From Anaerolineales bacterium (GTDB lineage Bacteria > Chloroflexota > Anaerolineae > Anaerolineales > DRMV01): DNA of 64,000 bases. Shown here piece by piece: positions 1 through 64,000 of this stretch. The stretch is taken from NCBI GenBank assembly GCA_026996855.1, contig JALWJZ010000016.1:567-64566 (forward strand). Reading direction: 5' to 3'. The notes below the pieces were generated by a model. The model worked only from the letters and a program-made list of their open reading frames with translations, was not told the origin of the DNA and searched no databases. Within the stretch, counting starts at the first letter, position 1, and each line of letters begins with the position of its first letter. The position numbers were made by a program, and so were the translations under genes.

Positions 1-220
1 CGCTTTGCAGCACCCAAAAATGGAAGGGGAAGGCCCAGGTGCCCACGAACCAGGCCGCGAGGTGCCCTCGCATGGCGGCCCAGGTCCACAAACCCCACAA
101 CCCGGGAAGCAGGCCCCAGGCCAGGAAAGGGGGACGGGCCCCTGCGGCCCAGCGTTGCCACAAGGCGGCAGGGGTGCGGGGGGCGCGTTTTCGCGTGGGC
201 GATGGGTGGGTGCGGGTCAT
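1..220 (-). CDS. possible 5' part of a Trp-rich membrane protein running off the left edge
   Basis: Own reverse-strand translation from CAT 218-220: MTRTHPSPTRKRAPRTPAALWQRWAAG..GLLPGLWGLWTWAAM.., open to nt 1. Absent from the ORF track (no stop in window). No clear SD. Confidence 0.25.
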   Translation of the reverse strand, partial: MTRTHPSPTRKRAPRTPAALWQRWAAGARPPFLAWGLLPGLWGLWTWAAMRGHLAAWFVGTWAFPFHFWVLQS

Positions 221-553
221 GGTTCGATACGATGCCTTCGCGAGGGGCTTGGCCATAGGCGAAGCGGAAAGGACCGTCCTCGCCACAAAAGTACCCTTTC
301 ATTGTACCCCATACCCTTTGCATCCCCGCGGACGCGATGCCTCCCTGGCGCAGTTGGAGGGTCCAATGGAGGTCCCTTGCGGGTTTTTTGACAGGCGGCC
401 CGACCTGCGTTTATGATGGATAAAGCCCATGCACAACCGTATCCGGCTTGTGCTTGGGGAAATCCGCCAATTTTTGCTGAACCGCTGTCCAAGTCAATGG
501 GCTCGATGCGTCCATAAAACCACCTTTGAAGGGTTTACGGAGAGCCGTTCATC

Positions 554-1069
554 ATGCAGTGGAAATGGAAGGACACCCAGGTGCCGGTGGAAATCACGCC
601 ACTGGTCGGCGGCGGTTTCCGATTGCAAGTGGGCGATTGGGCGGTCGAAGTGGATGCGGTGCGGTGGGAGGGCCCCCGGCTGGCCTTTCGTCAAGGGGCA
701 ACGTGGTACACCCTGTGGGTGGCCGAAACCCAAGAAGGGGTGTGGGTAGGCACTCAGGGCCGGGTCTGGTTCCTGGAGCCGTCCCGCGGTCGTCCAAAAC
801 GGAGCGGGGGCCCCTCCGGGACGGGCGACGGACGCTTGCGGGCACCCGTCCCTGCCCAGGTGCGGGAGATTCGTGTGCAGGAGGGGGAGCGGGTTTCCCA
901 GGGGCAGGTGGTGGTGGTGCTGGAGGCCATGAAAATGGAATTTCGTCTTCAGGCTCCCTTTCCCGGTGTGGTAAAACGGGTGGCTGCATCCCCCGGTCAG
1001 GTGGTGGAACGCGAATCGGTGGTGGTGGAGATTCTTCCCCTGGAAGGGGAAAGGCAACACGAGGGTTGA
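554..1069 (+). CDS. biotin/lipoyl attachment domain protein (biotin carboxyl carrier-like)
   Basis: C-terminal biotinyl domain with the EAMKM biotinylation motif (VVVVLEAMKMEFRLQAPFPG). Confidence 0.75.
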   Translation: MQWKWKDTQVPVEITPLVGGGFRLQVGDWAVEVDAVRWEGPRLAFRQGATWYTLWVAETQEGVWVGTQGRVWFLEPSRGRPKRSGGPSGTGDGRLRAPVPAQVREIRVQEGERVSQGQVVVVLEAMKMEFRLQAPFPGVVKRVAASPGQVVERESVVVEILPLEGERQHEG

Positions 1070-1171
1070 GTTGAGGGTGCCTCTCGGGCTGCCTTGGAAC
1101 CGGCAGGAGGGGCGCGGCTTTCTTCCCCGTTCTGCACGGCTGGGACGACCCAACGAAAAAGGAGGTCTTTC

Positions 1172-1726
1172 ATGGGTTTGAAGAACGATGCCTGGATACG
1201 CCGCATGGCGCTGGAACACGGCATGATCGAGCCCTTCGAGGACCGTCAGGTCCGTCAGGGTGTCATCTCCTACGGGCTTTCCTCCTACGGTTACGACATT
1301 CGGGTCGCGGATGAGTTCAAGATTTTCACCAATGCCTATTCCGCGGTGGTGGACCCCAAGCATTTCGACCCACGCTCTTTTGTGGATTTCAAAGGCCCTG
1401 TGTGCACCATACCGCCCAACTCCTTCGTCCTGGCACGTTCGGTGGAGTATTTCCGGGTGCCGCGAGGGGTGCTGTGCTTATGCGTGGGGAAAAGCACGTA
1501 TGCCCGATGCGGCATCGTGGTCAACGTGACCCCCTTGGAGCCGGAATGGGAGGGGTACATCACCATCGAGATTTCCAACACCACACCTTTGCCGGCCCGC
1601 ATTTACGCCCATGAAGGCATTGCCCAGGTCATTTTCCTGGAAGCCGACGAAGCATGTCAGGTTTCCTACGCGGACCGGAAGGGAAAGTATCAAGGCCAGC
1701 AGGGCATTGCCCTGCCGAGGGTATGA
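1172..1726 (+). CDS. dcd: dCTP deaminase
   Basis: [55 protein letters not shown] is typical Dcd. Internal ATG at 1172 is preceded by GGAGG at 1161-1165. Confidence 0.9.
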
Positions 1727-1765
1727 GGGCTGTCCCCATTGCCGGGGAGCGGCGGATTTTGGGAG

Positions 1766-1800
1766 CCGAAAAAGGAACAGGGGCAGACCTGCGCTGCCCC
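1766..1800 (-). terminator. intrinsic terminator downstream of tRNA-Met
   Basis: Stem ggggcag (1780-1786) / ctgcccc (1794-1800), followed on the minus strand by a U-run (plus-strand gaaaaagg 1768-1775). Confidence 0.5.
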
Positions 1801-1811
1801 TGAGGGTGGCA

Positions 1812-1884
1812 TGGGCCCGGAGGGACTCGAACCCCCAACCAAGCGGTTATGAGCCGCCTGCTCTAACCGTTGAGCTACGGGCCC
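1812..1884 (-). tRNA. tRNA-Met (anticodon CAT, elongator-type; Ile2 not excluded)
   Basis: Reverse complement folds as a cloverleaf: gggcccg acceptor, ggcgg-ctCATaa-ccgct anticodon arm, ggggg-ttcgagt-ccctc T arm. CCA is not encoded. Confidence 0.85.
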
Positions 1885-1922
1885 ACACGAGGATGCCTCT
1901 ACCCGACGCGTTTCTTGGAGCC

Positions 1923-1960
1923 AAAACGGGGATGGGGCCGAGGATGGCCCACCATCCCCG
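1923..1960 (-). terminator. hairpin plus U-run between tRNA-Trp and tRNA-Met
   Basis: 9-bp stem cggggatgg (1927-1935) / ccatccccg (1952-1960) with an inner ggcc/ggcc. On the minus strand it is followed by tttt (plus-strand aaaa 1923-1926). Confidence 0.5.
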
Positions 1961-1965
1961 TACAG

Positions 1966-2037
1966 AGCGGGCGACGGGATTCGAACCCGCGCATGGCGGC
2001 TTGGAAGGCCGCTGCCTTACCACTTGGCTACGCCCGC
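1966..2037 (-). tRNA. tRNA-Trp (anticodon CCA)
   Basis: Reverse complement gcgggcgtagccaagtggtaaggcagcggccttCCAagccgccatgcgcgggttcgaatcccgtcgcccgct folds as a cloverleaf. CCA end is not encoded. Confidence 0.85.
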
Positions 2038-2270
2038 ATCCGGCCTTAATTCTAACGGGTCATCTTTGGGGAATCAAGCGCGCAAATAAGAAATGTACGC
2101 AGCAGCCAAGCCGCTGTGTACATTATCCCTCTCTTGTTTGCGTATAGCCTTCGGTGACGGTTTATGCTATCATAAGCCCGGCCGATAAATACCGAAGTGG
2201 GATGCGAGGAAGGGCCTTCCCATGCGCCCTTCCTTTTGCAAAAATTCGTTGAACGGGAGAGGAACGGACC

Positions 2271-4796
2271 ATGCAACGCTCCTTCTGGCCGTACCTGGTG
2301 GAAACGGGTGACGTGTTCCCGGAAGATTGGGAACCGCCTGCCGATTGGCGCCAGATGTTACGCTTTCTGCAAACCCAGCATCAATTGCTTTCGGAAATTC
2401 CCGACACTCCTTTGAACGAAAAGGGGACGTTGGTTCTGCCCGTCCTGCCCCTGCGGGGCATGGTGGTGTTCCCCGGTATGGTGGCGCCCATCGCGGTGGG
2501 GCGTCCCTTTTCCAAGGCCGCGGTGGATGCGGCCATGTCCTCGACCCGCACGTTAATTGCCCTTCCCCAATTGGATCCAGAGGTGGAATATCCCGAACCC
2601 AGGGACTTTCACACCGTAGGCGTGGAAGTAGTGCTGGGCGAGCCGCAAATGACCGAAGAAGGCATTTACACCCTGGTGGTGCAGGGTCGGCGTCGGGTGC
2701 GGGTGCTGCGTTGGGTGCAATTACAGCCCTTCTTTCTGGTGGAAGCGGAGCCTCTGGAAGAGCGGCTTCGGGAAGATGAGGCGGAGATTTTGGAACGGGC
2801 TTTGCGCCACAAACTGGAACAGGTGGTGCAAATGGCCCACCTGCCCATGGAAGTGTTGGACATCGCCAACGACATCAACGACCCCGGCGCACTGGCCGAC
2901 ATGGTGGCTGCAGGGGTGTTGCGTCTTACCTATCAGGATTTGCTGGAACTGCTCAGCACCACCGACGTGACCCAACGGCTGCGCCGGGTACTGCACGATT
3001 TGGCGCGAGAAATCGAGGTTTTGCAACTGGAGGCCCGCATCCAGAACCGGGTGCGGGAAGAGATGGAGCGTTCCCAGCGGGAAGCCTACCTGCGGGAGCA
3101 GATGCGGGCCATTCAAAGCGAATTGGGTGAGGGGGATTTCTGGCAGCAGGAACTGTCCGCGCTTCGGGAGCGCATCGAAAAGGCCGAACTCACCGAGGAG
3201 GCCCGCAAGACCGCGTTGCGGGAATGGGAGCGCCTGAGCCAGATGCCGCCCATGTCGCCCGAGGTGGGCATTGTGCGCAATTACATCGAGTGGATTTTGG
3301 AACTGCCCTGGACCAAGAAGACCGAGGACAACCTGGACCTTCGCCGCGCGGCCCGGATTTTGGACGAAACCCACTTTGGCCTGCCCCGGGCCAAGGAGCG
3401 CATTCTGGAACACATTGCGGTGCTCTCCCTGAAGCCCAAACGCAACCGGCAGCCCATCCTGTGCTTCGTGGGGCCGCCGGGTACGGGCAAGACTTCCCTG
3501 GGCCGGTCCATCGCCAAGGCCCTGGGCCGGGAGTTCGTGCGGGTTTCCCTGGGCGGTGTGCGGGACGAGGCCGAGATTCGCGGCCATCGGCGTACGTACA
3601 TCGGCGCGCTCCCTGGCCGCATTTTGCAGACCATGAAGCGGGCCGGTACCGTCAATCCCGTGTTCATGCTGGACGAAATCGACAAACTGGGCACCGATTT
3701 CCGGGGTGACCCCGCGTCCGCACTGCTGGAGGTGCTGGACCCCGAACAGAACGCAGCCTTTTCCGACCATTATCTGGAGATTCCTTACGACCTCTCCAAC
3801 GTGCTCTTCATCACCACGGCCAATACCTTGAGCACCATTCCCCCGGCTTTGCTGGACCGGATGGAGGTCATCGAGTTCCCCGGGTACATTGAAGAGGAAA
3901 AGGTGGAAATCGCCCGGCGTTTCCTCATCCCCCGCCAGTTGGAGGAAAGCGGCCTGGAGCCGGGTGAACTCACGTTCACCGAGGCGGCTTTGCGTCGTAT
4001 CATTCGGGAATACACCTACGAGGCCGGGGTGCGCAACTTGGAACGCACCATCGGCCGCATTTGTCGCAAGATTGCCCGTCGCAAGGCCGAAGGCCGCCGA
4101 TACCCCACCCGCATCACGCCTCGCTGGGTGGAAATGTTATTGGGGCCGCCTCAGCACTTCCACCTGGATGCTCTGGTGAAAGAAGACACCGTGGGTGTGG
4201 CTTTGGCCCTGGCCTGGACCGAAGCCGGGGGTGACCTGCTGCCCGTGGAAGTGGCGGTGATGGAAGGCAAGGGGAATTTGCAAATCACCGGTCAGGTGGG
4301 GGAGGTCATGCAAGAGTCGGCCCAGGCCGCGCTGTCCTTCATTCGTTCGCGCGCCCGGCAATACGGCTTGCAGCCGGACCTGTTCGAGAAGCGGGATTTG
4401 CACATCCACGTACCCGAGGGCGCGGTGCCCAAAGACGGCCCCAGTGCAGGCCTGGCTCTGCTGACCGCCCTGCTTTCGGCGTTGACGGAGCGCAAAGTAC
4501 GCCACACCGTAGGCATGACCGGGGAAATCACCTTGCAGGGACGGGTGCTTCCCGTGGGTGGCATTCGGGAAAAGGTGCTGGCCGCCCATCGGGCGGGCCT
4601 CAAGACGGTGTTGCTCCCCGAACCCAACTTGAAAGACCTGGTGGATGTGCCCAAAAGTGTGCGGGAGGAATTGGACATCGTACCCGTGCGCCATGTCGAA
4701 GAGGCCTTGAGCCGGGCTTTGCATCCGCCTCGGGAGCGGGAACGTGCTTCGCGGACGCGTCGTGCTCGGCCCGGGGTGGCATCTCCCGCGGTGTAA
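2271..4796 (+). CDS. lon: ATP-dependent Lon protease (LonA type)
   Basis: [15 protein letters not shown]-domain, Walker [10 protein letters not shown], and the protease motif PKDGPSAG. 841 aa. Confidence 0.95.
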
Positions 4797-4877
4797 ACCG
4801 GGTTTGGCGTCGAACTCGCAGGCGTTGCTCGTAGTATGGTAGGGTCGAGCCTCTCAGGGTTGATAAGGAGCGTGCCC

Positions 4878-5804
4878 ATGGACGAGGGAACCCGCTTTCT
4901 GCCCGTGACTGCGGAAACGCCCATTGCACCCACGCTGGGTGTGTGGGAGAAGTATTTGGAGGAAGAGGGCCGTTCGCCGTATACAATTCGAGGTTTCGTG
5001 AGCGATTTGCGGCTTCTGGCCACTTTCCTTTCGCCAGAACGGCCCGTGGGGCAGATCCGCCTCCAGGACCTGGAAGGCTTTCTGGAGTGGCTTCAGTATC
5101 GGCGCGGGGTGCCGTGCAGTCCCAAGAGCCTGGCCCGGCGCATTACCAGCATCAAGGCTTTCTTCCGGTGGTTGCACAAGTACGGCGTCATCGAGGCCAA
5201 CCCGGCCGAGCGTCTGGTGCAGCGTTCGGTGACCACCGCGCCGCCGCGCGCCCTCTTCCCCCGAGAAGTGTACACGGTGCTGGAAACCGCCCAGGCTTTG
5301 TGGACCGGCGCCGAGGCGGACCCGCGGCCTTACACCCTGTTTACCCTGCTTTACGCCACAGGCATGAAAAAAGGGGAAGTGCTCGGCCTGCGGACGAAGC
5401 ACCTGGTGCTGGACGGGCCGCAAGGGCCGTATCTGTTCGTGCGTTATCCCAAACCCAGCCAGCGGTACAAAGAGCGGCGTCTGGCCCTGCCTCACGCGTG
5501 GGTGCCGGCCTTCGAAGCGTACCGGAAGCGGTACGCGATTGTGGACCGGCTCTTCCCCTGGTCACCCCGTAACGTGGAGTACGTGCTGGAAAACCTGGGC
5601 AAGGCCGCGGGCCTGGAGCGCCGGCTTTCCTTCGTGGTGTGTCGGTGGACGGCTGCTCTGCGGGATTGGCGCAACGGCATGGAACCGGAAGCCTTGCGGG
5701 AAAAATTGGGCCTTTCACCGGTGCAATGGAAGGACGTGGCCCGGAAACTGGCCCTTTTGGATGCCACCGTGCCCAAGGACGAACCGTATCCCGAACTGGA
5801 TTGA
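4878..5804 (+). CDS. tyrosine-recombinase (XerC/D)-like protein with degenerate active site
   Basis: The SAM-like N-domain (SPYTIRGFVSDLRLL..SIKAFFRWL) and the LLYATGMKKGEV box resemble Xer. ATG at 4878 has AAGGAG at 4865-4870. Catalytic positions appear substituted (see findings). Confidence 0.7.
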   Translation: MDEGTRFLPVTAETPIAPTLGVWEKYLEEEGRSPYTIRGFVSDLRLLATFLSPERPVGQIRLQDLEGFLEWLQYRRGVPCSPKSLARRITSIKAFFRWLHKYGVIEANPAERLVQRSVTTAPPRALFPREVYTVLETAQALWTGAEADPRPYTLFTLLYATGMKKGEVLGLRTKHLVLDGPQGPYLFVRYPKPSQRYKERRLALPHAWVPAFEAYRKRYAIVDRLFPWSPRNVEYVLENLGKAAGLERRLSFVVCRWTAALRDWRNGMEPEALREKLGLSPVQWKDVARKLALLDATVPKDEPYPELD

Positions 5805-5854
5805 CGGGGAGCCGTTGGAGAACGAAAACGAACGGTCACCTGACCGCCCGTTTT

Positions 5855-6379
5855 TCATGAGGTTGCGTTGTGCCCGTTCTTGCGGGGACAGATGTGGGTC
5901 TCCAGGTCTTCAACGATTTGCCCACATTGCGGACATGTGGGCAGGGTGCTGCGCAACACTTCCATACTCCACAGCACCAGTTGCAGAACTTGGTCTCGGG
6001 TGCACCAAAAGCGCACGGTACGAGGGGAACCCCTTTGTTCCCGGGCCACCTGTTCCCGTAGTTCCAACACCACCAGGTCGTTTTCTGGGTCATAACCCAG
6101 ACCCACGGTGCCTACCCGGAACAGCGGGGACAGGGGTGGAAACAGCCCCATTTGTCCCTCTTCCACGCTGTGGCCTTCGGGAGGCAGGTGGGGATAGCGC
6201 TCATGGACCTCGGCCAGGAACTCGGGGATGCCTGTGGTGAGGGCTTGCAGCATTTCCAGGCTGAGTTCCACCGTGATTTGGCGGGCACCGATGCGTCCTT
6301 GCAGATAGAAAGAAGCAGGTTCTCGTCGTGCCAGGGCCACGGTGAGGATGTCCACCGGCCCCAGGTCGATTCGGGACAT
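5855..6379 (-). CDS. DUF3090 family protein
   Basis: MSRIDLGPVDILTVALARREPASFYLQ..FRVGTVGLGYDPENDLVVLEL..CPQCGQ matches my recollection of DUF3090/TIGR03847. Internal ATG at 6379 has an AAGGAG SD. Confidence 0.65.
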   Translation of the reverse strand: MSRIDLGPVDILTVALARREPASFYLQGRIGARQITVELSLEMLQALTTGIPEFLAEVHERYPHLPPEGHSVEEGQMGLFPPLSPLFRVGTVGLGYDPENDLVVLELREQVAREQRGSPRTVRFWCTRDQVLQLVLWSMEVLRSTLPTCPQCGQIVEDLETHICPRKNGHNATS

Positions 6380-6544
6380 AAGCACTCCTTGCGGGAAAGG
6401 CTTTCTTCCTTCCACTTTACCACGGAATGCTTTTTTTAGCAGCGGCACTCCGGTCTTTTTTGGAAAGAAAAGGATGGTATAAGGAGACCGGATGCTTCCT
6501 GTTCCCATCCCCTCCATCTACAACCTGCGTTTCGGGAGTGCTCT

Positions 6545-8083
6545 ATGAAGTCTGGTACCAACGCAAACGGGCACGCTTCCAGGGATGGGTCCCTGGCGCT
6601 GTTGCTGGTGCTTGGGTTGCTGGCAACCATTCTGGTGCCTTACGTCTATTTGTACTGGGCGGGCATGCATCAAGGCCGGGTTTTCATCGGGGTGATTTAT
6701 AACCTGCCCGATAACCTGTCTTATCTGGCCAAAATGATGCAAGGGTACCGGGGTGCCTGGCTCTTTCGCTTGCCTTACACCGCGGATGCCGAACCCACCG
6801 CGGTGCTGTTCGTCTTTCACCTGGCCCTGGGCCACCTGGCCCGGATGCTGGGGTGGCCCATTCCTCTGGTTTACCACCTGGCCCGGTTGAGCGGCGCGGC
6901 CCTGTTGGTACTGACCCTGGGATGGTGGTATCGGGCCTGGTCCGGGAACGCTCCCTGGTGGCGTAAAGCCTGGGCCTGGGGGGTCTTCGCGGTGGGCATG
7001 GACGCGTGGGGTTTCTTGTTTTTCCAGGGTTTGGCAGTTTCCGAAGTATACCCCTTTCTGTCGGCCCTGTTCAACGCCCACTTCCCCTGGGCCTTGGTCC
7101 TGCTGGTGGTGGCCATGCATCCCCATTGGCCCCGGTGGTTGCAGGCCCGTCGGGGGTACGGGTTGGGACTTTTGCTTTTGGGCCTGGGCATGGCGCTGGT
7201 GGCTCCTTTTGGGGTGTTGGTGGCCGGGCTGGCTTGGGGCCTGTGGGGCCTGTGGGAGAAAGCGCGACACGGCCGTTCCCCCTGGGCCGCCTGGACCGTG
7301 GCTACCCTACTGGGCCTGGGCGCCGCGCCGTATTTGGGATACGTGCTGTGGGCCGTCCGCCAGGACCCCTGGCTGGCCGGGTGGAACGCGCAAAACCGAA
7401 CGCCCATCATGGGTTTCTGGACCACCTTTTTCCTTTTTGCCCCCTGGTGGGTGGGCGTGGTGGTGGGCTGGCGGAGCCGTCGAGAGGATTGGGCCTTCTT
7501 CTGGGTGCTTTCCAGTTGGGCGTGGGCTTTGGCCCCCCTGGCTTTGCAGCGTCGTATGTGGCTGGGCGTGGCCATCCCTATGGTTGGCCTGACCGTGGCC
7601 GCACGGCATCCCTGGCCCCGTTGGGCGCGCTGGTTGCTGCCCCTGTTGGTGGCGCCCACCTGGGGCCTGTACCTGGTGGGTGCCATGTACAACGCCCATC
7701 TGCCCCATAGCCCGCTCTTCTTGAGTCGGGAAGAGGCGGATCTCTTCGTCTGGATGCGGACCCACCTTCCTGTGGATACCCGGGTGCTCACCGGGCCGGT
7801 AACGGGCATGTACGTACCGGCCTTTGCGGGGCAGCGGGTGTTTTACGGGCACGATTTCGAAACGGTCAATGCCGACGAGGAACGGGCCTGGGTAATTTGG
7901 ATGTTGTGCGAAGCGCCGCCGGCCGCGGCCCGGGAGGCGTTGCAACGCCGGCGGGTGGATGCGGTCCTGTGGACGGCGCGGGAAAGCCGTTTGTGCGGCC
8001 ATGGGCCGCCAGCGTGGGTGAAGAGCGAGCCGGTACTCTGGTCGCGCGGCTCGGTGCGGCTGTATCGAGTGGGCCAACGGTAA
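6545..8083 (+). CDS. polytopic membrane protein, GT-C (ArnT/PMT)-like glycosyltransferase candidate
   Basis: 512 aa with many hydrophobic Trp-rich segments. No soluble-domain motif recognised. Family assignment is by general architecture only. Confidence 0.45.
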   Translation: MKSGTNANGHASRDGSLALLLVLGLLATILVPYVYLYWAGMHQGRVFIGVIYNLPDNLSYLAKMMQGYRGAWLFRLPYTADAEPTAVLFVFHLALGHLARMLGWPIPLVYHLARLSGAALLVLTLGWWYRAWSGNAPWWRKAWAWGVFAVGMDAWGFLFFQGLAVSEVYPFLSALFNAHFPWALVLLVVAMHPHWPRWLQARRGYGLGLLLLGLGMALVAPFGVLVAGLAWGLWGLWEKARHGRSPWAAWTVATLLGLGAAPYLGYVLWAVRQDPWLAGWNAQNRTPIMGFWTTFFLFAPWWVGVVVGWRSRREDWAFFWVLSSWAWALAPLALQRRMWLGVAIPMVGLTVAARHPWPRWARWLLPLLVAPTWGLYLVGAMYNAHLPHSPLFLSREEADLFVWMRTHLPVDTRVLTGPVTGMYVPAFAGQRVFYGHDFETVNADEERAWVIWMLCEAPPAAAREALQRRRVDAVLWTARESRLCGHGPPAWVKSEPVLWSRGSVRLYRVGQR

Positions 8084-8099
8084 GGGTGTGTTCAGGAAA

Positions 8100-8138
8100 A
8101 CGGACGAGGGGCGGCTGGCAAAGCCGCCCCTCGTCCGT
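8100..8138 (-). terminator. intrinsic terminator after the FprA-like gene (between convergent genes)
   Basis: Perfect 16-bp inverted repeat acggacgaggggcggc / gccgcccctcgtccgt with loop tggcaaa. A U-run follows on the minus strand (plus-strand aaaa 8097-8100). Confidence 0.6.
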
Positions 8139-8196
8139 CACGGAGGTGAAGCCATGCGAAAGGTAAAGGAGAAGGTGCGGCCCGATGGAGGCTTCT

Positions 8197-9537
8197 TTAT
8201 GCGTGTTCCAGCAGGCCCATGGCCTGGAGCATGGCTTCGTTGCTGTCGAATTTGAATTCTGGCAATCCGCGGCGTCGGGCTTCTTCCTGTTCCACGGCTT
8301 CCAAGCGCTTCACGTCTTCCCAGGTGATGACGGGTTTCTGAACCCTCTTTCGAATGGTTTCGAGCAACGCGTCGAGGTCCACGTCTACAGGCTCCAGGGT
8401 TTGGAGATACTGCCAGACGGCCTGGGCCGCGTTTTCTCCGTCTTTGCGCGCGGTGCCGACCAATCCTGTGCTGGGCTGCCGGGCCCATCCGGCTACGAAA
8501 ATACCCTCAATGGGCTGGCCCGTTTCGGGGTCGTAGGCTTCATAAGAGGTGCCTTCTACCGGGAAGCGGGGGTTGGGGTTCGTGGCGTACGCGTTCCATT
8601 CCAGAGGAAGGCCGAAGTTGGGGTCCACCCGGTCGCCGATGGAAAAGATGACCGTGTCCACGTCCAGGGTGTAGGTGGTGCCCAGGCGTTTGGCCTTGGT
8701 GCGCCCATTCTCCAGAACCAGTTCGGTGTCTTCCAGTTCCAGCGCGCGCACCCGTCCCTGCTCGTCGCCCAGGATGCGTTTGGGGGAGGATAGGAAGCGG
8801 AAACGGAACACCGTGGGTGAACCCGTCTCCGGCGCGCCCTCGGCCATGCCCAGAATGAAGCGTTTGGCTTCTTCGGGGTCCTGGCCCACTTTGCGCAGGC
8901 GGTCCGCAATGCGCTCGATTTCCTTTTCGAAGTCTTGTACATCCAGGTTGTGGGCGAAACGCTTGAACTCCTTTTTGTCGAACTTGACCTCGAAAGGACC
9001 GCGGCGGGCAATGGCATACACTTCGTCCACCTTCAGGTCCTTGATGAGGTAGGTGGCGATGTCGGCCATTACATTCCCCACGCCGATGATGCCCACCTTG
9101 CGGCCGATCTTGAATTCCATTTGGCTGTACGGCGGCAGATGGTTGTAGTGGTAGACGATTTCCTTGGCGTGGTACACGCCTTCCAAATCCTCACCCGGCA
9201 GGCCCAGGGATTTGGTACCCTGCGCGCCGGTGGTGACCAGGATGGCCTGGAAGCCCAGTTCCTTCAGGTCGTCCAGGGTCAGGTCGCCCTGCTGGCCGAT
9301 GGTGATGTGGCCCAGGTACGTAATGCCGGGCATGTCCAGAATGCGGTGGAACTGTTTCCGCAGCCCGGCCTTCATCTTGTGTTTGTCGTGGTAAATGCCG
9401 TATTCGGCCAGGCCGCCGGGTTTGATGTCCCGGTTGAAAATCACGACGTGTGCCCCCTTTTGGGCCAATACGCGAGCCGCGTACAACCCTGCGGGGCCGG
9501 CTCCGATGACGGCCACCAAGTACCCTTTTTCATTCAT
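8197..9537 (-). CDS. FAD-dependent NADPH:ferredoxin/adrenodoxin oxidoreductase-like (FprA type)
   Basis: Dinucleotide fold VAVIGAGPAGLYAA and second fold KVGIIGVGNVMAD, with FprA-like length. ATG at 9537 follows GGGAGGTG. Confidence 0.75.
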   Translation of the reverse strand: MNEKGYLVAVIGAGPAGLYAARVLAQKGAHVVIFNRDIKPGGLAEYGIYHDKHKMKAGLRKQFHRILDMPGITYLGHITIGQQGDLTLDDLKELGFQAILVTTGAQGTKSLGLPGEDLEGVYHAKEIVYHYNHLPPYSQMEFKIGRKVGIIGVGNVMADIATYLIKDLKVDEVYAIARRGPFEVKFDKKEFKRFAHNLDVQDFEKEIERIADRLRKVGQDPEEAKRFILGMAEGAPETGSPTVFRFRFLSSPKRILGDEQGRVRALELEDTELVLENGRTKAKRLGTTYTLDVDTVIFSIGDRVDPNFGLPLEWNAYATNPNPRFPVEGTSYEAYDPETGQPIEGIFVAGWARQPSTGLVGTARKDGENAAQAVWQYLQTLEPVDVDLDALLETIRKRVQKPVITWEDVKRLEAVEQEEARRRGLPEFKFDSNEAMLQAMGLLEHA

Positions 9538-9775
9538 GGATGCACCTCCCAAGTATGGTCCTCCAATTGGGACGCCGAGTTGCTTCGCAAAACCCTGTAT
9601 TGCAGCCCGTCCTCCCCTGGGCCGCCCCGCATTATACTCCCCTTGGGGTTCTTCTGTCTATGGGTCAAATGTCACATTTTTCCGAGGAATTGTGGGCACG
9701 TCAGCCCGGAAATCCCGTCGCATTGTTCTTTCTCCGAGGCTGGTCCATACTGGGAAAGGGTGAAGTTCCTCCGTT

Positions 9776-11194
9776 TCACCACAACAACCACAAGCCGTGG
9801 ACTGTGAGCAGCAGGGCAAACAAGACGGTAACGATTTGCACGGCCCAGCGCAAGGCTCGGACCTCGTTGGCTGGCACTTGGTTCGCGGGATGGTGCCAGG
9901 CTTCCATGAGTAACGTGAGGCCCAGATAGGCGGCGGTGAGCTCGGAGCCGCCGTAGGCGGCAAAGGGGATGGGCATGCCGGTGAAAGGCAACAGGCGCAG
10001 GGTGCCGCCCACGACCAGGGCCGTTTGCAAGCCCCACCACCAGGCCAGGCCCCAGGCCGTGCCTCCGGCGACGGTGGAAGGGCCGGCCCGGAGGGCCACC
10101 ACGAAGGCCCAGTACACCACCAGCAGCAGGCCACCCAGGAGGACCGCCGCACCCATCCAGCCCCAGATTTCGGCCACCGCGGCGTAGAACATGTCGGAGT
10201 GCACCAGGGGCACCCGCTGCGGATGGGCCAGCGCGGGTCCGGTTCCCGTCCAGGCCCCGCGGCGCAGGGCTTTTGTCGCCTGGAGGATTTGATAACCCGC
10301 ACCCCAGGGGTCGGTTTGGGGCGCCAGCCAGGCCAGCAGCCGGGTCTGGACGCGAGGGAGACGCCAGGCCCAGGCCCCGCCCAAGACCAACAAAAGCCCC
10401 AGTCCGGGAAGCAGGTGTTTGCGGTACTCGGCGTATCGAGCGGTCATCGTTGCGGTCATCAACAGGAAGAGGGCCAGATTGCCCAGGTCGCCTTGCAAGA
10501 ACAGGAGTACCCCGGTCAGGGCCAGGCCGGCCCACCAAAGGCGGTGCCGATGCCGATAGACCCAGCGCCATCGTTCGTTTTTGGTCCAACGGGCGTGCTG
10601 TCCGAACGCACCATCCAGGCCGCTCCCCAGACCCCAGGCCAGGTAGCCCAGGGTGGTCACCTTGTGCCAGGCCGCGGGTTGGAAGTACACGCCGCAACAG
10701 CCCAGCCACAACCGTACCTGTTGTCCGCCAGGGTGCACTCCGATGGCCAGGGTAAGCGCCATGAGCCCACTGGTGAGCAAATACCCTCCGAGGAGTACCG
10801 GCGTACTGAAAAAGGACCTCTTCCAGGTCTTTCGAACCAACACCAGGCCGTACAGGCCCAACACGCCCAAGAGAAAAGCCAGGGCCTGGTGCAAGGCATA
10901 CCCCGGATGGATGAGGGCCAGGGTGTGCAGGCTCCACCCGGTGAGCAAGGTGGCCAGAGCCGTACCGGCCCAAAGGGTTTCGGGGAAGGCGCGATAAGCC
11001 AGGAGCATGTACACACCGTACCCCAGGCCCCATACCAGGGTGACCCCGTAGAAAATCGTATCCAGGTCGGGGCGGAGGCGGGCCAGTTTCCAAGCCAGCA
11101 CGGCCATGAGGAACAGAGGCACCGCCGCGGTCATCGGTGGCCCGCGGCGGTGCAGAAACGGTCGGGCCGGGTCCGAACCGAGGTCGGGGTTCAT
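9776..11194 (-). CDS. FtsW/RodA/SpoVE (SEDS) family peptidoglycan polymerase
   Basis: C-terminal SEDS signature PLVHSDMFYAAVAEIWG..LLPFTGMPIPFAAYGGSE. The ATG at 11194 forms an ATGA overlap with the upstream stop; 11134 is an alternative start. Confidence 0.8.
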   Translation of the reverse strand: MNPDLGSDPARPFLHRRGPPMTAAVPLFLMAVLAWKLARLRPDLDTIFYGVTLVWGLGYGVYMLLAYRAFPETLWAGTALATLLTGWSLHTLALIHPGYALHQALAFLLGVLGLYGLVLVRKTWKRSFFSTPVLLGGYLLTSGLMALTLAIGVHPGGQQVRLWLGCCGVYFQPAAWHKVTTLGYLAWGLGSGLDGAFGQHARWTKNERWRWVYRHRHRLWWAGLALTGVLLFLQGDLGNLALFLLMTATMTARYAEYRKHLLPGLGLLLVLGGAWAWRLPRVQTRLLAWLAPQTDPWGAGYQILQATKALRRGAWTGTGPALAHPQRVPLVHSDMFYAAVAEIWGWMGAAVLLGGLLLVVYWAFVVALRAGPSTVAGGTAWGLAWWWGLQTALVVGGTLRLLPFTGMPIPFAAYGGSELTAAYLGLTLLMEAWHHPANQVPANEVRALRWAVQIVTVLFALLLTVHGLWLLW

Positions 11195-12108
11195 ACCAAG
11201 GGCGCTCCGCAGCGATGGCAATAGTGGGCGTCCGGCAGGCTCCGGGCGTGGCAAACGGGACAGGCGCGGACCTTACCCGGGCGGCCGCGTTTTCTACCGC
11301 GGGTCGGTTGGGACCGTTCTTTCCACCATACCCAACCTGCCATGCCCAACACCAGCAGGCCCAGGCCCGTCAACACCCAGGGCAGGTAGGTGCTCCAGGC
11401 GGCCTTCCACCAACCCGTATCCGGTTTCGCTTCCGGGCCGGGTGGCGTCTGGCCCACTTTTTGTTGGGCTTCCAGGTGTTCCACGGTCAGGACCTCGTCG
11501 GGTTTGTGGTAGCGGATTTCCACTTGCAGGGGCGTGCCTTTGGGCAGAGACCCCAGGTCCTTCTCGTACATCTCCAGGCCGAAGTCCGTGGCCCCAATGG
11601 GTTCCAGGGGTGGATGCACCTGCAAGTCCGTTGCGTTCCAGGGTTTTTGCACGTGCACGATGAGCCGGTCCACTTCCAGGTCACCCGGCCATTCGTGGAC
11701 GAAGGAACGGAGCGTGCCCTCTTTTTCCAAAGCCGGGTCGTAGTATTCCACCTGTACATAGGGCTGCTCTACCTGAATGTGGAGCCAGGCCCAGGGACTG
11801 CCGGCATCGCCTTGATACTCGTAGGCTGCGTTGATGAGCGTTTCATCGGGGGAAGGGGCATGGGCCACCGCGTGGGGCCGTCCGGCCCGGGTGGGAATGC
11901 GTAGCGAAAGCCTCCCGGGCAGGGTCGCGTCCGGGGGCAGGGTGATGCGGTAGATGACCAGCATGGCCGGACGGTCGAACTCCGGCCAGAATTCCATGCG
12001 CAACAGCGCCACCCGTTCCAGGGGCGGTGTTTCTGCCCGGGGGAATAGGACCTGAGCGGCCCCTGTGAACAGGAGAAGCGCTGCCAGGCTCAAGAGAACA
12101 CGTTTCAT
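11191..12108 (-). CDS. signal-peptide protein with a single C-proximal TM helix and a cytoplasmic zinc ribbon
   Basis: MKRVLLSLAALLLFTGAAQ signal peptide, TM segment YLPWVLTGLGLLVLGMAGWVWW, and tail CPVCH..YCHRCG. ATGA overlap with the Nudix stop. Confidence 0.6.
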   Translation of the reverse strand: MKRVLLSLAALLLFTGAAQVLFPRAETPPLERVALLRMEFWPEFDRPAMLVIYRITLPPDATLPGRLSLRIPTRAGRPHAVAHAPSPDETLINAAYEYQGDAGSPWAWLHIQVEQPYVQVEYYDPALEKEGTLRSFVHEWPGDLEVDRLIVHVQKPWNATDLQVHPPLEPIGATDFGLEMYEKDLGSLPKGTPLQVEIRYHKPDEVLTVEHLEAQQKVGQTPPGPEAKPDTGWWKAAWSTYLPWVLTGLGLLVLGMAGWVWWKERSQPTRGRKRGRPGKVRACPVCHARSLPDAHYCHRCGAPLV

Positions 12109-12653
12109 GGCTTGGCCTCCAGGGTTTGGAGATAGGGAAAGGCCAGAAAAAGGGCTGCCAGGGTTTTGCCGTCCTGGATTTCCCCCTCGCGCACCATGTG
12201 CCACACCTGGGGCCAGGGCAAGGCCACGGGTTCGATGATTTCGTCCGAATCGTGTTCCAGCGGCGCGGGCTTGAGTTGTTGGGCCAGATAAGCGACAATT
12301 TTCTCCGTGGTGTAGCCCGGTGCGGGGTAAAGGCTTCCCAAGAAGGCCCATTCCAGGGCCATGAAGCCAATTTCCTCTCGTAATTCCCGTTGGGCGCACA
12401 CCAGGGGGTTCTCCTCGGGTTCCAGGGTGCCGGCCGGAAGTTCCAGGAGGGTTTGATTCACTGCATAACGATACTGCCTGGTGAACCAGATGTTCCCCTT
12501 TTCGTCGATGGGCAAAATGAGCACCGCTCCCCGATGCTCCACGATATCCATGGTGGTTTCCCGGCCGTTGGGCAATCGGATGCGGTCCTGACGAAGCCGA
12601 AAAACTCGACCTTCAAAGAGCACCCGGCGTTCCAGTACATCCACCTGGGTCAT
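12105..12653 (-). CDS. NUDIX hydrolase (ADP-ribose pyrophosphatase-like)
   Basis: Nudix box GTLEPEENPLVCAQRELREEIGF. Confidence 0.85.
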   Translation of the reverse strand: MTQVDVLERRVLFEGRVFRLRQDRIRLPNGRETTMDIVEHRGAVLILPIDEKGNIWFTRQYRYAVNQTLLELPAGTLEPEENPLVCAQRELREEIGFMALEWAFLGSLYPAPGYTTEKIVAYLAQQLKPAPLEHDSDEIIEPVALPWPQVWHMVREGEIQDGKTLAALFLAFPYLQTLEAKP

Positions 12654-12716
12654 GGTTTTGCTCCTGGGGAAAGAAGGTCCGTCGCCGCCATGAGGGTCTG
12701 GTCGGGGTTCGAAGTG

Positions 12717-12725
12717 ATATTACCA
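12717..12725 (-). promoter_or_regulatory. candidate extended -10 (TGGTAATAT) for the Nudix/zinc-ribbon/SEDS operon
   Basis: The minus strand reads catGGTAATATcac about 65 nt upstream of ATG 12653. No good -35. Confidence 0.3.
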
Positions 12726-12877
12726 TGCTTTGGGGAAAGGGAAAAACCGGGTTGTCCTTGACGCATCGGTCCTCTGCCTGGACACGTACCTGGGATGCGG
12801 ATGCAAGGATGACCAAGATGACGTTGTCCCAGCGGGATGGCAATGAGAAAGGGCGGCTCAAACCGCCCTTTTTACGT

Positions 12878-12990
12878 CCGGTTCCAGGGGCCAGGTGGCA
12901 TGGGGCGTCACATACCGTACCTGCCGCATCCGGTATTCGTACACCGTGCCGTAGTAGGTGTGCACCCGGATGAGGTCGCCCCAGCGCGGT
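12878..12990 (-). pseudogene. orphan sortase-domain fragment (no start; homologous to 13664-13775 of the giant gene)
   Basis: Reverse translation gives RWGDLIRVHTYYGTVYEYRMRQVRYVTPHATWPLEPD, against RWGDIIRVHVYGTVYEYQVRQVRYVPPHATWPLEPI in the intact gene. Flanked by hairpins at 12851-12868 and 13000-13020. Confidence 0.7.
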
Positions 12991-13000
12991 ATCTAAAAAG

Positions 13001-13520
13001 GGGCGGCACAAAGCCGCCCCTTTGTGCTGCCACTTCACCTTCACCAGCACCATCCGCACCACGGTGTGGTTTTTGAAAACATCGGTGGCCTCGTCGTACG
13101 CACCTCAGGTGAGCAGGGTGGGCCAGGCGTAGCCGGAAAAGTAGCGGCTTTCATGGCCGCTACTTTTTCCCTATCAGCACCGCCCGCACCACCACGTGGT
13201 TCTTGAAACCGCCCGTGATTTCGTCGTACTGGCCGTAGGTGAGCAGGGTGGGCCAGGCGTAGCCGGAAAAGTAGCGGCTTTCATGGCCGCTACTTTTTCC
13301 CCATCAGCACCGCCCGCACCACCACGTGGTTCTTGAAACCGCCCGTGGCTTCGTCGTACTGGCCGTAGGTGAGCAGGGTGGGCCAGGCGTAGCCGGAAAA
13401 GTAGCAGCTTTCATGGCCGCTACTTTTTCCCCATCAGCACCGCCCGCACCACCACGTGGTTCTTGAAACCGCCCGTGGTTTCGTCGTACTGGCCGCAGGT
13501 GAGCAAACTGGGCCAGGTGT
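13001..13520 (-). repeat. four tandem 130-bp orphan modules, each the last 33 codons of the sortase domain plus stop plus terminator hairpin
   Basis: Exact 130-bp period: ggccaggcgt/ggccaggtgt at 13121, 13251, 13381 and 13511, then aaccaggtgt at 13641 in the intact gene. A fifth unit (13521-13650) is the real 3' end of the 13550-18673 gene. Confidence 0.9.
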
Positions 13521-13549
13521 AGCCGGAAAAGTAGCGGCTTTCATGGCCG

Positions 13550-16500
13550 CTACTTTTTCCCTATCAGCACCGCCCGCACCACCACGTGGTTTTTGAAACC
13601 GCCCGTGGCTTCGTCATATTGCCCACAGGTGAGCAAAGTCAACCAGGTGTAGCCGTCGTCTATCGGCTCCAGGGGCCAGGTGGCATGGGGCGGCACGTAG
13701 CGCACCTGCCGCACCTGGTACTCGTACACCGTGCCGTACACATGCACTCGGATGATGTCGCCCCAGCGCAGGGTGTGAATCTGCGCGAAGGGGCCGGGCA
13801 GGCCCGAAGGCAGCCAGTTGTGCGCGGTGAGCACGCTGTTCCCCTGCCAGCCGGGGAAGGCGGTGTTGGTCATCCAGGCCACATCGGTCAGCCAGGTGAG
13901 GTCCGCGGTGGGCTCGACACCCACGACTGGCGCCTCCACGCCCAGGCGGGGGATTTCCACCCACACCGGTCCCAGGTTCTGGTAAGGCAGCCGCGCCGGC
14001 GCGGCCGGGATGCGGGTCACCCGGCCCGGCGCGAAGCCCGTCTTGGGCAGGGGCGGCGGATAGGCCCGGGTGGGGTCGTCCGGCTCCGGCGTGGTGGGGT
14101 CGTCGGTGAGGGCAGGGGTGTCGTGGTCCACGTTGGCGTCGCCGGAGCCGACGGTGCCATCGCCGTTCTCGTCCCAATGGGCCAGGCCCTGGTTTTCCAC
14201 GTAGGCCGGTGCTCCCTCTACCTCGGTCTGGAAGGAGACGACCAGCGCATGGGCCGCGTCATGGGGATCGGTCACGCCCGGGTCCGGCGCGAGGTCGGCT
14301 TCTACTTCAATGTGTCCCGTCGTTGTATTGTAGGTGCAAACGTGCACCACGGTGGCGCCCTGCCCGGTGCAGGTCAAACTCCCGGGCACGTAGCGGGTGT
14401 TGGCCGGAATGGGGTCCGAAATCTGCACCCGCAAAGTTGTGGCGTTGCTGTTGTTCACCCATATCATTCGCCATATCAGCAGGGGCCAACCGTCATCGTC
14501 CACCGTTTTCCAACTCTCGGGTGGGTCGAAGAGGGTGGTTGCTTGAGCGGTCGCGTAATCGTCTTCGCGTGGGTCCCAGTTTCCCGGTGTGCTATCGGGG
14601 TCGGGTTGGTCGGCCGCGGTGATCTCGGCCACGTTGAGGTGCTCCCCGGCCCGGACCGTGGCCTGGAAGGTCAGGGCAACGCTTTCCCCGGGGTTCAGTC
14701 GGTCCACGGTCCAGCGCAGAATGGGCGCGGCGCTCTCGTCGGGGGTGATGACCGCTCCGGTGCTGCCGGGGTCGCCGCCGATGCTGCCGACGACGTAGGT
14801 GTAACCGTTGGGCAGGCGGTCCTCCACCTGCACCTGGGTGGCGTCGGAAGGCCCGTCGTTGCGCAGGGTGAGGGTGAACGTCACGGTGTCGCCGGGCTCC
14901 GCGGTGGTGGGCGTCACGCGCTTGGTCAGGCTCAGGTCCGCGCTCTGGGCCACCGCGGTGTCTTCGCTGGCGGTGTTGTTGTCCGTGTTCGGGTCGGGGG
15001 TGGTGGCGCTGACCTGGGCGGTGTTGGTCAGGGTGCCGGTGGCGCTGCTGCTCACCTGCACGGTGACCTGGCAACTGGCATGGGCGCCGTTCGCCAGGCT
15101 GCCCACGTTCCAGGTCCAGGTGGCGCCGCTCACGGAGCCACCGCAGGTGTCGCTCTGGTAAGAGACGTCCGCGGGCAGGGTGTCGGTGACGGTAACGCTG
15201 CTGGCATCGCTGGGGCCGTGGTTGGTCACGGTGAGGGCGTAGGTGAGGGTGCTGCCGGCGGTCACGGGGTCGGGGCTATCGGTTTTGGAAATGCTCAGGT
15301 CCGCGGCGGCCTGAATGGTGAGGACGTAGTCCTCCACTTCCCCATCTCGCATGGCCCCTGTGGGAGCCGAAGCGTTCAAGTTGGGGTCGGTGGAAAGGCG
15401 CAGGCGCAGGTAGGTATCGCCGGCCACCAGGCCGGAAAGGCCGCTCCAGGTCAGGGTCACGGTGCCCGCGGTGCCGTTGGGCACGGTCTGGCTCGCGGCC
15501 TCGGCGGGCTCGAAGGTGCCGTCCCGGTCGAAGTCCACCCAGCCCACCAGGGTGGCGTCCCGGCCCGTGTTGTTGGTGACCTGCACATCCAGGCTGTAGG
15601 AGGTCATGCCCTGGTGCAGGGGCGGCAGGGTGCTCACGCCGTCTTCGTCGTCGATGCCCGTTCGGTCGTCGCCGTCCGCGTTGGGGCCGTGGAGCGCGGG
15701 GTTTTCGCTGTCGGGCGGCGCGGCGCCCAGGTGCAGACCGCCCACCACGCCGTGGGCCGGATCGCCATAGCCCGCGGGCGCGTCGCCCCGGTCGCTGGTG
15801 ACCGCAATGTTGGGCCCGAACTCCGAAGTATTGCCGTCCGCGTCGGTGGCCGTGGTGGTGATTTCATCACCCAGACTCAGACCGCTCACGCCGGTAATGG
15901 TGCAGGCGAAGGCCCCGTTGGTCCCCAGAGTCACCGTGCAGGAACCCAGGTACTCGGCGCCCTCGCCGTGGGGCACGCGCTGGCCGTCCCCGGCTTCCAC
16001 CTCGCCGTCTTGGTTCGCGGGGTCGTTGTCGGCCTTGAAGACCTCGAGGGTGAAGGTGCCGCTGAGCCATTGGGCGGCCCGGTTGCTGCCGATGTAGCCC
16101 CACAGGTGCAGATCGGTGCCCACCAGGACCGCAGAGGTTAGGATGGGGTAATCCACCCCCCGGTTGCCCAGGTCGGGGTCCAGCGCGCCGTCGTTGGCCG
16201 TGACTCCGTCCCCCGGAGGTGCACTGGGGCTGCGGTTGGCCAGGTCGATACCCAGGTGGGCGTTGTCGTACACATGGTTTTGAGTCAGGGTGTTGCCGTG
16301 GGCGGCACGGTCTTCGGTGTTCACATAGATGCCCACGGTATTTCCGTACACCAGGTTCTTGCGCACGGTCACGCCCGAGGCGCCCTTGCGAATCATGATG
16401 CCGGCCAGGGCCGCGCCGTAACTGGTATTGTTCTCGATGAGGGTGTTGGTGGGCGGCTGGCCCGCGGAGCGGGAACCCACCTCGATGTTGCTTCCGCCCC

Positions 16501-18673
16501 CGTCGAAACCGCCATCGGTGGTTTGGTTGTACACCAGGTTGTAGCGCACCACGGAGTTGACGCCGTCCATATCGATGCCGTCGTGGGAGTCGGAGCGCCA
16601 GCCGTTGTGGGCCACCTCGTTGTATTCCACCAGCAGGGCGCTGTTGTTGAGGATGCCCAGGATGCCGCTGCGTCCGTTGTAGGCCACCAGGTTGTAGCGG
16701 GCAATCAGGTTGTACCGGCCCACGGGCGGCGGCGAAGAAGGTGAACGTTGCCGGATGCCGAAGTCCTGATTCTTCAACGCGTCGGGGGTGGGTGCGGTGC
16801 CGTCGGCCCGAGGCCCGACAAAGGTGTGTTCCACCACCCGGTCGGTGCCCGAACCGCCGTTGAAGGTGAGCGCGTCGTCCGCGTTGTACACGCTCAGGTG
16901 GCGGAGCACCACGCGAGAGGCGTTCCCGGCCACGGTGAAGGGGTCGCTGTCGTTGGCGTTGATTTCCAACTCTTTGCGCTGGAATTGGGGGAAGGGGACG
17001 GCATCCACGCCCACGGTGCCGCCGCTGCCCACCTGACCGGGGTTGGTGTCGCGCGTGGTGGTGCCATCGTCGTATTCGTAGGCGGTGCCGTCCACGGTGG
17101 TGTCGTGGTCCAGGATGACGGGCAGGCCACCGAGTTGCAGGTCCACCCGCCACCAGGCCCCGCCGCTGCCGCCGGCGTTGGTGCTCACCGTGGGCACGAA
17201 GTGCATGGCGTTGGCCCCGGCGATGGCGTTGGCGTTCTGGACGAACTGGCGCAGGCAGCCCTGGCAGGTGCGATCCGCAGCGGGGTCGTCGTCCCGGTCG
17301 TTCACGTTGGTCACCACGTTGAAGGAGAAACCGAAGTCCAGGCCGCTCACATCGGCGCTGGAAACCACCACCTTGGCGATGTGCTCCGCGCTTTCCAGGG
17401 TGGTGGCATCGTCGGAGGTGCTCCCCCGGCGCCCTCCCATGCAAGGCCCGGCCGAGGTGCGCACGTAAGGGTCGCCCGCACCCAACAGGCCGTCGGGGTT
17501 GGCGCAGTAGGCCCCCGCGGGACCGTAGGTTTGCTCGGCCCACACGTCACCCTGGTCGTAGCCGGTGTTGAAGCCGGCGTTGGGGGCGATGGTTTTGGAA
17601 TCCACCACCAGCCAGTAGGTGGCATTGGGGGCCGCGCCCAGGGCGAAAGAGCCGTCGCTGCCCGTCGTGGTCTGCGCGTGCAGCGGGTCCCCCGCGTCGG
17701 GCTGGCCGTCGCCGTCGTCCTGGAACAGAAGCACCTGCACATTGGGACGACCGATGCCATCGCCCAGGTTCCCATCGCCGTTGGGGTCTTCGTACACCCG
17801 GCCCTGCAGGGCAACCGGCTCGAAGTTGTACAGCACGTCATCCGTGGGACCAAAGGCGATGCGGAGACCGTCCACGAACATGCGCACGTCGCCGTTCCAG
17901 CCGGAGCCCACACCGACTTCCACACCCAGAACATAGGTCCGGCCCTGGCTCAAATCGGGAGGCGTGGGATCGCCCGGCAGGCCCGTTACGGGCCCGGACA
18001 GCCATTCCGGCAGGCTCGTATCGTAGTTCTGGACCGCGCCGGAGGCCGTCCCCGGGCCGGGGTCGCAATCCATGCAATACATCCAGAAATCGGCCTGGCG
18101 CAAATCGATGGTGCGTTGCACCCATACGTCTTCGGGAATGGGGGTAAAGGTGCCCCAATCTTGATAGACCTCTTCGTAAATCAAAAGGCCATAGGTGTCG
18201 TCTTGGGGGTTCGTGGGCGTGTTGCCGTCGTTGTACCAATACAGTTTGAGGGGTGGGTGAAAATGGGAAGCCACCGTGGTGCCGGCCGAGGCGCGGTAGT
18301 ACGCGTAGGCCAGGTGGCTCAGGGTATCCAGCCGCCGACCGGGGAAGTCCACCCCAGGCGTGCCGGGATCTTCCCAAATCAGGCGGAAATCCACCTTGTC
18401 CTGGCCGGGCGTGGTGAAATGCGTGACGAATTCCAGGGAACCCAAAGCGGGTGAAAGGGCGGTGTAGGGCGTGGCCCCGGAAAGGAAGGAGTCGGAATCG
18501 GCCCGTTTGTTGGCCTGGGTCCAGCCATGAGGGTTCGAGGGCGACACCACAATTTGTGTAGGGGCGGAAGCGGGGCGCAGAGGCGGTGTTGGGGCGCTTG
18601 AAACCAGAACGCTTGCGACGCCCAACCACCAGGCTCCAAGGCCCAGCCAGAGCAAAACCGCACGTTTTGCCAT
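13550..18673 (-). CDS. giant secreted surface protein: signal peptide, SdrD/Cna-B-like, parallel beta-helix (PbH1), GEVED, two DUF11 repeats, LPKTG, C-terminal sortase domain
   Basis: MAKRAVLLWLGLGAWWLGVASVLV signal peptide, NLVAYNG..YNEVAHNG..YNLVYNQ..NLVYGNT beta-helix repeats, MRDGEVEDYVL, and DLSISKTDSPDPV../DLSLTKRVTP.. DUF11 repeats. SD is GAGGAGGAGGG. Confidence 0.9.
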   Translation of the reverse strand: MAKRAVLLWLGLGAWWLGVASVLVSSAPTPPLRPASAPTQIVVSPSNPHGWTQANKRADSDSFLSGATPYTALSPALGSLEFVTHFTTPGQDKVDFRLIWEDPGTPGVDFPGRRLDTLSHLAYAYYRASAGTTVASHFHPPLKLYWYNDGNTPTNPQDDTYGLLIYEEVYQDWGTFTPIPEDVWVQRTIDLRQADFWMYCMDCDPGPGTASGAVQNYDTSLPEWLSGPVTGLPGDPTPPDLSQGRTYVLGVEVGVGSGWNGDVRMFVDGLRIAFGPTDDVLYNFEPVALQGRVYEDPNGDGNLGDGIGRPNVQVLLFQDDGDGQPDAGDPLHAQTTTGSDGSFALGAAPNATYWLVVDSKTIAPNAGFNTGYDQGDVWAEQTYGPAGAYCANPDGLLGAGDPYVRTSAGPCMGGRRGSTSDDATTLESAEHIAKVVVSSADVSGLDFGFSFNVVTNVNDRDDDPAADRTCQGCLRQFVQNANAIAGANAMHFVPTVSTNAGGSGGAWWRVDLQLGGLPVILDHDTTVDGTAYEYDDGTTTRDTNPGQVGSGGTVGVDAVPFPQFQRKELEINANDSDPFTVAGNASRVVLRHLSVYNADDALTFNGGSGTDRVVEHTFVGPRADGTAPTPDALKNQDFGIRQRSPSSPPPVGRYNLIARYNLVAYNGRSGILGILNNSALLVEYNEVAHNGWRSDSHDGIDMDGVNSVVRYNLVYNQTTDGGFDGGGSNIEVGSRSAGQPPTNTLIENNTSYGAALAGIMIRKGASGVTVRKNLVYGNTVGIYVNTEDRAAHGNTLTQNHVYDNAHLGIDLANRSPSAPPGDGVTANDGALDPDLGNRGVDYPILTSAVLVGTDLHLWGYIGSNRAAQWLSGTFTLEVFKADNDPANQDGEVEAGDGQRVPHGEGAEYLGSCTVTLGTNGAFACTITGVSGLSLGDEITTTATDADGNTSEFGPNIAVTSDRGDAPAGYGDPAHGVVGGLHLGAAPPDSENPALHGPNADGDDRTGIDDEDGVSTLPPLHQGMTSYSLDVQVTNNTGRDATLVGWVDFDRDGTFEPAEAASQTVPNGTAGTVTLTWSGLSGLVAGDTYLRLRLSTDPNLNASAPTGAMRDGEVEDYVLTIQAAADLSISKTDSPDPVTAGSTLTYALTVTNHGPSDASSVTVTDTLPADVSYQSDTCGGSVSGATWTWNVGSLANGAHASCQVTVQVSSSATGTLTNTAQVSATTPDPNTDNNTASEDTAVAQSADLSLTKRVTPTTAEPGDTVTFTLTLRNDGPSDATQVQVEDRLPNGYTYVVGSIGGDPGSTGAVITPDESAAPILRWTVDRLNPGESVALTFQATVRAGEHLNVAEITAADQPDPDSTPGNWDPREDDYATAQATTLFDPPESWKTVDDDGWPLLIWRMIWVNNSNATTLRVQISDPIPANTRYVPGSLTCTGQGATVVHVCTYNTTTGHIEVEADLAPDPGVTDPHDAAHALVVSFQTEVEGAPAYVENQGLAHWDENGDGTVGSGDANVDHDTPALTDDPTTPEPDDPTRAYPPPLPKTGFAPGRVTRIPAAPARLPYQNLGPVWVEIPRLGVEAPVVGVEPTADLTWLTDVAWMTNTAFPGWQGNSVLTAHNWLPSGLPGPFAQIHTLRWGDIIRVHVYGTVYEYQVRQVRYVPPHATWPLEPIDDGYTWLTLLTCGQYDEATGGFKNHVVVRAVLIGKK
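13553..14035 (-). other. sortase catalytic domain (in cis, last 161 aa of the giant protein)
   Basis: His in NSVLTAHN, TLxTC-type Cys in WLTLLTC (codon 13625-13627), Arg in HVVVRAV. No hydrophobic anchor between LPKTG and the domain. Confidence 0.8.
14036..14050 (-). other. LPXTG sorting motif (LPKTG) inside the giant ORF
   Basis: Reverse strand ctg ccc aag acg ggc, in the context PPLPKTGFAPGRV. Confidence 0.85.
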
Positions 18674-18780
18674 ACGAAACCCTCCTCCTCAGGCATAGGT
18701 TCTTGCGTTCCCAGAAATCCCGGCGCCTATGTTGTCATCCGATTTCGTCGTCTTCGTTTTGCGATGAGTGATGAGATACA

Positions 18781-18795
18781 CATGAAAGTTTCATG
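18781..18795. promoter_or_regulatory. perfect 7-1-7 palindrome catgaaa-g-tttcatg, candidate operator in the giant-gene 5' leader
   Basis: Lies in a local AT-rich island just downstream of the candidate -10. Confidence 0.3.
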
Positions 18796-18808
18796 AAAAC
18801 CTAAGAGA

Positions 18809-18837
18809 ATTGTACTAAGTTAGTGAAATTTTGCTAA
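18809..18837 (-). promoter_or_regulatory. candidate sigma70-type promoter of the giant surface-protein gene
   Basis: The minus strand reads TTAGCA - 17 nt - TACAAT, about 130 nt upstream of ATG 18673. Confidence 0.4.
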
Positions 18838-19134
18838 GGATACTCCTACTCGAGGATCGCCCAGGCGTTTTTCATGTTCGAACGCATGTTTACACGGGGG
18901 GGGTACGGAGGGCATAGCGTATCCGCTATGAAATGGGGGGCGGAGCCGCGCGTCAAAGTGGGGGGCCGAATGAGTCTTGCCCAGAATTAGAGTAGTTTCA
19001 GGGCTTCGTCTTTCGTGCATCACCGTTGGGTGCACGGTGGTGTTTCGGCATGGTGGTCGAAGGAGTCTTTTTCCCGTAGGGTCGGCATTCGCGATGCGGG
19101 TATAATGGGGCCGTGCTTAGGTGAAGTTGTTTCG

Positions 19135-19758
19135 ATGTTGCAGGGTGTTTCGGCTATGGTCTTTGCTTGGAACGCTTCTTTAGTAGTTGCTTTGGGCTTG
19201 CCCCTTTTGGGTGGATTGCTTCCCGCCGTGGCTCGCGATTGGCGTTGGATTTTGCTGGGCGTGGTGCTGGCCGAAGGTGGGGTGGGCTGGCTGTTGTTGC
19301 AGGTCTGGCCCCCTGCCATGGCTTTGAGTTTGTGGATGGCCGGTTGGATAGCCGCGGTTTTTTTGGGTTTGGGGCAGAGTCACCAATGGCGCCAGGGCGC
19401 GCCCTTGCCCACGGCCTGGGGCGGGCGTCTGTTTCGTTTTACGCTGGTGGGTTTTGCCTTGGTGTTGCTGGCTTTGCACGTCGGCCGGGCCGCGGCCTGG
19501 TTGCCCGAAACCATGGGAATGGTGCAAGCCTGGGCCGCGTTGGGCCTCATCCTGGCGGGGGTGCTGCACCTGGCCATGACCCAGCATCCCTTCCGGGTTA
19601 CCGTCAGTCTGATGGTGTTGCTCGCGGGCTTCTCCCTGGTCTATGCGCATTTGGAACAATCTTTGTTGCTCACCGTGCTTTTGGTAGGGGTGACCCTCTT
19701 TCTGGGCGCGATGGGGAGTTATTTGCTGTTCGGCCCCTTACCGGAGGCAGGCCCATGA
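19135..19758 (+). CDS. polytopic membrane protein, translationally coupled to the NuoN-like gene
   Basis: About 6 hydrophobic segments (MLQGVSAMVFAWNASLVVALGLPLLGG..). Its stop overlaps the next start (ATGA at 19755-19758). Confidence 0.5.
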   Translation: MLQGVSAMVFAWNASLVVALGLPLLGGLLPAVARDWRWILLGVVLAEGGVGWLLLQVWPPAMALSLWMAGWIAAVFLGLGQSHQWRQGAPLPTAWGGRLFRFTLVGFALVLLALHVGRAAAWLPETMGMVQAWAALGLILAGVLHLAMTQHPFRVTVSLMVLLAGFSLVYAHLEQSLLLTVLLVGVTLFLGAMGSYLLFGPLPEAGP

Positions 19759-21179
19759 ACGCACCCTGGCTGTGGATTCTCCTTCCGGGCCTGGTAGCCG
19801 GGGGCCTCATCCTCTGGCCGGCTTCCACCCGGACCAAGGCCCGGGTGGGAGCCGGGGTGGCCCTGTTTCTGGGTGTGCTGGCCGGGTTGCTTCCCATCGA
19901 CCGAGTCTTGATGCCCTGGCCGGGCCGGGTGGTTTTCAAGGTGTCTTCCGAATGGGTGCTGTTGGGGCGTTCCCTGGTGGTGCCCGATTCATTGCGTCCC
20001 TGGCTGATGGGTGTGTACGGGAGCCTGGCTTTGTGGCTGTGGGCTGCACCCTGGGCGCGCATGCGGCCCAACTTCGTGGGTTGGGGGTTGATGGTCACGG
20101 TTTTCCTGGTGAGCGCTCTGGCGGTGCGGCCCTTTCTGTACGCGGCCCTCTTGGTGGAAATGGCCGTGCTGGCCGCCATTCCCCTGCTTACGCCGGCGGA
20201 CGAACCGGCTACCCCGGGCGTGGTGCGTTATCTGGCCTGGATGACCCTGGGAATGCCCTTTTTGTTGCTGGCCAGTGAGCTCCTGGTGGGTCTGGAAACG
20301 GGTCTGTTGGAGTCGCCTCTGGTGCTTCGGGCCGCGGTGGTGCTGGTTCTGGGGTTTTTGCCCTGGTTGGGTATCGCGCCATTCCACAGCGTGGCTCCCC
20401 TGCTGGGAGAATCCACCCCGCCTTATCGGGCTGCCTTCGTGCTCACCATGACCACCAGCATCATGGGGCTGTTTGCCCTGGGTTTTTTGGAGCAATATGC
20501 CTGGCTTCGGGAAACACCCCAGGTGTACACGGCCCTGCGCCTGGCCGGAATGTTCATGTTCTTGCTGGGGAGCCTGTGGGCGCCGTTTCAGCCCCATGCG
20601 GGCAGGGCGTTGGGTTACGCCTGGGTCGCCGAAAACGGTCTGGGCATTTTGGCCCTGGGCCTGGGCGGGAAAGCGGGACTGAGCACGTACGCCTGGCTCA
20701 TGCCGGCCCGTATGGCCCTGTTTTGGGCTTTGGCTCTGAGTTTGAGCGTGCTCGCTGCCGATGGGAAAGGGTATCACCGGGACGTGCTGGAGGGCCGCTT
20801 CTGGACCCACCCCTGGGCTTCTCTCCTGTGGGTGCTGGCCTGGGCCGGTCTGGCCGCCCTGCCTGTGACCTTGGGCCTGTGGCCCCGTTGGCATCTGGCC
20901 CGGCAACTCATGGCCCGGGGGCCGGCCTGGTCCGGATGGTTGTTGTTGGGTTTTCTGGCACTGGCCGGCACCGGTTTGCGCTGGTTGCGCTTTTTCCTGG
21001 ACCAGGAAGCCGGGAAGGTCGCTTCGGAGTCCCCGAGCACCCCTCGAGAAAAGACTTGGGACCGCCTGGCTCTGGGTTTTGGCTTTGGTTTGCTGTTGAT
21101 AGGATGGCTGTGGCCCCAGGGGGTGGTTCGCTGCTGGGCCGAATGGGCCGTGTTGCACTTTCCCCAATTGGTGAAATGA
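19755..21179 (+). CDS. divergent proton-conducting membrane transporter family protein (NuoN/MrpD-like)
   Basis: About 14 TM segments. LGIAPFHSVAPLLGESTPPYRAAFVLTMTT resembles the PfH.W.P....g.P motif region of PF00361 proteins. Confidence 0.5.
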   Translation: MNAPWLWILLPGLVAGGLILWPASTRTKARVGAGVALFLGVLAGLLPIDRVLMPWPGRVVFKVSSEWVLLGRSLVVPDSLRPWLMGVYGSLALWLWAAPWARMRPNFVGWGLMVTVFLVSALAVRPFLYAALLVEMAVLAAIPLLTPADEPATPGVVRYLAWMTLGMPFLLLASELLVGLETGLLESPLVLRAAVVLVLGFLPWLGIAPFHSVAPLLGESTPPYRAAFVLTMTTSIMGLFALGFLEQYAWLRETPQVYTALRLAGMFMFLLGSLWAPFQPHAGRALGYAWVAENGLGILALGLGGKAGLSTYAWLMPARMALFWALALSLSVLAADGKGYHRDVLEGRFWTHPWASLLWVLAWAGLAALPVTLGLWPRWHLARQLMARGPAWSGWLLLGFLALAGTGLRWLRFFLDQEAGKVASESPSTPREKTWDRLALGFGFGLLLIGWLWPQGVVRCWAEWAVLHFPQLVK

Positions 21180-21239
21180 GGTGAGGTTCGGTCCCCGGCT
21201 TTCTTTCCCATGTAAGGGAAAGGTCGTTTTGCGGGGTGT

Positions 21240-21923
21240 TCACCCTTCCACCACGTAGTCAAAGGCCAGGAAAGCGGCGGTGCCGAAAAGCACGTCGTAC
21301 ACCAGGAGCAGGTTGACCCAGGTACGCACTTCGTCCCAGGGCAGGCCCGTCAAGAAGCCTTCGGAGGCCCGAACCGCGGCTACCAGGATGGGCAGGACCA
21401 GAGGAAAGAGCAGCAGGGGGAGCAGAATGTCGCGCGTGCGGGCCTGTACCGTCATGGTGGCGATGAGGGTGCCCACGGCGATGTAGCCCACGAACCCCAG
21501 TACCAGCACCGCGACGAAACCGCCGTTCAGGAAGGACACGTTGTACAGCGCGCTGTACAGGGGAATGACGATGGCCGCGGTGATGTGCAGGAAGACCAGG
21601 TTGGCCAGCACTTTGCCCAAATAGAGCGCGCCCCGGTCTACCGGCGCCAGGAGCAACCCTTCCAGGCATTGATTCTCCCGCTCCATGCTCATGGAACGGT
21701 TCAGCCCCAGGGTTCCGGCAAAGGCGAACAGGGTCCAGAGAACGCCCACGGCCACCCGTTGCTGGGCGCGGGGGTCGAATTCCAGCGCGAAGTCGAAGAT
21801 GAAAATCACCAGCAGGGCAAAGGTCCATTGTGCAGTGAGGATTTCCCGGCTGCGCCATTCCGCGGTCAGGTCTTTGAGAAAGACGGCCCAGGTGGCCTTC
21901 CAGAAGGAAGTCGGACCCTTCAT
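21240..21923 (-). CDS. ccmB: heme exporter permease CcmB
   Basis: SFWKATWAVFLKDLTAEWRSRE..LLAPVDRGALYLGK.. is typical CcmB. ATGA overlap with the ccmA stop. Confidence 0.8.
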   Translation of the reverse strand: MKGPTSFWKATWAVFLKDLTAEWRSREILTAQWTFALLVIFIFDFALEFDPRAQQRVAVGVLWTLFAFAGTLGLNRSMSMERENQCLEGLLLAPVDRGALYLGKVLANLVFLHITAAIVIPLYSALYNVSFLNGGFVAVLVLGFVGYIAVGTLIATMTVQARTRDILLPLLLFPLVLPILVAAVRASEGFLTGLPWDEVRTWVNLLLVYDVLFGTAAFLAFDYVVEG

Positions 21924-22678
21924 GATGGAACCTCGATGGGGTTGATGAGTTGACTCTGGTACCACTCTTGCAATTCGCTCAGGGTCAGATGTCGATTGGG
22001 CAGGGTGGCCTGAAGGCGCCCACGGTGCAACAGGTCGAAACGGGTGGCCAGGGGAAGCACCCGGGGGAAGTCGTGGGACGTCAGCACCAGGGTGTGGCCC
22101 TGGTGCTGCAATTCGGCCAGGATGCGGCTCAACATCCGGGCGCCATCCTGGTCCAGTCCGGTGAAGGGTTCGTCCAGGAGCAACAGAGGGGGACGGGTCA
22201 ACAGCACCCGGGCCAGGGCCAGGCGCTGTTGCATTCCCCGGGAGAAGGTACGCACCGGGTCGCGGCGCCGTGCAGCCAGGCCCACCTGAGCCAGGAGATG
22301 ACTCAGGCGCTCTTCGGCATGGGGCACCTGATAGAGCCGGGCGTAAAAGCGCAGGTTTTGTTCCGCGCTCAGGTCCGGGTAGAGGAAGGGTGCATGGCCC
22401 AGGTAACCGATGCGCTGCCGGGCCTGGGTGGCTTCCTTGGGCAGGGCGGCACCCACCACTTCGACGCGGCCTCCTTGAAAACGAGTCAGGGTGGCCAGCA
22501 CCCGGAGCAGGGTGGTCTTGCCCGCACCGTTGGGTCCCAAAAGCACCACCGTTTCACCCGGCTCCACCTGCCAATCCAAACCCCGCAATACCCAGTGGTA
22601 TCCAAAACGTTTGTGCAAGCCCTGTACGCGAACGATGGGGGATGGGGTCGTCAAAGCACTGTCTCCGATGGAATGCAT
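21920..22678 (-). CDS. ccmA: ABC transporter ATP-binding protein (heme exporter CcmA-like)
   Basis: Walker A GPNGAGKTT, signature FSRGMQQRLALA, Walker B LLLLDEP. An alternative TTG start at 22654 has a better SD. Confidence 0.8.
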   Translation of the reverse strand: MHSIGDSALTTPSPIVRVQGLHKRFGYHWVLRGLDWQVEPGETVVLLGPNGAGKTTLLRVLATLTRFQGGRVEVVGAALPKEATQARQRIGYLGHAPFLYPDLSAEQNLRFYARLYQVPHAEERLSHLLAQVGLAARRRDPVRTFSRGMQQRLALARVLLTRPPLLLLDEPFTGLDQDGARMLSRILAELQHQGHTLVLTSHDFPRVLPLATRFDLLHRGRLQATLPNRHLTLSELQEWYQSQLINPIEVPS

Positions 22679-22760
22679 GGATGCGTTTTGTCGGGGTCGC
22701 TGCGTCTTCCGCACCCGGTCGCGGCGGGACGGGCCGCCTCCGAGGGTGCCTTCGGAGGTT

Positions 22761-23273
22761 TCAGCCGGAACCGTAGGATACGTCCACAATGGTGATTTCC
22801 ATGGGACCGGCAGGCGTCATCACGGTTACCCGGTCGCCCTTCCGGCGGCCCATAAGGGCCCGACCCATAGGGGATTCATGGGAAATCTTACCGTTGGTCG
22901 GGTCGGCTTCCGTGGGCCCCACGATGAGGTAGGTTTCCGGCGGATAACCGTCTTCTTGAATGGTCACACGCGCTCCCAGGTCTACCACGTCCTTGTGGGT
23001 ATCCTGGTCGATGATGACTGCATAGCGCAAGATGGTTTCCAGTTCCTGGATGCGTCCCTCGACGAAGCCCTGCTCTTCCTTGGTGGCGATGTAGTCGGCG
23101 TTTTCCGAGAGGTCGCCCATCTGGATGGCCGCGCGCAAACGTTCTGCCAGTTCCCGACGCTTTTCGTTCTTCAGATACTCCAATTCGTCCTTGAGTTTGC
23201 GGTAACCTTCGTGTGTCAGGTGGAATACCGGTTTTTTCTGCTGACTTGTGTTCTTGAACTTTTGCCGCGCCAT
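22761..23273 (-). CDS. greA: transcription elongation factor GreA
   Basis: LTHEGYRKLKDELEYLK..AIQMGDLSENADY..GKISHESPMGRAL. SD is GGAGGG. Confidence 0.9.
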   Translation of the reverse strand: MARQKFKNTSQQKKPVFHLTHEGYRKLKDELEYLKNEKRRELAERLRAAIQMGDLSENADYIATKEEQGFVEGRIQELETILRYAVIIDQDTHKDVVDLGARVTIQEDGYPPETYLIVGPTEADPTNGKISHESPMGRALMGRRKGDRVTVMTPAGPMEITIVDVSYGSG

Positions 23274-23698
23274 CCTCGTTCCCTCCTGCCATGCCCCTGT
23301 TCCTGGAAAGGGGTTCGGTGCTGCTTGAGTGGGATAAAATCCACCCTTTCCCATCCGCTGGTTTTGCGGCGGGATGCCCTCATTTTAGCCAAGCCCGTTC
23401 AGGGTTTCAACTCCATCAACATCTGACCACGCGTTTTTCAAAATCCAACACATCGCACTTTCTCACGGAGACACAGAGAACACAGAGAAAATTTTGACCT
23501 TCTCCAGCAAATACTCCGTGTTCTCCGTGGCTCTGTGTGAGCACTCATTAGAACATGCGAAACGCCTGGATAAGGAGCCAGAACCGTTTTGAATTCGGTG
23601 GGAGCGGGTATAATGACAGACATGTCGTGGCTCGATGGGAATGAGCCTTCTCGGTCGGCCCAAAAGGCTTCGGGACCTCCTCAAGAGGTGAAAGGTCG

Positions 23699-26600
23699 AT
23701 GATCAGTTGGATGTTGTTTTCCCTGGGGTTGAGCCTGCTGGCTACACCTTTTTTCATTTGGGTGGTGTACAGCCGGCGTTCCACGTTGCAACACGCGTTC
23801 CCCTGGGCCCAATTTACGGCGATGAGCATGACCCTCTCGGTGTGGAGTTATGCGTTATCCCTATTTGGGGTCAATGTGGAGGCCAAACGGCTTTTGTATT
23901 TGATGGCGATTTTCTTCCTTAACTTGAGCGCAATAGCCGCTTCTTTTTTCGTTTTGGCTTTGGTGTTCCAGCGGTCCCGTTGGCTGGTTCGGGCTGCCAT
24001 TGCAAGTTTCGTTGTGTTGGGACTGGCCTACATCCCGTTACTGTTGGGCGAGGTTACCTGGCGTACCGTCGTGGTGGAGGAGGCGTGGTTACAGGTTCAG
24101 GTGCCGGTTTCCCTGCCGGGGCGTTTTTGGCGAGCAGCGTTGACTTGGATCATCTTGGCCCTGGCCTTTCTGGTGGCCGCATGGCAGCGCTTGCGAGGGC
24201 TGTCCCTCTATCGCTGGCGTCAGGTGTTGATTTACTTCGTGGGCCTTTTGTTGCCCTACCTGTGGTGGGCTGTGGATACACTGTGGGCGCCCTTTCCAGG
24301 ACTTTCTCTTTTGTGGACCCATATCTGGGTCACGGTGGTACTGTGGACCGCGGGCATGTATTGGGGTCGGCTGGGGGAGATTCCCGTTGTGACGCCGGAG
24401 CAAGTCTTGCATCATAGCGAGATTGGTGTGCTGGTGTTCGCCCATCCCGAACACGACATTCTCTGGTGGAACGAGCGGGTGGCTCGCTGGTTTGGGGGGG
24501 AGGATGGTTTACAGTTGCCAGCCGACCTGTTGGTTCGGCTGCCGGTTTTGTTGGGGATGGCGACCCACCGCCAGGTGGATTTGCCTACTCGCGAAGGTGC
24601 ACGAACGTTTCAAATTGCCTCGGTGGCGTTGGAGGCCAACGACCGGCCTGTGGCCTGGGCTTTGCTACTGCACGACATCACCGAAGAGGTGGACGCGGCC
24701 CGGGAAATCGAACGGCAACTGGTGCTGGCTTCTTTGCGGGAGGATTTGCTGGCATACGGGTTGGAGGCCGAATCCATGGCGGACCTGGCACGGCGCATGG
24801 TGCGCCGCCTGGCCCAGCCCTGGCCGGATTTCATTCCCGTGGGGTGTGCTCTGTACCTTTGCGAAGGCGAGCACCCGGAGGCCCATGGTGAACAGGTCTT
24901 TTCCGGGCGTCTGTTGGCCGCGTATCCCGAAGATAAGCCCTGGCGTACCACCTGGCAGGGCATGCTTCAAGACCTGGTTCCGCTGGAGGAGGTACCTCTG
25001 TTGCCTCCTGACCAGTTCGATGAATCGCATGTAGTAAGTTGTCTTCCCCTTTACACCCCTGACCCCGAAAACAAACGATTGTGGGGCCAGGTGGTTTGGG
25101 TCCTTCCTCAAGAGCATGGCCCGGCCAAAGCCGGCTGGAAGGCTGCCCTGGAAGACCTGTCTCCGGTTTTGTCCTTCCTCTTGCATGCGGTTCGAGAACG
25201 CGTCCAGCAGAGCATCATGGAGCAGGCTTTCGCCGCCATGCCCGTTCCCGTCTTGTTGCTGAATCGTCGAGGCACATTGCGTATGTGGAATCGCGCCCTG
25301 GGTAGGCTCCTGGAAACGCAGGGGGTGTCCCTTGAGCGTTTTATGAAGGAAAACACACCTTTCACGGATCAATGGCTGGGCCTGCCTTTGTGGAAACAAA
25401 TTTTGGAAGGCCTGGAAACTCGTGGGTATTGGAGTCAGATTTTGATTCAGGAGCGGGATGGACGGAAATATTATTGGTGGTTGACCGCCTATCCGATACG
25501 ACGCATTGGGAAGGAAGTGGTGGAAATTGGGCTGGTGTTGAACGATTTTTACCCCCTGGAACGCGCCCGTCAGGAGGCCCAGGCCCAGCAAGCGTTTCTG
25601 GAGCGTTTGTTGCACGCGGTTCAGCTCATGTGGCAGGCTCTGCCTTCCATCAACCGGCTTTTGCAAGAGGTTCTGCGCTTGTTGCGTTCCTGGTATCCCC
25701 AGGCCCATGTTTCGTTGGTGTTGGTGGACCGAGACAAGTTGGGCCGCATGTACGTGACCACCTGGATGCGGGAGACAGGTCTGCAAGCCGTTCCGCCCTT
25801 CTTCCACCGCATGCTGCACGAAGGCGCCATGGGCTGGGCTTTGCGTCACCAACGATGTCTGTCCATCCCCGACGTGCAATCTTCTCCTCACTGGAGCGAG
25901 CGGGACCTTCCCGGTGCCAAGGTGCGAAGCGCCCTGGTTGCGCCTATGCTCTATCGCGGGCGGCCTCTAGGCGTGTTGGTTGTGGGGCATCCCGAACCGG
26001 GGCAATTCACGGAGACGGATTGTCAATTGCTGGAGTCCATGGCCCACTGGCTGGCCCTGGCTTTGCAAAATGCCCGGTTGTACGAAGACGAAACTCGTCT
26101 GCAGCGTTTGCACGAGCGTCTGCAGCAGCATATGACTCGTTTGCGCATGAACCAGGAGCGGATTTTCCGCTATCTCAGCCAGGAACTGCGGGTACCCCTC
26201 CAGGCGTTTGCCACTTACCTGAATCAGGTGCAGACCCAGCCGCCGGGAAACGGTGTGGTAGCGGAAGTGCTGGACCACATTCATCATGCAGTGGAGGATA
26301 TGGTCAGCACCATCAATGTGTACCTGGACAGCCAACAACGCGCCCAGGCCCAAATGGATGAGGTGGTTCAGACCTTCCAGATTCGGGAAGTCTTCCAAGA
26401 GATTCGCGAGGTGCTACAACCTTTGCTGGAGCGTTACCAGGTGACTTTGGAATATGAAGTCTCGCCCAAAACCCTGGAGATGACACAGCCCCGTCGGGTG
26501 CTACGTCAGGTGTTGCAGTACCTGGTGGAACTGGGGGTGCGCCGTTCGCAAGGGGGGCAGGTGGTCTTGCGGGCTTTTTACGACCCTGAATCGGTGCCTC

Positions 26601-26866
26601 CGGGCGTGGTCTTTTGGGTGCTGGATACGGGCGAGCCGGTGGACCCCAAGGAGGTGGAGCGCTTTTTGGAGGCCGACCAGGCCGGTGGTGCCGTGTCTTC
26701 TGCCCTGCCCCTGGTCTTCCTTTCCCAGCAAATCAACCTGGCCCTGGTGCGGGAGCGCGTTCGCGATTTGGAGGCCGTTTTGCAAGTGCGTACGGTGACG
26801 GGTTTCGGCTTGGCCTTTTGGTTGTGGGTGCCTTTACGTCCTTCCCGGATGACCGCATCTTCTTGA
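23699..26866 (+). CDS. membrane sensor with PAS/GAF and a degenerate histidine-kinase core (pseudo-kinase)
   Basis: The N-terminal ~230 aa are multi-TM. GAF-like segment LVAPMLYRGRPLGVLVVGHPEPGQFTE. The H-box reads YLSQELRVPL, with Gln (26180-26182) at the phospho-His position. Confidence 0.75.
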   Translation: MISWMLFSLGLSLLATPFFIWVVYSRRSTLQHAFPWAQFTAMSMTLSVWSYALSLFGVNVEAKRLLYLMAIFFLNLSAIAASFFVLALVFQRSRWLVRAAIASFVVLGLAYIPLLLGEVTWRTVVVEEAWLQVQVPVSLPGRFWRAALTWIILALAFLVAAWQRLRGLSLYRWRQVLIYFVGLLLPYLWWAVDTLWAPFPGLSLLWTHIWVTVVLWTAGMYWGRLGEIPVVTPEQVLHHSEIGVLVFAHPEHDILWWNERVARWFGGEDGLQLPADLLVRLPVLLGMATHRQVDLPTREGARTFQIASVALEANDRPVAWALLLHDITEEVDAAREIERQLVLASLREDLLAYGLEAESMADLARRMVRRLAQPWPDFIPVGCALYLCEGEHPEAHGEQVFSGRLLAAYPEDKPWRTTWQGMLQDLVPLEEVPLLPPDQFDESHVVSCLPLYTPDPENKRLWGQVVWVLPQEHGPAKAGWKAALEDLSPVLSFLLHAVRERVQQSIMEQAFAAMPVPVLLLNRRGTLRMWNRALGRLLETQGVSLERFMKENTPFTDQWLGLPLWKQILEGLETRGYWSQILIQERDGRKYYWWLTAYPIRRIGKEVVEIGLVLNDFYPLERARQEAQAQQAFLERLLHAVQLMWQALPSINRLLQEVLRLLRSWYPQAHVSLVLVDRDKLGRMYVTTWMRETGLQAVPPFFHRMLHEGAMGWALRHQRCLSIPDVQSSPHWSERDLPGAKVRSALVAPMLYRGRPLGVLVVGHPEPGQFTETDCQLLESMAHWLALALQNARLYEDETRLQRLHERLQQHMTRLRMNQERIFRYLSQELRVPLQAFATYLNQVQTQPPGNGVVAEVLDHIHHAVEDMVSTINVYLDSQQRAQAQMDEVVQTFQIREVFQEIREVLQPLLERYQVTLEYEVSPKTLEMTQPRRVLRQVLQYLVELGVRRSQGGQVVLRAFYDPESVPPGVVFWVLDTGEPVDPKEVERFLEADQAGGAVSSALPLVFLSQQINLALVRERVRDLEAVLQVRTVTGFGLAFWLWVPLRPSRMTASS

Positions 26867-27019
26867 GGGAGAAACGACAAAGCGGTTGCTTGGTTGCCAG
26901 CGGCCGTTGCGTTGTCCTTGGTAAAAAGAGCCATCCATGCATCGCATACGGTGCGACGCGAACCTTCGCCAAGGGAGCTATTCCCGGGGTGGCAATCCCC
27001 TTCGTCGAGGTTGGTCATC

Positions 27020-27763
27020 ATGCGAAAAGGTCGGCCCGTTTTGTATGCCCTGGCGTTCATGGGTTTCTTCCTGTTGGCCGGGTGTGGTGCGTTCGTGGGT
27101 AAAAGGGAGGGTACACCTACGGTGTTTTGGCTTCCCACCCTGCCGGTATCCACTGCCACGCCCACCGTGCCTCCCACCTTCGTGCTTCCGGCGGGGAAAG
27201 AGGTGCTCTTTTTCGACGATTTTTCCAATCCGGAGCAGGGTACCTGGCCCACTCGTTACGGCCCTTGGGGGGCTATGGGGTACATGGCAGGCGGCTATCG
27301 CATGACCGTCTCCCTGGCCCGGACGGATGTGTGGGCCGTGGCCGGCCTGCCGCCCCTGGACGATGTGCGGGTCGAGGTGGATGCGGTCGCGGTAAGCGGC
27401 TCCGAATACAACTCCTTTGGCGTCCTTTGCCGTTACCAGGATGACGACAACTTTTATTTCTTCGTGGTGAGCAACGCGGGTTTTTATTCCATCATCAAGA
27501 AGGAAGGAGGGGACCAGTACCAACTCCTCCCCGAACGTCAGTTCGCACGGCGGGATGTCATTCGTCCGGGGGGGCAGGTGAACCGGGTGCAGGGAGAATG
27601 CGTGGGGAACACCCTGCGTTTGTACGTGAACGATGTCCTCCTGGCCGAGGTGCGGGATGAACGTACCCCCCTGCCCCCGGGGGATGTGGGCATCCTGGCC
27701 GGGGCTTTCACCGACGCGGGGGTGGTCATTCACTTTGACAATTTCCTGGTGATACGTCCATGA
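27020..27763 (+). CDS. lipoprotein with a concanavalin/DUF1080-like beta-sandwich domain
   Basis: Lipobox FFLLAGC. C-terminus is ..LRLYVNDVLLAEV..GDVGILAG..HFDNFLV. SD is GAGGT. Confidence 0.6.
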   Translation: MRKGRPVLYALAFMGFFLLAGCGAFVGKREGTPTVFWLPTLPVSTATPTVPPTFVLPAGKEVLFFDDFSNPEQGTWPTRYGPWGAMGYMAGGYRMTVSLARTDVWAVAGLPPLDDVRVEVDAVAVSGSEYNSFGVLCRYQDDDNFYFFVVSNAGFYSIIKKEGGDQYQLLPERQFARRDVIRPGGQVNRVQGECVGNTLRLYVNDVLLAEVRDERTPLPPGDVGILAGAFTDAGVVIHFDNFLVIRP

Positions 27764-27794
27764 AAAAAAGCGGGCCTTCTCTGGCCCGCTTTTT
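27763..27794. terminator. bidirectional intrinsic terminator between the lipoprotein gene and leuA
   Basis: aaaaaaa-gcgggcc-ttctct-ggcccgc-ttttt. Confidence 0.8.
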
Positions 27795-29417
27795 CTAAAC
27801 CTCCCGCCGCAGGGCGGCCACCACTTTGTTCAGTGCGGTCAGGTAGGCTTTGGCACTGGCTTTGATGATGTCCGTATCCGCGCCGTAACCGCCGAAGGCC
27901 CGCCGCCGGACGCGGCCCGTCTGGGGGGAAGCAGTCTCACCTGTTTCTTCGATGCGGGGTTCCAGGCGCACCGTGACCTCGCCCACCGCGTCAATGCCTT
28001 CGGTGACGGCATTCACCACATACTCGATGAGCACGGTGGGCACCCCCACGATGTTGTCAATGGCTTTGAAGGCGGCATCTACCGGGCCGGTGCCCATGGC
28101 CGTGGCCGTGTATTCCTCGTCGTCCGGCCCCCGTAAACGCACCGTGGCCGTGGGCATCCCCGTGCCTGCAATGACTTGCAGGGCCTCCAGTTGGAAGAGT
28201 TCCTCTTCGGGGCTGATGGACCGCTCTTCCGAAACCAGGGCAATCAAGTCGGCGTCGGTGATGCTCTTCTTCCGGTCGGCCAGGCGTTTGAAACGCTGGA
28301 AGACGTCGTCCAGTTCCTCCCGGGAGAGTTTGTACCCCAACTCTTCCAGCCGCACCCGCAGCGCGTGGCGCCCGGAATGTTTCCCCAGCACCAGTTTGGA
28401 CTGGGGCCAGCCCACCGTTTCCGGCCGCATGATTTCGTAGGTTTGATGGTGTTTGAGCATGCCGTCCTGGTGAATGCCGGCTTCGTGGGCAAAGGCATTG
28501 GCCCCCACGATGGCTTTGTTAGGCTGCACGGGCATACCGGTAATGCGGGAGACCAATCGACTGGTCTTGACGATTTGGGTGGTGTCAATGCCCGTTTCCA
28601 GGCCAAAGAAATCCCGCCGTACCCACAGGGCCATGACGACTTCTTCCAGCGCGGTGTTGCCCGCACGTTCGCCGATGCCGTTGATGGTGACTTCGGCCTG
28701 CCGTGCGCCAGCCATCAGGCCTGCCAGGGTGTTCGCAGTGGCCAGACCCAGGTCGTTGTGGCAGTGCACGGAGACCACCACGTTCTCAATACCGGGCACG
28801 TTCTCCATGATGCCCTTGATGAGGTCGTAGAACTGCCAGGGCGTGGTGTAGCCCACGGTATCGGGGATGTTGATGGTGGTCGCGCCGGCTTCGATGGCCA
28901 CGGCCAGCACTTCGTACAGGAATTCGGGGTCGCTACGCCCCGCGTCTTCGGGGGAAAATTCCACGTCTTCGCACAGCGATTTGGCATAAGCGACCATGTC
29001 CCGCACCCGTTGCACCACCTCCTGTGGGGTCATACGCAGTTTGTACTTCATGTGAATGGGCGAGGTGGCCAGGAAAGTATGGATGCGGGGATAGGTCGCA
29101 TGGCGCACCGCTTCCCAGGCTTTGTCGATGTCTTCTTTCGTGGCGCGGGCCAGGCCCGCGATGATGGGCACGTGTCCGCCGTTGCGCGAGGAAGGGTTCC
29201 CCACCTCGATGGCAATGCGGCGGACGGCCTCCAGGTCGTCGGGGGAGGCTGCGGGGAACCCGGCCTCGATGACGTCCACCCCCATGCGGGCCAGTGCGCG
29301 AGCAATTTGCAGTTTCTCCGACGAGGTCATGGTCGCGCCGGGCGATTGTTCCCCGTCCCGTAAGGTGGTATCGAAAATGCGCACGTAATTGGGGTTGCGT
29401 TTGGGGTCGCGAATCAT
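27795..29417 (-). CDS. leuA: 2-isopropylmalate synthase
   Basis: [44 protein letters not shown] at 29417 follows AAAGGAGGTG. The longer track ORF is read-through across the repeat spacer. Confidence 0.95.
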
Positions 29418-29437
29418 GGTTGCACCTCCTTTGGGGG

Positions 29438-29535
29438 AGTGGTCAGTGAACAGGAGTGAGGGGTGAGCAGTCAGCAGTGGGCAGTCAGCGAACTGCCGAC
29501 CGCAGACCGCGGACTGCCGGCTGCTGATTGCCGAC
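29438..29535. repeat. heptamer tandem array (14 units) in the ilvC-leuA spacer
   Basis: agtggtc agtgaac .. agcagtc agcagtg ggcagtc agcgaac tgccgac cgcagac cgcggac tgccggc tgctgat tgccgac. Internal hairpin 29475-29485 / 29494-29504. Confidence 0.9.
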
Positions 29536-29539
29536 CGCG

Positions 29540-30562
29540 CTATATCTCCCATCGCTCCGGGTCCACCTCCACAGGGTCGAGGAAGGGCATCATACGGCGC
29601 AGGCGACGGCCCACCGCTTCGATGGGGTGTCGGGCTTCTTCGCGACGCTTTTGGTTGAACCAGGGTCGTCCTTTGGCATTTTCCTCGATCCATTCCCGAG
29701 CGAAGGAGCCGTCCTGGATGGCCTGGAGCACCTCCCGCATGGTCTGGCGCACGTGCTCGTCGATGATGCGTGGGCCGACTTTGTAGTCGCCGTATTCCGC
29801 GGTGTCGGAAACCGAGTACCGCATGTAGGTCAGGCCGCCCCGGTAGAGCAGGTCCACGATGAGTTTGAGTTCGTGCAGGGTTTCGAAATAGGCCAGTTCG
29901 GGCTGGTATCCGGCTTCCACCAGGGTTTCGAACGCGGCCTTGATGAGCGCGGTCACACCGCCGCACAGCACCGTTTGCTCGCCGAAGAGGTCGGTTTCGG
30001 TTTCCTCTTTGAAGGTGGTCTCCAGTACGCCGGCACGGGTACATCCGATGCCCCAGGCGTAGGCCAGGGCCACGTCTCGGGCCTGGCCGCTGGCATCCTG
30101 ATGCACGGCCAGAAGGGCCGGTGTGCCCGCTCCCTGGGTGAAGAGTTCCCGCACCCGGTGGCCCGGGGCCTTGGGCGCGACCATGCTCACGTCCACAAAG
30201 GCCGGCGGACGGATGGTGCCGTAATGGATGTTGAAGCCGTGGGCGAACATGAGGGTCTGGCCTTCCCGCAGGTGAGGTTCGATGGCCTCGGTGTACACCC
30301 GGGGCTGGACCGTATCCGGAAGCAGCACCATGACCACGTCGGCCCATTGCACCACATCGGGAATGGTGCCGACCGTCAGGCCCTGGGCCTCGGCCCGGTC
30401 CCAGGAAGGGCTGCCGGGCCGTAAACCCACCCGTACCTGGATGCCGCTATCCTTCAAGTTCAGCGCGTGCGCGTGGCCCTGAGAGCCAAACCCCAGTACC
30501 GCCACTTTGCGTTCCAGGATGGCCTGGGGGGAAACGTCCGTATCGTAATACATGCGAGTCAT
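29540..30562 (-). CDS. ilvC: ketol-acid reductoisomerase
   Basis: [42 protein letters not shown]. Confidence 0.95.
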
Positions 30563-30576
30563 GAGAAGCCTCCTTG

Positions 30577-30680
30577 GTGGGGATGTGGAATGAATGGGGA
30601 TATGCGAATGAGCGGATATGCGAATGGGCGGATGAGCGAATATGCGAATATGCGGATATGCGAATGGGCGGATGGGTGGA
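30577..30680. repeat. octamer tandem array (about 13 units, T[AG][TG]GCG[AG]A) upstream of ilvC
   Basis: tatgcgaa tgagcgga tatgcgaa tgggcgga tgagcgaa tatgcgaa tatgcgga tatgcgaa tgggcgga tgggtgga. Confidence 0.9.
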
Positions 30681-30693
30681 AGGACGGCGTTGT

Positions 30694-32400
30694 TCATTCG
30701 GCGCGCAGGCAGGCAGGGTCCGTTTCGGGGGGAAGGAGCAGGATGCCGGATTCCAGTTGCTTCCACACCCGAAAACCGGCCTGGCGCAAATCCTGGAGCA
30801 GCACTTCGGCCCAGGCGCGCTCCTCTTCCAGTTGCACGTTTTCGTCCATGAGGACCAAAACCAGGGCGCACGTGCCCTGGGTGCGCTGGGCCAGGTCTTT
30901 GGCCCAATCTTCGGGGGTGGTATAGGGCACAGGGTGACACTCGCCCTGCACGGGGTTGCAGTAAAAGGCCCGGCCTTCCCGCCACACCGGCCGGCCCCGG
31001 AGCCGGAAAGCGGGTCGGTCGGCGTAGTACAGGGTTTCTTCGCGTTCGTTGGTGTACACCGGCACCTTGGGGGGCAGGCTGCGGAGCGCCGGCCATGCGT
31101 CCAGGGTTTGCCATCCTTCGCCCCTGAGCAGAGCGCCGGCCCGGTGCCAGCGTCCCAGCAGGAAAAACTCGTCGTCCACCTTGGCGGTGCGCATCATGTG
31201 CACCCATGCCCACAGAAGCACCAGGGCCAGGGGCCACCACCGGGCCAGGGCAAACCAAGCGGCCACGCCTGCCAGCAGGGAAAGGGCCAGGTGTTCCGGC
31301 GCCAGAAGCCGCCAGTCCATGGGCGTGGAAGCATCCAGGAAGGCAATGGCCGCGACCAGGCCCAGGGCGTACAACACCGCAAAACTCCCCCAGCGCACGA
31401 AGAAGGCCTCCAACGGCACCAGGTTCCGTTTCCTTTGGGGGAAGGCCGGGGCCTGGATACGCGCCAGGAACACCAGCAGCCCCAGGCCCACCAGCAGCCC
31501 GGCGCTTCGTACCACCGCTTCTTGTGGAGTGAAGGTGCGGTAATGGGGCACCAGCCAGGAAGCCAGGGTGTACGCGGCCTGCAACCAGCGCTGGGTATCC
31601 GGGGGGTGCCATCCCAGGGTGCGGGAGGCCACCGCGCCGTCGGCCAGGCGGGAGGCCAACATCAGCCCCAAAATGGGCCCTCCCGAGGCGGCGAGAAAGG
31701 CCCCTACTTGTTGCTTCCATCCGGTGGGTCGCTGCTTCCTCCAGGTCCAGGCCAGGTAAACCAGCGTCCAAGCCGGCAAGACGAGGCCCAGCCAGCGGTT
31801 GCTCACCGACCAGGCCGCCAACAGTCCCGTCAACACGGACCGGGAGGGGCCAGGCCGCTGCCGCCAGCGTTCCATGGCCCAGGCCGTGGCCATGATTTGC
31901 GCCAGGAACAGGGCTTCGCTCCACACCCCCGCGAACATGCGGAGTAGGTGGAAGGAGACCCCCAGCCAGAGGACCGTGGTCGCGGTGGGGAACAGGTGCC
32001 GGGTGGCGCGATACACCTCGTACGCGGCCAGGGCCAGCACGAGGGCCAGGCTGGCCATGTTCACGGCCAGGGCCGCCAGGGCTTCATCGCCGTGGGTGAA
32101 GGTCATGAACACGGCAATGGCCAGGGGGTAACCGGGCGGGAAATGGCTTACAGGGTCCAGGCCTCCGTGGGGAAGGGGAAAGCCATAGCGCCCTCGCCGG
32201 TGGAGTTCCCGGGCCAGAACCAGGTAAGTCAGCCCGTCGGAATTGGCTCCCGGTCCCCAGTTCTCCGTGGCTTTGTACACCAGTCCCAGTCCCAGCCCGA
32301 TGGCGGCCAGGGTCACAAGCGCCACCGGCAGGGGATGCTCCCATAGGGGATGGTTGCGAAAGCGTTCCCAAAGGGCTTGGCCGGGCAATCGCCAGGTCAT
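30694..32400 (-). CDS. polytopic membrane protein, GT-C (ArnT/PMT)-like, with a C-terminal soluble domain
   Basis: [37 protein letters not shown].. then about 11 TM segments and a ~170-aa tail. Start chosen at the internal ATG 32400. Confidence 0.45.
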
Positions 32401-32438
32401 GGTGGTTCCCGCAGGAAGAAGTGGGGGCTTTCCCGGTT

Positions 32439-34868
32439 CTACACGGCGGGCACTTCGGGCGGCGCGGTTTCCATGCCCTGGGAGGGCCCAGCGCCGTCGT
32501 CGCCGTTCCCTTGTTCCCGTACCAGTCGAGCGAAGGTTTCCAGCCGTTTGGCCACCGCGTGGTGGAAGGTGCCTTCGGGAAAGGTCCCATCGGGTTGGCG
32601 CTGGCCCGGTTCCATCCCCGTCAAAAGGCCGATGGCCTCGTCGATGGTCTCGACGGCCCAGATATGGAAGCGGCCTTCCCGCACGGCTTCCACCACCTCT
32701 TCCCGGAGCATAAGGTGTTTTCGATTGGCCTTGGGGAGAATCACGCCCTGGGTGCCCGTCAGGCCCAGGGCTTTGCACGTGGCAAAGAACCCTTCGATTT
32801 TCTCGTTCACCCCGCCCACGGCCTGGATGTTGCCGTGCTGGTCCACCGAACCGGTGATGGCCACGTCCTGCCGCAGGGGGATTTGGGCGATGGCGGAAAG
32901 CAAAGCCAGCAACTCCGCAGCCGAAGCGCTGTCGCCTTCCACCCCTTCGTAGGATTGCTCGAAGGTGATGCGCGCGCTCAAACTCAGCGGCCCCAGGTGG
33001 CCGTACTGGTGGCCCAGATAGCCCCCCAGAATGAGCACGCCCTTGGTGTGAATGGGGTCGCCCAGTTCCGCCTGTTTTTCGATGTCCACCACCTCGCCCC
33101 GGCCTGGGGCTGCGGTCGCGGTGATGCGCACCGGCCGACCGAAGGCATAATCGCCCAAGAAAATCACGGCCAGGCCGTTCATTTGGCCCACGGTTTCGCC
33201 TTCCACCTTCACCCGGAAGACGCCTTCCCGGATGATTTCCCGGATGCGTTCCTCCAGGTAGTTGGCGCGGTAGATGCGGGCTTCTTCGGCCTGGCGCAGG
33301 TCCTCCGCGGTGATGACTCCCCGCTGGTTTTGCCCGGCCCAGTAGGCGGCTTCCCGCAGGTAGTCGGTCAGCAGGCCGAAACGGGTGGAGAGTTTGTCTT
33401 GATGCCCGGCCAGCCGGGAGCCGATTTCCACCAGGCGGGCCACCGCGGTGGCGTCCAGCGGCGGTAGGTTTTCCGTGGCCTGGGCGATGCGGGCAAAGAG
33501 GGCGTACTCTTTTTCCGTTTCAGGGGTGCGGGGCATGTCCAGCGCGAACTCGGCCCGCACTTTGAACAGTTTGGGAAAATCTTCATCGTAACGGCGGAGC
33601 AGGTAGTAGAGCAAAGGCGAACCGATGAGCACCACTTTGGTTTCCAGGGGCACGGGTTCGGGTTCCAGGGTCACGGTGGTGATGAGGCTCAGGTCCGCGG
33701 CCAGTTCGATGATGCGCACCCGGCCTTCTCGTAAGGCGCGCTTCAGGCCGTACCAGGCGTAGGGGAGCAGGAGCACATCCAGAGCAGGAAGCACCAGATA
33801 CCCGCCCGCAGCCCGATGAAGCGCGCCGGCCCGAATCAAAGTATGGTCGGTGCGGGTCACGCCCATGACCACTTCGTGTTCGATGCGGCCCAACAGGTTG
33901 CCATACGAGGGGTGGTTTTCCACCACCACGGGCGCGCCTTTCAAGTCGCCGTTGTCCACGACCACGTTTACCTGATACCGGCGGGACCATACTTCCCACT
34001 GCGCTTCGGGGATTTTGCCCTCGGCCAGGTCCAAAAACGCTTTCCGATTGCGCACGATGTCTTCCTGCACGGCTTGCAGGTACGCCGAGACGCCTTCCAC
34101 CGGGCCGTGTTTCTTTTCCAATTCCTCTACCAGGTGTTCCACTACGAAAGTGGTGGTGCGCCGGTCCAGTTCTTCGAAGGCTTTGCGGGCTTTCTCTTCG
34201 ATTTCCCGGAGGCGGCGCAGGGTCTTTTTGATTTCCTCTTCCAGTCGGGCCTTGGCTTCCTCTCGTTGCTGGTCTTCTTCTGGGGATTCGGGCGTTTGCT
34301 CGCCTTCACCGCCGTCGGTGGCCGGTACCAGGGCAAAGCCAAAGGGGGTTTCCACCAGGTTGAAGCCCTCGTCCTGGGCTTTTTTCTTGAGTTTGCGCAT
34401 TTCTTGTTGTTGGCGCTTCTGCACCGTCTGGGCAATACGTTCCCGGGCCTGGCGGTAAGAGTCGCTTTGGAAAGCCCGCGGCAGTTCACGGCGGCAGGCT
34501 TCGAGCAGGCGTTGCATATCCTGGGCAAAGGCGCGGCCCTGCCCCGGTGGAAAGCGCAAGGCCTGGGGCCGTTTGGGGTCTTGGAAGTTGTACACATAGG
34601 CCAGATCGGGAGGAGTGGGCTGTTGTGCGGCCTGCTCTTGCAAAAAGCGCACAGTGAGGGAGAGCCGACCCGAACCGGGCCAGCCCAGTACGAACATGTT
34701 GTAACCTTTGGAGGGAATGCCGCTCCCTACCTTGAGGGCCTGGAAGGCCCGGGGCTGGCCGATGGGGCGAAACTCCAGGGGCAGTTCCTCGGTGGTCTGA
34801 AAGCCCAAGGCTCTTGGGTCGCAGGTTTTGCGCAGCATTTCAGGACCGAGTTCGGGAATGTTGGTCAT
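32439..34868 (-). CDS. LonC-type Lon-like protease with degenerate Walker A
   Basis: P-loop position reads GWPGSGRLS (no Lys). Long coiled-coil insertion. Lon protease domain YEGVEGDSASAAELLALLSA..VGGVNEKIEGF. SD is GAGGAGGTG. Confidence 0.8.
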   Translation of the reverse strand: MTNIPELGPEMLRKTCDPRALGFQTTEELPLEFRPIGQPRAFQALKVGSGIPSKGYNMFVLGWPGSGRLSLTVRFLQEQAAQQPTPPDLAYVYNFQDPKRPQALRFPPGQGRAFAQDMQRLLEACRRELPRAFQSDSYRQARERIAQTVQKRQQQEMRKLKKKAQDEGFNLVETPFGFALVPATDGGEGEQTPESPEEDQQREEAKARLEEEIKKTLRRLREIEEKARKAFEELDRRTTTFVVEHLVEELEKKHGPVEGVSAYLQAVQEDIVRNRKAFLDLAEGKIPEAQWEVWSRRYQVNVVVDNGDLKGAPVVVENHPSYGNLLGRIEHEVVMGVTRTDHTLIRAGALHRAAGGYLVLPALDVLLLPYAWYGLKRALREGRVRIIELAADLSLITTVTLEPEPVPLETKVVLIGSPLLYYLLRRYDEDFPKLFKVRAEFALDMPRTPETEKEYALFARIAQATENLPPLDATAVARLVEIGSRLAGHQDKLSTRFGLLTDYLREAAYWAGQNQRGVITAEDLRQAEEARIYRANYLEERIREIIREGVFRVKVEGETVGQMNGLAVIFLGDYAFGRPVRITATAAPGRGEVVDIEKQAELGDPIHTKGVLILGGYLGHQYGHLGPLSLSARITFEQSYEGVEGDSASAAELLALLSAIAQIPLRQDVAITGSVDQHGNIQAVGGVNEKIEGFFATCKALGLTGTQGVILPKANRKHLMLREEVVEAVREGRFHIWAVETIDEAIGLLTGMEPGQRQPDGTFPEGTFHHAVAKRLETFARLVREQGNGDDGAGPSQGMETAPPEVPAV

Positions 34869-35034
34869 GCGGCACCTCCTCGAGACGGTTCCATTGTACT
34901 CCATCTCGAGGGGGAAGGGGCCGAACCGGGGCCAACTTCCCGGTTGGCGTTCTTTTGGTTTGTCAAGGTGCCGTTGACGGCCGAACGGACCTCGGCCTTT
35001 GGTACGCCTTTTCGTCCCGTATGCCCAGGACCCA

Positions 35035-35580
35035 TCAAACCGTAGGGCGATGGCCGTTGGCCCCGGGCAGATGGCGGTGACCGGCCGCCATGCCACGGGT
35101 CATGGCCACGTGGCCGGTGCGCACCACTTCCACCAGGCCCGCGGGCCGGAGCAGGTCGATGAGGCTGTCCACCTTTTCCGGCGCGCCCGTGATTTCCACC
35201 GTGACCGTCTCAGGGGAAACGTCCACGATGTTGGCCCGGTACACCGCGGCCAGGTTGATGATCTCCGTGCGCTGGCCCGGCGGCGCTTTCACCTTGATGA
35301 GGGCCAGTTCCCGCACCACCGCGGGCCGGTCGGTCACATCCTGCACGTCCAGCACGTTCACCAACTTGTACAGGTTGGCCTCGATGAGATGGGCCTTCTC
35401 GTCCTCGATGTCCACCACGATGGTCATGCGGGAAACCCGGGGGTCCTGGGTGGTGCCCACGTTCAGGGAGTGGATGTTGTAATTCCGCCTGCGGAACAGG
35501 GACGCCACCCGGTTCAGCACCCCGGGCTTGTTCTCCACCCAGGCGATGAAAATGTGGGGTCGGGGACCATTGGGGTTCAT
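35035..35580 (-). CDS. ilvN: acetolactate synthase small (regulatory) subunit
   Basis: HIFIAWVENKPGVLNRVASLFRRRNYNIHSLNVG ACT domain. Confidence 0.9.
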   Translation of the reverse strand: MNPNGPRPHIFIAWVENKPGVLNRVASLFRRRNYNIHSLNVGTTQDPRVSRMTIVVDIEDEKAHLIEANLYKLVNVLDVQDVTDRPAVVRELALIKVKAPPGQRTEIINLAAVYRANIVDVSPETVTVEITGAPEKVDSLIDLLRPAGLVEVVRTGHVAMTRGMAAGHRHLPGANGHRPTV

Positions 35581-35598
35581 GGGACACCTCCAGGAGGG

Positions 35599-35661
35599 AG
35601 TGGACAGTGGACAGTGGTCAGTGGTCGGCTAACGGCTATCGGCTATCGGCTATCGGCTAAC
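35599..35661. repeat. heptamer tandem array (9 units) in the ilvB-ilvN spacer
   Basis: agtggac agtggac agtggtc agtggtc ggctaac ggctatc ggctatc ggctatc ggctaac. Contains the ilvB stop (35650-35652). Confidence 0.9.
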
Positions 35662-37359
35662 CACTTCCCCCGCCGGCCTCCGAATCATCTCGTGCAGGGA
35701 GACACCCGAGGGCACCATGGGGAAGACGTGCTCCTCCTGTTCCACCACGAACTCCAGGACCACGGGGCCTGGATGTTCGCGGGCGAAGGCCACGGCCTGG
35801 GGAATCTGCCCCCGTTCCGTCACCCGCATGGCGGGGATGCCGTAGGCCTTCGCCAGTTGGACGAAATCCGGGTTGTGCATGAGCACCGCGGAGTAGCGTT
35901 TCTCGTAAAAGAGTTCCTGCCACTGCCGCACCATGCCCAGGTAGTTGTTGTTGACGATGACCACTTTCACGTTGGCCCCCTCCTGCACCGCGGTGGCCAG
36001 TTCCGCCTGGGTCATCTGGAAGCCGCCGTCGCCCTCGATGACCCACACCTCTTTTTCGGGATGGGCGAACCAGGCCCCGATGCCCGCGGGCAGGCCAAAG
36101 CCCATGGTTCCCAGCCCACCCGAGGTGATGAGCCGGTAGGGTTGTTCCAGTTTGTAGTACTGGGCGGTCCACATCTGATGCTGGCCCACCCCCGTGGCGA
36201 TGATGACCTCCTGGCCCGCGGTGGCCTTCCACAGGTCGTGGATGGCCTGGGCGGCCCGCAACGGTCCGGGCTGGTTGCGGTAGAGGATGTCCCGCCGGCG
36301 GGTATCGGCCTTCCAGGATTCGATTTGGTCCCACCAATCTTCGGGCTGTTTGGGTTCCACCAGGGGGATGAGGTCCTGCAGCACGGCCTTCAGGTCGCCC
36401 AGCAGGGCCACGTCCGCGCGCACGTTCTTGTGGATTTCCGCGGGGTCGATTTCCACGTGGATGACCTTCGCGTGGGGCGCGTAGGTCTCCAGTTTGCCCG
36501 TCACCCGGTCGTCGAAGCGCATCCCCAGCGCGATGAGCAGGTCCGCGTGCTGGATGGCCATGTTGGTGTAATACTCCCCGTGCATCCCCATCATCCCCAG
36601 GCTCAGGGGGTGGGACGCGGGCAGCACGCCCAGGCCCAGCAGGGTCATGGCCACGGGGGCCTGGAGTTTCTCCGCGAGTTGGCGCAGTTCTTCCATGGCC
36701 CCGGACATGAGCACGCCCTGCCCCGCGAGGATGACGGGCCGCTCCGCTTCCGCGATGAGCCGGGCCGCGCGTTCCAGGTCCTGGGGGTCGGCCTTTTCCG
36801 GGGGATGGTAGCCGGGCAGGTCCACCCGTTCGGGCCAGGACCATTCGGCTTCCTCAATCTGCGCGTTCTTGCACAGGTCGATGACCACCGGGCCGGGCCG
36901 TCCCGTGCGGGCGATGTGGAAGGCTTCCCGCACCACGCGGGGGATATCCTCTGCGCGGGTGACCAGGTAGTTGTGCTTGGTGATGGGCAACGTGATGCCC
37001 GTGATGTCCGTTTCCTGGAACGCGTCGCTCCCCAGGAGGGAAGCCGATACCTGGCCGGTAATGAAGACCACGGGGGACGAATCCATGCGGGCCGTGGCGA
37101 TGGCCGTGGTGAGGTTGGTCGCGCCGGGGCCGGAGGTGGCCATGGCCACGCCCACTTTGCGCCTGTGCCGCAGCGCGCGGGCGTAGCCGTCGGCCGCGTG
37201 GCCCGCGGCCTGCTCATGGCGGGTGAGCACGTGCTTCACGGGGTAATCCAGCATGGCATCGTACACGGGCATGATGGCCCCACCGGGGTACCCAAAGACC
37301 ACCTCCACGCCTTCCCGGATGAGGGCTTCCCACAGCAGGCGAGCACCGGACATCTTCAT
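35650..37359 (-). CDS. ilvB: acetolactate synthase large subunit
   Basis: MKMSGARLLWEALIREGVEVVFGYPGGAIMP..GGLGTMGFGLPAGIGA. ATG at 37359 follows GGAGGTG. Confidence 0.95.
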   Translation of the reverse strand: MKMSGARLLWEALIREGVEVVFGYPGGAIMPVYDAMLDYPVKHVLTRHEQAAGHAADGYARALRHRRKVGVAMATSGPGATNLTTAIATARMDSSPVVFITGQVSASLLGSDAFQETDITGITLPITKHNYLVTRAEDIPRVVREAFHIARTGRPGPVVIDLCKNAQIEEAEWSWPERVDLPGYHPPEKADPQDLERAARLIAEAERPVILAGQGVLMSGAMEELRQLAEKLQAPVAMTLLGLGVLPASHPLSLGMMGMHGEYYTNMAIQHADLLIALGMRFDDRVTGKLETYAPHAKVIHVEIDPAEIHKNVRADVALLGDLKAVLQDLIPLVEPKQPEDWWDQIESWKADTRRRDILYRNQPGPLRAAQAIHDLWKATAGQEVIIATGVGQHQMWTAQYYKLEQPYRLITSGGLGTMGFGLPAGIGAWFAHPEKEVWVIEGDGGFQMTQAELATAVQEGANVKVVIVNNNYLGMVRQWQELFYEKRYSAVLMHNPDFVQLAKAYGIPAMRVTERGQIPQAVAFAREHPGPVVLEFVVEQEEHVFPMVPSGVSLHEMIRRPAGEVVSR

Positions 37360-37373
37360 GGGGCACCTCCTTT

Positions 37374-37450
37374 TCGTTGGTGGTCGTTGGTCGGTGGTCG
37401 TCAGTCCACAGTTAACCATCGACTATCGACCGTCGACCATCGACCATCAA
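37374..37450. repeat. heptamer array (11 units) forming an imperfect palindrome across the ilvD stop
   Basis: tcgttgg tggtcgt tggtcgg tggtcgt cagtcca cagttaa ccatcga ctatcga ccgtcga ccatcga. Arms 37385-37405 / 37418-37438. Confidence 0.9.
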
Positions 37451-39115
37451 AATCGCGCCCTGGTCCGCGCTGGTGACGAAGTGGGCGTAGCGGCGCAGCC
37501 AGCGGCTGGTGGTGCGGGGCTGGAAAGGCGGCAGGGCCTCCAGCCGACGGCGGATTTCGTCGTCGGAAAGGTGGACGTCGATGCGCCGCGCGTCCAGGTC
37601 GATGGTGATGAGGTCGCCATTCTGCAGGGCCGCGATGGGGCCACGGGCCGCGGCCTCGGGACTGATGTGGCCCACGCACAGGCCGCGGGTGCCGCCGGAA
37701 AAGCGTCCGTCGGTGATGAGCGCGACCTTTTCCCCCAGGCCCATGCCCACGATGGCCGAGGTGGGCGCGAGCATCTCCTGCATCCCCGGCCCGCCCCGGG
37801 GCCCCTCGTAGCGGATGACCGCCACATCCCCCGGCTGCACTTCCCCGGCCAGGATGCCTTGCATGGCTTCTTCCTGGCTTTCGTAGATGCGGGCCGGGCC
37901 GGTGTGGCGGCGAATATGGGGGGCAACGCCTCCCGTTTTGATGACCGCGCCCTTGGGCGCCAGATTCCCGAAGAGCACCGCCAGGCCGCCATCGGGCCGC
38001 AAGGGGTCCTCCACGGGCCGGATGACCTGGGCATCCCGCACCCGGGCCTGGGCGATGTTCTCGGCCAGGGTCTTCCCCGTCACGGTGATGCGGTCGGGGT
38101 GCAGCAGGCCGTGCCGGGCCAGTTCCGCGAGCACCGCGGGCACGCCGCCCGCGGCGTGCAGGTCCTCCATGTGCCAGGGCCCCGCGGGGCTCATGTGGGC
38201 CAGGTAGGGGGTGCGGTCGGCCACCGCGTTGATGCGCTCCAGGGGGTAATCCAGGCCGGCCTCGTGCGCGAGGGCCAGCAGGTGGAGCACGGTGTTGGTG
38301 CTGCCGCCCAGGGCCATATCCAGGGCAAAGGCGTCGTCGATGGCTTCGGGGGTGATGATGTCCCGGGGCCGCAGGTCCCTCCGCACCAGGTCCATGATGC
38401 GGTGCCCGGCTTCCCGGGCCAGGGCTTCTCGTTCGGGGGATTGGGCCAGCGCGGTGCCGTTGTAGGGCAGCGCAATGCCCAGGGCTTCCATGAGGCAGTT
38501 CATGGAGTTGGCCGTGAACATGCCCGAACAGGAGCCGCACGCGGGGCAGGCCACGCGTTCCAGTTGGGCCAGTTCCTGCTCGGTGATGTGCCCGGCCTGG
38601 AGCGCGCCCACGCCCTCGAACACGCTGATGAGGTCCACCACCCGGCCGTCGGGCATCCGGCCCGCGGGCATGGGCCCGCCGGAGACGAACACCGCGGGGA
38701 TGTTCACCCGCACCGCGGCCATGAGCATCCCGGGCACGATTTTGTCGCAGTTGGGGATGGCCACCATGCCGTCGAACGCGTGGGCCTGGAGCATGGTTTC
38801 CACGCTGTCCGCGATGAGCTCCCGGGAGGGCAGGCTGTACTTCATGCCCTCGTGGCCCATGGCGATGCCGTCGTCCACCGCGATGACGTTGAACTCGAAG
38901 GGCACGCCCCCGGCTTCCCGGATGGCCTGCTTCACGATTTGGGCAAATTCCCGCAGGTGCACGTGGCCGGGGACGATGTCGGTGTAGGAATTCACCACCG
39001 CGATGAAGGGCTTGTGGAAATCCTCGGGGGATTGGATGGCTCCCGTGGCCCAGAGCAGCGCCCGATGGGGCGCCCGTTCGTAACCGTTCTTGATGATGGT
39101 GGAACGCATGGTCAT
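37412..39115 (-). CDS. ilvD: dihydroxy-acid dehydratase
   Basis: [42 protein letters not shown]. Confidence 0.95.
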
Positions 39116-39124
39116 GGCTCTACT

Positions 39125-39160
39125 CCAAAAAAGAGGGCCGCTCCGGTGTGGAGCGGCCCC
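39125..39160 (-). terminator. attenuator terminator immediately upstream of ilvD
   Basis: Perfect 10-bp stem gggccgctcc (39135-39144) / ggagcggccc (39150-39159), followed on the minus strand by tcttttttgg. Confidence 0.8.
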
Positions 39161-39184
39161 GAAGTGGCAGGTTGTACCCTGGCG

Positions 39185-39292
39185 TTACATGCGCCCCGCT
39201 GCCGCTCCACCGCGCGAAATGCCCAGGACCAGGATAAGAAGGCCCAGGGCGAAAAGAGCGGCGGTAAAGCGGACTTCGAAGCGCGAGAACAT
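39185..39292 (-). CDS. ilv-leu leader peptide (35 aa) MFSRFEVRFTAALFALGLLILVLGISRGGAAAGRM
   Basis: GGAGG lies 6 nt upstream of ATG 39292. Contains a run of six consecutive Leu/Ile/Val codons (LLILVL). Its 3' end overlaps the antiterminator segment. Confidence 0.6.
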   Translation of the reverse strand: MFSRFEVRFTAALFALGLLILVLGISRGGAAAGRM

Positions 39293-39318
39293 GGGCATCC
39301 TCCGTAGTGTGGCTCCCC

Positions 39319-39346
39319 AGTATAGGGGGAAACGGATTTTCCGCAA
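39319..39346 (-). promoter_or_regulatory. candidate promoter of the ilv-leu operon
   Basis: The minus strand reads TTGCGG - 16 nt - TATACT, about 20 nt upstream of the leader SD. Confidence 0.4.
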
Positions 39347-39393
39347 CGGCAGATTGCACATCGTTTTACCGGAATATCTGTGCAAACGGCTGT

Positions 39394-40059
39394 TCAGCGT
39401 TCGCGCAGCGCTTCGGGTACGGGGCAGTGGTATTGCCAGGCTTCCCGGCAGCGGGCCGTGATAGGGCGCAAGGGCACGCCGGTTCGGCGGTGCAAAGCCC
39501 GAAGCACGTGGCACACGGGCAGGCCCACCACGTTGGCGAAACAGGCGACAGGTCCCAGGCGGGCCACGGGTTGGAAGGGTCGGTCCTGGATGCCGTATGC
39601 GCCGGCTTTGTCCAGGGCCGCGCCGGAGGTGATGTACTGGTGGATTTCGCCCTGCGTGTAGTCCCGCATGTACACCTGGGTGGACACCACTTCGGTGTGC
39701 TCCCAGGCGTCGTCCCAGGGGCGCAGGGTGAAGCCGGTCAGCACCCGGTGCCTGCGGCCGCGCAGGGCCTGGAGCATGGCCTGGGCTTCCTGGGGTGTGG
39801 CGGGTTTACCCAGGATGCGCCCTTCCAGCACCACCGCGGTATCCGCGGCCAGCACCACCCAGCGGGCCGGGATGGTTCCCACGGCATGGGCCTTGGTTTG
39901 GGCCAACCGGGCCACGTAGTCCTCGGGCGTTTCGCCCGGCATGGGGGTTTCGTCCACTCGGGCCGGTTGTACCCGCAAAGGCAGGCCCAGCCACCGGGCC
40001 AGTTCCTGGCGGCGGGGTGAAGCGGAGGCGAGAAGGAGGCCGTGAATCGCGGGGGACAT
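39394..40059 (-). CDS. maf: Maf-like nucleoside triphosphate pyrophosphatase
   Basis: LLLASASPRRQELA..VLAADTAVVLEGRILGKP..KAGAYGIQ. Confidence 0.85.
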   Translation of the reverse strand: MSPAIHGLLLASASPRRQELARWLGLPLRVQPARVDETPMPGETPEDYVARLAQTKAHAVGTIPARWVVLAADTAVVLEGRILGKPATPQEAQAMLQALRGRRHRVLTGFTLRPWDDAWEHTEVVSTQVYMRDYTQGEIHQYITSGAALDKAGAYGIQDRPFQPVARLGPVACFANVVGLPVCHVLRALHRRTGVPLRPITARCREAWQYHCPVPEALRER

Positions 40060-40132
40060 GCGGGTCACCTCGATGGGGATGAAAAAAAGGCGTCCCCAGC
40101 TCGGGGACGCCTTTTCGCACCGGAGAGGAGGG

Positions 40133-41311
40133 TTATTCCTCGATGGGCCAACCGGTGGGGATTTCACCGGCCTCCAGGCCCTTGCGGATTTCCTCCAACT
40201 TGTCCTTCACTTCCTGCGGGATGGCGTCTTCAAAGTCGTGGAAGGGGGCCAGGCCCACGCCGCCGTAGTAATTGCCCGCAGGGAAGTTGCCTTCCTTGGC
40301 CATCTTGATGAGGTCGAACACACCGGGGGTGATGAGTTTCATGGCGCTGGTCACCAGGCAGGGCCGGGCCTCGGGCACGGTGTACCACTGGTCGGTGTCC
40401 ACGCCGATGCAGTACACCTCTTTGCCGGCCTTGGCCGCTTCGGCCACTTCGATGAGCGCGCCATTGCCCGTCTTGCCGCCGGCGCCGAAGATGACGTCAT
40501 AGCCCTGGTCGATGAGCTGTCGCGCGGTGGCCGCGCCCCACTCAGGGTCGGTGAAGGCCACGTCCAGACCGCCGGGGTGGTAGATGACCTTGGCTTCCAC
40601 GTTCTCGTTCACGTACTTGGCACCATTGATATAGCCGGTGCCGAAAGCCTTCACGGGCGGCACCAGGTCCGTGCCCAGCACGCCGGCAATCTTGTTGGTC
40701 TTGGTAATCATGCCTGCCAGCGCGCCGGCTAGGAAGCCCGCGCGGTCCTCGTGGAAGATGAGGCCGGCCACGTTGGGCAGGTCGTTGCCCGTGTCATCGT
40801 CCACGGCCCAGGCCTGGAATTGGTCCACACCGATGAAGTAGACCTCGGGGAATTCCTTGGCCATGGTTTGGGTGGCTTCGCCCAGGGCAAAGCCCACGGT
40901 CACGATGACGTCGAAGCCGTTCTCCGCGAAGAGGCGAATGTTGGCCTCGTAGTCCTTGGGGTCCTTGGTCTCGATGTAATCCACATAAGCCCCCAGTTCT
41001 TCTTTGGCCTTGAGCACGCCTTCCCAGGCCGACTGGTTGAAGGACTTGTCGTCGATTTCACCCACGTCGGTCACCAGGCCCACGCACAGCACGTCGGGAC
41101 TGGCGCAATCGGGCATTTCGCCTTCTTCCGCGGCTTCGGTGGGTTCTTCGGTGGCCTTGGGAGCCTCTTCGGTCATGGCCGGCGCCTCGGTGGCTTTGGG
41201 GGCTTCTTCGGTCATGGCCGGGGCTTCGGTGGGCGTCGGTGTGGCCTTCTCGCAGGCGGCCAGCCCCAGGGCCAGCGCCAACACGGTCAGAAGAATCATC
41301 CACTTGCGCAT
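40133..41311 (-). CDS. BMP family (PnrA/Med-like) ABC transporter substrate-binding lipoprotein
   Basis: Lipobox LGLAAC, with GLVTDVGEIDDKSFNQSAWEG..GVDQFQ. SD is GAAGGAGGAG. Confidence 0.85.
   Translation of the reverse strand: MRKWMILLTVLALALGLAACEKATPTPTEAPAMTEEAPKATEAPAMTEEAPKATEEPTEAAEEGEMPDCASPDVLCVGLVTDVGEIDDKSFNQSAWEGVLKAKEELGAYVDYIETKDPKDYEANIRLFAENGFDVIVTVGFALGEATQTMAKEFPEVYFIGVDQFQAWAVDDDTGNDLPNVAGLIFHEDRAGFLAGALAGMITKTNKIAGVLGTDLVPPVKAFGTGYINGAKYVNENVEAKVIYHPGGLDVAFTDPEWGAATARQLIDQGYDVIFGAGGKTGNGALIEVAEAAKAGKEVYCIGVDTDQWYTVPEARPCLVTSAMKLITPGVFDLIKMAKEGNFPAGNYYGGVGLAPFHDFEDAIPQEVKDKLEEIRKGLEAGEIPTGWPIEE
41147..41224. repeat. 39-nt tandem duplication within the lipoprotein linker (EAPAMTEEAPKAT x2)
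   Basis: 41147-41185 and 41186-41224 are near-identical. Confidence 0.8.
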
Positions 41312-41371
41312 ACGTCTTCTCCTCCTTCGTGAGGTTTTTGAGAATGAACGGCCAAAGGTCAGGCCAAGAAG

Positions 41372-41400
41372 GTTATACCCGCAAGAAGGGGATTTGACAA
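41372..41400 (-). promoter_or_regulatory. candidate sigma70 promoter of the BMP lipoprotein gene
   Basis: The minus strand reads TTGTCA - 17 nt - TATAAC. Confidence 0.5.
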
Positions 41401-41518
41401 GCCCGTCGGCCGTGGGGGAATTTACCCCATGGTTCCCCTTCCCCACCAGGGTGGAGAAGGGGAACCCTCCTGGATTCTGCCGTTTGCCCTTGGCCTGGTT
41501 CCATGGAGGAAACTCATC

Positions 41519-41545
41519 TTGACAATCCACCTGGTTGGGTATAAA
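41519..41545 (+). promoter_or_regulatory. candidate promoter of feoABC
   Basis: TTGACA (41519-41524) and TATAAA (41540-41545), but the spacer is only 15 nt. Confidence 0.3.
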
Positions 41546-41589
41546 AAACAGCCAGAAACCTAAAAAATGGGCCGTGCGAGGGTGCCGAG

Positions 41590-41856
41590 ATGAAAGGCCA
41601 CAACAACGGTGAATTTTCTCTGGACGAAATGCCTCCGGGAACGTGGGCCGAAGTGGTGCGTGTGGATGGTCCTCTGTATTGGCGCCGCCGTTTGTACGCT
41701 TTGGGTTTTCGTCCGGGGGTGTCCGTGTATGTGGAGCAGACCGCTCCTTTAGGAGACCCGGTCCAATACCGCGTTCTGGATACGTGGTTCGCTTTGCGAC
41801 GCCAGGAAGCCCGGCGCATTCGGGTGCGCCATGTGTCCAGGCCCTCTAACCCGTGA
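41590..41856 (+). CDS. feoA: ferrous iron transport protein A
   Basis: FeoA SH3-like: LDEMPPGTWAEVVRVDG..RLYALGFRPGVSVYV. Confidence 0.85.
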   Translation: MKGHNNGEFSLDEMPPGTWAEVVRVDGPLYWRRRLYALGFRPGVSVYVEQTAPLGDPVQYRVLDTWFALRRQEARRIRVRHVSRPSNP

Positions 41857-41885
41857 ACGGAACGCCCCGCGAGTTTTGATAAACC

Positions 41886-44150
41886 ATGAATACCCGACGC
41901 CATGCTCCCTCTGAGGTCACGTGCCCCCGATGTTCCTCTGTTGAGGTTCCCTGGGAAACCGTCACCCAACAGGCTGCCTATACCGTGGCCCTGGTAGGTC
42001 CCCCTAACGTGGGTAAGACCAGCCTGTTCAATTACCTGACGGGCCAGTTTCAGCACGTAGGCAACTGGCCGGGCAAAACGGTGACGTACCACGCCGGTTT
42101 GCTTCCCGCGGAGCCGGGACCGGTCTTGGTGGTGGATTTGCCCGGTTTGTACAGCCTGGTTCCCCTTTCTGCCGAGGAGGAACTGGCCCGGGAGTTGCTG
42201 TACCTGTACCCCTTCGATGCCCTGGTCAACGTGGTGGATGCATCCCATCTTCCCCGGAGCCTGTACCTGACCGCGGAACTGCTGGAACTGGGCCGGCCGG
42301 TGCTGGTGGCCCTGAACATGTGGGATGTGGCCCGTCGCGAGGGCATCCAAATCGACGTGGAACGCATGGCCGTGCTTCTGGGGGCGCCCGTGATTCCCAC
42401 GGTGGCCCGCTCCGAAGAGGGCATGAAAGTCCTGCAGGAGCATCTGCCCCGTTGGTTGGGGGAAGGCCCTGCGCCCGGTCGCGCGCCCCGCTACCCGGAA
42501 CGCATCCAGGAGGCTCGGGAGCGTCTCCAGGCCCTCATCGAACCGTACCTTCCCGAGTGGCCCGAAGCGCAGGTGCAGGGCCTGGCCCTGAAACTCCTGG
42601 AAGGGCAGACGGATTTATTGGGGAAACTCTTCGAGCCGGAAACGGCGGCCGCGTTGAAGGCCCGCGTGGAGGCTCTGCGGGAGGTATATCGCCGCACCTG
42701 GAAGGAGGACCCGGCCCTGGCCGTGGCCGATGCCCGCTTCGGTTGGGTGGAGGGAGTGTTGCGGGCTTCGGTGCGGACCACCGCGCCCACTCGTTTCACC
42801 CTTACCCGCCGTCTGGACGCCGTGGTCACCCATCGCTGGCTGGGCCTGCCCCTGTTTTTCCTGGTCATGTGGCTGGTGTTTCATTTGGTGGTGAACGTCA
42901 CCGAGCCTTTCATCGGCTGGGTGGAGGGGGTGTTCCAGGGTGTGGTCCGATACGCGCTGTTGGAGGTCCTGGCCGGGCTTCGCGCGCCTTTGTGGCTCCG
43001 CTCCCTGGTGGTGGACGGCGTGTTGGCCGGGGTGGGCAGTATGCTCTCCTTCCTCCCGGGGCTGACTCTGCTGTACCTCTTTCTGGCCTGGCTGGAAGAC
43101 AGCGGTTACATGGCCCGGGTGGCTTTCGTCATGGACCGGATGATGCAAGCCGTGGGATTGCACGGCAAGGCCTTCCTCCCCCTGATGCTGGGCCTGGGTT
43201 GCAACGTGCCCGCGGTATATGCCACCCGCACCCTGGAGCGCTGGCAGGACCGCCTGACCACGGCCCTGGTCATTCCCTTCGTTTCCTGTTCGGCGCGCCT
43301 GCCCGTGTATTTGGTGTTCGCGCTGGCCTTTTTCCCGAAAAACACAGCCACCGTGGTGTGGGGCATGTACCTGCTGGGATTCGTGGTGGCCCTGGCCTCG
43401 GCCTGGGTGCTGCGTCGTCGGGTGCTTCCCCAGGGGCAGGAGGCCCCCTTCCTGTTGGAATTGCCGCCATACCATTGGCCCAACTGGACGGTCATCGGCC
43501 GTCAGGTGAAACGCCAGGTGAGCGCCTTCGTGACCCAGGCGGGTACGGTCATCGTGGGCGTGGCCGTGGTGCTCTGGTTCTTGATGAACCTGCCCTGGGG
43601 CGTGGAGGACCCGCGAGCCAGTTGGTTCGGGCGGGTGAGTGCGGCCGTGGCCCCTGCGTTGCAGCCCCTGGGCTTTGGGCGCTGGGATGCGGCCGGCGCG
43701 TTGCTTTCCGGTTTCATCGCCAAAGAGGTGGTGGTGAGCACCATGGGCCAGATTTATCTGGGGGAAATGCAACCCACGGCCGCGTTGTTGGCCCGTCCGA
43801 CGGGCGAAGAGTGGCAGGCCGCCCTGGACCATTTGGGGCCGGGCCTGCTCCGTGCCCTGCGGGAAGCCTTTGCCCGGTTGATGGGATGGAAAGCCGGTGT
43901 GTTCCAGGTAGGGGAAGACGCGGTCAACGCGCATTTGCTGGCCGCTTTGCAAAGCCGGTATTCCCCCGCCGCGGCCCTGGCCTTTTTGGTGTTCGTGCTT
44001 TTGTACGTGCCCTGCATGGCTACGGTGGCGGCCTTGCAGCAGGAATTCGGCGCCCGTTGGGCCGCGTTTTCCCTGATTTATCAAATCACCGTGGCCTGGG
44101 TCCTGGCCTGGGCGGCCTATCACCTGGCTTTGGCCCTGGGCCTGGGCTGA
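41886..44150 (+). CDS. feoB: ferrous iron transport protein B
   Basis: G-domain VALVGPPNVGKTSLFNYLTG..DLPGLYSL, followed by a polytopic permease. Confidence 0.95.
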   Translation: MNTRRHAPSEVTCPRCSSVEVPWETVTQQAAYTVALVGPPNVGKTSLFNYLTGQFQHVGNWPGKTVTYHAGLLPAEPGPVLVVDLPGLYSLVPLSAEEELARELLYLYPFDALVNVVDASHLPRSLYLTAELLELGRPVLVALNMWDVARREGIQIDVERMAVLLGAPVIPTVARSEEGMKVLQEHLPRWLGEGPAPGRAPRYPERIQEARERLQALIEPYLPEWPEAQVQGLALKLLEGQTDLLGKLFEPETAAALKARVEALREVYRRTWKEDPALAVADARFGWVEGVLRASVRTTAPTRFTLTRRLDAVVTHRWLGLPLFFLVMWLVFHLVVNVTEPFIGWVEGVFQGVVRYALLEVLAGLRAPLWLRSLVVDGVLAGVGSMLSFLPGLTLLYLFLAWLEDSGYMARVAFVMDRMMQAVGLHGKAFLPLMLGLGCNVPAVYATRTLERWQDRLTTALVIPFVSCSARLPVYLVFALAFFPKNTATVVWGMYLLGFVVALASAWVLRRRVLPQGQEAPFLLELPPYHWPNWTVIGRQVKRQVSAFVTQAGTVIVGVAVVLWFLMNLPWGVEDPRASWFGRVSAAVAPALQPLGFGRWDAAGALLSGFIAKEVVVSTMGQIYLGEMQPTAALLARPTGEEWQAALDHLGPGLLRALREAFARLMGWKAGVFQVGEDAVNAHLLAALQSRYSPAAALAFLVFVLLYVPCMATVAALQQEFGARWAAFSLIYQITVAWVLAWAAYHLALALGLG

Positions 44151-44180
44151 AGGTGCGCATGGTGAAAGGACGGTCTGGAC

Positions 44181-44438
44181 ATGGAAGCAGGCCCTTTGAT
44201 GCAGGTATGGCAGGTGGTGCAAAGGACCCGCGGGGCAGTGACGCCCGCCATGGTGGTGGAAGCCACCGGCCTGAACCTAAAGATGGTGGAAGCCGCGCTG
44301 GATTGGCTGGCGCGCCGAGGCTGGGTACAGCGCGTCCAGGAAGGCGCCGTGGTGTGCCGGGCCGGGTCGGTTGCCTGGTGCCGGGTTTGCGCCTGGAAGG
44401 GGACGTGTCCCATCCAACCGGAGGGGGACGGCTCATGA
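44181..44438 (+). CDS. FeoC-like winged-helix protein with a C-terminal Cys cluster
   Basis: Sits directly after feoB. LNLKMVEAALDWLARRGWV then C-x8-C-x2-C-x5-C. The start may be 44199. Confidence 0.5.
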   Translation: MEAGPLMQVWQVVQRTRGAVTPAMVVEATGLNLKMVEAALDWLARRGWVQRVQEGAVVCRAGSVAWCRVCAWKGTCPIQPEGDGS

Positions 44439-44583
44439 GCAAAGCCTTGCACGCGTTTGTATTCCGTTTGCGAACCGTCGTTGGATTGGGTATAACCAAA
44501 TTGCCAAATGCCCGGCGCTTTCAGAGATGTTCAAGCGCTGGAAAAAGTGTGTTTTCTTACACTTGGGTTGCAAGGAGTAGACG

Positions 44584-45738
44584 ATGTCCTTGCCTGCTAC
44601 CGCGGAGGTTGTCATCGTCGGCGGTGGGGTGATGGGTACCAGTATTGCCTATCACCTGACCCGGCGCGGCGTGAAGGACGTGGTGCTCTTGGAACGGGAG
44701 CCCTTCCTGGGCCAGGGAGCCACCGGGCGTTGCGCGGGCGGCGTGCGCTACCAATTCGCCACCGAGGTCAACATCCGGCTTTCCCAGGTCAGCCTGCCCA
44801 TGCTGGAGCGTTTCAAAGAAGAAATTGGCGTGGACGCGGGGTATCGGCCCATTGGGTACCTGTTCTTCCTGACCCGGGAAGAAGATGTACAGGCCTTTCG
44901 CCGAAACGTGGTGCTGCAACACCGCCTGGGCGTGGCTACCGAGTGGCTCAGTGGCGACGAGGTGCGCCGACGTTTGCCCAACATGCGCCTGGACGACGTG
45001 CTGGCCGGCACGTTTCACGCCAAGGACGGCCTGGCCGACCCCCACAGCGTGGTGCAGGGGTATGCCCGGGCCGCGCGGCGTCAGGGCGCCCGCATTTTCA
45101 CCGACGTGGAAGTGCAGGACATCGAGGTGCAGGGCGGCCGGGTGCGGGGCGTGGTCACCTCCCGGGGACGCATCGCCACTGAGGTGGTGGTCAACGCGGC
45201 CGGTCCCTGGGCCGGCGTGGTGGGCCGTATGGCCGGGGTGGAGATTCCCATCACGCCCTTGCGGCGCCAGTGGCTGACCACCACGCCCATCCCCGATTTG
45301 CCGCCCGATTTCCCCTTCGTCATCGACTTTGCCCAGGCCCTGTACTTCCATCCCGAGGGGGAAGGGATTTTGACGGGCATGTCCAACCCCAACGAGAAGC
45401 CCGGTTTCGACCAGAACGTGGACCCGGAATGGGAACTGGTGCACATGGAGGCCGCGATGGCCCGGATGCCCGCCCTGGCCCGGGCCGGGGTGGTGAGCCG
45501 GGTCGCGGGGCTGTATGAGGTCACGCCCGACGCCCATCCCATTTTTGGCGCCACGCCGGTGGAGGGTTTCTACGTGTGTGCGGGCTTTTCCGGCCACGGC
45601 TTCATGCACGGTCCGGTGGCCGGCCTGCTCATGGCGGAAATCTTGCTGGACGGTCGGGCCCAAACGGTGGACGTTTCCATGCTGGACCTGGCCCGCTTCG
45701 CGGAAGGGCGGTTGATTCGTGAGTACAATGTGGTGTGA
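44584..45738 (+). CDS. FAD-dependent oxidoreductase (DAO family; sarcosine/glycine oxidase-like)
   Basis: VVIVGGGVMGTSIAYHL..GFSGHGFMHGPVAG. Confidence 0.8.
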   Translation: MSLPATAEVVIVGGGVMGTSIAYHLTRRGVKDVVLLEREPFLGQGATGRCAGGVRYQFATEVNIRLSQVSLPMLERFKEEIGVDAGYRPIGYLFFLTREEDVQAFRRNVVLQHRLGVATEWLSGDEVRRRLPNMRLDDVLAGTFHAKDGLADPHSVVQGYARAARRQGARIFTDVEVQDIEVQGGRVRGVVTSRGRIATEVVVNAAGPWAGVVGRMAGVEIPITPLRRQWLTTTPIPDLPPDFPFVIDFAQALYFHPEGEGILTGMSNPNEKPGFDQNVDPEWELVHMEAAMARMPALARAGVVSRVAGLYEVTPDAHPIFGATPVEGFYVCAGFSGHGFMHGPVAGLLMAEILLDGRAQTVDVSMLDLARFAEGRLIREYNVV

Positions 45739-45774
45739 TGGTCGCTGGTTGGCGGTCGTTGGGGAGGTGATACA

Positions 45775-47028
45775 GTGAGCAAGGGCAAGGCGTTCGATGT
45801 GTTCCCCCGGCTTCGGGATGTACGCATTCAACCTCTTACGTACCAGGGGCGGCGGGGGGTCCTGTTGCAGGATCCGCTCCGCCTTACGGACCAGACCCTG
45901 TTCGTCCCCGCGGAACTGGCCGGCGCGTTGATGTTCATGGACGGACGCCACACGCTGGAGGCCATTCGCAGCGCGCTGGCCGTGCGCTTTGGCTTGCAGG
46001 TGCCCATGGATGCCCTCAAGAGCCTGGTTCAGGCCCTGGACAGGGCGTTGATGCTGGACAACGGCCGGTTTCGCAACGTGTACCGGGAGGCCCTGCGCCA
46101 CTTCCGGGAGGCGCCGGCGCGGCCCATGACCCATGCGGGCAGCGTGTATCCCGCGGACCTTCCGGCCCTGCAAGACGCCCTGGAAGGCTATGGAAAACGG
46201 GTGTCCTCCTGGCCCGAAGCGCCCGTCGCGAGGGTGGTCGGGGTGGTCAGCCCGCACATCGATTACCAACGGGGCGGCGCGGTGTATGCGGCCACCTGGC
46301 TGCCCCTGGCCCGGGCCCTCCAGGGTGTGGAGCAGGTCGTGGTCCTGGGCACCGACCACAACGGCCCCTCCGGCTCCATGACGTTGACCCGCCAGCACTA
46401 CGCCACACCCTACGGGGTGCTGCCCACCAACCGCCAGGCCGTGGACACCCTGGCGGCGGTTTGGGGTGAAGAAGCCGCGTTTGAGCACGAACTGCACCAT
46501 CTGGGCGAGCATTCCATCGAACTGGCTTTGGTCTGGCTGCACCACGTGTTGGGGGGCCGTTCGGTGGAGGTGGTGCCCGTGCTGGTGGGGGGTATCAACC
46601 ACTACATCGAAACCGGTCAGGTGCCCTGGCAGGACGCGCGGCTGGAGGCCTTCATCGAAGCCATGCGCGACCTCATGGAAGCGAAACCCACCTTGGTGGT
46701 GGCCGGGGTGGACCTGGCCCATGTGGGGCCGGCCTTTGGCGACCCCGCGCCCTGGGGCCTGGCCGAGCGGGCGCGCCTGAAGCGGGAAGACCAGCGCCTC
46801 ATGGATGCCATTCGCCAGGGCGACCCATACGCCTTTTACCACGCCGTAGCCGAGGTGAAAGACCGCTTCCGCATTTGCGGTTTTGCCCCCCTGTACCTGT
46901 ACCTGCGCCTGCTGGAGGGTCGTCTGGCCACCATTACCGGCTATGAACTCTGCCCCGCGGACCCTGAGTTTGGCTCCATTGTGTCCATCTGCGGCGCGTG
47001 GACGTCTGGTTCGATGACGATGGCGTAA
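45775..47028 (+). CDS. Memo-like protein (AmmeMemoRadiSam system protein B family)
   Basis: HAGSVYP..VVSPHIDYQRGG..VVLGTDH..GEHSIE..AGVDLAHVG. Confidence 0.8.
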   Translation: MSKGKAFDVFPRLRDVRIQPLTYQGRRGVLLQDPLRLTDQTLFVPAELAGALMFMDGRHTLEAIRSALAVRFGLQVPMDALKSLVQALDRALMLDNGRFRNVYREALRHFREAPARPMTHAGSVYPADLPALQDALEGYGKRVSSWPEAPVARVVGVVSPHIDYQRGGAVYAATWLPLARALQGVEQVVVLGTDHNGPSGSMTLTRQHYATPYGVLPTNRQAVDTLAAVWGEEAAFEHELHHLGEHSIELALVWLHHVLGGRSVEVVPVLVGGINHYIETGQVPWQDARLEAFIEAMRDLMEAKPTLVVAGVDLAHVGPAFGDPAPWGLAERARLKREDQRLMDAIRQGDPYAFYHAVAEVKDRFRICGFAPLYLYLRLLEGRLATITGYELCPADPEFGSIVSICGAWTSGSMTMA

Positions 47029-47133
47029 GGACGGTGGGGGAAACTGGGGGCGAAACAGGTTGGGGAGCGGGACTTCGAACCTTCTCCGGAATTAAGGGCC
47101 TCGGTGCCCGTTCCAAAGAGGGTATACGGCCCC

Positions 47134-47985
47134 ATGATTCACGAGTTACGGGCCCAAATCGAGCGCTTTTTGCTTCGGGACCGCTTCTATGCCGCGTACG
47201 CCCTGGCCGACCTGGAACCCGCTTTCTTCCCTCATACCCGCTGGTGGGTCGTGCGACGGGGTGCAGGGTTGACCGCGCTGGCTTTGCTCTTCACCCGACT
47301 CCATCCACCGCCTCTGCTCCTCATGGGAAATGTCCGAGATATGGCCCACCTGTTGCGCGTGGCCGCGGGAGGGGAACCGGAAAAGGCGGTTCTTTTTTGG
47401 GCGCCCCCCGAAGCCCAAGCAGCCGACCCTCGCCTGCCCCGTCGGGTGTTGTTGAGTTTCCGGGAAGATTTGCGGGAGGCCGTCCTCTCCACCTTCCGCC
47501 TGCATCCAGGGCAGCGCATGATGCGCATGGTTTTGGAGCCACAACGTTTCTTCCCAAGGGGGCTGGAAGGGCTCCCCGTGGAACGCCTGGGGCCGGAGCA
47601 TGCCGCGGAAGTGCAGGTTTTTTATCATAAAGCCGCGCGCTGGGGTGGCGGCGATGCGTTTTCCCTGTATCAACTGGAGCACGGGGTGTATTATGGCGTG
47701 TGCGTTCGGGGCCGGCTGGTCGCGGTGGCCGGGACCCATTTCCTTTCCCCCACCTATCGCCTGGCGGCACTGGGCAACGTGTTCACCCTGCCGGCGTATC
47801 GGGGCCGGGGCTACGCGACGGCTTGCACCGCCGCGGTGCTGCGAGAACTCCTGGCCCGGGGCCTGGACGTGATCCTCAACGTGGCCGAGGACAACGCCGC
47901 GGCCGTGCATATCTATCGAAAGTTGGGCTTCCGCCACCATTGCACGTTTTGGGAAGGTGTGGGGGAAACAGGCATGTTCGAGTAA
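47134..47985 (+). CDS. GNAT family N-acetyltransferase
   Basis: Acetyl-CoA motif FTLPAYRGRGYATACTAAV..AAVHIYRKLGF. GTG at 47104 is an alternative start. Confidence 0.7.
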   Translation: MIHELRAQIERFLLRDRFYAAYALADLEPAFFPHTRWWVVRRGAGLTALALLFTRLHPPPLLLMGNVRDMAHLLRVAAGGEPEKAVLFWAPPEAQAADPRLPRRVLLSFREDLREAVLSTFRLHPGQRMMRMVLEPQRFFPRGLEGLPVERLGPEHAAEVQVFYHKAARWGGGDAFSLYQLEHGVYYGVCVRGRLVAVAGTHFLSPTYRLAALGNVFTLPAYRGRGYATACTAAVLRELLARGLDVILNVAEDNAAAVHIYRKLGFRHHCTFWEGVGETGMFE

Positions 47986-48121
47986 ATGCATCCCTTTTCA
48001 TTTCGCGCCGTTTCAGATAACTTCGCAAAACCGTCGTGTTCCTTGGGCTTTTCGTGAAAAGTTGGCTTGTGTTCCTTTTACCGGAGTAAAATTGGGGAAC
48101 CCTTCCGGCGGACGTGCCCCG

Positions 48122-50119
48122 ATGCGCCCAACTTTGCAGAGATTTCCACGCTTGGGAGCCTGGTGGCCCTTGTTTTTGGGAGGCCTGGTCGTTTGGGCCG
48201 GTTTGCGCCAACCCCTGCCCCCGAACCCCAGTGCAACCACGGGACTTCCCGCGCTCGCATACACCGGGCTTTCTCTGGCCGTATGGGTTCTCCTGGTACT
48301 CTTGGGTGTGGCTTTGGGGAAACGAGTGTTGCGCATGTTGCGGCTTACCGGATATGCTCCGGCGGAAGCCTGGATATGGGCTTTGCCCACCGGCCTGACG
48401 TTGTTGGGGTATCCGGTATACGCCCTGGGGATGTTGGGGTTGTTCCGGCGGGAAGCCCTGGCTCTGCTTTTCTTGGCGCTGACCCTGGCACTACGCCAGG
48501 AGGTGCACGCCGCCTTGCGGGAAGGGAGTGCACTGTTGCGCGCAGCCGGACGAGGGTGGCGGAAAGCACCTCGCGTGGCCCAGGTGGGTTGGGGGCTGAT
48601 GGCCTTTTTGATGACCGGCGCCTTCCTGCTGGCCCTGACGCCGCCCACGGAATACGACGTCCTGTGGTATCACCTGCAGGCCCCGCGATTGTTCTTGCAG
48701 GCCGGGCGCATCTACCCTGAATGGAACAACTGGCCCGCGAATTACGCCTTTGCCGTGAACATGCTTTACGCCCTGCCCATGGCCCTGGGCACGGATAGCG
48801 CGCCCAAACTCCTGCACTGGACCTTCGCGCTGGCTCTGCTGCTGGTGACCTACCATCTGGCCCGACCTTACGCGGGAAAATGGGCTTGGATCGCGCCGGG
48901 TTTCGTCTTGTTGCCTTCTTTCGTGGTGCATCTGTACCCTTCCGCTCTGGTAGACGCGGCCATGGGGGTTTTGGAATTGCTCGCTTTTGGAGCATTGATG
49001 CGAGCGGTGGAAGCCCGGAATCCTTCCTGGTTCCGGGCTGCGGGATTTTGGGCCGGGTTGAGTTTGAGCGTGAAACTGGCTTCATTGCCGGTTTTGTTGG
49101 TAGGTGCGCTTTTCTGGTTGCTTTGGGGATTTCCGAACACACTTCTTGCCAGAGTCAAAACATTGATCGCCTTTATCCTTTCGGGCCTTGGTATGGCCAT
49201 GCCCTGGTATCTCAAAAATGCCCTCTGGTTTGGAACGCCTTTGTTTCCCGTCGCATTGCCTTCGCCCGACCAGGCCATTCGTTTGCGTAGTTATCTTTTG
49301 AGCGCATATACGAACCGGGATGTGCACGGTTTCCGGCGTCTTGGATTTTTGATATGGTTGCTTGTCTCTCCGCTACGTTTGGATTATTTGGGTTCCGTCG
49401 GGGAATTGCCTTTCCTTGTGGGGACTTTTGGGTTGCCGATATCGCCTCCGGTCGCATACGTTTTGACACTTCTTTTGCTTCGGCTCGCGTTTTGGGTCAT
49501 GGGTCCTCCCATGATTCGTTTTTTGCTTGCGGTGTTTGCCCTTGCTGGAATTGCTTTGGCTATACTCATCACCAATGGTTTTGCAAGTCCATCTACTCGA
49601 ACACAACGCATCGCCCGACTTCTCCTTTCGGGTCATATGGTTGTTTTGGTGCTCATAGGAATGCGTACCGGACTCTTTCTTCGGATACAACGTCCTTGGC
49701 TACCGGCCTTGGGCATCGAGAGCCAGCGGGACTATTTGGAGAGGACGATGGATGGGTATCGTGGCTTTCAGTTCTTGAGGAAGCAAAAAAGAGGGGGCGT
49801 TCTCCTCATTGGCGATGCTCGGCATTATTACTGTCCAAGCGTGTGCGACCCCGAAGCCGACCAATTCACCTGGACCCGCATCGCCATGCAGGCGGAATTC
49901 GATGTTCCCGCCGTGCTCCGGGAACTGCAACGACGAGGCATTACCCATCTGTGGCTACACAAATCCAGTATGCGATGGCTTGTGGCGCACGACGTACAGG
50001 GATGGGTAAAACGTAGTTACACGTTCCTAAATACCCGCGTATTGCCCCAATGCGGATCGCTGGTATACGAAGACGAGGATGTGACCATTGTGGCGCTTCC
50101 TTGTTTGCAGGCCCCTTGA
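48122..50119 (+). CDS. polytopic membrane protein, GT-C-like, with a C-terminal soluble domain
   Basis: MRPTLQRFPRLGAWWPLFLGGLVVW.. then about 13 TM segments. Visible drop in GC in the second half. Confidence 0.45.
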   Translation: MRPTLQRFPRLGAWWPLFLGGLVVWAGLRQPLPPNPSATTGLPALAYTGLSLAVWVLLVLLGVALGKRVLRMLRLTGYAPAEAWIWALPTGLTLLGYPVYALGMLGLFRREALALLFLALTLALRQEVHAALREGSALLRAAGRGWRKAPRVAQVGWGLMAFLMTGAFLLALTPPTEYDVLWYHLQAPRLFLQAGRIYPEWNNWPANYAFAVNMLYALPMALGTDSAPKLLHWTFALALLLVTYHLARPYAGKWAWIAPGFVLLPSFVVHLYPSALVDAAMGVLELLAFGALMRAVEARNPSWFRAAGFWAGLSLSVKLASLPVLLVGALFWLLWGFPNTLLARVKTLIAFILSGLGMAMPWYLKNALWFGTPLFPVALPSPDQAIRLRSYLLSAYTNRDVHGFRRLGFLIWLLVSPLRLDYLGSVGELPFLVGTFGLPISPPVAYVLTLLLLRLAFWVMGPPMIRFLLAVFALAGIALAILITNGFASPSTRTQRIARLLLSGHMVVLVLIGMRTGLFLRIQRPWLPALGIESQRDYLERTMDGYRGFQFLRKQKRGGVLLIGDARHYYCPSVCDPEADQFTWTRIAMQAEFDVPAVLRELQRRGITHLWLHKSSMRWLVAHDVQGWVKRSYTFLNTRVLPQCGSLVYEDEDVTIVALPCLQAP

Positions 50120-50202
50120 GGGTACCTGCCGTGGTCGCCCAAAAACGAATGCGTTTTCCAAACCCCTTTACCTCTGCCACCGCTTCGGATAAGGACGCAG
50201 AA

Positions 50203-51471
50203 ATGCATGAAACGCTGCTCGCCTGCCGCCGTCTATGGAATCCGCCCTGGGCGCCCTTGTGGATCCGGGCTTGGAAAGGGGTCATTTTCGGGCTTTTAGG
50301 GGGACAAGGGCTGGCCTTTCTGGTGAACTTGTTGCAACACTTTCCTTACCAGTCGGTGGATTTCGCCCAATATTATTTCCTGGCTCAATGGGTCCATCAG
50401 GGAGGAGCCTTTGCGGACCCTGAGTGGCCGTTCAAAGTGGGGATCCTTTGGCCGAAATGGGTCTATCTCGTCACGCCTTTTTTGCCTTACCAACCGCTGT
50501 TGCTTCCGGTTATGCGCGTCTTGCGTGCCCTGCCTTACACATACGCTTATTTGGTGTGGAGCGGTGGAGCCATTTTACTGTTGTGGCTGCTTGCTGGACG
50601 CCTGGCCCGGAATTTGACCGTATCCCCTTTGTGCATACGGGTGGCTTTGCTTTGCTTTCCATCGCTTTGGTTTGGAATGTACTGGGGAAACGTGGATCTT
50701 TACCTGGCGGCTGGGGTTTTGGGGGCTGTTTTGTTGTTTTATGAAGGGCGGGTGGCATGGAGTGGATTTCTATGGGGATGGCTGGGCGCTTTCAAACCGT
50801 TTCTCCTCTTTGGAGCCGCACCGGCCCTGCGTCGCGGAGGTCGCTCCTTTCTTCTCGGCCTGATAGGAGGGGGTATGAGCGCATTTTTGGTCGCCTGGCG
50901 TGCTGTGGGTGGAAGGGGCTTATGGTTTCTTTTGGAACGCCTGCCTCAATACACCCAAAAGACGGCCCAATGGTTTCTCGATGGAAATGCTTCGATAACC
51001 GGCTGGCTTTCTTTCTGGGTGGGACCGGAAACGGCCCTATCCCGTCCCTTGCTCTTTCACCTTCCTTCGGTTCAGCCTTTCGCCCTGGTGTTGGGCCTTG
51101 TCCTTTTGGTCGTTACCGTCTGGGCATGGCGGAAGGCGCCTGCGCCGGCACCCTGGTTGGAGGAAGGCCTCTGGCTTACGTTGGGCATGCTAATGGCTCC
51201 CTTCGCGTGGCCTCAATACCTGCTTTACCTTTTTGGCCCCTTGGCGGTCCTCTATGCGCGGTTCGCACAACCGGCAAAACCGCATCGGGCCTGGAGCGCC
51301 ATCGCGTATCTCCTATTGCCCGCACTGCTTACCGGTTTCCTTTGGGGTGGCGTGGATACCCATCTGCTGGCGCTCATTCGGTTCCGGGTGGTGTCGTTGT
51401 TTGCCGGAAGCATCTATTTTGCCCTCTGGCTTCTCTTTTTGGTAAGTATCCTGGAACCGCGTCCCGCATGA
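50203..51471 (+). CDS. polytopic membrane protein (DUF2029/GT87-like candidate)
   Basis: About 11 TM segments, with W/F-rich loops. Assignment is by architecture only. Confidence 0.4.
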   Translation: MHETLLACRRLWNPPWAPLWIRAWKGVIFGLLGGQGLAFLVNLLQHFPYQSVDFAQYYFLAQWVHQGGAFADPEWPFKVGILWPKWVYLVTPFLPYQPLLLPVMRVLRALPYTYAYLVWSGGAILLLWLLAGRLARNLTVSPLCIRVALLCFPSLWFGMYWGNVDLYLAAGVLGAVLLFYEGRVAWSGFLWGWLGAFKPFLLFGAAPALRRGGRSFLLGLIGGGMSAFLVAWRAVGGRGLWFLLERLPQYTQKTAQWFLDGNASITGWLSFWVGPETALSRPLLFHLPSVQPFALVLGLVLLVVTVWAWRKAPAPAPWLEEGLWLTLGMLMAPFAWPQYLLYLFGPLAVLYARFAQPAKPHRAWSAIAYLLLPALLTGFLWGGVDTHLLALIRFRVVSLFAGSIYFALWLLFLVSILEPRPA

Positions 51472-51544
51472 AATGCGCTGAACTTTGGCTTTTTGCGGTG
51501 GGCCTTCGTCCACCGCAAGATGAAATGCAGGAAAGCCCCGGTTT

Positions 51545-52954
51545 TCACGATGCCGGGAAAAGTTCCTCCACCGCGCGCTTCGCCTGGGCAATCACATCCG
51601 GGATGCCTACTCCCTGGTAGGCGTTGCCCACCAAGTGCAAGCCGGGCCATTGAGAAGCACGCTGGAAGATGGCTGCCACTCGCTCCCCATGGCCCAGGGT
51701 GTACTGGGGCAGGGCCGGCCGCCATCGAAACACCCATGCTCGCTCTGGTTCCCCGGTGATGCCCATGGTCTCCCGCAATTCCTGGCGGGTCAGGGCCAGG
51801 AGGTCTTCCTCCGGCCAGGAGGCCACCTCGTCCGCGCCGGCCCGGCCGAAGAAGCATCGCAGCAATACTTTCCCTGCTGGCGCTCGGTGAGGAAACTTGC
51901 TGGAGGTCCACGAACAGGCCAGCAAAGGCCTGCCTTCCACCCGGGGAACCACGAAGCCCGAGCCCTCCAGGGAATGGGGGACCTGGCTGCGGTCGTAAGC
52001 CACGGAGACGATGACCGAAGCCGCGTAGGGAATTTCGGCCAACAGGTGGGCCAGGTCGGGGTCGAAGTCCTCCACCAGGGGTGCGGCCGCGTGGGCCGGT
52101 GTGGCCACCACCACGTGCTGGGCCTCCAGCGCGCCGTCGTCCAGGTATACCCGCCAGCGTCCCTGGTCCAGGGGTTCCAGGCGGGTGACCTTCATGCCCA
52201 GGTGCAGGTCCGCGAGGCCCTGCAGCCGTGCGACCAGCGCTTCCACCATGCGCCCCAGGCCGGTGCGCAGGGTGACGAAGGGGGTATAACGTGGACGAAA
52301 GCCGTTGGGATGGCGCTTTCTCTGACGCGTTCGATGCAGCAAGCCTCGCAACAGGCTGCCATATTGGCGTTCCAGTTCCAGCAGTTGGGGGTACGTGGTC
52401 CGCAGGCTGAGTTGTCGGGCATCGCCGGCGTAAATTCCCGCGAATAAAGGCTCGACCAAGCGCTCGAAGACCTCCCGGCCCAGGTGTCGGGTGACGAATT
52501 CGGCCACGGAAACGTCCTGGCCATCGGGCGTCCGATGGGTCTGCACCAGATTCCAGGCGGCTCGCAGCTTCCCCCGCCAGGAGAGCAGGAAGGTGCGAAA
52601 CAGGGGTCCCAGCCGCGCGGGGATCATCAGGGTCAGACCTTCGGGAAAGGGGTGCAGTCTGCCTCGAAAGAAAATGAAAGCCCGCCGACCGGGCGCGGTG
52701 CCCATGATTTCGTCTTCCAAACCCAGGTCCTGCCACAGGGCCAGACCAGCGGGCTTGAAGGAGAGGATGCTGTCGGGCCCGCCTTCCACGATGAAGCCCC
52801 CTTCCCGCACCGTGCGAATGACGCCGCCCCAGCGGTTCGAGGCTTCCAGCACGTGCAAATGCAAGGGGCGGCCCTGGCTCCGGGCCTTTTCCAGGAGAAA
52901 ATAGGCGGCACTCAGCCCACCGATGCCGCCGCCGATAATCGCGACCGTGGTCAT
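51545..52954 (-). CDS. hemY: coproporphyrinogen/protoporphyrinogen oxidase (HemY/CgoX)
   Basis: VAIIGGGIGGLSAAY..GGVIRT..GGPDSIL..GVGIPDVI. ATGA overlap with the PIN gene stop. Confidence 0.9.
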   Translation of the reverse strand: MTTVAIIGGGIGGLSAAYFLLEKARSQGRPLHLHVLEASNRWGGVIRTVREGGFIVEGGPDSILSFKPAGLALWQDLGLEDEIMGTAPGRRAFIFFRGRLHPFPEGLTLMIPARLGPLFRTFLLSWRGKLRAAWNLVQTHRTPDGQDVSVAEFVTRHLGREVFERLVEPLFAGIYAGDARQLSLRTTYPQLLELERQYGSLLRGLLHRTRQRKRHPNGFRPRYTPFVTLRTGLGRMVEALVARLQGLADLHLGMKVTRLEPLDQGRWRVYLDDGALEAQHVVVATPAHAAAPLVEDFDPDLAHLLAEIPYAASVIVSVAYDRSQVPHSLEGSGFVVPRVEGRPLLACSWTSSKFPHRAPAGKVLLRCFFGRAGADEVASWPEEDLLALTRQELRETMGITGEPERAWVFRWRPALPQYTLGHGERVAAIFQRASQWPGLHLVGNAYQGVGIPDVIAQAKRAVEELFPAS

Positions 52955-53412
52955 GATGCGCCTTCCTCACCCAGAAGGTGGACATGGGGGAAATGGGGCC
53001 GCACCAAGCGGGCCAGCCGACGGTCTGCCGTCCAGAAAGGGGCCTGAAGACGCCGGGCCAGAGCCAGGTAATGGGCGTCGTATGTCGCGGGCAATCGCCA
53101 CTGGTGGGCTAGACGCAGGGCCTCCTGGTGGAGTTCCGGGTACGTCACCAGGTCGATGTCCAGACGCAACGCCGTTTCCAAGACCTGAAGGGCGCGCTCC
53201 AGGGAGAACAAATCTGCCCTCACATATCGGTAAACAGCATTGGAAATCTCGAAGAACATCAACGGCGGAGCCACCAGCCTTCGGCCTTCCTTTTGCCACC
53301 TGACCCAAAGACGGTCGGCGACTGGGCCTTCTTTTGAGTCAACCAACATCCGGACAACAAAACTGGCATCAAGGCAGATGGTCGAAGCCGAGGGCTTCCA
53401 TGATCTGAGCAT
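52951..53412 (-). CDS. PIN-domain toxin (VapC-like)
   Basis: Acidic residues in CLDASFVV, FFEISNA, TYDAHYLALA and FWTADRRL. Overlaps the antitoxin 3' end. Confidence 0.75.
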   Translation of the reverse strand: MLRSWKPSASTICLDASFVVRMLVDSKEGPVADRLWVRWQKEGRRLVAPPLMFFEISNAVYRYVRADLFSLERALQVLETALRLDIDLVTYPELHQEALRLAHQWRLPATYDAHYLALARRLQAPFWTADRRLARLVRPHFPHVHLLGEEGAS

Positions 53413-53698
53413 CGCGTTCCTCCCGCATTTGCCGAATGATTTCTTCAGGTGGAGGAAGTTGTCGGTCCCCCAGTTCTTTGCGTATTTGCGCACGCAAGGC
53501 CAGAATCCGCTCCAGGGTTTCCTCCCAGGCGGGTCGGGCTTCTCCCCCTTGCAAACGGCGATAGGCTTCATAGGACAGCATCACCACATAGGGCTGGCCG
53601 CTTCGGGCCACGATGATGACGTCCCCCTGTTCCGCGGCGCGGCGCATCCATTCGCCCAGCCGAATTCGGGCCTCGGTTGCACTGATAACCCGTTCCAT
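53369..53698 (-). CDS. Phd/YefM family antitoxin
   Basis: ISATEARIRLGEWMRRAAEQGDVIIVARSGQPYVVMLSYEAY. Confidence 0.8.
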   Translation of the reverse strand: MERVISATEARIRLGEWMRRAAEQGDVIIVARSGQPYVVMLSYEAYRRLQGGEARPAWEETLERILALRAQIRKELGDRQLPPPEEIIRQMREERDAQIMEALGFDHLP

Positions 53699-53765
53699 AA
53701 CACGCCTCCAATCGATTAATGCATGGCCTGCTTCCAGTATAGCGGAAAAACGTCCGGTGATTCCC

Positions 53766-54854
53766 TCATTCCAGTGCGCGGGCAGCCGTGCGCACCATTT
53801 CGCCCAATGCGGTGATAAAGGCTGGGTCGTCGTTCAAAGACTCGGTGCGGCGCACCTGGACGCCCAAAGTGCGGGCCCGTTGTTGCAATTCGATGTCAAT
53901 GTCGTACAGGATTTCCACATGGTCACACACGAATCCAATGGGCACGACCAGGACCTCCCGCACACCCTGCCGGGCCAGGTCTTCGACCAGGTCGCCCACG
54001 TCGGGCCCCAGCCAGGGCACGGCCGAGGCGCCTGCGCTCTGGTAGGCCACATGCCACGCGTCCAGCCCCAGGTGCTCGGCCACCCGGCGCGCGCTTTCCC
54101 GAACCTCCTTGTCATAAGGGTCGCCCTGCTCCACCACCTTTTGAGGCAGGCTGTGCGCGGTGAAGACCACCACAGGCTTACTTCCCTCCCAGGCAGATAG
54201 GGCCTCTTCCACTTTGTGAGCCACAGCCTGGATGAAGCCTGGATAGGTGGACCAACGGGTGATGAAGACGCTGGTCAGCGGTCGGCGGTGGGCCGTGGGC
54301 AGTGGGCGGTCGGTAGTCGGCGGTGGGTAGTCAACAGAAGGCAAAGAGGGGGCATCGCCCTGTGTCCACACTTTTACTTCGCATCCGACCTCAGATTGCT
54401 GACTGCTCGCTGCTGATTGCTCCCAGCCTTCTGCTTGCGTCAAAGGCCGATACCCCTGGGCTTCCAGGGCTTTTTCCAGCGCCTGCCGGTAAGCGCCGAT
54501 GCTCATACGGGAATAATGGGGGGCCATGGGCAGGGCCACAATCCGGCGAAAGCCCTGGTTCAGGATGTCCGGAAGCACTTCGTGGATGTAAGGGTGCCAG
54601 TGGCGCATGCCCACGAAGGTTTTGAAGTGCGGCCCCAGATGTTGGTGCAGCCAGGCCTCCAGCGCCCGGGCCTGGGCCTGGGTGTGCTCCAGCAGGGGGG
54701 ATTTCCCGCCGATGAGGCGGTACCGTTCCCGCACTTCTTCCACCAACTCTTGGGGTGTGGGACGACCGTGGCGCACGTCCAGTAGATAAGGTTTGACATC
54801 GTCCAGGGAAAGGGGACCCCCGTAGGCGAGCAAGAAGACGGCGGTGGGTTCCAT
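53766..54854 (-). CDS. hemH: ferrochelatase (coproporphyrin ferrochelatase type) carrying a ~55-codon repeat-derived insertion
   Basis: VFLLAYGGP..RYRLIGGKSPL..AHSLP..VPIGFVCDHVEILYDID. 362 aa, against the ~310 aa I recall as typical. Confidence 0.9.
   Translation of the reverse strand: MEPTAVFLLAYGGPLSLDDVKPYLLDVRHGRPTPQELVEEVRERYRLIGGKSPLLEHTQAQARALEAWLHQHLGPHFKTFVGMRHWHPYIHEVLPDILNQGFRRIVALPMAPHYSRMSIGAYRQALEKALEAQGYRPLTQAEGWEQSAASSQQSEVGCEVKVWTQGDAPSLPSVDYPPPTTDRPLPTAHRRPLTSVFITRWSTYPGFIQAVAHKVEEALSAWEGSKPVVVFTAHSLPQKVVEQGDPYDKEVRESARRVAEHLGLDAWHVAYQSAGASAVPWLGPDVGDLVEDLARQGVREVLVVPIGFVCDHVEILYDIDIELQQRARTLGVQVRRTESLNDDPAFITALGEMVRTAARALE
54272..54422. repeat. arm-core-arm heptamer element inside hemH
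   Basis: Left arm, 9 units (tggtcag cggtcgg cggtggg ccgtggg cagtggg cggtcgg tagtcgg cggtggg tagtcaa). Then a ~50-nt unique core. Right arm cagattg ctgactg ctcgctg ctgattg. Confidence 0.9.
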
Positions 54855-54873
54855 CGTAACCTCCGTGAATAGG

Positions 54874-54908
54874 GGATTGGTGGTCAGCCGTCAGCGGACA
54901 GCGGACTG
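54874..54908. repeat. heptamer array (5 units) across the hemE stop and hemE-hemH spacer
   Basis: ggattgg tggtcag ccgtcag cggacag cggactg. Confidence 0.8.
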
Positions 54909-56005
54909 CTTCGCTCATGCACATATTCCACGACAAAGGCCACCTGGTCCGGGTCGGTTTCGGGAAGCACACCGTGGCCCAGGTTGAAGATGTGGCCTGC
55001 CTGGCCTCGGGCTTCTGCAAGCACCGCATCCGCCTGGCGGGCCAGTACCTCCCGTGGGGCCAGCAGGGCCACCGGATCCAGATTCCCCTGGATGGCGTGG
55101 TGGCCTCCAACCGCCTCCCAGGCCGCGCCCAGGGGTACCCGCCAGTCCACGCCGATGACCTCCGCATCCAGGTCATGGAAAAGGGGTAGCAGGCCTGCGG
55201 TGCCGGTGGAAAAGTAAATTCGAGGGACGCCCGTCACTTGCAATCCCCGCAGCAGGGCCTGGACGTGGGGTTTCACATAACGGGCATAGTCCCCAGGACT
55301 CAGGGCACCGGCCCAACTGTCGAAGATTTGCACCGCCTGCGCGCCGGCGTCGATCTGGGCCTTGAGGTAATCCAGCGTGACGCGGACCAGCCGCTTCATG
55401 AGGGCGTCCCAGGCCTGGGGATGGTGGTACATCCAGCGTTTGGTCTCGACGTAATGGCGGGAACTCCCGCCCTCGATGGCATAAGAAGCCACGGTGAAGG
55501 GCGCGCCGGCAAAGCCGATAAGGGGCGTTTGGGGGGCTTCAAGCCGTACCCGGCGCACCGTCTCGAAAACGAAGCCCAGGGCTTCGTGCACGTCCACCAG
55601 GGGGAGGGTTTCCACCCGGTCCGGCGTCAGGCGGGGTTCCAATACCGGGCCGCGCCCTTTCTCAAAACGCAACCTCAGCCCCAGCGCTTCCAGTGGAAGC
55701 AGGATGTCCGCGAAGAGGATGAGGGCATCCACGCCCAGACGCAGGGGAAGCAGCGTCACCTGGGCGGCCAGGTCGGGCTCGCGCATGAGTTCCAGCAGGC
55801 CGTAGCGCTCCCGCAGCGCCCGGTATTCGGGCATGTAACGCCCGGCCTGCCGCATGAACCACACCGGCGTGTAGGGTGTGGGCTGCCGATAGCACGCGGC
55901 GAGGAAGGGGGGAAGGCGGTCGGCGGACAGCGGACGGCGGACGGCGGTCGGCTGTCGGCTGTCAGCGGACGGCGGTCGGCGGTCGGCCGTTGGCGGTTTC
56001 AGCAT
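54884..56005 (-). CDS. hemE: uroporphyrinogen decarboxylase with a repeat-encoded N-terminal extension
   Basis: TPVWFMRQAGRYMPEY..SWAGALSP. The only SD-preceded start (GAGGAGG, ATG at 56005) lies upstream of 30 array-encoded codons. Confidence 0.9.
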   Translation of the reverse strand: MLKPPTADRRPPSADSRQPTAVRRPLSADRLPPFLAACYRQPTPYTPVWFMRQAGRYMPEYRALRERYGLLELMREPDLAAQVTLLPLRLGVDALILFADILLPLEALGLRLRFEKGRGPVLEPRLTPDRVETLPLVDVHEALGFVFETVRRVRLEAPQTPLIGFAGAPFTVASYAIEGGSSRHYVETKRWMYHHPQAWDALMKRLVRVTLDYLKAQIDAGAQAVQIFDSWAGALSPGDYARYVKPHVQALLRGLQVTGVPRIYFSTGTAGLLPLFHDLDAEVIGVDWRVPLGAAWEAVGGHHAIQGNLDPVALLAPREVLARQADAVLAEARGQAGHIFNLGHGVLPETDPDQVAFVVEYVHERSSPLSADG

Positions 56006-56112
56006 TCGTGTTCCTCCTCATGCATTCGCTCACTGCTGATGGCTGACTTGCTGACTGCTGATTGCTCACTGCCGTCTGCTCACCGCTGACCGCTCACTGC
56101 TGACCGCTGACT
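55912..56112. repeat. 13-unit G-rich array, 26-nt core with the hemE SD and ATG, then 12-unit C/T-rich array
   Basis: gtcggcg gacagcg gacggcg .. (55912-56002), and ctcactg ctgatgg ctgactt gctgact gctgatt gctcact .. (56029-56112). Confidence 0.9.
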
Positions 56113-57410
56113 GCCCCAAACGCTTCCCGCGCCGCCTCCAGCGTGCGTTCCAGGTGCTCCTCCTCGTGGGCCAGGGACATGAACGCGGATTCATACTGGG
56201 AGGGCGGGTAATAGACCCCACGGGCGGCCATCTCCCAGAACCAGCGGGCGAAACGCTTCGTGTCGGCCTGGCTCACCTCTTCCCATGTGGTGGGCGCGCG
56301 GTCCAGGAAGAACACGGTGAACATGGTGCCCACGTGCTGCACGGTGACCGGGACGCCCGCCTCTTCCGCCGCCTGCGCCAGGCCCTGGGCCAGCCGTTGG
56401 GTGCGGGCTTCCAGCGTCTCCCATACCCCCGGCTCCCGCAGGGCATCCAACGTGGCGATGCCCGCAGCCATGGCCAGGGGGTTGCCCGAAAGGGTCCCGG
56501 CCTGGTACATGGGTCCTGCCGGGGCCACGTAGCGCATGATGTCTTTGGGGCCGCCGTACGCGCCCACAGGCAGCCCGCCGCCAATGACCTTGCCCAAGGT
56601 GGTGATGTCGGGCCGGACGCCATAGCGCGCCTGCGCGCCGCCCAGGGCCACCCGGAACCCCGTCATGACCTCGTCGAAGATGAGGAGCGCGCCGTAGCGG
56701 TCGCACAGCGCGCGCAGGCCCTCCAGGAAGCCCGGTTGGGGCGGCACCACGCCCATGTTTCCGGCCACCGGTTCCACGATGACCCCCGCGATGTCCTGGC
56801 CATGGGCTTCGAAAAGGGCTTCTACCGCGGCCAGGTCGTTGTAGGGTGCGGTCAGGGTGTCCTGGGTGGTGCCGGGGGTCACGCCGGGGGAATCGGGCAG
56901 GCCCAGGGTGGCCACGCCGGAGCCAGCCCGAACCAGGAGCGCGTCCACGTGGCCGTGGTAGCACCCGACGAACTTGACGACTTTCGTCCGGCCGGTGACC
57001 GCGCGGGCCAGGCGGATGGCGCTCATGGTGGCTTCGGTGCCCGAATTCACGAAGCGCACCATTTCGATGGAAGGCACCATCTCGATGACCCGCTCCGCGA
57101 GGTCGATTTCCAGGCGGGTGGGCGCGCCGTAAGACGTACCCCGTTCCGCAGCCTGCTTCACCGCTTCCACCACTTTGGGGTGGGCATGCCCCAGGATGAG
57201 GGGTCCCCAGGAGAGCACGTAATCGATGTAGCGGTTACCGTCGGCATCCCACAGGTAGGGGCCCCGGGCCTTTTCGATGAACAGGGGGACGCCGCCCACG
57301 GCGCGGAAGGCGCGGGCCGGGGAATTTACCCCACCCGGGATGACTTCCTGGGCCTTCTCGAACAGGCGTCGGGACGTCTCCACGCGTAAAGGTCGGGTCA
57401 GGGCTTCCAT
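56094..57410 (-). CDS. hemL: glutamate-1-semialdehyde 2,1-aminomutase
   Basis: [33 protein letters not shown] at 57410 follows GAAGGAGGAG. Confidence 0.95.
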
Positions 57411-57424
57411 GGTGCTCCTCCTTC

Positions 57425-57466
57425 GGCTGTCCGCCCACTGCTGACTGCTCACCGCTCACTGCCCAA
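57425..57466. repeat. heptamer array (6 units, C-rich type) across the PIN stop and hemL upstream spacer
   Basis: ggctgtc cgcccac tgctgac tgctcac cgctcac tgcccaa. Confidence 0.8.
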
Positions 57467-57940
57467 CACTGTCTCCAGGTGAAAGTCCTCGGCGAAGGGG
57501 TTGACGAAATGCACGCCTTCGATGGTGCTGCCGATAGCGAAGTCCTCGGTGAAGACCAGGGGGATTTGGTGCATCCGGGCCACGGCCCAGATTTGGGCGT
57601 CCCAGTAGGAAAAGCGGTACCGCCGCACCCCGCGTATAGCCTCCAGCACCACGGTTTCGGTAACGGGCAGCACCCGGAACGTGCGGGCCAGGTCCTCCAC
57701 CAAAGCCTGGGCCTGTTCGGGCGAGAGAGCAGGCCGGAGTTTCCGGGTGACCGTGTTGAAAAATTCGCCCAGAATCTGCGTGCTGATGATGCCCAGGCCA
57801 TGCTGTACCAGGCCTTCCAACACTTGCAAGGCACGGGCCTGCTTCTCTGGCTCGGAGCGGTCGTAGGCATACACCAGGACGTTGGTATCCAGGAAGACAT
57901 TGTTCCACTTATTTGCGGGGCCAGCGAAGACGTTCTTCAT
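57449..57940 (-). CDS. PIN-domain toxin (VapC-like)
   Basis: [37 protein letters not shown]. Confidence 0.75.
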
Positions 57941-58187
57941 AGAGCTCCTCCCTGGTCCAGGTTCGTCCTCCGGGCACGGGACCTTGGCTCATCCACCATT
58001 CGGCGAAGGCTTTGAGCCGTTGCCAGGCTTCCTGGCGTTCCCGTTCCTCCAGCGCCTGGCGGAGATACAAATCCAGCGCCCGGCGGATGAGTTCGGCTTC
58101 GGAGACCTGAAGCAGCCGGGAAAGGGTCTTCAACCGCTGCTCCTGGTGGGGTTCTAGATAGATTTGCTTGCGCACCATTCGGGCCAT
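57909..58187 (-). CDS. ribbon-helix-helix (CopG/VapB-like) antitoxin
   Basis: KQIYLEPHQEQRLKTLSRLLQVSEAELIRRALDLYL. SD is GGAGGTG. Overlaps the PIN start. Confidence 0.7.
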   Translation of the reverse strand: MARMVRKQIYLEPHQEQRLKTLSRLLQVSEAELIRRALDLYLRQALEERERQEAWQRLKAFAEWWMSQGPVPGGRTWTREELYEERLRWPRK

Positions 58188-58201
58188 AGCACACCTCCGT
58201 A

Positions 58202-58222
58202 TACATCACATGTACATCACAT
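58202..58222. promoter_or_regulatory. 10-nt direct repeat tacatcacat-g-tacatcacat upstream of the RHH antitoxin (candidate operator)
   Basis: Two identical 10-mers with an 11-nt period, 15-35 nt upstream of ATG 58187, touching the hemA stop codon. Confidence 0.3.
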
Positions 58223-59520
58223 CATACCAGGCCCGAAGGGCCGCTGGCCCCGCGTTTTCCGTCTTCTTCCAACTCGAACAGGCGGGCCAGGGCTTGGGCG
58301 TAGGGCGCTTCGTGCCCCTCCTGGGCCAGGGACCGCAGGTTGCGGGCCGGGATTTGCAGCCATTTCTCCAGCAGGATGCGGGTGACCTCCTCCACCACCT
58401 CCTGGGTCTCGCCGTTGACGTGCAGGCGCTTCAGGGTGCGCCGGACCACGTCCTGGCGCAGGGCCTCGGCGCGACGGTGCAGGGCCGTGAGCAAGGGCGC
58501 CACCCGGCGGGCCTGCCACCACCGAAGGAATTCCGCCATCTCCTCCCGCAAGATGGTCTCGGCCTGAGGCACCGCGGCCCGACGTTGGGCCAGGCCGGCA
58601 TCCACCACGCCCCGCAGGTCGTCGATGTCGAACAGGCGCACCTGGGGCAGGTCGGCCAGCCGGGGGTCCACGTTGCGGGGCACGCCGATATCCACCATCA
58701 GCAACGGCCGCTCCCGCGCGGCCAGCACGGGCGCGGCCGCCTGGTAGGTGAGCACGGGCTGGGGCGCGGCCACCGCGGTAACGACCACATCAGCCCACAG
58801 GAGGGCCTCATGCCAGGCCTGCCAGGGGAAGGTACGGCCCTCCACTTCCCGGGCCAGGTCCTCGGCTCGCTGGGGGGTGCGGTTCATGACCGCCAGGTGC
58901 CGAAAGCCCAGGCTGTGCAGATGCCGGGCCACGGTGCGGGCCATGGCCCCCGCGCCCACCACCAGGGCCCTGTGCCTGGGCGAGGCGTGTTCCCGCACCA
59001 GGTGGGCCGCGGCCGAGCTGACCGAAGCCGGCGCACGGCCAATGGCCGTTTCCCGCCGCACCCGCTTGCCCGCGGTCACGGCCTGCTGGAACAGGCGGTG
59101 CAGGATGGGACCCACCACGCCGGTCCGTCGCGCGGCCTGCCAGGCTTCCCGCACCTGGCCCAGAATCTCGGGTTCGCCGAGAATCATGGAATCCAGGCCC
59201 GCGGCCACCCGGAAGAGGTGCCAGACCGCGTCCCGGTCCTCCAGGAGGTAGAGGTGTTCCTGTAAGGCCTGCAGGGAAAGCCCGGCCAAACGGTGCACCA
59301 GGGCGTTGTACCCCGCGTCCGCGGCCTGGGCCGACTCGGCCACCAGGTAAACCTCGAAGCGGTTGCAGGTGGAAAGCACCACGGCTTCGTTGGGATGGGG
59401 GCCTTCGCCCTGGAGCACGGCCTGCACCGCGGGCCAGAGGCGACTTTCCTCCACGGCCAGCCGTTCCCGCAACGCCACCGGCGCGGTGCGATGGTTCATG
59501 CCGTAAAGGACCACCTGCAT
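58222..59520 (-). CDS. hemA: glutamyl-tRNA reductase
   Basis: GMNHRTAPVALRE..VLSTCNRFEVY..VVGAGAMA. Confidence 0.92.
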   Translation of the reverse strand: MQVVLYGMNHRTAPVALRERLAVEESRLWPAVQAVLQGEGPHPNEAVVLSTCNRFEVYLVAESAQAADAGYNALVHRLAGLSLQALQEHLYLLEDRDAVWHLFRVAAGLDSMILGEPEILGQVREAWQAARRTGVVGPILHRLFQQAVTAGKRVRRETAIGRAPASVSSAAAHLVREHASPRHRALVVGAGAMARTVARHLHSLGFRHLAVMNRTPQRAEDLAREVEGRTFPWQAWHEALLWADVVVTAVAAPQPVLTYQAAAPVLAARERPLLMVDIGVPRNVDPRLADLPQVRLFDIDDLRGVVDAGLAQRRAAVPQAETILREEMAEFLRWWQARRVAPLLTALHRRAEALRQDVVRRTLKRLHVNGETQEVVEEVTRILLEKWLQIPARNLRSLAQEGHEAPYAQALARLFELEEDGKRGASGPSGLV

Positions 59521-59530
59521 GGGAACCTCC

Positions 59531-59607
59531 CAGCGGTCGGCAGTGAGCAGTGGGCAGTCAGCGGTGGGAAGTGGGCTGTGGGCGGTCGGCGGTTGGTGGA
59601 TGGTAGT
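59531..59607. repeat. 11-unit G-rich heptamer array (left arm flanking the four-helix-bundle gene)
   Basis: cagcggt cggcagt gagcagt gggcagt cagcggt gggaagt gggctgt gggcggt cggcggt tggtgga tggtagt. Confidence 0.9.
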
Positions 59608-59639
59608 AAAATTTGTGCAGATGGCATGCGAGGTGGGGT

Positions 59640-60008
59640 ATGGGGCGCATGCGGTCGCATCGTGATTTGGAAGTGTGGAAGCGTTCGGCCCAATTCGCGC
59701 AGCGGATTTACCAGGTGACCGCCCACTTCCCCGACCAGGAGAAATACAACCTGACTGCGCAACTGCGGCGGGCCAGCACGTCGATTCCCGCCAACATCGC
59801 CAAAGGCCATGGACGTCGCACCGAGGGCGCGTTTGCTTTGCACCTGGATATTGCCTTGGGTTCGCTGGCGGAAATCGACACGTTCCTGTACCTGGCGCAC
59901 CATTTGGGCTATCTCTCCCAAGATGTTTACGAAGAATTGCTGAACGAACTCACCATTATCCGTCGCATGCTGTACCGCCTCTACAACCGCGTCCAATCTA
60001 ACCGCTGA
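59640..60008 (+). CDS. four-helix-bundle protein (TIGR02436 / 23S rRNA intervening-sequence protein family, Avd-like)
   Basis: RDLEVWKRSAQFAQRIYQVTAHFPDQEKYNLTAQLRRASTSIPANIAKGHGR..ALGSLAEIDTFLYLA. The start could be 59649. Confidence 0.85.
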   Translation: MGRMRSHRDLEVWKRSAQFAQRIYQVTAHFPDQEKYNLTAQLRRASTSIPANIAKGHGRRTEGAFALHLDIALGSLAEIDTFLYLAHHLGYLSQDVYEELLNELTIIRRMLYRLYNRVQSNR

Positions 60009-61143
60009 CGGCCGACGGCCGACCGCCGACCGCCGTCTGCCGTCCGCTGACTGCTGCCGGCTGATACACACACAACGGGTCCCATTCCAGCGGGTCGCCG
60101 AAGACCGCGTAAGCCCGGGCGCGAGAGCCGCCGCAGACCTTGCGATACTCGCAGTAGCCGCACTTTCCCTTGAGTTGGTCGGGGTCCCGCAGGGCGCGGA
60201 AGAGGGGGTGGTTGCGGTAGACCTCCACAGGGTGATGGGTACGCACGTTGCCCGTCACGATGGGCAGGAACCCCGCGGGATAGATTTCCCCAATGTGGGA
60301 AACGAACATGATGCCCGACCCATCCCGGATGCCGAAGCCAAAACGGAGGCGTTTGGGCATCTCTCGATTGCCTTCGGCTTTGGCCCGCTGCAAGGCCACC
60401 CGACGGTAGTGATGGGCTTCCGTAGTCTTGATGGCAAAGGGCGCTTCCTTGGCAAAGTCGTACAGCCAGTTGAGCAGGTCCTCGGCCTGTTCTGGGGTGA
60501 TGTCGCCCAGCACCTTCCCCCGGCCCACCGGGACTAAGAAGAACACGCTCCAGCGCTCCACGCCCAGGTCCACCAAAAGGCGGCCGATGTTGGGGATGTC
60601 GTCATAAGTCTCCGCGCAAACTAAGGTGTTGATTTGCAAAGGGAGACCCGCCTCCTTGGCCCAGCGAATGGCCGCAACGGTTTGTTCGAAACTCCCTGGC
60701 ACCATGCGGATGGCGTCGTGGCGCTCGGGCGTGGAGCCGTCCAAACTCACCGACATCATCCACACGCCCACGTCTTTGAAGCGGTGGACCACGTCCCGGG
60801 TCAGCGCATAGGTGCCGCTGGGGGTGATGGCAGTGAGGAAGCCCCGTTCTACCGAAGCCTGAAGCAAATCGAAGAGGTCGGGCCGCTTGAGGGGGTCACC
60901 GCCGGTGAACACGATGTGGGGCTTGGGTTCCCCGAATTCCAGGAATCTGTCCAGCAGGGCCAGACCCTCTTCGGTGGTGAGTTCCAGGGGATGGCGATGG
61001 GGCTGGGCCTCGGCCCGGCAGTGGCGGCAGACCAGGTCGCAGGCCCGGGTGACTTCCCAGTAGATGAGCATGGGTGCCTTGTGAATGTCGGGCCGCTGGA
61101 AGGCCGGGGGCCGTTTGCCGTTGGTCGGGGAAGGACGTGCCAT
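59998..61143 (-). CDS. radical SAM/SPASM protein of the AhbD (heme b synthase)-like type
   Basis: WEVTRACDLVCRHCR radical SAM cluster, and C-terminal CGYCEYRKVCGGSRARA. The last ~19 aa (AAVSGRQTAVGGRPSAVSG) are array-encoded. Confidence 0.75.
   Translation of the reverse strand: MARPSPTNGKRPPAFQRPDIHKAPMLIYWEVTRACDLVCRHCRAEAQPHRHPLELTTEEGLALLDRFLEFGEPKPHIVFTGGDPLKRPDLFDLLQASVERGFLTAITPSGTYALTRDVVHRFKDVGVWMMSVSLDGSTPERHDAIRMVPGSFEQTVAAIRWAKEAGLPLQINTLVCAETYDDIPNIGRLLVDLGVERWSVFFLVPVGRGKVLGDITPEQAEDLLNWLYDFAKEAPFAIKTTEAHHYRRVALQRAKAEGNREMPKRLRFGFGIRDGSGIMFVSHIGEIYPAGFLPIVTGNVRTHHPVEVYRNHPLFRALRDPDQLKGKCGYCEYRKVCGGSRARAYAVFGDPLEWDPLCVYQPAAVSGRQTAVGGRPSAVSG
60001..60063. repeat. 9-unit C-rich heptamer array (right arm flanking the four-helix-bundle gene)
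   Basis: accgctg acggccg acggccg accgccg accgccg tctgccg tccgctg actgctg ccggctg. Confidence 0.9.
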
Positions 61144-61161
61144 GGAAGACCTCCTTTTGAA

Positions 61162-61273
61162 GGGCCGTTGGCCGGCAGCCGTTGGCCGTTGGTGGAAAGC
61201 AGTCGGCGGTCAGCGGACGGCGGTCGGCCGTCGGCCGTCGGCTGACTGCTCACCGCTCACTGCTGACCGCCGT
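61162..61273. repeat. 16-unit heptamer array forming a near-palindrome in the hemQ / radical SAM spacer
   Basis: gggccgt tggccgg cagccgt .. cggcggt cggccgt cggccgt | cggctga ctgctca ccgctca ctgctga ccgccgt. Confidence 0.9.
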
Positions 61274-61909
61274 AATAATCGGTGTATCCCGCAAGGTGAA
61301 CTTGCGGGCCTCGGTGCTGCGCAGGTCCTGGACCAAATCCGAGAACTGGACCACGTCGTCGGTTTCGTAGACCACGACGAACTCCTGGTCCTGCACGCCA
61401 AAGGAGTACAGCAGGAGTTGCAGAATCTCGGGGTACTGCCGGCCCACCCGGATGTGTTCGTTCATCATGCCCTGGCGGGCATCCCGGCTCATCAGGTACC
61501 ACTCGGCCGTCTTGACGAAGGGGTACACGATGAGGTAGCGCTTGCGGACTTCCCCGAAGGGGTCGATTTCCTGGGGCGAACGGCCTTTCGCATAGATGGA
61601 GGGTTTGGTCACGCCCCACAGGGTGAGGGGCACTTCGGCATAGGGGTGCAGCGGTTCAAAGGCCCGGGCGAAGCCGGTGAAGAACCGGGCCGGGGTTTCG
61701 GGGTCTTCGTAGGGAATCGCGCACCAGAGGAGCACGTCGGCCTCGTGGCGGCTGGGGAAGACCTGGTACAGGTAGCGCCGCGGGGCCGCCTCGGCCAGGG
61801 CTTCCACCACCTGTTGCAGAAGGCCCTCGCGGGCCGCAGGCTCCAACTGCCAGTACGCGGGGCGGAACTTGAGCAGGGTGAAGTGGTTCAGCGAGCGTCG
61901 TTCAGCCAT
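61250..61909 (-). CDS. hemQ: coproheme decarboxylase (HemQ/ChdC, chlorite dismutase family)
   Basis: [38 protein letters not shown] is AGGAGG. Confidence 0.88.
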
Positions 61910-62877
61910 CGGGCCACCTCCTTGGCGTGATACGTGAGGATGAGGTCCGCGCCGGCGCGTTTGATGGCGGTGAGGATTTCCAGGGCCACCGCGCGCTCGT
62001 CCAGCCAGCCCCGCTGGGCCGCGGCCTTGACCATGGCGTACTCGCCGCTCACGTTGTACGCGGCCACCGGCACGGGGAAGGCCTCCCGCACGGCCCGGAT
62101 GACGTCCAGATACGCCAGCGCGGGCTTGACCATGACGATGTCCGCGCCTTCCGCGATGTCCAGGGCCACTTCCCGCAGGGCTTCCCGGGCGTTGGCCGGG
62201 TTCATCTGGTACCCCCGGCGGTCGCCGAACTGGGGCGGACTCTGGGCCGCGTCCCGGAAGGGGCCGTAGAAATGACTGGCGTACTTGGCTGCGTAGGCCA
62301 TGATGGGGATGTGGGCGTACCCGGCCTCATCCAGCGCGCGGCGGATGGCCGCAACCTGACCGTCCATCATCCCGCTGGGCGCGACCATGTCCGCGCCGGC
62401 CTGGGCATGGGTCACGGCCACCTTCCCGTAAATCTCCAGGGTCTCGTCGTTGACCACCTCGCCTTCCCGCACGATGCCGCAATGGCCGTGGTCGGTGTAT
62501 TCGCACATGCACACATCGGTGATGACCACCAGGTCGGGCACGGCCTGCTTGATGGCCCGGATGGCCTTGGGGATGATGCCCTCCGGGTCGAAGTTCTCCG
62601 TACCGATGGGGTCCTTGTGGGCTGGGATGCCGAAGAGGATGACCGCGGGGATGCCCAGGGCCGCGGCCTCCTCGGCTTCCCGCACGGCTTCGTCCACCGA
62701 AAGTTGGTAGACGCCAGGCATGGACGGAACCTCCCGGCGCACCCTTTTCCCATGAACTACGAAGAGGGGATAGATGAGGTCGTCCACCGTGAGCACGGTC
62801 TCCTGCATCATGCGCCGCAAGGCCGGGGTCCGGCGCAGACGCCGCAAGCGGGTTTGGGGGAAGGAGCCAAGGTGCAT
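61888..62877 (-). CDS. hemB: porphobilinogen synthase
   Basis: [33 protein letters not shown]. Confidence 0.95.
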
Positions 62878-62891
62878 GGGATACCTCCGGG

Positions 62892-63059
62892 GAAGTGGAC
62901 AGTGGACAGTGGTCAGTGGTCAGTGAACAGTGAACAGTGGTCAGTGGCGGTGGCGGTCGGCAGTCGGCTATCTGCTGTCTGCTATCTGCTGTCGGCTATC
63001 TGCTGTCTGCTATCTGCTATCTGCTCACTGCTGACGGCTGTCCGCTGACCGCTCACTGC
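62892..63059. repeat. 24-unit heptamer array in one uninterrupted register (hemD 3' end / hemB upstream)
   Basis: gaagtgg acagtgg acagtgg tcagtgg .. agtcggc | tatctgc tgtctgc tatctgc tgtcggc .. tgaccgc tcactgc. Confidence 0.95.
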
Positions 63060-64000
63060 TTCTACCAGTCCTTCCATGGTGTACTGCTGGGCCACGGCGT
63101 GGACGGGCAGGCCGGCCTCGCGCGCGGCCCGGGCGGTGATGGGGCCGATGCACACCACCCGCACGCCGGGCGGCAGGGGCCGTCCCCCCAGGGCCTGGAC
63201 GAAGCCCTGCACCGTGGACGGGCTGGTGAAGGTCACCACGTCCACCTCGTCCAGCGGGGGCGGCGTATCGGGCGGGGCCACTAAGGTGCGGTAGGCCACC
63301 ACCTCGTCCACCTGGGCGCCCCGGCTCTGGAGGATTTCCCGCAGCGTGGGCCGGGCCCGGTCGGCCCGGGCCAGCAGGATGCGCAACCCCCGCACGTCGC
63401 CCAGGGCATCGGCCAGGGCTTCGGCCACGTAAGCCGGGGGGATGAGGTCCGGCTCCCGGCCCTGGGCCTGTAAGGCCTTCGCGGTGGCGGGGCCGATGAC
63501 GGCGATGCGGACGTCCGCGGGCACTCGCAGGCCCAGGGCCTGAAGTCGGTTCCACACGAAGCGCACGCCGTTGGCCGAGGTCAAGACCAGCCAGTCGTAC
63601 CCGCCCCGGCTCAGGCGGTGCAGGGCCTGGTCCAGGGGTCCCCAGTTTTCGGGCGGCGCGATGCGGATGGTGGGGTAGAGCACAGGCTCGTACCCTGCCT
63701 CCCGCAGGCGGGCCAGCCATGCCTCGGCCTGCTCCGGGGGCCGGGTGATGAGGACGCGGAGCGGACGGCGGTCGGCAGTCGGCAGTCGGCTGTCCGCTGT
63801 CGGCTGTCCGCTGACCGCTGCCTGCTGACCGCTGCCTGCTGACTGCGCACTGCGCACTGCGGACTGCCCACTCCGCACCTGCATCGCCAATTCCCGTCCC
63901 AACCCCTCCGCTTCCTCCATCGGGGCCTGGCCCCGGACGCGATAGGGCGTGCCGTCGGCCGCGACGTACAGGGCGGTGAGGGTGAGGGTTCCTCCCTGCA
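62982..64000 (-). CDS. hemD: uroporphyrinogen-III synthase, continuous with a HemC (porphobilinogen deaminase) C-terminus through a repeat-encoded linker; 5' partial
   Basis: LRVLITRPPEQAE..WLVLTSANGV..VTFTSPSTV is HemD. The frame stays open upstream of M at 63920 to nt 64000 (..TLTALYVAADGTPYRVRGQAPMEEAEGLGRELA, HemC-like). Confidence 0.8.
   Translation of the reverse strand, partial: QGGTLTLTALYVAADGTPYRVRGQAPMEEAEGLGRELAMQVRSGQSAVRSAQSAGSGQQAAVSGQPTADSRLPTADRRPLRVLITRPPEQAEAWLARLREAGYEPVLYPTIRIAPPENWGPLDQALHRLSRGGYDWLVLTSANGVRFVWNRLQALGLRVPADVRIAVIGPATAKALQAQGREPDLIPPAYVAEALADALGDVRGLRILLARADRARPTLREILQSRGAQVDEVVAYRTLVAPPDTPPPLDEVDVVTFTSPSTVQGFVQALGGRPLPPGVRVVCIGPITARAAREAGLPVHAVAQQYTMEGLVEAVSGQRTAVSSEQIADSRQQIADSR
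63756..63881. repeat. 18-unit heptamer array translated as the hemC-hemD linker
   Basis: gcggagc ggacggc ggtcggc agtcggc agtcggc tgtccgc tgtcggc tgtccgc tgaccgc tgcctgc tgaccgc tgcctgc tgactgc gcactgc gcactgc ggactgc. Confidence 0.9.

Follow-up and report, generated by a model that had tools for sequence, protein, structure and literature searches.

A ferrochelatase of an Anaerolineales bacterium in which an older hairpin module was probably lengthened in frame by heptamer repeats

How does a gene for an essential enzyme come to carry a stretch of repeat DNA that is apparently translated, and was this stretch inserted as a mobile element or did it grow in place? The question is raised by the ferrochelatase gene (hemH/cpfC; 53766..54854, minus strand) in the window, that is, the whole 64,000-nt stretch of DNA analysed here (G+C, 63%), whose closest relatives are metagenome-assembled genomes of Anaerolineales (Chloroflexota). 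All sequences compared in this study are metagenome-assembled genomes. The gene includes an extra segment of 165 nt (54273..54437, minus strand), which encodes the 55 residues Q140–T194 (QAEGWEQSAASSQQSEVGCEVKVWTQGDAPSLPSVDYPPPTTDRPLPTAHRRPLT). An earlier reading based on the sequence alone had described this segment as a complete arm/core/arm repeat element inserted in frame. The in-frame position within an intact gene was upheld, with an open reading frame of 362 aa and exactly 165 nt at 54273–54437, and the nature and history of the segment are considered below.

The identity of the gene is well defined. Its product matched PF00762 (Ferrochelatase) in Pfam with 287.8 bits (cut-off 27, E 1.2e-85), and the insert divided this match into two parts. 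For the product, an AF2 model had a mean pLDDT of 91.8, and Foldseek aligned it to 1doz, 1ak1 and 6sv3 with target-normalised TM values of 0.91–0.93 and E values of ca. 1e-30. These entries are the CpfC proteins of B. subtilis and L. monocytogenes, and the model shares their two-domain class II chelatase fold. Residues H234, H312, E314 and Y11 occupied invariant columns in both homologue alignments; among them, H234 and E314 corresponded to the catalytic H183 and E264 of B. subtilis and Y11 to Tyr13, and in the B. subtilis alignment AHSLP was paired with AHSLP and DHVE with DHLE. Outside the insert, the gene had a dN/dS of 0.09–0.11 against close relatives, with a dS of ca. 0.15 relative to the window. 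Its best structural matches are CpfC. The window HemH is best read as a working, putatively coproporphyrin-type ferrochelatase with a nested, lineage-specific elaboration of a loop.

The gene order around hemH is that of a haem operon, with hemL (56094–57452), hemE (54884–56005, minus strand), hemH, a toxin–antitoxin pair and a HemY/CgoX-like amine oxidase (51545–52954). The antitoxin/PIN pair (52951–53698) between hemH and the oxidase was identified by synteny with the related locus L001. The antitoxin at this site differs among the relatives, being PhdYeFM in L001 (2586–3336) and MazE-like in L005 (2164–2816), and in L002 (532–1270) an RHH_3/PIN pair is found between hemA and hemL. A megablast search of hemH against plasmids gave no match, which is uninformative.

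The insert site lies in domain I, after helix 4 and before strand 4, where the alignments to the B. subtilis and L. monocytogenes CpfC were interrupted at query positions of ca. 145 and 195. In a protein search, P0001 was identical to the window HemH and P0002 (364 aa) was 90% identical; five proteins with 67%–73% identity and lengths of 344–383 aa came next, followed, among the matches listed, by many of ca. 300–327 aa. This length range applied to most of the 120 homologues listed. In two alignments made from these homologues, Q140–T194 had no counterpart outside one small Anaerolineales clade.

Apart from the broad presumption that repeats would not be tolerated in an enzyme that the cell needs, nothing in the sequence suggests that the segment is removed from the transcript or the protein. 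Inteins begin with Cys, Ser or Thr, end with His-Asn and are well above 55 aa in size. The present segment, at 55 aa, is much too short for an intein; its first residue is Gln, it does not end in His-Asn, and a scan of 53500–56300 against Rfam gave no family match at E ≤ 1. The same architecture was found in four independent assemblies (the window, L001, L007 and L008), in which the reading frame was maintained in all four full-length alleles and the differences were only in frame. The catalytic residues and the predicted fold are also intact, and a strand encoded by the middle of the segment is predicted to be part of that fold. Excision as an intron or intein, or alternatively a pseudogene or an assembly artefact, is therefore considered very improbable.

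The flanks of the insert belong to a repeat family of this genome and are inverted relative to each other, as claimed earlier and as corroborated by TRF and by matches to repeat families. The 3′ arm (54273..54331, minus strand; family D1, TRF) is a direct-orientation array of CCGACCG-type heptamers that encodes D175–T194 as approximately three 7-aa blocks (DYPPPTT DRPLPTA HRRPLT). TRF reported a period of 7 with 7.4 copies and 77% matches, along with periods of 14, 21 and 28. The 5′ arm (54385..54420, minus strand) is an inverted-orientation array of GCAGTCA-type heptamers encoding approximately Q146–V156 (QSAASSQQSEV), and it is 83% identical to an intergenic array at 29496–29531 (family D5). 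Owing to the opposite orientation, the 5′ arm reads QSAASSQ on the gene strand and the 3′ arm reads PTADRRP-like blocks. The repetitiveness of the arms is far above chance expectation; the self-identity at lag 7 was 0.50 in the insert versus 0.22 ± 0.03 in the rest of the gene (z = 9.3), and the corresponding z values in the sister long alleles were 7.6–11.5. The core between the arms (54332..54384, minus strand), the 5′ half of which encodes G157–Q165 (GCEVKVWTQ), is unique in the window: a BLAST search of the 165-nt segment against these 64 kb revealed no second copy of the core, and the matches obtained were arm-to-array matches only. Of the proposed complete arm/core/arm element, the arms stand as heptamer arrays, but the core does not recur in the window.

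These features bear directly on the possibility that a single palindromic mobile element resembling a MITE or a Rickettsia palindromic element (RPE), bounded by a 12-nt target-site duplication, was inserted once in frame. Such an event would account for flanking arrays that are inverted and derived from a dispersed family, and in-frame palindromic insertions in Rickettsia housekeeping genes are described in PMC10969869, which cites Ogata 2000 and 2002. It would also account for the direct repeats that bound the segment. The two RPLT-encoding copies at 54438–54449 and 54273–54284 are, as first reported, 8/12 identical, and their identity in the sister genomes is 10/12 (L007) and 11/12 (L001). 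However, the right copy consists of nothing more than the two terminal units of the 3′ array. The left copy (54438..54449, minus strand; cggcctttgacg) has itself a heptamer-like “GAC” spacing with a period of 7, and it is absent in L087, which lacks the 9 nt CTGACTCAA (LTQ). The direct repeat is not accepted as a proven target-site duplication. In addition, the core is single-copy in 64 kb that contain ca. 14 arrays, and the insert has no excess folding energy of the kind expected from a hairpin formed by terminal inverted repeats. Its folding relative to shuffled sequences gave z values of +0.19 (RNA), −0.09 (DNA) and −0.87 (trimmed), so that no stable hairpin beyond those of shuffled sequence was found by RNA or DNA folding, in contrast to the intergenic inverted arrays (z of −3.7 to −4.4).

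Comparison with relatives revealed three states of this site. No insert was present in P0009 or in any of the more distant aligned homologues. A short insert of 33–37 residues between fixed anchors was present in P0004–P0008 and L009, with the pattern GY[RH]P..E...............L[TS]Y.VQ.W.......P[PS][AT]LD. The long insert was found in the window, L001, L007 and L008. In a neighbour-joining tree built without the insert columns, the insert-bearing HemH sequences formed a single clade with 100% bootstrap support, within which P0008 was the first branch (93%) and the short forms alone were monophyletic in only 2.6% of replicates. On this tree the long form is derived and nested within the short-form group, and parsimony accordingly favours one ancient short insertion with later lengthening. 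The sequence-only reading had named a homologous, non-repetitive segment of similar length in unrelated lineages as evidence against an inserted repeat element. A non-repetitive segment does occur at the same position, but it is shorter (33–37 residues) and its carriers are related lineages.

The lengths of the alleles follow a simple arithmetic. The short forms L002, L003, L004, L006 and L009 have 99 nt between the anchors, and L005 has 111 nt (+12). Relative to the 99-nt form, L001 and L007 (183 nt) are longer by 84 nt, or 4 × 21, and L008 (162 nt) is longer by 63 nt, or 3 × 21; compared with L001, L008 is without exactly one 21-nt block, PPTADRR, within the array. The window allele (177 nt) is longer by 78 nt (84 − 6), which is not a clean multiple of 21 and needs an additional 6-nt deletion. 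At the other arm, the short forms L004 and L009 have a 7-aa gap in the alignment at the 5′-arm region of the long forms. Length steps of 21 nt, a long form nested in the short-form clade and relatives with a structured 33–37-aa segment in place of an empty site all speak against a single mobile insertion, which we regard as unlikely and slightly less plausible than the repeat-born origin discussed below.

Two further candidates from the protein search were set aside. P0027 (L087) was considered as a four-block allele, but its contig enters an unrelated gene after the array (GAATTC and a new ribosome-binding site), and the right arm of L087 was left out of the counts. P0003 (L088), encoded on a contig of 1.6 kb, is missing 78 domain I residues; it is probably a mis-assembly or a dead allele and was not used. 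Both L087 (at 700–760) and L088, which come from close relatives, change abruptly at the hemH array, where the 78 missing codons of L088 end. This suggests that the heptamer repeats cause mis-assemblies or real rearrangements in these two contigs.

Structure models of the long and short forms point to an older folded module within the insert. In the AlphaFold model of P0006, which has a short insert, the pLDDT of the insert was 95–98 throughout, and residues 145–166 formed two strands, a β-hairpin (E145–155 and E158–166) ahead of the canonical strand E175–183. In the AF2 model of the window HemH, the pLDDT was < 50 at residues 143–152 and ca. 54 at 171–190, and it was 75–80 in the strand G157–Q165 (E157–165) encoded by the core. 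When read against the P0006 model, the 5′ arm is located where the short form has its β-turn, and the 3′ arm falls within the linker that joins the hairpin's second strand to strand 4. The core strand is positionally aligned to LTYxVQxW of the short-insert relatives, with the pattern L-x-Y-x-V-(Q/K)-x-W, and probably corresponds to strand two of the older hairpin. A profile of the interior of the short insert, scored against the long inserts, reached a best score of only 1.0 bit, which was equalled by 85–461 of 1000 shuffles and is not significant alone. Because sequence similarity alone is not significant, the homology of the core to the short insert is argued from position, phylogeny and the shared pattern. 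The residues encoded by the arms are likely disordered linkers, and we infer from the fold topology of this helix-to-strand connection that the insert lies on the face away from the porphyrin cleft.

Taken together, these observations are best explained by an older hairpin module whose loops were later lengthened in frame by slippage of heptamers, the resulting arrays being translated as disordered linkers; we place the probability of this reading at roughly 70%. In the first and older step, as suggested by phylogeny and models, the ancestor of the small Anaerolineales clade would have gained ca. 30 residues between helix 4 and strand 4, which fold as a β-hairpin in the models. In the second and recent step, as shown by allele comparison, genomic heptamer repeats grew in both hairpin loops in the species group of the window, with ca. 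21 nt of GCAGTCA-type units in the turn and 42–63 nt of CCGACCG-type units in the linker that precedes strand 4. As 7 and 3 have no common factor, the frame is maintained only if units are added or lost three at a time (21 nt, 7 aa), and surviving alleles would differ by 21-nt steps because of selection on an essential gene. Translation of the arrays would yield Ser/Ala/Gln-rich and Pro/Thr/Ala/Asp/Arg-rich linkers, presumably tolerated because the helix-to-strand connection lies away from the porphyrin cleft according to the fold topology. Judging from the pattern, slipped-strand mispairing is the most likely route by which the arrays grew and shrank. A single block resembling a unit, (D/G)RPP(T/A)LD (compare DRRPPTAD), already terminates the short forms, which suggests that this terminal block was the seed of the 3′ array.

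A more far-reaching history would have the whole segment begin as heptamer DNA in the common ancestor, the short forms being decayed or domesticated arrays and the long forms re-expanded ones. The addition as a whole, including the hairpin, would then be the product of a heptamer-seeding process active in these Anaerolineales, which places arrays both between genes (as paired hairpins) and inside genes. Several resemblances could be explained in this way. Weak lag-7 periodicity was detected in the short inserts of L006 (z = 4.4) and L004 (z = 2.7); L004 and L009 encode TATADGLT, which resembles the array block PTADGRPLT of L007; the RPPTLD end of the short forms is similar to the DRRPPTAD unit; and the heptamer unit family also occurs in the flanks of L001–L003 and L007–L009, short-insert genomes among them. 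On the other hand, periodicity is absent from the short inserts of L002 and L003 (z = 1.2 and 0.0), the strands of the hairpin do not resemble units, and the resemblances were spotted post hoc. An origin of the whole segment from repeats is rather unlikely. If true, one could trace a series that starts with selfish or slipping 7-nt repeats, passes via a disordered loop and ends in a structured element of an essential enzyme.

Substitution patterns in the insert were also compared with those in the rest of hemH. In the insert, dN/dS was 0.29–0.47 against close relatives, below 1 but relaxed, and dS was 0.59–1.05 relative to the window. This dS is 4–6 times that of the rest of the gene, which unit turnover or misalignment may explain. 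Judging by the inflated dS, the alignment of the insert is without strict orthology and its dN/dS is imprecise. With this reservation, the pattern fits a translated and weakly constrained insert with rapid turnover of units.

The hemH segment has partial counterparts among known repeat systems. In-frame repeat insertions in housekeeping genes have been described for RPEs of Rickettsia and for some MITEs (PMC10969869, which summarises Ogata et al. 2000 and 2002 on the RPEs). The hemH case is similar in that DNA of a repeat family with inverted symmetry lies in frame inside a conserved metabolic gene, where its translation is predicted and it is apparently tolerated because its position is compatible with the fold. 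RPEs, according to PMC10969869, are discrete elements of ca. 150 bp whose whole sequence recurs and which encode a conserved peptide. In hemH, by contrast, only the arrays of 7-nt units recur, and the core is unique in the window and probably older; moreover, the segment lacks palindrome folding, and its length changes in 21-nt steps. It acts as a coding tandem repeat, resembles RPEs only superficially and lacks the properties of a discrete mobile element. Neither a new kind of mobile element nor a new route of insertion removal is revealed by this case.

A closer comparison is with heptamer simple sequence repeats (SSRs), which PMC4679880, referring to a 2007 survey, gives as the commonest long SSR class in prokaryotes and as usually intergenic. 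The same source attributes this bias to genes readily accommodating only units with a length divisible by three, such units being those encountered in coding regions, and it notes that the TAACTGA arrays of Beggiatoaceae carry stop codons (PMC4679880). The heptamers of cyanobacterial STRRs and the TAACTGA repeats of Beggiatoaceae are of the same kind. The arms of hemH share the features of this class: their units are arranged head to tail, their copy number differs among alleles, and the same unit family is found elsewhere in the genome. The arrays of the window are likewise tandem, mostly intergenic and often located by start codons, with copy-number change presumed to result from polymerase slippage. 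They differ from known 7-nt SSRs in two respects. Heptamers, whose length is not divisible by three, are predicted to be read through in hemH and in the tails of hemE, where they change in blocks of three units, and many arrays of the window are paired in inverted orientation to give hairpins. Chloroflexus aurantiacus, which also belongs to the Chloroflexi, had the most satellites in a bacterial survey (PMC6749651). Our literature search found no paper on this ferrochelatase insertion and none specific to heptamer arrays in Anaerolineae.

Loop insertions confined to particular lineages, like tandem repeats within coding sequence, are a general phenomenon among conserved enzymes. Like other loop insertions, the extra residues of hemH lie between secondary-structure elements, evolve fast and are of low complexity; unlike them, their DNA source can be named as a genome-wide repeat family, and the steps are visible in relatives. 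Read as an older hairpin lengthened by heptamer slippage, the locus would be a natural example of how repeats with a unit length not divisible by three can build protein: only 21-nt steps survive, and they collect in the loops of a module that an essential enzyme already possessed. The stages are preserved among the relatives as no insert, a 33-residue hairpin, and the hairpin with 3 or 4 × 21 nt added. The locus could therefore help to show how loops lengthen, how disorder is tolerated and how repeats turn over in an uncultured lineage of Chloroflexota.

Heptamer arrays are not restricted to hemH. Approximately 14 were detected in the window, with more in the flanks of related loci; except for the two arms in hemH, all are intergenic, as is the array at 29.4 kb, or lie within ca. 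55 codons of a gene end. The neighbouring hemE has one at each end. An array at 54874..54909 (minus strand; family D8, from TRF and ORF translation) covers its C-terminal tail (SSPLSADG) and the stop codon, and another at 55908..55997 (minus strand) encodes PPTADRR PPSADSR QPTAVRR PLSADRL in its N-terminal tail. Upstream of the URO-D domain there is no in-frame start other than the ATG at 56005, which is preceded by a GGAGG Shine–Dalgarno sequence; from this start, the array-encoded tail makes up the first ca. 30 residues, and the Pfam domain begins at residue 33. Compared with L001, L007 and L008, the window has a tail extended by 14 aa (42 nt, or 2 × 21), which parallels the length steps in hemH. 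Arrays at 56028–56114 and 57426–57471 overlap the C-terminus and the predicted N-terminus (MSSQQWADS...) of hemL. The annotated ends of such genes are partly repeat-derived and may be mis-called. For annotators and assemblers, this calls for caution, since arrays lengthen the ends of ORFs and seem to interrupt contigs or join them wrongly.

In the intergenic spacers, a (CGGTCAG)n array is followed by a (CTGACCG)n array of opposite orientation, and such pairs form long hairpins. Relative to shuffled sequences, the folding z values of these inverted arrays were −4.4 at 29431–29538, −3.7 at 61156–61273 and −4.0 at 63757–63888; further inverted-array spacers are located at 55908–56114, 59998–60064 and 62891–63059. 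They often lie just 3′ of a stop codon and just 5′ of the next ribosome-binding site, and the hairpins may be terminator-like or mRNA-stabilising structures. The paired-array family is also present in related Anaerolineales genomes.

Repeats of other kinds were also observed in the window. At 13045–13635, a 130-nt unit, which is not a multiple of three, is repeated 4.5 times with 92% identity at and just past the C-terminus of a very long ORF on the minus strand (13550–18673). An array at 30578–30690, near the start of an ilvC-like gene, contains ca. nine copies of 8-nt units (ATATGCGA / ATGGGCGG) and represents a second short-unit repeat family, distinct from the heptamers. Finally, a 39-nt unit repeated 2.2 times with 89% matches at 41148–41232, within a minus-strand ORF, is probably a coding duplication of 13 aa.

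Follow-up and report, generated by a model that had tools for sequence, protein, structure and literature searches.

A heptanucleotide array at the 5' end of hemE in an Anaerolineales bacterium and the genome-wide repeat family to which it belongs

In the haem cluster of an uncultured Anaerolineales bacterium, the Shine-Dalgarno (SD) sequence and ATG of hemE lie in a short core between two arrays of degenerate heptanucleotide units, the second of which runs from directly behind the ATG to the edge of the conserved UroD domain. Two questions are raised by this layout: where translation of the gene begins, and whether the flanking arrays control it through the structure of the mRNA. From the evidence set out below we infer that the second array is actually translated as a UroD tail and that a dedicated regulatory role is absent. 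The explanation we consider probable is a canonical SD-driven start within the core, with arrays that are tolerated, possibly as selfish or neutral sequence, and that are bounded by selection on the ribosome-binding site (RBS) and on the reading frame.

The hemL-hemE junction

The window, meaning the whole stretch of 64,000 nucleotides analyzed here (C16:567-64566), comes from a 2.56-Mb MAG of 119 contigs that is 94.8% complete and has a GC content of 62.5%; same-genus relatives are on deposit as "Anaerolineales bacterium" MAGs. A haem cluster on the minus strand comprises hemA, a PIN/ribbon-helix-helix (RHH) pair, hemL, hemE and hemH (Table 1). The UroD ORF is matched by Pfam URO-D (PF01208; E 8.8e-118, residues 33-364) and by TIGR01464 (hemE) over residues 34-364, with 407 bits against a cut-off of 303 and model positions 2-338 of 338, and it is single-copy in the genome (one match). 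The match of TIGR00713 to hemL covers residues 27-445 of 452 (E 1.4e-194); as it begins only at residue 27 and an internal Met is present at residue 15, the true start of hemL is uncertain.

Table 1. Positions of hemE, hemL, the junction arrays and related features (window coordinates)
Feature	Position	Strand	Details
hemE (UroD)	54884-56005	minus	373 aa; domain start at residue 33-34 (~55909)
hemL (glutamate-1-semialdehyde 2,1-aminomutase)	56094-57452	minus	TIGR00713
Arm 1, heptamer array of ~12 units	56029-56112	minus	TRF 56028-56114, period 7, 12.3 copies
26-nt non-repeat core	56003-56028	minus	sequence
Arm 2, heptamer array of ~12-13 units	55912-56002	minus	TRF 55911-55996, 11-12 copies
PF05635 genes	59613-60008		others on C111, C64, C69, C95 and C108

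Arm 1 spans the tail of hemL as well as the spacer that separates it from hemE and is built, on the mRNA strand, from units of the types AGTCAGC, GGTCAGC and AGTGAGC. A reading made earlier from the sequence alone (the sequence-only reading) held that this arm supplies the hemL C-terminus, and both the ORF and the sequence agree, since hemL ends in AVSGQQ followed by TGA (56096-56094) and the last six codons and the stop lie within the array. Arm 2, a C-rich array with no stop in any frame, has units of the types CGCCGAC, AGCCGAC and CGCCGTC and encodes UroD from residue 2 to about residue 31-33, with the peptide period of seven residues (P-T/S-A-D-R/S-R-P/Q) that the same reading had described. 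Its count of 12 units for arm 1 stands, while the 13 units it gave to arm 2 include two degenerate end units and TRF finds about 12. Self-identity at a lag of seven is 0.79 in arm 2 (0.34 ± 0.05 when shuffled) and 0.64 in arm 1 (0.27 ± 0.05), and the maximum reached in 2000 shuffles was 0.51 and 0.44, respectively. Both arms have the period-7, head-to-tail organization of heptanucleotide tandem-array families (LSSR/STRR-like).

Within the core, the SD GAGGAGG (56019-56013) is followed by a 7-nt spacer and the hemE ATG (56005-56003), so that the start signals do sit between two arrays as first read, and an in-frame TGA (56020-56018), 12 nt upstream of the ATG, closes the hemE frame. The core was also considered as a repeated element, and this was rejected: when the locus was compared with its own genome by BLAST, matches were confined to the arms and never included the core, which has no second copy there.

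The hemE start codon and its array-encoded tail

The ATG at 56005 had been proposed as the only plausible start of hemE, and our analysis supports this. The frame is closed just upstream, there is no in-frame ATG, GTG or TTG between this ATG and the conserved PVW motif, and no GGAG, GAGG or AGGA occurs within the C-rich arm 2. Public gene calls give an identical 373-aa protein with the same start. The alternative, that a non-canonical codon near FLAAC is the real UroD start and that the upstream ATG and array form an untranslated leader, draws on the usual position of UroD starts, three to eight residues before F-L-x-A-C, and on the poor conservation of the tail sequence. Among 120 homologues the commonest N-terminus is M-x-x-R-F-L-x-A-C, and the N-tail of the UroD described here falls in the top few per cent by length. 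We give this alternative almost no credence, as it would have to account for a perfect SD 7 nt before the ATG that is conserved in four genomes, for a stretch from 56002 to the domain that is devoid of ATG, GTG, TTG and SD-like motifs, for a frame maintained across a 42-nt indel with mostly synonymous early substitutions, and for the N-tails of more distant UroDs (P0003 and P0017, with 78% and 64% identity), which also end in LPPFLAAC.

Comparison with the UroD N-termini of relatives, a check that the sequence-only reading had itself put forward, found nine close sequences in frame and the SD-ATG block conserved. The DNA of the locus was compared within the genus in four genomes (this one, G001, G002 and G003), and the arms of P0002, P0125, P0003 and P0017, relatives from ENA/Logan, were compared at the protein level only; a metagenome scan found no close relatives, its best match being 57% identical. 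A 16-nt SD-ATG block, AGGAGGAACACGAATG, is identical in all four genomes, and both arms vary around it. By species, arm 1 and arm 2 have 12/13, ~10/13 and ~8/7 units, so that unit number differs between close relatives (~12, ~10 or ~8 in arm 1; ~13 or ~7 in arm 2) and the two lengths change independently. The in-gene array of G001 and G003 is shorter by exactly 42 nt, which is six units or 14 codons, and the N-tail is 19 or 33 residues long with the frame kept in 9/9 close sequences, a conservation that goes back to one length-change event, would arise by chance one time in three and is weak when taken alone. In codons 2-7, four of the five between-species substitutions are synonymous, third-position changes. 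Against P0002 (97% identical), differences affect 7 of 33 tail residues and 5 of 325 domain residues (Fisher p 1.7e-5), and on this comparison the tail sequence is barely constrained. The AlphaFold2 model has pLDDT below 50 at residues 1-25 and above 90 in the barrel (mean 89.3) and becomes confident from residue 30, and the N-terminal tail is accordingly predicted to be disordered and floppy. Taken together, the comparison with relatives bears out the claim that arm 2 is translated, very probably as a tail of UroD.

Length alleles among close relatives also bring to mind a contingency locus, in which slippage of arm 2 by numbers of units that are not multiples of three would switch hemE off and on. 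The precedent is neuO of E. coli K1 (CUS-3 prophage), whose poly-psi motif is a translated heptanucleotide VNTR right after the start codon (PMC3046976). The geometry is shared, as in both genes 7-nt units follow the start, are translated as 7-residue heptads if in frame and form a tail outside the catalytic fold (PMC3046976), and one relative has another UroD C-tail as the result of a changed frame in the 3' array of hemE. However, the neuO units are perfect AAGACTC repeats, present in 2-93 copies, which undergo high-frequency slippage and on/off switching (PMC3046976), whereas hemE is a housekeeping gene in single copy, with degenerate units, alleles that are all in frame (nine sequences, two lengths) and a second, inverted array upstream of the RBS. 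A long tract of identical units of the neuO type is absent from arm 2, whose unit list shows at most two identical neighbors, so that slippage should be rare, and MutS and MutL are both present in the genome. We see very little chance that hemE is switched in this way.

A possible origin for the canonical start in the core is suggested by a sister genus, g2 (G009 and G016), which also has paired heptamer arrays in the hemL-hemE spacer. The g2 units are wholly different (GAGGATA with CCATCTT; GTAGTCG with CGACTAC), the RBS (AAGGAG or CAGGAG) and ATG come after arm 2, and UroD begins MSRFLDAC. When the two genera are aligned without gaps, the g2 ATG falls opposite CTT (Leu31) of our genome and the g2 SD opposite array units, and a 9-mer, CTTCCCCCC, is common to our genome and G009. 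Either the old SD-ATG may have been removed by a 21-nt deletion, as the shared 9-mer would suggest, or the old ATG may now be the CTT. Since N-tails ending in LPPFLAAC also occur in the more distant UroDs, loss of the proximal start would be older than the genus.

In the sequence of events that we favor, the domain-proximal RBS, which relatives possess, would have been lost at hemE, the canonical SD and ATG within the core would have taken over initiation, and arm 2, being open in all frames, would have been absorbed into the hemE ORF. Its product would be a Pro/Arg/Ala/Asp tail, 19 or 33 residues long, that is disordered and evolves fast. Selection would maintain the SD-ATG island and the reading frame, not the tail sequence or the arm lengths, and because the frame is under selection only multiples of three units would survive as length changes. 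Such a relocation of the start is what we infer from the sequence comparisons. It would make hemE a clean case, documented by comparison, of a housekeeping enzyme gaining coding sequence from a microsatellite, in which the start was shifted upstream and a disordered tail, changing length in 21-nt steps, arose from one arm of an intergenic pair.

Folding of the arms and the genome-wide array family

In many bacteria, no class of long simple repeat is more abundant than heptanucleotide arrays. The genome analyzed here has 216 period-7-type regions (12.4 kb), with 154 clean arrays in 132 clusters. More than half of them lie between genes, with 93 arrays fully intergenic and a further 24 mostly so, even though genes make up about 84% of the genome by home-made, crude gene calls; other arrays fall within ORFs or at their ends. 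The units vary widely in sequence, and arrays reach about 25 units. A recurring junction layout on the sense strand runs from a stop codon through arm 1 (of types such as GTCAGCA, GATAGCG and GTTAGCC), a short core and a C/A-rich arm 2 (CCGACCG, CCAACGG and CCACTGA types) to GGAGG and ATG after about 20 nt, and in 60 clusters an SD-preceded start follows the last array at a median of 20 nt (IQR 15-25). The hemE arrays are one copy of this genome-wide family of paired inverted arrays, which is STRR/LSSR-like, and hemE has the sole strong start found inside any heptamer cluster of the genome. Array-encoded N-termini behind weaker starts are found at an argH-like gene (C23:15682), an aroE-like gene (C15:2075) and C69:5909, while in most array-overlapping ORFs a strong SD-ATG right behind the array is the better start. 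For annotation this means that starts placed upstream of arrays are usually wrong, and that hemE is the exception in which the upstream start appears to be right. Loss of mismatch repair was considered as a cause of the repeat abundance and rejected, as MutS and MutL are present.

The sequence-only reading had further raised the possibility that the two arms, if paired, hold the RBS in the loop and so make hemE translation dependent on RNA structure. Of the 84 positions in the best register, 47 (56%) are pairable in the mRNA and 61 (73%) on the antisense strand; 45 positions are Watson-Crick, and wobble-only positions number 16 on the plus (antisense) strand and two on the mRNA. The minimum free energy (MFE) is -90.7 kcal/mol for the mRNA (z -2.6 against shuffles) and -133.5 kcal/mol for the antisense strand (z -7.9), with about 32 and about 71 expected arm-arm pairs, respectively. 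The same asymmetry is present in G001 and G003, and it is general for the family: of the 75 clusters between co-directional genes, 57 have their better fold on the antisense strand (p 7e-6), the median difference being 9.8 kcal/mol, and in correspondence with this most arrays are C+A-rich on the sense strand. The thermodynamic prediction gives the SD a probability of 0.30 of being unpaired; in the MFE structure it is not exposed in a loop, and part of it pairs with arm 1. The predicted energy for opening positions -20 to +15 around the AUG is 13.2 kcal/mol, against 9.6 ± 2.0 kcal/mol with shuffled arms (~3.6 higher), and a modest effect of the arms on hemE translation is possible on this model.

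A hairpin that gates the RBS in or near its loop in the hemL-hemE mRNA could in principle respond to temperature, to hemL ribosome traffic or to hemE ribosomes that melt arm 2. Arm complementarity beyond chance is consistent with it, as are the raised opening energy, the presence of both arms in 4/4 same-genus genomes and the retention of paired arrays at the same junction in g2. We nevertheless consider it unlikely: the wobble positions favor the wrong strand, the asymmetry is a property of the whole family, arm lengths change across species with no matching change in the partner, and the RBS lies outside the arm pair both in the 60 other clusters and at the same junction of g2. The coupling once proposed for hemE thus finds little support in a weak mRNA fold. 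In g2 the sense and antisense folds are equal (-115.5 and -116.2, and -94.2 and -93.9 kcal/mol). Compensatory changes between the arms were not observed in the four same-genus genomes, which are too few for a covariation test. The junction is without an Rfam family match, giving only sub-threshold matches to plant miRNA precursor models, which amount to a generic long hairpin and are better on the plus strand. Searches of the hemL-hemE junction for a sigma-70-like promoter, an intrinsic terminator or an antisense promoter found none, and a role of the junction hairpin as a terminator was rejected on the lack of an intrinsic terminator.

The paired arrays might instead be selected as a class, as operon punctuation or protein-binding sites, with hemE as a member whose RBS is unusually placed. 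They could be REP-like hairpins for mRNA stabilization or processing, or sites of the S1, Csp or CsrA type as proposed for TAACTGA repeats, and a post-transcriptional role for heptamer repeats located directly upstream of starts has been suggested by MacGregor 2015 (PMC4679880). This would fit the concentration of arrays at co-directional junctions, where they end a median of 20 nt before the next start, their consistent transcription polarity (of 92 arrays, 66 have a C+A-rich sense strand; p 4e-5) and the persistence of the hemL-hemE position across two genera with the units turned over. However, a candidate binding protein or processing site was not found in this analysis, the diversity of units argues against a single sequence-specific binder, arrays within ORFs and at ORF ends are expected from expansion wherever it is tolerated, and neutral growth bounded by selection would equally fill a spacer up to the RBS. 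We regard such a class-wide function as decidedly unlikely.

The arrangement at hemE looks like a local side effect of this gene-junction repeat family and not like a dedicated RNA switch. Its hairpin potential would be inherited from the family and would be weak in the hemE mRNA. Several observations count against the side-effect reading: the arms are reverse-complementary, a feature that simple slippage leaves unexplained, the mRNA fold is still somewhat stronger than that of shuffled sequence, and the arms raise the predicted opening energy of the ribosome site. The persistence of paired arrays in two genera, although the units have turned over completely, could also mean that the structure itself is selected. 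Taken furthest, the junction arrays would be a selected RNA element in which ribosomes load from the hairpin loop and hemE output is tied to its breathing or to ribosome traffic; we rate this as a slim chance, but if true it would describe a repeat-built translational operator common to dozens of operon junctions. The wider question, posed by more than 100 inverted heptamer-array pairs of fixed polarity at operon junctions, belongs to the family and not to the hemE locus.

Known heptanucleotide repeats and other repeats of the genome

Among the known systems closest to the family are the directly repeated TAACTGA heptamers found in marine Beggiatoaceae and in some Cyanobacteria and Bacteroidetes (MacGregor 2015, PMC4679880). 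Those arrays are likewise numerous, dispersed and mostly intergenic, end a few nucleotides before starts, in some cases overlap stop codons and in some encode the beginnings or ends of proteins (PMC4679880). The TAACTGA family has one dominant unit in sets of 2-6 copies that are mostly direct, and canonical SDs are rare (PMC4679880). The present family, in contrast, has many unit variants, up to ~25 units, usually in inverted pairs, and a strong GGAGG, and its host is a member of the Chloroflexota, a group not among the TAACTGA hosts listed in PMC4679880. Cyanobacterial heptanucleotide LSSRs/STRRs, as summarized in that source, show a genome-wide period-7 excess of unknown function and presumably grew by slippage (Mrazek et al. 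2007, via PMC4679880). Unlike them, the arrays described here have high-GC units and are systematically paired into inverted arms. The STRR units are reportedly those of Mazel and co-workers from 1990, and some unit types of the present family resemble them (CAGTGGT and AACAGTG types), a likeness at the level of unit type. In the literature library searched, no paper describing arrays of this kind in Chloroflexota turned up.

Other hairpin-forming repeats, the Rickettsia palindromic elements and intragenic REP/MITE-like elements, are mobile units of fixed length that ORFs tolerate at structurally permissive sites, where they are translated. An extra translated peptide is common to these and to hemE, but at hemE translation takes in just one arm of a tandem-array pair, with the RBS located between the two. 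Within the genome, six genes for PF05635 (23S rRNA intervening-sequence protein) were found, most with heptamer arrays on both flanks, and the hemE pair resembles such an arm pair with no gene inside. The hemE core differs from these cassettes in being 26 nt long, unique in the genome and the carrier of a host RBS. No consistent link between the strand of the PF05635 gene and the better-folding strand emerged from duplex energies, which are dominated by flank length.

Short heptamer arrays were also observed elsewhere in the haem cluster. One, at 57436-57462, lies across the overlap of the PIN-toxin stop and the start of the longest hemL ORF; the PIN-domain and RHH pair itself (57449-58187), between hemA and hemL, is likely a toxin-antitoxin module. 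Another (54892-54906, TRF) encodes the UroD C-terminus ..SPLSADG at the 3' end of hemE, and UroD of P0125, which is >90% identical, ends ..SGQRTVSSQQ, indicating a frame change in this 3' array. In hemH, heptamer arrays at 54273-54331 lie inside the ferrochelatase ORF, in a segment that divides the Pfam and TIGR matches in two. The g2 arrays at the hemL-hemE junction (L014 in G009 and L016 in G016) precede the UroD W-x-MRQAGR motif by ~60-270 nt. In G002 (L199, G002:C248:1-1200), the order of arm 1, core, arm 2 and hemE is preceded by an amidohydrolase/CYTH-like ORF and not by hemL; this contig ends inside hemE in a palindromic stretch and is probably chimeric, and no inference was built on it.

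Two repeats of other periods were noted in the window. A 130-nt unit present 4.5 times with 92% match (13045-13635) copies the 3' end of the coding sequence for a surface protein of 1707 aa (ORF 13550-18673, minus strand) that looks sortase-like at its C-terminus. A period-8 micro-repeat family with units of the types GCGAATAT and GCGGATGA occurs at 30578-30680 and genome-wide, and the genome-wide TRF count is ~99 octamer arrays with 3.5 or more copies.

Follow-up and report, generated by a model that had tools for sequence, protein, structure and literature searches.

A four-helix-bundle gene enclosed by inverted heptamer arrays in the heme cluster of an Anaerolineales bacterium

Results

The window analysed here, 64,000 nt of DNA from an Anaerolineales bacterium, contains a heme cluster with the gene order hemH-hemE-hemL-vapC-vapB-hemA-rSAM-hemQ-hemB-hemCD, in which rSAM stands for the radical SAM gene (Table 1). 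Taxonomic placement by protein comparison rests on HemL matches named Chloroflexi, Anaerolineae or Ardenticatenia, at 70-74% identity. A preliminary description, made from the DNA sequence alone, had singled out a four-helix-bundle (4HB) gene of the TIGR02436/PF05635 type as the only plus-strand gene within this minus-strand cluster. Both points were borne out: no other gene of the cluster lies on the plus strand, and the 4HB protein scores 128.6 bits with the PF05635 model (cut-off 33.8) and 123.7 bits with TIGR02436 (cut-off 24). The start and stop in Table 1 are the likely ones, based on homologues and the first ATG; the mechanical open reading frame begins earlier, at TTG 59613. The protein is homologous by sequence to the Xcc0516 pentamer (PDB 2GSC; E = 3.1e-24, residues 4-117) and to a second structure, 2RLD (E = 1.2e-8), both entries having 5 chains, and 19,426 clusters (50% identity) match it at E <=1e-3. 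From the family motif R-x3-S-x3-N-x2-E (RRAxxSIPANIAEG) the copy keeps R44, S48 and N52, and it carries the substitution E55K in the near-invariant NIAEG, which here reads NIAKG; relatives 97% and 69% identical to the protein keep the E at the end of the motif. A search with the anti-phage defence protein models of PADLOC gave no match at E <=0.01. There was no sigma-70-like promoter in the 32-nt spacer ahead of the start codon, and a promoter and terminator scan of 59200-60400 found nothing, including no promoter consensus for the 4HB gene.

Table 1. Genes, arms and heptamer arrays in the window
Feature	Coordinates	Strand	Remarks
4HB protein gene	59640..60008	+	122 aa; PF05635/TIGR02436
Spacer, left arm to 4HB start codon	59608..59639	+	32 nt; presumed 5' UTR
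Left arm	59531..59607	+	77 nt, 11 G-rich heptamer units, AGTGRGC / GGTCGGC type
Right arm	60001..60063	+	63 nt, 9 C-rich heptamer units, reverse complement of left arm
hemA (glutamyl-tRNA reductase)	58222..59520	-	flanking host gene
Radical SAM/SPASM gene (TIGR04053, AhbD-like)	59998..61143	-	flanking host gene
ORF-less array hairpin, ilvC-leuA spacer	29444..29539	+	
Two adjacent arrays	35587..35682	+	AGTGGAC x4, TCGGCTA x5; mutually non-complementary
ORF-less array hairpin, ilvD-ilvB junction	37371..37456	+	TGGTCGT / ACCATCG
Array hairpin in frame inside hemH	54264..54422	+	extra ~56 aa, absent from relatives
Single G-rich array, hemE-hemH spacer	54865..54910	+	
ORF-less array hairpin, hemL / hemE spacer	55899..56119	+	
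Single C-rich array, vapC (PIN) / hemL spacer	57423..57465	+	
ORF-less array hairpins, rSAM-hemQ spacer	61163..61273	+	
ORF-less array hairpin, hemB-hemCD spacer	62882..63064	+	AGTGGAC arm / GTCTGCT arm
Array hairpin within hemC-hemD fusion ORF	63749..63885	+	encodes interdomain linker

The two reverse-complementary arrays that had been reported to bracket the gene were confirmed in position, base composition and number of units. The left arm begins immediately after the hemA Shine-Dalgarno sequence (CCTCC on the plus strand). The right arm holds the 4HB stop codon, and the 11-nt overlap with the convergent radical SAM ORF was as previously described; on its opposite strand this arm codes for the C-terminal ~19 aa of the radical SAM protein, which has 381 aa here and 361-363 aa in relatives without the cassette. 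The arms are complementary and predicted to form a stem of ~60 bp that loops out the ORF, with a pairing energy of -94 kcal/mol versus -64.7±4.6 in shuffles and a whole-element fold that closes on the arms. The arrangement is thus that of an S23p ORF within terminal inverted repeats that form, by predicted pairing, a stem around it. Array length changes quickly, with 11 units here versus about 17 in a strain with a 97% identical protein. The seven-base period stands out in the window as a whole: lag-7 self-identity is at least 0.68 at 531 positions versus 0-45 for lags 5, 6 and 8-11, and a second detector found 20 arrays versus 0.8 in shuffles. Rfam gave only two tRNAs at gathering thresholds and no rRNA in the window; a Chloroflexi-1 match on the right arm (22.5 bits versus 80, E = 0.63) and miRNA-like matches on other hairpins were at chance level.

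The preliminary description had also listed sites at which an arm / core / arm layout recurs around short non-coding cores. The listed sites exist, but the list was incomplete, and hairpins at 29444-29539, 37371-37456 and 63749-63885 were added to it; 54264-54422 turned out to be an in-frame insertion in hemH rather than non-coding, and the hairpins at the other listed sites are ORF-less. The G-rich arm of 55899-56119 encodes the N-terminal tail of hemE on the minus strand. With head-to-tail 7-nt units in several copies that lie outside conserved coding sequence, often as convergent pairs, the arrays of the window are of the kind known as intergenic heptamer arrays. Some heptamer copies lie in frame within coding sequence (hemH and the hemCD linker). 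ORF-less hairpins far outnumber gene-bearing ones in the window. As the master copy of these elements the 4HB gene is at most a candidate: tblastn found no second copy or fragment of the gene in the window at E <0.1, so that no ORF remnants are visible in the ORF-less hairpin cores, and some arrays use heptamers unlike those of the cassette arms (TCGGCTA, ACCATCG, ATCTGCT). In the heme cluster, the hairpins owe a clearly higher stability on the plus strand to G·U pairs, and for several of them folding of the mRNA strand is no stronger than that of shuffles; a C-to-T bias on the non-template strand could also give rise to this difference.

Relatives have the same heme cluster with compact spacers, no 4HB gene and almost no arrays, and in them 44-130 nt separate the radical SAM gene from the hemA that comes next. 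They lack the gene at this site and, save for one small hairpin in L175, the arrays; relatives without the gene have at most one such small array in the heme cluster. Since they lack the gene and nearly lack arrays, gene and arrays probably entered in this lineage, and the cassette appears to be a lineage-specific insertion, between rSAM and hemA, into a heme operon whose spacers were ancestrally compact. The 4HB gene is syntenic in a relative at 69% identity, with dN/dS of 0.11-0.17. It is under purifying selection, and the cassette has been inherited vertically since lineages now at 66-69% protein identity diverged. Inspection by eye of the outer arm ends and of the hemH insert revealed no target-site duplication or direct repeat, a check that is limited by the high divergence from relatives without the cassette. 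The ORFs tested across 28-64 kb gave no transposase, reverse transcriptase or integrase domain, in agreement with the preliminary description, and within these checks neither the transposase that marks autonomous transposons nor the target-site duplications of transposons and MITEs were seen.

The association of gene and arrays reaches far beyond this locus. A period-7 array lies within 200 nt of the gene at 62 of 84 homologous loci from many phyla, and on both sides at 46 of them; at the other 22 the detector used found none. Arrays are some 40 times rarer away from PF05635 genes, with an unbiased background of 0.0156 per 230 nt, and the enrichment (P~1e-75) falls exactly at the gene borders. 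It recurs in an independent sample of viral contigs (33 of 41 array-flanked), and second family copies in the same contigs are likewise flanked by arrays. Just ahead of the start codon and just beyond the stop codon, lag-7 identity rises to a peak of 0.46 over a background of 0.25, and lags 5, 6, 8 and 9 show no peak around the family genes. In 34 of 46 loci, reverse-complementing the downstream consensus gives the upstream one at 6-7 of 7 positions, and the arm pairs are complementary (z below -3) in 45 of 46. A gene within inverted heptamer arrays is hence the layout typical of the PF05635 family across phyla, which upholds the expectation that homologues elsewhere would be flanked in the same way and that arrays would not be equally common away from them.

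The heptamers vary by locus yet share a core, R-Y-N-R-G-K-R (4.54 bits versus 3.33±0.13 in the control), and their similarity tracks protein identity across the family. ORF-less and gene-flanking arrays match at 6-7 of 7 positions in 38% of comparisons within a contig versus 4.8% between contigs; arrays are also present at loci without any family member. Typical arms have about 5-6 units. The gene is co-oriented with both neighbours at 53 of 72 loci, with median gaps of 67 and 50 nt, and a cassette normally takes up an operon spacer and points the same way as the operon; the copy studied here, antisense to its operon, has a rare orientation (5 of 72 loci). Arm-duplex stability showed no significant preference for the sense over the antisense strand across the family (29 of 46, p = 0.08), so it could be in DNA, and not in RNA, that pairing of the arms matters. 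A search of loci L001-L091 for universal 23S/16S motifs found none, and not one of the 80 genomic homologue loci sampled lies in an rRNA operon, which makes a non-rRNA context the rule in that sample.

Discussion

The closest known system is the ORF-bearing intervening sequence (IVS) of 23S rRNA genes in Coxiella burnetii, Leptospira, Brucella and Xanthomonas. It shares with the cassette the protein family PF05635, an ORF within terminal inverted repeats that form a long stem, and the existence of ORF-less hairpin forms. In Coxiella, 3-4 tandem GACAGAT heptamers directly precede the S23p ORF, the terminal stem has 28 bp, and RNase III cuts at the first repeat (PMC4990558). The likeness to an IVS-like structured insertion that had been suggested from the sequence is therefore supported down to the tandem heptamers. 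In full-text literature searches we found no link between S23p/PF05635 and heptamer arrays beyond a passing remark on Coxiella. Unlike the 23S rRNA IVS, which sits in helix 25 or 45 of the rRNA gene, the cassette lies between hemA and the radical SAM gene, in the spacer of an mRNA operon to which it is antisense, and its arms are long arrays of 9-11 units in place of a 28-bp stem.

We lean towards the view that the locus is an IVS-type cassette, a PF05635 gene within inverted heptamer arrays that was inserted into the rSAM-hemA spacer in this lineage. By analogy with the Coxiella IVS, the stem in the transcript would be a substrate of RNase III, so that processing would either remove the ORF loop or sever the host transcript. 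The repeated unit would be recognised by the pentameric protein, possibly with one unit per subunit, and this recognition may help the arrays to persist or spread. The ORF-less hairpins would then be non-autonomous relatives of such cassettes that occupy other spacers, and in-frame sites tolerant of insertion, in the heme and ilv-leu operons. Counted against such a cassette are its stability at the site over a long divergence and the lack of target-site duplications visible by eye and of a known recombinase in the ORFs tested; its rare antisense orientation, the missing promoter consensus and E55K; the absence of a significant sense-strand preference of the arms across the family; and the array-free loci of the family together with the window arrays built from unlike heptamers.

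Alternatively, the gene may encode a resident regulator that is not mobile, with the arrays serving as operators or RNA-binding sites, the ORF-less arrays as its regulon and the gene tuning its own cluster. Purifying selection and vertical inheritance at the site would fit such a role, as would the position of the arrays next to the Shine-Dalgarno sequences of downstream genes, and the conserved core and the co-variation of protein and heptamer suggest specific recognition. Heptamer repeats in Nostoc moreover affect recF/recO expression, and an as-yet-unnamed binding partner has been postulated for them (10.1101/2022.06.06.494920). However, the same unit of gene plus arrays is found in settings as unrelated as a 2-oxoacid dehydrogenase operon, cas loci, 23S rRNA and viral contigs, close relatives have the same heme cluster with almost no arrays and no 4HB gene, and it is difficult to see operators in arrays that sit in frame within hemH and a protein linker. 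We regard a regulator as unlikely.

It is also conceivable that the arrays are RNA or DNA structures of benefit to the host, such as intercistronic processing sites, stabilisers or insulators like REP/BIME, that arise by slippage at any place where a structure is of use, with the 4HB gene a passenger that tends to lodge in hairpin loops. The excess of ORF-less hairpins in the window and the arrays at loci without a family member would fit this, and rRNA IVSs take the place of hairpin tips (PMC4990558). Nevertheless, in many genomes the two gene-flanking arrays are the only ones in 12-20 kb (e.g. L005), which indicates that arrays travel with the gene and are not pre-existing targets. The co-variation of heptamers with the protein, and the several heme-cluster hairpins whose mRNA strand does not exceed shuffles in stability, likewise argue against a passenger gene, and we judge it improbable.

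That the arrays are neutral, slippage-prone microsatellites whose flanking position is coincidental has in its favour that among the tandem repeats of prokaryotic intergenic DNA heptamers are the most abundant (PMC6344855) and that unit number differs between close strains, but the reading is refuted by the border enrichment and its replication, the two-sided arrays, the background rate and an arm complementarity that slippage alone does not produce, and we give it very little weight. Even less can be said for an Avd accessory gene of a diversity-generating retroelement (DGR), or its remnant: the distant kinship to Avd that had been proposed is supported by weak similarity to Avd models (PF22296, 26.3 bits; NF033474, 25 bits; PHROG 3206, E = 3.8e-11), but both curated models stay under their cut-offs (40 and 80 bits), PF05635 fits the gene far better by score, no pair of template and variable repeats (TR/VR) was seen and the tested ORFs of 28-64 kb gave no reverse transcriptase domain, so this reading is rejected with hardly any reservation. 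Avd works with nucleic acid and a reverse transcriptase; its likeness to the 4HB protein lies in a distantly homologous pentameric four-helix-bundle fold.

Among other repeat systems, RAYT/REPIN consists of a REP-associated tyrosine transposase gene flanked by inverted REPs, with many non-autonomous REPINs. As in the window, one gene is bracketed by inverted copies of a repeat that is also dispersed gene-free in intergenic DNA, and the gene is vertically inherited and under purifying selection, as is the case here. The cassette protein, by contrast, is a small four-helix bundle that has none of the known nuclease or transposase folds, and in place of a fixed palindrome its repeats form tandem arrays of 7-nt units. 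Rickettsia palindromic elements are fixed sequences of 100-150 bp with no associated four-helix-bundle gene; they resemble the window elements in that in-frame palindromic insertions are tolerated (here in hemH, the hemC-hemD linker and the rSAM and HemE tails), whereas the latter are heptamer arrays.

The arrays themselves resemble the published intergenic heptamers GGGAATC of Xanthomonas, STRR/GGGGAYT of cyanobacteria and TAACTGA of Beggiatoaceae in their tandem 7-nt intergenic units, their frequent convergent pairs and their rapid variation in length; Xanthomonas has 70-75 convergent inverted pairs of GGGAATC per genome (PMC4692102, PMC4679880, PMC6344855). Rotated by hand, the published units fit the core R-Y-N-R-G-K-R (ATCGGGA, AYTGGGG, ATCAGTT). 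The same papers propose G-quadruplexes, translational effects or slippage (PMC4692102, PMC4679880, PMC6344855) and make no mention of S23p/4HB genes, whereas the arrays in the window bracket one specific gene family. One tentative extension, which we hold to be possible but on the whole doubtful, is that PF05635 pentamers are the missing partner of prokaryotic heptamer arrays. The cassettes might then be a widespread class of self-propagating elements that do without a canonical transposase, the rRNA IVS being a special case among them, and the ORF-less hairpins seeded by them might make up much of the excess of tandem 7-nt repeats that has long been noted in intergenic DNA of bacteria.

The association ties the PF05635 protein to the puzzling surplus of 7-base repeats found in bacterial genomes, and separate puzzles would be connected by it, including the function of PF05635 and the origin of rRNA intervening sequences. 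To our knowledge, PF05635/S23p, a very large family, has had no known function since 1993, and we know of no explanation for the origin of rRNA intervening sequences. The arrays also bear on annotation, as ORFs adjoining such cassettes are often extended into arrays and arrays can show up as in-frame insertions in enzymes. Metagenome assemblies, too, may be broken by arrays. Many contigs with close relatives of the 4HB gene are only 0.6-5 kb long.

An S23p gene between inverted heptamer arrays

The minus-strand heme cluster occupies the final 10 kb of the window (63% G+C) and contains a sole plus-strand gene, which encodes a four-helix-bundle (4HB) protein. The preliminary description had read this gene as a PF05635/TIGR02436 (S23p) member lying between inverted heptamer arrays, and the analysis bears this out through the model scores (PF05635, 128.6 bits, cut-off 33.8; TIGR02436, 123.7 bits, cut-off 24), the 11- and 9-unit arrays and the pairing between them. 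Also as described there, the stop codon falls within the right arm, and there is an 11-nt overlap with the convergent radical SAM ORF. With its likely start codon the product agrees in length with its closest database relatives. Two pentameric four-helix-bundle structures, 2GSC (E = 3e-24) and 2RLD, are homologues of it; models of Avd, the accessory protein of diversity-generating retroelements, matched below their cut-offs only, with PHROG 3206 "Avd" at E = 3.8e-11. At codon 55 (59802-59804) a Lys turns the near-invariant NIAEG motif into NIAKG, and the Glu is retained in the orthologues at 97% and 69% identity. A promoter consensus for this antisense copy was looked for and not found.

The arms pair with each other at -94 kcal/mol, versus -64.7±4.6 for shuffled arms, and in the minimum-energy fold of 59521-60075 they close the structure, with the ORF looped out. 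Shuffling the order of the units left the energy unchanged, as expected from array-type complementarity. The window shows period-7 structure far above chance, with 531 positions passing at lag 7 versus 0-45 at other lags; a second detector returned 20 arrays (1.8% of the window) versus 0.8 arrays in shuffles.

Between hemL and hemA sits an inserted vapBC-like pair (PIN plus ribbon-helix-helix, 57449-58187, minus strand), missing from relatives that share the heme cluster. A second PIN-domain ORF (52951-53571, minus strand) lies between hemY and hemH.

Genes and heptamer arrays of the window discussed in the text
Feature	Position	Strand	Remark
hemH	53766-54854	-	ferrochelatase, heme cluster
hemE	54884-56005	-	heme cluster
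hemL	56094-57452	-	heme cluster
vapC/PIN	57449-57940	-	heme cluster
vapB/RHH	57909-58187	-	heme cluster
hemA	58222-59520	-	heme cluster
Left arm	59531-59607	+	11 G-rich heptamers, precedes 4HB
4HB gene	59640-60008	+	likely start ATG 59640, stop 60008, 122 aa
Radical SAM gene	59998-61143	-	TIGR04053/AhbD-like, heme cluster
Right arm	60001-60063	+	9 heptamers, reverse complement of left, follows 4HB
hemQ	61250-61909	-	heme cluster
hemB	61888-62877	-	heme cluster
hemC-hemD fusion	62982-64000	-	heme cluster, ORF open at window end
Arm/core/arm hairpin	29444-29539		ORF-less
Arm/core/arm hairpin	37371-37456		ORF-less
Arm/core/arm hairpin	54264-54422		in-frame insertion in hemH
Arm/core/arm hairpin	55899-56119		ORF-less
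Arm/core/arm hairpin	61163-61273		ORF-less
Arm/core/arm hairpin	62882-63064		ORF-less
Arm/core/arm hairpin	63749-63885		HemC-HemD linker
Array	35587-35682		single or non-complementary
Array	54865-54910		single or non-complementary
Array	57423-57465		single or non-complementary

Array flanks across the PF05635 family

The association of the gene with inverted heptamer arrays is a property of the family and not a peculiarity of the window locus. We sampled 80 family-encoding loci from species-representative genomes of many phyla, including Bacteroidota, Acidobacteriota, Planctomycetota, Chloroflexota and Desulfobacterota; because the search pattern lay within the protein, the sampling is free of bias towards arrays. 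Over 78 loci, mean lag-7 self-identity climbs to 0.46, from 0.25, across a 35-nt stretch whose end lies about 15 nt upstream of the start codon; the 35 nt following the stop codon show the same rise, and lags 5, 6, 8 and 9 show none. A fixed detector found an upstream array at 54 of 84 loci and a downstream array at 54, with arrays on both sides at 46 and on either side at 62. Among what would refute its reading, the preliminary description had named that other four-helix-bundle paralogues lack such flanks and arrays are equally common away from them; neither holds, given these counts, the arrays (of other heptamers) that also flank a second family member where a contig has one, and a background of 0.0156 arrays per equal-sized window (530 kb, loci picked irrespective of family; P~1e-75). 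An independent sample of viral contigs gave upstream arrays in 33/41 and arrays on both sides in 21/41.

Family arms are typically 40-44 nt long (5.6-6.4 units), ending a median 22 nt before the start codon and beginning a median 3 nt after the stop codon. In 34 of 46 loci the upstream consensus is the reverse complement of the downstream one at 6-7 of 7 positions, and 45 of 46 arm pairs are stabler than shuffles at z below -3 (median -6.9). One 60%-identical homologue (L005), found in a 70% G+C organism where a 2-oxoacid dehydrogenase operon carries it between E3 and E1, is flanked by AAGGAGC-type and GCTTCCT-type arrays, with no others initially detected in those 20 kb; the arrays of a 63%-identical homologue (L010) are of GAGAAGT and ACTGACC. 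Among 72 evaluable loci the gene runs in the direction of both adjacent ORFs at 53 and is antisense to both at 5, the rare class to which the window copy belongs. With median gaps of 67 and 50 nt, the family cassette fills a directon spacer. At a few family loci the flanking arrays are direct instead of inverted, with GGGACTA units in L059 (5793-5944, 6353-6482) and AACGTTG-type palindromic units in L206 and L207.

The heptamer itself varies by locus (GGTGGAC, GTGATCA, AGTGATA, GGGGCTA, GTTTTCG and others), and rotation alignment yields a common core, R-Y-N-[A/G]-G-[T/G]-R, carrying 4.54 bits of information versus 3.33±0.13 for random heptamers of matched composition. Rotated by hand, the published units GGGAATC, GGGGAYT/STRR, TAACTGA and GTGATTA all match it. 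Heptamers agree at >=6/7 positions in 39-45% of protein pairs that are 60-90% identical and in 3-7% of pairs below 50% identity, a relation that persists among pairs of similar G+C. Since heptamer similarity tracks protein identity, gene and repeat unit have been inherited or adapted together.

Insertion and retention at the hemA site

The hemA-4HB-radical SAM order recurs in strains with 97% identical proteins (L001-L004) and in L009 (4HB 69%, HemA 66% and radical SAM protein 88% identical). Given this shared order and dN/dS values of 0.11 and 0.17 for 4HB, not above those of hemA (0.16 and 0.34), the gene has been retained by selection and inherited vertically. The arrays themselves turn over fast, the left arm having about 17 units in a 97% relative versus 11 in the window. 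In L009 the right flank (1824-1957) consists of a G-rich and then a C-rich array, making three arms instead of two.

Relatives without the hemA-radical SAM insertion, which the preliminary description had proposed for comparison, do exist. More distant loci with the same cluster order (L092-L094, radical SAM protein 75-79% identical; L172/L173, HemL 78%; L175, HemL 76%) have neither 4HB gene nor vapBC, their cluster spacers are compact (-19 to 130 nt), and over up to 21 kb they contain essentially no heptamer arrays bar one hairpin in L175. The right arm encodes about 19 additional C-terminal residues of the window radical SAM protein (59998-60057), and the protein is 361-363 aa long in the cassette-less relatives; the insert therefore spans about 59521-60057. 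Its ends match the outer ends of both arrays, and the left array begins directly after the hemA Shine-Dalgarno sequence. The L175 hairpin (7517-7560), a minimal 3+3-unit inverted pair (GGACGAT / ATCGTCC) in a hemQ-radical SAM spacer where the cassette is absent, may represent an array hairpin at an early or a residual stage. Among named HemL hits the best, at 70-74% identity, are MAGs of Chloroflexi, Anaerolineae and Ardenticatenia; the organism is probably an uncultured Chloroflexota member.

Arrays without an ORF

Among other sites, ORF-less arrays in the window occupy spacers in the heme and ilv-leu operons, both of them large and biosynthetic. Most of their units match RGTSRRC, as in the cassette arms, with TCGGCTA, ACCATCG and ATCTGCT falling outside it. 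The arm/core/arm layout, as first described, does recur. Not every such site is non-coding: the hairpin at 54264-54422 adds about 56 aa in frame between the two Pfam-matched halves of ferrochelatase, a stretch lacking from HemH of L172 and L175. The hairpin at 63749-63885 encodes the HemC-HemD interdomain linker (SGQSAVRSAQSAGSGQQAAVSGQPTADSRLPTADRRP), to which the linkers of relatives are unrelated, and a heptamer array encodes the N-terminal tail of HemE (about 30 aa, 55906-56005). These in-frame and tail-encoding arrays behave like invasive palindromic DNA, and in this they resemble the Rickettsia palindromic elements. In practice, ORF callers will extend genes into heptamer arrays.

On other contigs, ORF-less and gene-flanking arrays match at 6-7 of 7 positions in 38% of comparisons within a contig versus 4.8% between contigs, figures in which residual composition effects are possible. 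No ORF remnants were found in the cores of the window hairpins. The ORF-less arrays fit a cassette with putative non-autonomous derivatives. The core of the earlier reading, an IVS-like element that bears a gene between inverted arrays and has ORF-less relatives, is supported; a master copy and mobility are its conjectural part.

Three hairpins (54255-54430, 55890-56130 and 62875-63070) are much stabler as plus- than as minus-strand RNA (for example, -144.6 versus -101.0 kcal/mol) because their mismatches are G·U on the plus strand, which is antisense to the heme genes. Selection could account for this, as could a C-to-T bias on the non-template strand.

Relation to known elements and a possible mechanism

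The protein family and ORF-bearing rRNA intervening sequences (IVS) are already known. Paired inverted heptamer arrays number 70-75 pairs per genome in Xanthomonas (PMC4692102), and cyanobacteria and Beggiatoaceae also have heptamer arrays (PMC4679880). Scattered PF05635 genes have been seen within cas loci (PMC3936711), and a preprint on Nostoc proposes that an as yet unidentified partner binds heptamers (10.1101/2022.06.06.494920). These papers do not link the family to the arrays, and a literature search of incomplete coverage returned none linking S23p/PF05635 with them; as far as it shows, the family-wide association appears undescribed. With the parts known and no paper joining them, we classify the window element as an IVS-type S23p cassette, sharing the S23p ORF with ORF-bearing rRNA IVS but lying outside rRNA and having heptamer-array arms.

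Alongside the observed architecture, complementarity, co-variation, insertion and retention of the cassettes, a mechanism may be proposed. The conserved core, the protein-heptamer co-variation and the homology to nucleic-acid-associated Avd pentamers together suggest that the 4HB protein recognises the repeat unit; that five subunits would match arms of about 5-6 units is no more than a suggestion. The S23p ORF of the Coxiella 23S IVS follows three or four GACAGAT repeats, at the first of which RNase III cuts (PMC4990558), and by analogy the most economical expectation is that the arm stem of operon-embedded, co-directional cassettes would be processed in the same way. Family-wide, the arms have no significant sense-strand preference, and their pairing may matter in RNA or in DNA.

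Other repeats in the window

A tandem repeat at 13045-13635 (130-bp unit, 4.5 copies, 92% identity) lies at or adjoining the 3' end of a 1707-aa ORF (13550-18673, minus strand). A period-8 array at 30578-30680 (ATATGCGA/TGCGAATG, about 9 copies), upstream of the probable ilvC start, belongs to another repeat class than the heptamers. At 41148-41232, 2.2 copies of a 39-bp unit fall in the N-terminal part of an ORF (40133-41530, minus strand) for a Bmp/PnrA-like substrate-binding protein.

What the first reader, a model, noticed from the sequence alone, without database searches (positions are those of the whole stretch)
61204..61272. Array hairpins are G:U-compatible only in the plus-sense RNA, antisense to the host operons
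Pairing 61204-61237 with 61239-61272 gives 34 positions: 26 Watson-Crick, 4 G:T and 4 mismatches. In the hemH element, 54299-54323 against 54389-54413 gives 17 Watson-Crick, 6 G:T or T:G and 2 mismatches. At unit level the 55.9/56.0 kb arms (GTCGGCG vs GCTGACT) and the 62.9/63.0 kb arms (GTGGACA vs TGTCTGC) show the same pattern. All these G:T oppositions are wobble pairs in a plus-strand transcript but become C:A mismatches in the minus-strand mRNA of the hem genes. The four-helix-bundle ORF is also plus-sense. This implies either selection on a plus-sense (antisense) RNA structure or a strand-biased mutation process acting on the arms.
Basis: seen in the sequence. Interest (0 to 1): 0.65.

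Follow-up and report, generated by a model that had tools for sequence, protein, structure and literature searches.

The report
One-sided wobble in heptamer-repeat hairpins
Runs of 7-base repeats between the heme genes fold into hairpins whose imperfect positions are G:T on one DNA strand. This is real, but it looks like a by-product of how the repeats grow and mutate, not evidence for a functional antisense RNA.

Summary
The counts are exact: 26 Watson-Crick, 4 G:T and 4 mismatches at 61204-61272, and 17/6/2 in the hemH element. Plus-sense RNA folds 9-41 kcal/mol better than the mRNA strand at five arrays. Five other arrays are balanced, and the mRNA strand also folds far better than shuffles.

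The hairpins are tandem arrays of a self-complementary heptamer, GCNGWCN. They sit at junctions of minus-strand heme and branched-chain amino acid operons. G:T positions recur at one or two unit phases per array. They are therefore a few unit variants copied many times, not dozens of independent events.

In 240 loci from other bacteria, wobble direction is unrelated to gene orientation: 22 sense against 23 antisense hairpins. Six sense-strand cases were checked, and the flanking genes submitted to Pfam were all confirmed. Array composition instead follows local strand skew. The window's plus strand is G+T-rich at synonymous sites in genes of both orientations.

In this lineage the bias is stronger than point-mutation skew predicts: 59:13 here and 36:2 in two relatives. 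A constraint on the mRNA strand remains a live rival. A functional antisense RNA is unsupported.

Side findings: four-helix-bundle genes sit inside such hairpins in 12 of 12 loci, and arrays are translated in frame within HemH, HemE and HemC-HemD.

The parts
61204..61237 (.). Left arm of the hemQ/radical-SAM junction hairpin. Units are GCGGTCG, GCGGTCA and GCGGACG, which are G-rich at the free unit positions on the plus strand.
61239..61272 (.). Right arm of the same hairpin (GCTGACT, GCTCACC, GCTCACT, GCTGACC). It has T where the complement of the left arm would have C. It overlaps the last 22 nt of the hemQ ORF, whose stop codon lies in the array.
61163..61192 (.). Adjacent short GGCCGTT array, next to the radical-SAM Shine-Dalgarno sequence and start codon (61143).
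54273..54435 (.). Hairpin array inside the hemH ORF (arms 54273-54331 and 54389-54435). It is read in frame as a roughly 62-aa insert in ferrochelatase (residues about 137-198). G:T 13 against A:C 5.
   Evidence: The insert is also present in relative L250.
55911..56114 (.). hemL/hemE junction hairpin (arms 55911-55996 and 56028-56114). G:T 19 against A:C 0. The loop holds GAGGAGG and the ATG at 56005. The downstream arm encodes a 33-aa N-terminal extension of HemE.
62894..63053 (.). hemD/hemB junction hairpin. AGTGGAC, AGTGGTC and AGTGAAC units face GCTATCT and GCTGTCT units. G:T 17 against A:C 6, with 16 of 17 G:T at two adjacent unit phases.
63760..63880 (.). Array between the HemC and HemD parts of one continuous ORF, translated as a linker. 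The wobble count is nearly balanced (6:2 or 4:4, depending on the alignment).
59531..60063 (+). Inverted heptamer arrays (59531-59596 and 59998-60063) flanking a plus-strand four-helix-bundle ORF (59640-60008, PF05635/TIGR02436). The ORF is antisense to the hem operon. G:T 4 against A:C 3.
57424..57466 (.). One-armed array between the PIN stop codon and the hemL Shine-Dalgarno sequence and start (ATG 57410).
54879..54911 (.). Short array at the hemE/hemH junction. It is nearly identical in relative L250.
29455..29515 (.). Array between ilvC and leuA (both on the minus strand). Balanced wobble (2:2, or 0:3 with a narrower alignment).
35599..35659 (.). Array between ilvB and ilvN (minus strand), AGTGGAC/GGCTATC units. 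Symmetric count 5:5, but the plus RNA is 12 kcal/mol more stable.
37381..37448 (.). Array between ilvD and ilvB (minus strand), TGGTCGT/ACCATCG units. Balanced 3:3, and both strands fold at about -41 kcal/mol.
53766..63998 (-). Host heme-biosynthesis cluster on the minus strand: hemC-hemD fusion, hemB, hemQ, a TIGR04053 radical SAM gene, hemA, an RHH-PIN pair, hemL, hemE and hemH.
   Evidence: Synteny in relatives.

Best explanation
The hairpins are DNA-level tandem arrays of a heptamer whose skeleton, GC-N-GWC-N-(GC), is its own reverse complement. Any two in-register arrays therefore pair at 4 of 7 positions (follows from the sequence). Arrays with purines at the free positions lie next to arrays with pyrimidines there, and together they make long imperfect palindromes.

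The arrays grow and shrink by gain and loss of whole units (shown by comparing relatives). One transition in one unit is thus copied many times (shown by the phase of the G:T sites).

The direction of the wobble reflects a strand-asymmetric substitution or expansion pressure on the DNA (inferred). The plus strand here is the G+T-rich strand at synonymous sites whatever the gene orientation. Established knowledge takes this as the mark of the strand that is single-stranded more often during replication and so suffers more C-to-T change. C-to-T changes in the C-rich right arm give G(left):T(right), which is what is seen.

G:U compatibility of a hypothetical plus-sense transcript is the arithmetic mirror of this. 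It needs no antisense RNA.
For: - Unit structure and 7-nt period.
- G:T sites concentrate at one or two unit phases: hemL/hemE 15 of 19, hemD/hemB 16 of 17. They are mostly G in the left arm and T in the right arm: 18 of 19 at hemL/hemE and 4 of 4 at 61204-61272.
- Orthologous junctions in relatives L249 and L250 carry arrays with different unit numbers. L244, L245 and L246 differ only in copy number.
- Plus-strand G/C and T/A at 4-fold sites are 1.17 and 2.75 in plus genes, and 1.30 and 0.80 in minus genes. The orientation-independent component is about 1.23 and 1.48. The same strand polarity is seen in L249 and L250 for genes of both orientations.
- Window arrays have a keto skew of 0.129, against 0.127-0.154 at third codon positions.
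- In other genomes (481 arrays, 221 loci), array keto skew follows the rest-of-locus skew (t = 4.3) and the orientation-averaged third-position skew (t = 2.25). It does not follow gene orientation (t = -0.6 to -1.05).
- Hairpins with a strong bias in loci with clear skew: 12 concordant against 3 discordant.
- Extreme one-sided hairpins occur in both directions relative to genes: 56:4, 2:27, 0:23, 13:0.
- One short array in L249, among oppositely oriented genes, keeps the DNA-strand polarity of the hem arrays.
Against: - Point-mutation skew predicts at most about 1.8:1. In minus-strand genes the T/C ratio is equal on the two strands (0.156 against 0.151). Yet the hem arrays show 59:13, and the relatives show 36:2.
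- The 130-bp repeat at 13045-13635 shows C>T 8 against G>A 9 on the plus strand.
- All seven hem junction arrays with any bias point the same way. Unit amplification alone does not explain that.
- On contig L256 (probably the same or a close organism), arrays in a plus-strand operon and in the minus-strand groES-groEL operon both favour the antisense strand (-68.4 against -50.4, and -59.3 against -37.7). The polarity therefore flips with gene orientation. The third-position skew flips there too.
- Array skew does not follow the third-position skew of the immediately flanking genes in other genomes (t = 0.7).
- Replication direction cannot be established from 64 kb.
Confidence: 0.4

Rival explanations
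1. Constraint on the sense mRNA. The palindromic arrays arise at the DNA level, but very stable hairpins, or U-containing units that create stop codons, are harmful inside polycistronic and partly translated transcripts. Unit variants with transitions that break sense-strand pairs (G:C to A.C, A:U to A.C) are the ones tolerated and amplified. Each such change is necessarily a G:U wobble on the complementary strand. The antisense compatibility is then a by-product, and no antisense RNA is made.
For: - In this lineage the sense strand carries the A.C mismatches at every biased hem junction in three genomes: 59:13 and 36:2.
- The same holds in two oppositely oriented operons on L256.
- Several arrays are translated in frame: the HemE N-terminus, the HemH insert and the HemC-HemD linker. 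The sense downstream arms are CCGACC-type units, which are stop-free in all frames. The HemE extension differs between the window and L250 by exactly 6 units (14 aa), so the frame is kept.
- Arrays occur at 9 of 23 minus-strand junctions and 0 of 9 plus-strand junctions (p = 0.035).
- Weak trends in the same direction in other genomes: strongly biased hairpins 12 antisense against 7 sense, a free-energy difference of 10 kcal/mol or more in 14 against 8, and a mean sense-oriented array skew of -0.028.
Against: - No significant orientation effect across 240 loci. Hairpins split 22 against 23, and 18 sense against 14 antisense when both flanks are co-directional.
- Six sense-G:U counterexamples were found, and the flanking genes submitted to Pfam were all confirmed.
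- The sense hairpins remain very stable (-56 to -91 kcal/mol), so destabilisation is partial at best.
- The ilv/leu arrays in the same window are balanced.
- The short L249 array at 381-423 has the opposite polarity relative to its genes.
Confidence: 0.3
2. Founder effect only. All hem-operon arrays descend from one or a few ancestral hairpins whose arms happened to be GCRGWSA-type and GCCGACY-type. Copying between junctions and shared ancestry among the three relatives then propagate one accident, with no strand-linked cause.
For: - The same small unit repertoire recurs at all hem junctions and in the relatives.
- G:T sites are phase-locked.
- One-sided hairpins in either direction are common elsewhere, and the counts are strongly overdispersed.
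- At the level of arrays, the window gives only 4-5 biased arrays against 0.
Against: - It needs every copy to be inserted in the same orientation.
- It does not explain the cross-genome correlation with local skew.
- It does not explain the same polarity relative to genes in unrelated operons on L256.
Confidence: 0.15
3. Functional antisense RNA. Plus-strand transcripts across the arrays (including the four-helix-bundle mRNA) fold into G:U-containing stems that are maintained by selection, for example to regulate or process the hem transcripts.
For: - The plus strand folds 9-41 kcal/mol better at five arrays.
- The four-helix-bundle ORF is plus-sense and must be transcribed from that strand.
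- The asymmetry is conserved in two relatives.
Against: - No Rfam match and no promoter-like site.
- 10-20% transversion mismatches.
- Unit turnover between relatives instead of compensatory change.
- The arms flanking four-helix-bundle genes show no G:U bias in the gene's own sense: 23 against 27 over 12 elements, and 4:3 here.
- No orientation rule across genomes.
- It would need an antisense transcript at nearly every junction of the operon.
Confidence: 0.07

Closest known systems
Cyanobacterial STRR (short tandemly repeated repetitive) heptanucleotide sequences, and the heptanucleotide class of long simple sequence repeats (Mrazek et al. 2007, as summarised in PMC4679880)
   Same: Both are tandem 7-nt units, mostly intergenic, present at many loci per genome and variable in copy number. 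Some form hairpins between genes of one operon. The same GCNGWCN pattern was found in cyanobacterial loci L032, L048 and L074. From memory, the STRR units TTGGTCA and CAACAGT are one base away from the GTGGTCA and GAACAGT units at 62.9 kb.
   Different: The units here are GC-rich with a self-complementary skeleton. They are arranged as back-to-back inverted arrays, occur far outside cyanobacteria (Acidobacteriota, Chloroflexota, Planctomycetota, Bacteroidota) and are read in frame inside genes. I found no paper describing a strand asymmetry of wobble positions in such arrays.
TAACTGA direct repeats of Beggiatoaceae, cyanobacteria and Bacteroidetes (MacGregor 2015, PMC4679880)
   Same: Both are heptamer arrays placed just upstream of start codons. 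They are scattered over distant phyla and contain stop codons in all frames.
   Different: Those are almost always direct repeats (169 direct sets and one indirect), of one AT-rich unit, with 2-6 copies. Here the arrays are inverted pairs of many unit variants, with up to 13 units per arm.
Replication-associated strand compositional asymmetry (GC and AT skew; established knowledge, Lobry 1996)
   Same: G>C and T>A on one strand at synonymous sites, irrespective of gene orientation. In other genomes the arrays lean the same way as the local skew.
   Different: The bias in the hem arrays (about 4.5:1 to 18:1) is far larger than the skew at 4-fold sites predicts (at most about 1.8:1). A switch at the origin or terminus could not be examined.
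23S rRNA intervening sequences that carry a PF05635 ORF in a long stem-loop
   Same: A PF05635/TIGR02436 four-helix-bundle ORF lies in the loop of a long stem formed by inverted flanks.
   Different: The element lies between protein-coding genes of operons, not in rRNA. The stem is made of heptamer arrays. Excision by RNase III is untested.
REP/BIME intergenic palindromes of enterobacteria
   Same: Both are imperfect palindromes at junctions inside operons, repeated at many places in a genome.
   Different: There is no fixed 35-40-nt unit and no associated RAYT transposase was seen. The structure here is a tandem array of 7-mers with rapid copy-number change.

Membership tests
Structured cis-antisense or non-coding RNA | Transcribed from the strand on which it folds (promoter or mapped 5' end) | tested here: inconclusive
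   No sigma-70-like sites on either strand in 53-64 kb, against 1.2 expected. The organism's promoter type is unknown and no RNA data were available.
Structured cis-antisense or non-coding RNA | Helices kept by compensatory changes among homologues | tested here: not met
   The stems carry 10-20% transversion mismatches. Orthologous arrays in L249 and L250 differ by whole units, so no homologous column-by-column alignment exists.
Structured cis-antisense or non-coding RNA | Constant orientation relative to the host genes across occurrences | tested here: not met
   Hairpins split 22 sense, 23 antisense and 11 ties. By free energy they split 29 against 26. Counterexamples were checked with Pfam. 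In this lineage alone the orientation is constant.
Structured cis-antisense or non-coding RNA | Match to a described RNA family | tested here: not met
   Rfam 15 at gathering thresholds finds only two tRNAs, at 1812-2037.
Heptanucleotide tandem repeats (STRR-like / long simple sequence repeats) | Head-to-tail units of 7 nt | tested here: met
   TRF reports period 7 (and 14, 21, 28) at all sites.
Heptanucleotide tandem repeats (STRR-like / long simple sequence repeats) | Mostly intergenic and at many loci | tested here: met
   Eleven sites in the window. 419 of 481 arrays in other loci lie outside predicted genes.
Heptanucleotide tandem repeats (STRR-like / long simple sequence repeats) | Copy number varies between close relatives | tested here: met
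   Window against L249 against L250 at five junctions. L244, L245 and L246.
Cyanobacterial STRR in the strict sense | Units CCCCAGT, TTGGTCA or CAACAGT in heterocystous cyanobacteria (from memory) | tested here: not met
   The units here are GCNGWCN variants and AGTGGWC. The gene content (HemQ, TIGR04053 radical SAM) does not look cyanobacterial. The organism was not identified.
Replication strand asymmetry | The same strand is G- and T-rich at synonymous sites in genes of both orientations | tested here: met
   Not met on L256, where the skew flips with gene orientation.
Replication strand asymmetry | Skew changes sign at the origin and terminus | not testable with these tools
   Only 64 kb of this genome was available. 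Cumulative GC skew rises monotonically across it.
23S rRNA IVS-type element | PF05635 ORF in the loop of a long stem | tested here: met
   48 Watson-Crick pairs between 59531-59596 and 59998-60063. The same architecture is seen in 11 other loci.
23S rRNA IVS-type element | Inserted in a 23S rRNA helix and excised by RNase III | tested here: not met
   The element lies between the radical SAM gene and hemA. Excision is not testable here.
REP/BIME | Conserved palindromic unit of about 35 nt recognised by a RAYT transposase | not tested
   No such unit appeared in the repeat search. No search for RAYT genes was made.

The most novel reading that the evidence does not exclude
Palindromic heptamer arrays, with or without a TIGR02436 four-helix-bundle gene in the loop, may be a widespread and so far undescribed kind of self-propagating element. 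It would resemble a 23S rRNA intervening sequence, but colonise operon junctions and even open reading frames in many phyla. On this reading, the fixed wobble polarity in this lineage records the mechanism. One possibility is expansion of a single-stranded DNA hairpin on one template strand. The other is purifying selection that lets only mRNA-weakened copies survive in essential operons.
Probability: 0.2. Interest if true: 0.65.

Novelty: new variant of a known kind. Interest (0 to 1): 0.35.

Why it matters
As stated, the finding would have implied a set of structured antisense RNAs over an essential operon. The evidence speaks against that, which saves a false lead.

What remains is still useful:
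- It is a clear case in which wobble asymmetry in repeats must not be read as RNA selection. Tandem amplification multiplies single events, and any sense-strand-breaking transition leaves an antisense wobble.
- It provides a well-defined system: heme-operon junctions in three related genomes. There the polarity is much stronger than mutation skew predicts, so replication-linked repeat dynamics can be tested against mRNA-structure avoidance.
- The arrays show that essential enzymes (HemH, HemE, HemC-HemD) tolerate repeat-encoded peptide inserts.
- They also show that four-helix-bundle genes of unknown function travel inside such hairpins.

Tried and rejected
- Gene-orientation rule across genomes. 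I tested it three ways: G:T against A:C counts, free-energy difference, and array G+T skew. I used two versions of my own gene finder. No effect was found. The first gene finder mis-called the ilvC/leuA region. Pfam showed this and it was fixed.
- Array skew against the third-position skew of the immediately flanking genes. There is no relation in other genomes (t = 0.7). A common local mutational cause at synonymous sites and arrays is therefore not general.
- Independent check of raw mutation asymmetry using the 130-bp repeat at 13045-13635. It gave C>T 8 against G>A 9, so no asymmetry.
- Search for arrays of this lineage in operons encoded on the G+T-rich strand, which is the decisive cell. 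There are none in the window. L251 and L253 had arrays only around the four-helix-bundle gene. L256 gave an opposite-orientation array, but its codon-position skew flips too, so the test stayed confounded.
- G:U bias tied to the orientation of the four-helix-bundle gene: none (23 against 27).
- L121 turned out to be identical to the window and added nothing.
- Literature searches for the four-helix-bundle family together with heptamer repeats found nothing.
- The organism was not identified. The source is an uncultured-metagenome contig of 66,845 nt.

Full report
**What is at the coordinates.**
The stretch 61163-61272 lies between the stop codon of hemQ (ORF 61250-61909, minus strand) and the start of a TIGR04053 radical SAM gene (ATG at 61143, minus strand). 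It is a tandem array of 7-nt units. The hemH element gives 17, 6, 0 and 2.

The region 53.7-64 kb is a heme-biosynthesis cluster on the minus strand. It holds a hemC-hemD fusion, hemB, hemQ, the radical SAM gene, hemA, an RHH-PIN pair, hemL, hemE and hemH. Similar arrays sit at almost every junction. Three more arrays lie in a minus-strand ilvD-ilvB-ilvN ... ilvC-leuA cluster at 29-38 kb.

**Anatomy of the repeat.**
Nearly all units fit GCNGWCN. With the GC of the next unit this reads GC-N-GWC-N-GC, which is its own reverse complement. Two in-register arrays therefore pair at the four skeleton positions whatever the free positions are. In the hairpins, an arm with purines at the free positions is followed by an arm with pyrimidines there.

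On the plus strand the left arms are GCGGTCG or GCGGACG. The right arms are GCTGACT, GCTCACT or GCTGACC, so T stands where a perfect complement would have C.

**Checking the strand claim by folding.**
Plus-sense RNA is more stable than the mRNA strand at five arrays, by 12 to 41 kcal/mol over whole arrays and 9 kcal/mol over the core hairpin at 61199-61275. The difference is within about 3 kcal/mol at 37.4 kb, 29.4 kb, upstream of hemD and PIN/hemL. For the 546-nt four-helix-bundle element it is 12 in 238 kcal/mol.

Both strands of 61199-61275 fold far better than dinucleotide shuffles. Plus gives -55.0 (z = -6.4) and minus gives -46.4 (z = -4.8). The mRNA is therefore still strongly structured.

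An alignment of each region against its own reverse complement, scored alike for G:T and A:C, gives 71 G:T, 28 A:C and 72 transversion mismatches in the window. The excess comes from the hem arrays (59:13). The ilv/leu arrays and the four-helix-bundle element are balanced.

**The oppositions are not independent events.**
G:T sites fall on one or two of the seven unit phases in each array:
- hemL/hemE: 15 of 19
- hemD/hemB: 16 of 17
- 61204-61272: 3 of 4

They are nearly always G in the left arm and T in the right arm. They are unit variants copied in tandem.

Two relatives that share more than 90% identical heme proteins (L249, L250) have arrays at the same junctions. Their unit numbers and unit mixtures differ, and some junctions have very short arrays or none. 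Three near-identical loci elsewhere (L244-L246) differ only in copy number. In hairpins from other genomes the G:T and A:C counts are about threefold overdispersed (chi-square 245 on 80 df). One-sided cases such as 56:4, 2:27, 0:23 and 13:0 are common.

**Is the polarity tied to transcription?**
In the window every array lies among minus-strand genes, so gene orientation and DNA strand cannot be separated. I therefore collected 240 loci carrying four consecutive GCNGWCN units from genomes and metagenomes. The free positions were left unspecified, so the sample is not biased for wobble type.

The arrays occur in Acidobacteriota, Chloroflexota, Planctomycetota, cyanobacteria, Bacteroidota and others, including loci of 37-43% G+C. 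Genes were called with my own codon-usage finder. Its strand calls matched Pfam for the hem and ilv genes and for 10 of 10 test cases.

Results:
- Of 56 hairpins with co-directional neighbours, 22 have more G:T on the sense strand, 23 on the antisense strand and 11 tie.
- With both flanks co-directional the split is 18 against 14.
- By free energy, the sense RNA is the more stable in 29 and the antisense in 26 (Wilcoxon p = 0.64).
- Among strongly biased hairpins there is a non-significant lean towards antisense: 12 against 7, and 14 against 8 for a difference of 10 kcal/mol or more.
- Clear sense-strand cases are L087 6856-6953, L144 603-676, L222 3334-3445 and L217 7757-7850 (between two Pfam-confirmed genes), plus L003 2130-2219 and L072 4265-4341 (one flank confirmed).
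- The G+T skew of 481 arrays is unrelated to gene orientation (t between -0.6 and -1.9, depending on the model).

**Is it tied to the DNA strand?**
At 4-fold degenerate sites the window's plus strand has G/C 1.17 and T/A 2.75 in plus-strand genes. In minus-strand genes the values are 1.30 and 0.80. The component independent of gene orientation is about 1.23 and 1.48. The same strand polarity holds in L249 and L250 for the hem genes and for the divergent upstream genes.

The window arrays have the same G+T excess (0.129) as third codon positions (0.127 and 0.154). In other genomes array skew follows the skew of the rest of the locus (t = 4.3; per-locus rho 0.24, p = 4e-4). It follows the orientation-averaged third-position skew more weakly (t = 2.25). 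Among strongly biased hairpins in loci with clear skew, 12 agree and 3 disagree.

By established knowledge, G>C with T>A marks the strand that is more often single-stranded in replication and accumulates C-to-T changes. This fits G in the left arm facing T in the C-rich right arm. Known transcription-associated deamination of the non-transcribed strand would give the opposite polarity here.

**What this does not explain.**
The skew at synonymous sites predicts a G:T to A:C ratio of at most about 1.8. Within minus-strand genes the T/C ratio is the same on both strands. The 130-bp repeat at 13045-13635 shows no asymmetry (C>T 8, G>A 9). Yet the hem arrays give 59:13, and the relatives give 36:2 in the same direction. 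All seven hem junctions with any bias agree.

Contig L256 carries a 61%-identical four-helix-bundle paralogue. A piece of it was also assembled from the run that yields the window sequence. On it, an array in a plus-strand operon and the array between groES and groEL on the minus strand both favour the antisense strand. The third-position skew flips there as well, so the case is confounded. One short array in L249, among oppositely oriented genes, keeps the DNA-strand polarity. Array skew in other genomes does not follow the third-position skew of the flanking genes themselves.

**The third reading.**
Any transition that breaks a pair in the sense strand (G:C to A.C, or A:U to A.C) is by arithmetic a wobble pair on the other strand. 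Selection against very stable hairpins in the mRNA, or against U-containing units that create stop codons, would therefore produce exactly this pattern with no antisense RNA.

Some support exists:
- Several arrays are translated. HemH has a 62-aa in-frame insert, also present in L250. HemE starts at an ATG in the hairpin loop behind GAGGAGG. Its repeat-encoded extension differs from L250 by exactly six units, so the frame is kept. hemC and hemD form one ORF joined by a repeat-encoded linker in all three genomes.
- Arrays occur at 9 of 23 co-directional minus-strand junctions and at 0 of 9 plus-strand junctions in the window (p = 0.035).

Against it stand the lack of a general orientation effect, the balanced ilv arrays and the large stability the sense hairpins retain.

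**Antisense RNA.**
Nothing positive supports it beyond the asymmetry itself.
- No Rfam family matches.
- No promoter-like site is found (a weak test).
- Transversion mismatches are abundant.
- Relatives differ by unit turnover rather than compensatory change.
- The stems around four-helix-bundle genes must be transcribed with the gene, yet they show no G:U preference in the gene's sense. The count is 23 against 27 over 12 elements, and 4:3 in the window.

**Verdict.**
Its statistical weight is much smaller than the raw counts suggest.

- Most likely (0.4): a DNA-level by-product. Self-complementary heptamer arrays amplify a few unit variants, and their direction is set by a strand-asymmetric substitution or expansion pressure.
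- Live rival (0.3): a constraint on the sense mRNA.
- Pure founder effect: 0.15.
- Functional antisense RNA: 0.07.

The decisive comparison needs arrays of this lineage in operons encoded on the G+T-rich strand. It could not be made with the sequence I could reach.

**Relation to known things.**
The arrays belong with heptanucleotide tandem repeats. Related classes are the cyanobacterial STRR, the heptanucleotide class of long simple sequence repeats, and the TAACTGA repeats. They differ in three ways: the self-complementary GC-rich unit, the back-to-back inverted arrangement, and in-frame translation.

The element carrying the four-helix-bundle gene resembles 23S rRNA intervening sequences in architecture, but it sits in operons. 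I found no paper linking that protein family to heptamer arrays.

Noticed in passing
window 59531-60063; loci L004, L065, L087, L166, L187, L242, L244-L248: PF05635/TIGR02436 four-helix-bundle ORFs lie in the loop of inverted heptamer arrays in 12 of 12 loci examined (17-68 Watson-Crick pairs between the flanks). The loci come from several phyla, and the ORFs lie in either orientation relative to neighbouring genes, usually inside operons. At the orthologous radical-SAM/hemA junction, relative L249 has the array hairpin without the gene and L250 has no array.
   Followed up: partly
window 54262-54445 (hemH), 55911-56005 (hemE), 63740-63900 (hemC-hemD): Arrays are read in frame. There is a 62-aa insert between the two halves of ferrochelatase, also present in L250. 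There is a 33-aa HemE N-terminal extension starting at an ATG in the hairpin loop, which is 14 aa (6 units) longer than in L250. There is a repeat-encoded linker in a HemC-HemD fusion in all three relatives.
   Followed up: partly
window, all co-directional gene junctions: Arrays occur at 9 of 23 junctions between minus-strand genes and at 0 of 9 between plus-strand genes (Fisher p = 0.035). All arrays are in biosynthetic operons (heme, branched-chain amino acids).
   Followed up: partly
L244 3369-3445, L245 1563-1677, L246 1235-1275: Three near-identical loci differ only in the number and variant of CAACTGA/CCACTGA units downstream of the four-helix-bundle gene. This is direct evidence of rapid unit gain and loss.
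   Followed up: partly
window 57449-58187: An RHH antitoxin and PIN toxin pair sits between hemA and hemL. It is present in the window and L249 and absent in L250. A further PIN gene lies at 52951-53571. L250 has a PhdYeFM-PIN pair after hemH.
   Followed up: partly
window 13045-13635: A tandem repeat of 130 bp in 4.5 copies (92% matches) overlaps the 3' end of the 1707-aa ORF 13550-18673. Differences among copies are dominated by G>A (9) and C>T (8).
   Followed up: partly
window 30578-30680; L256 13992-14137: Period-8, 16 and 24 tandem repeats (ATATGCGA / TGCGAATG) lie near the ilvC 5' region. Similar 8-nt arrays (CGCCCATT, CCGCCTTA) lie in a convergent intergenic region of L256.
   Followed up: no
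loci L006, L014, L016, L077 and others: GC-rich GCNGWCN arrays occur in genomes of only 37-43% G+C. The unit is therefore not simply a reflection of base composition.
   Followed up: no
L256 16677-16897: A 120-bp repeat in 1.9 copies lies upstream of groEL on the contig that carries the four-helix-bundle paralogue.
   Followed up: no
window 1812-2037: Two tRNA genes on the minus strand are the only Rfam matches in the window.
   Followed up: no
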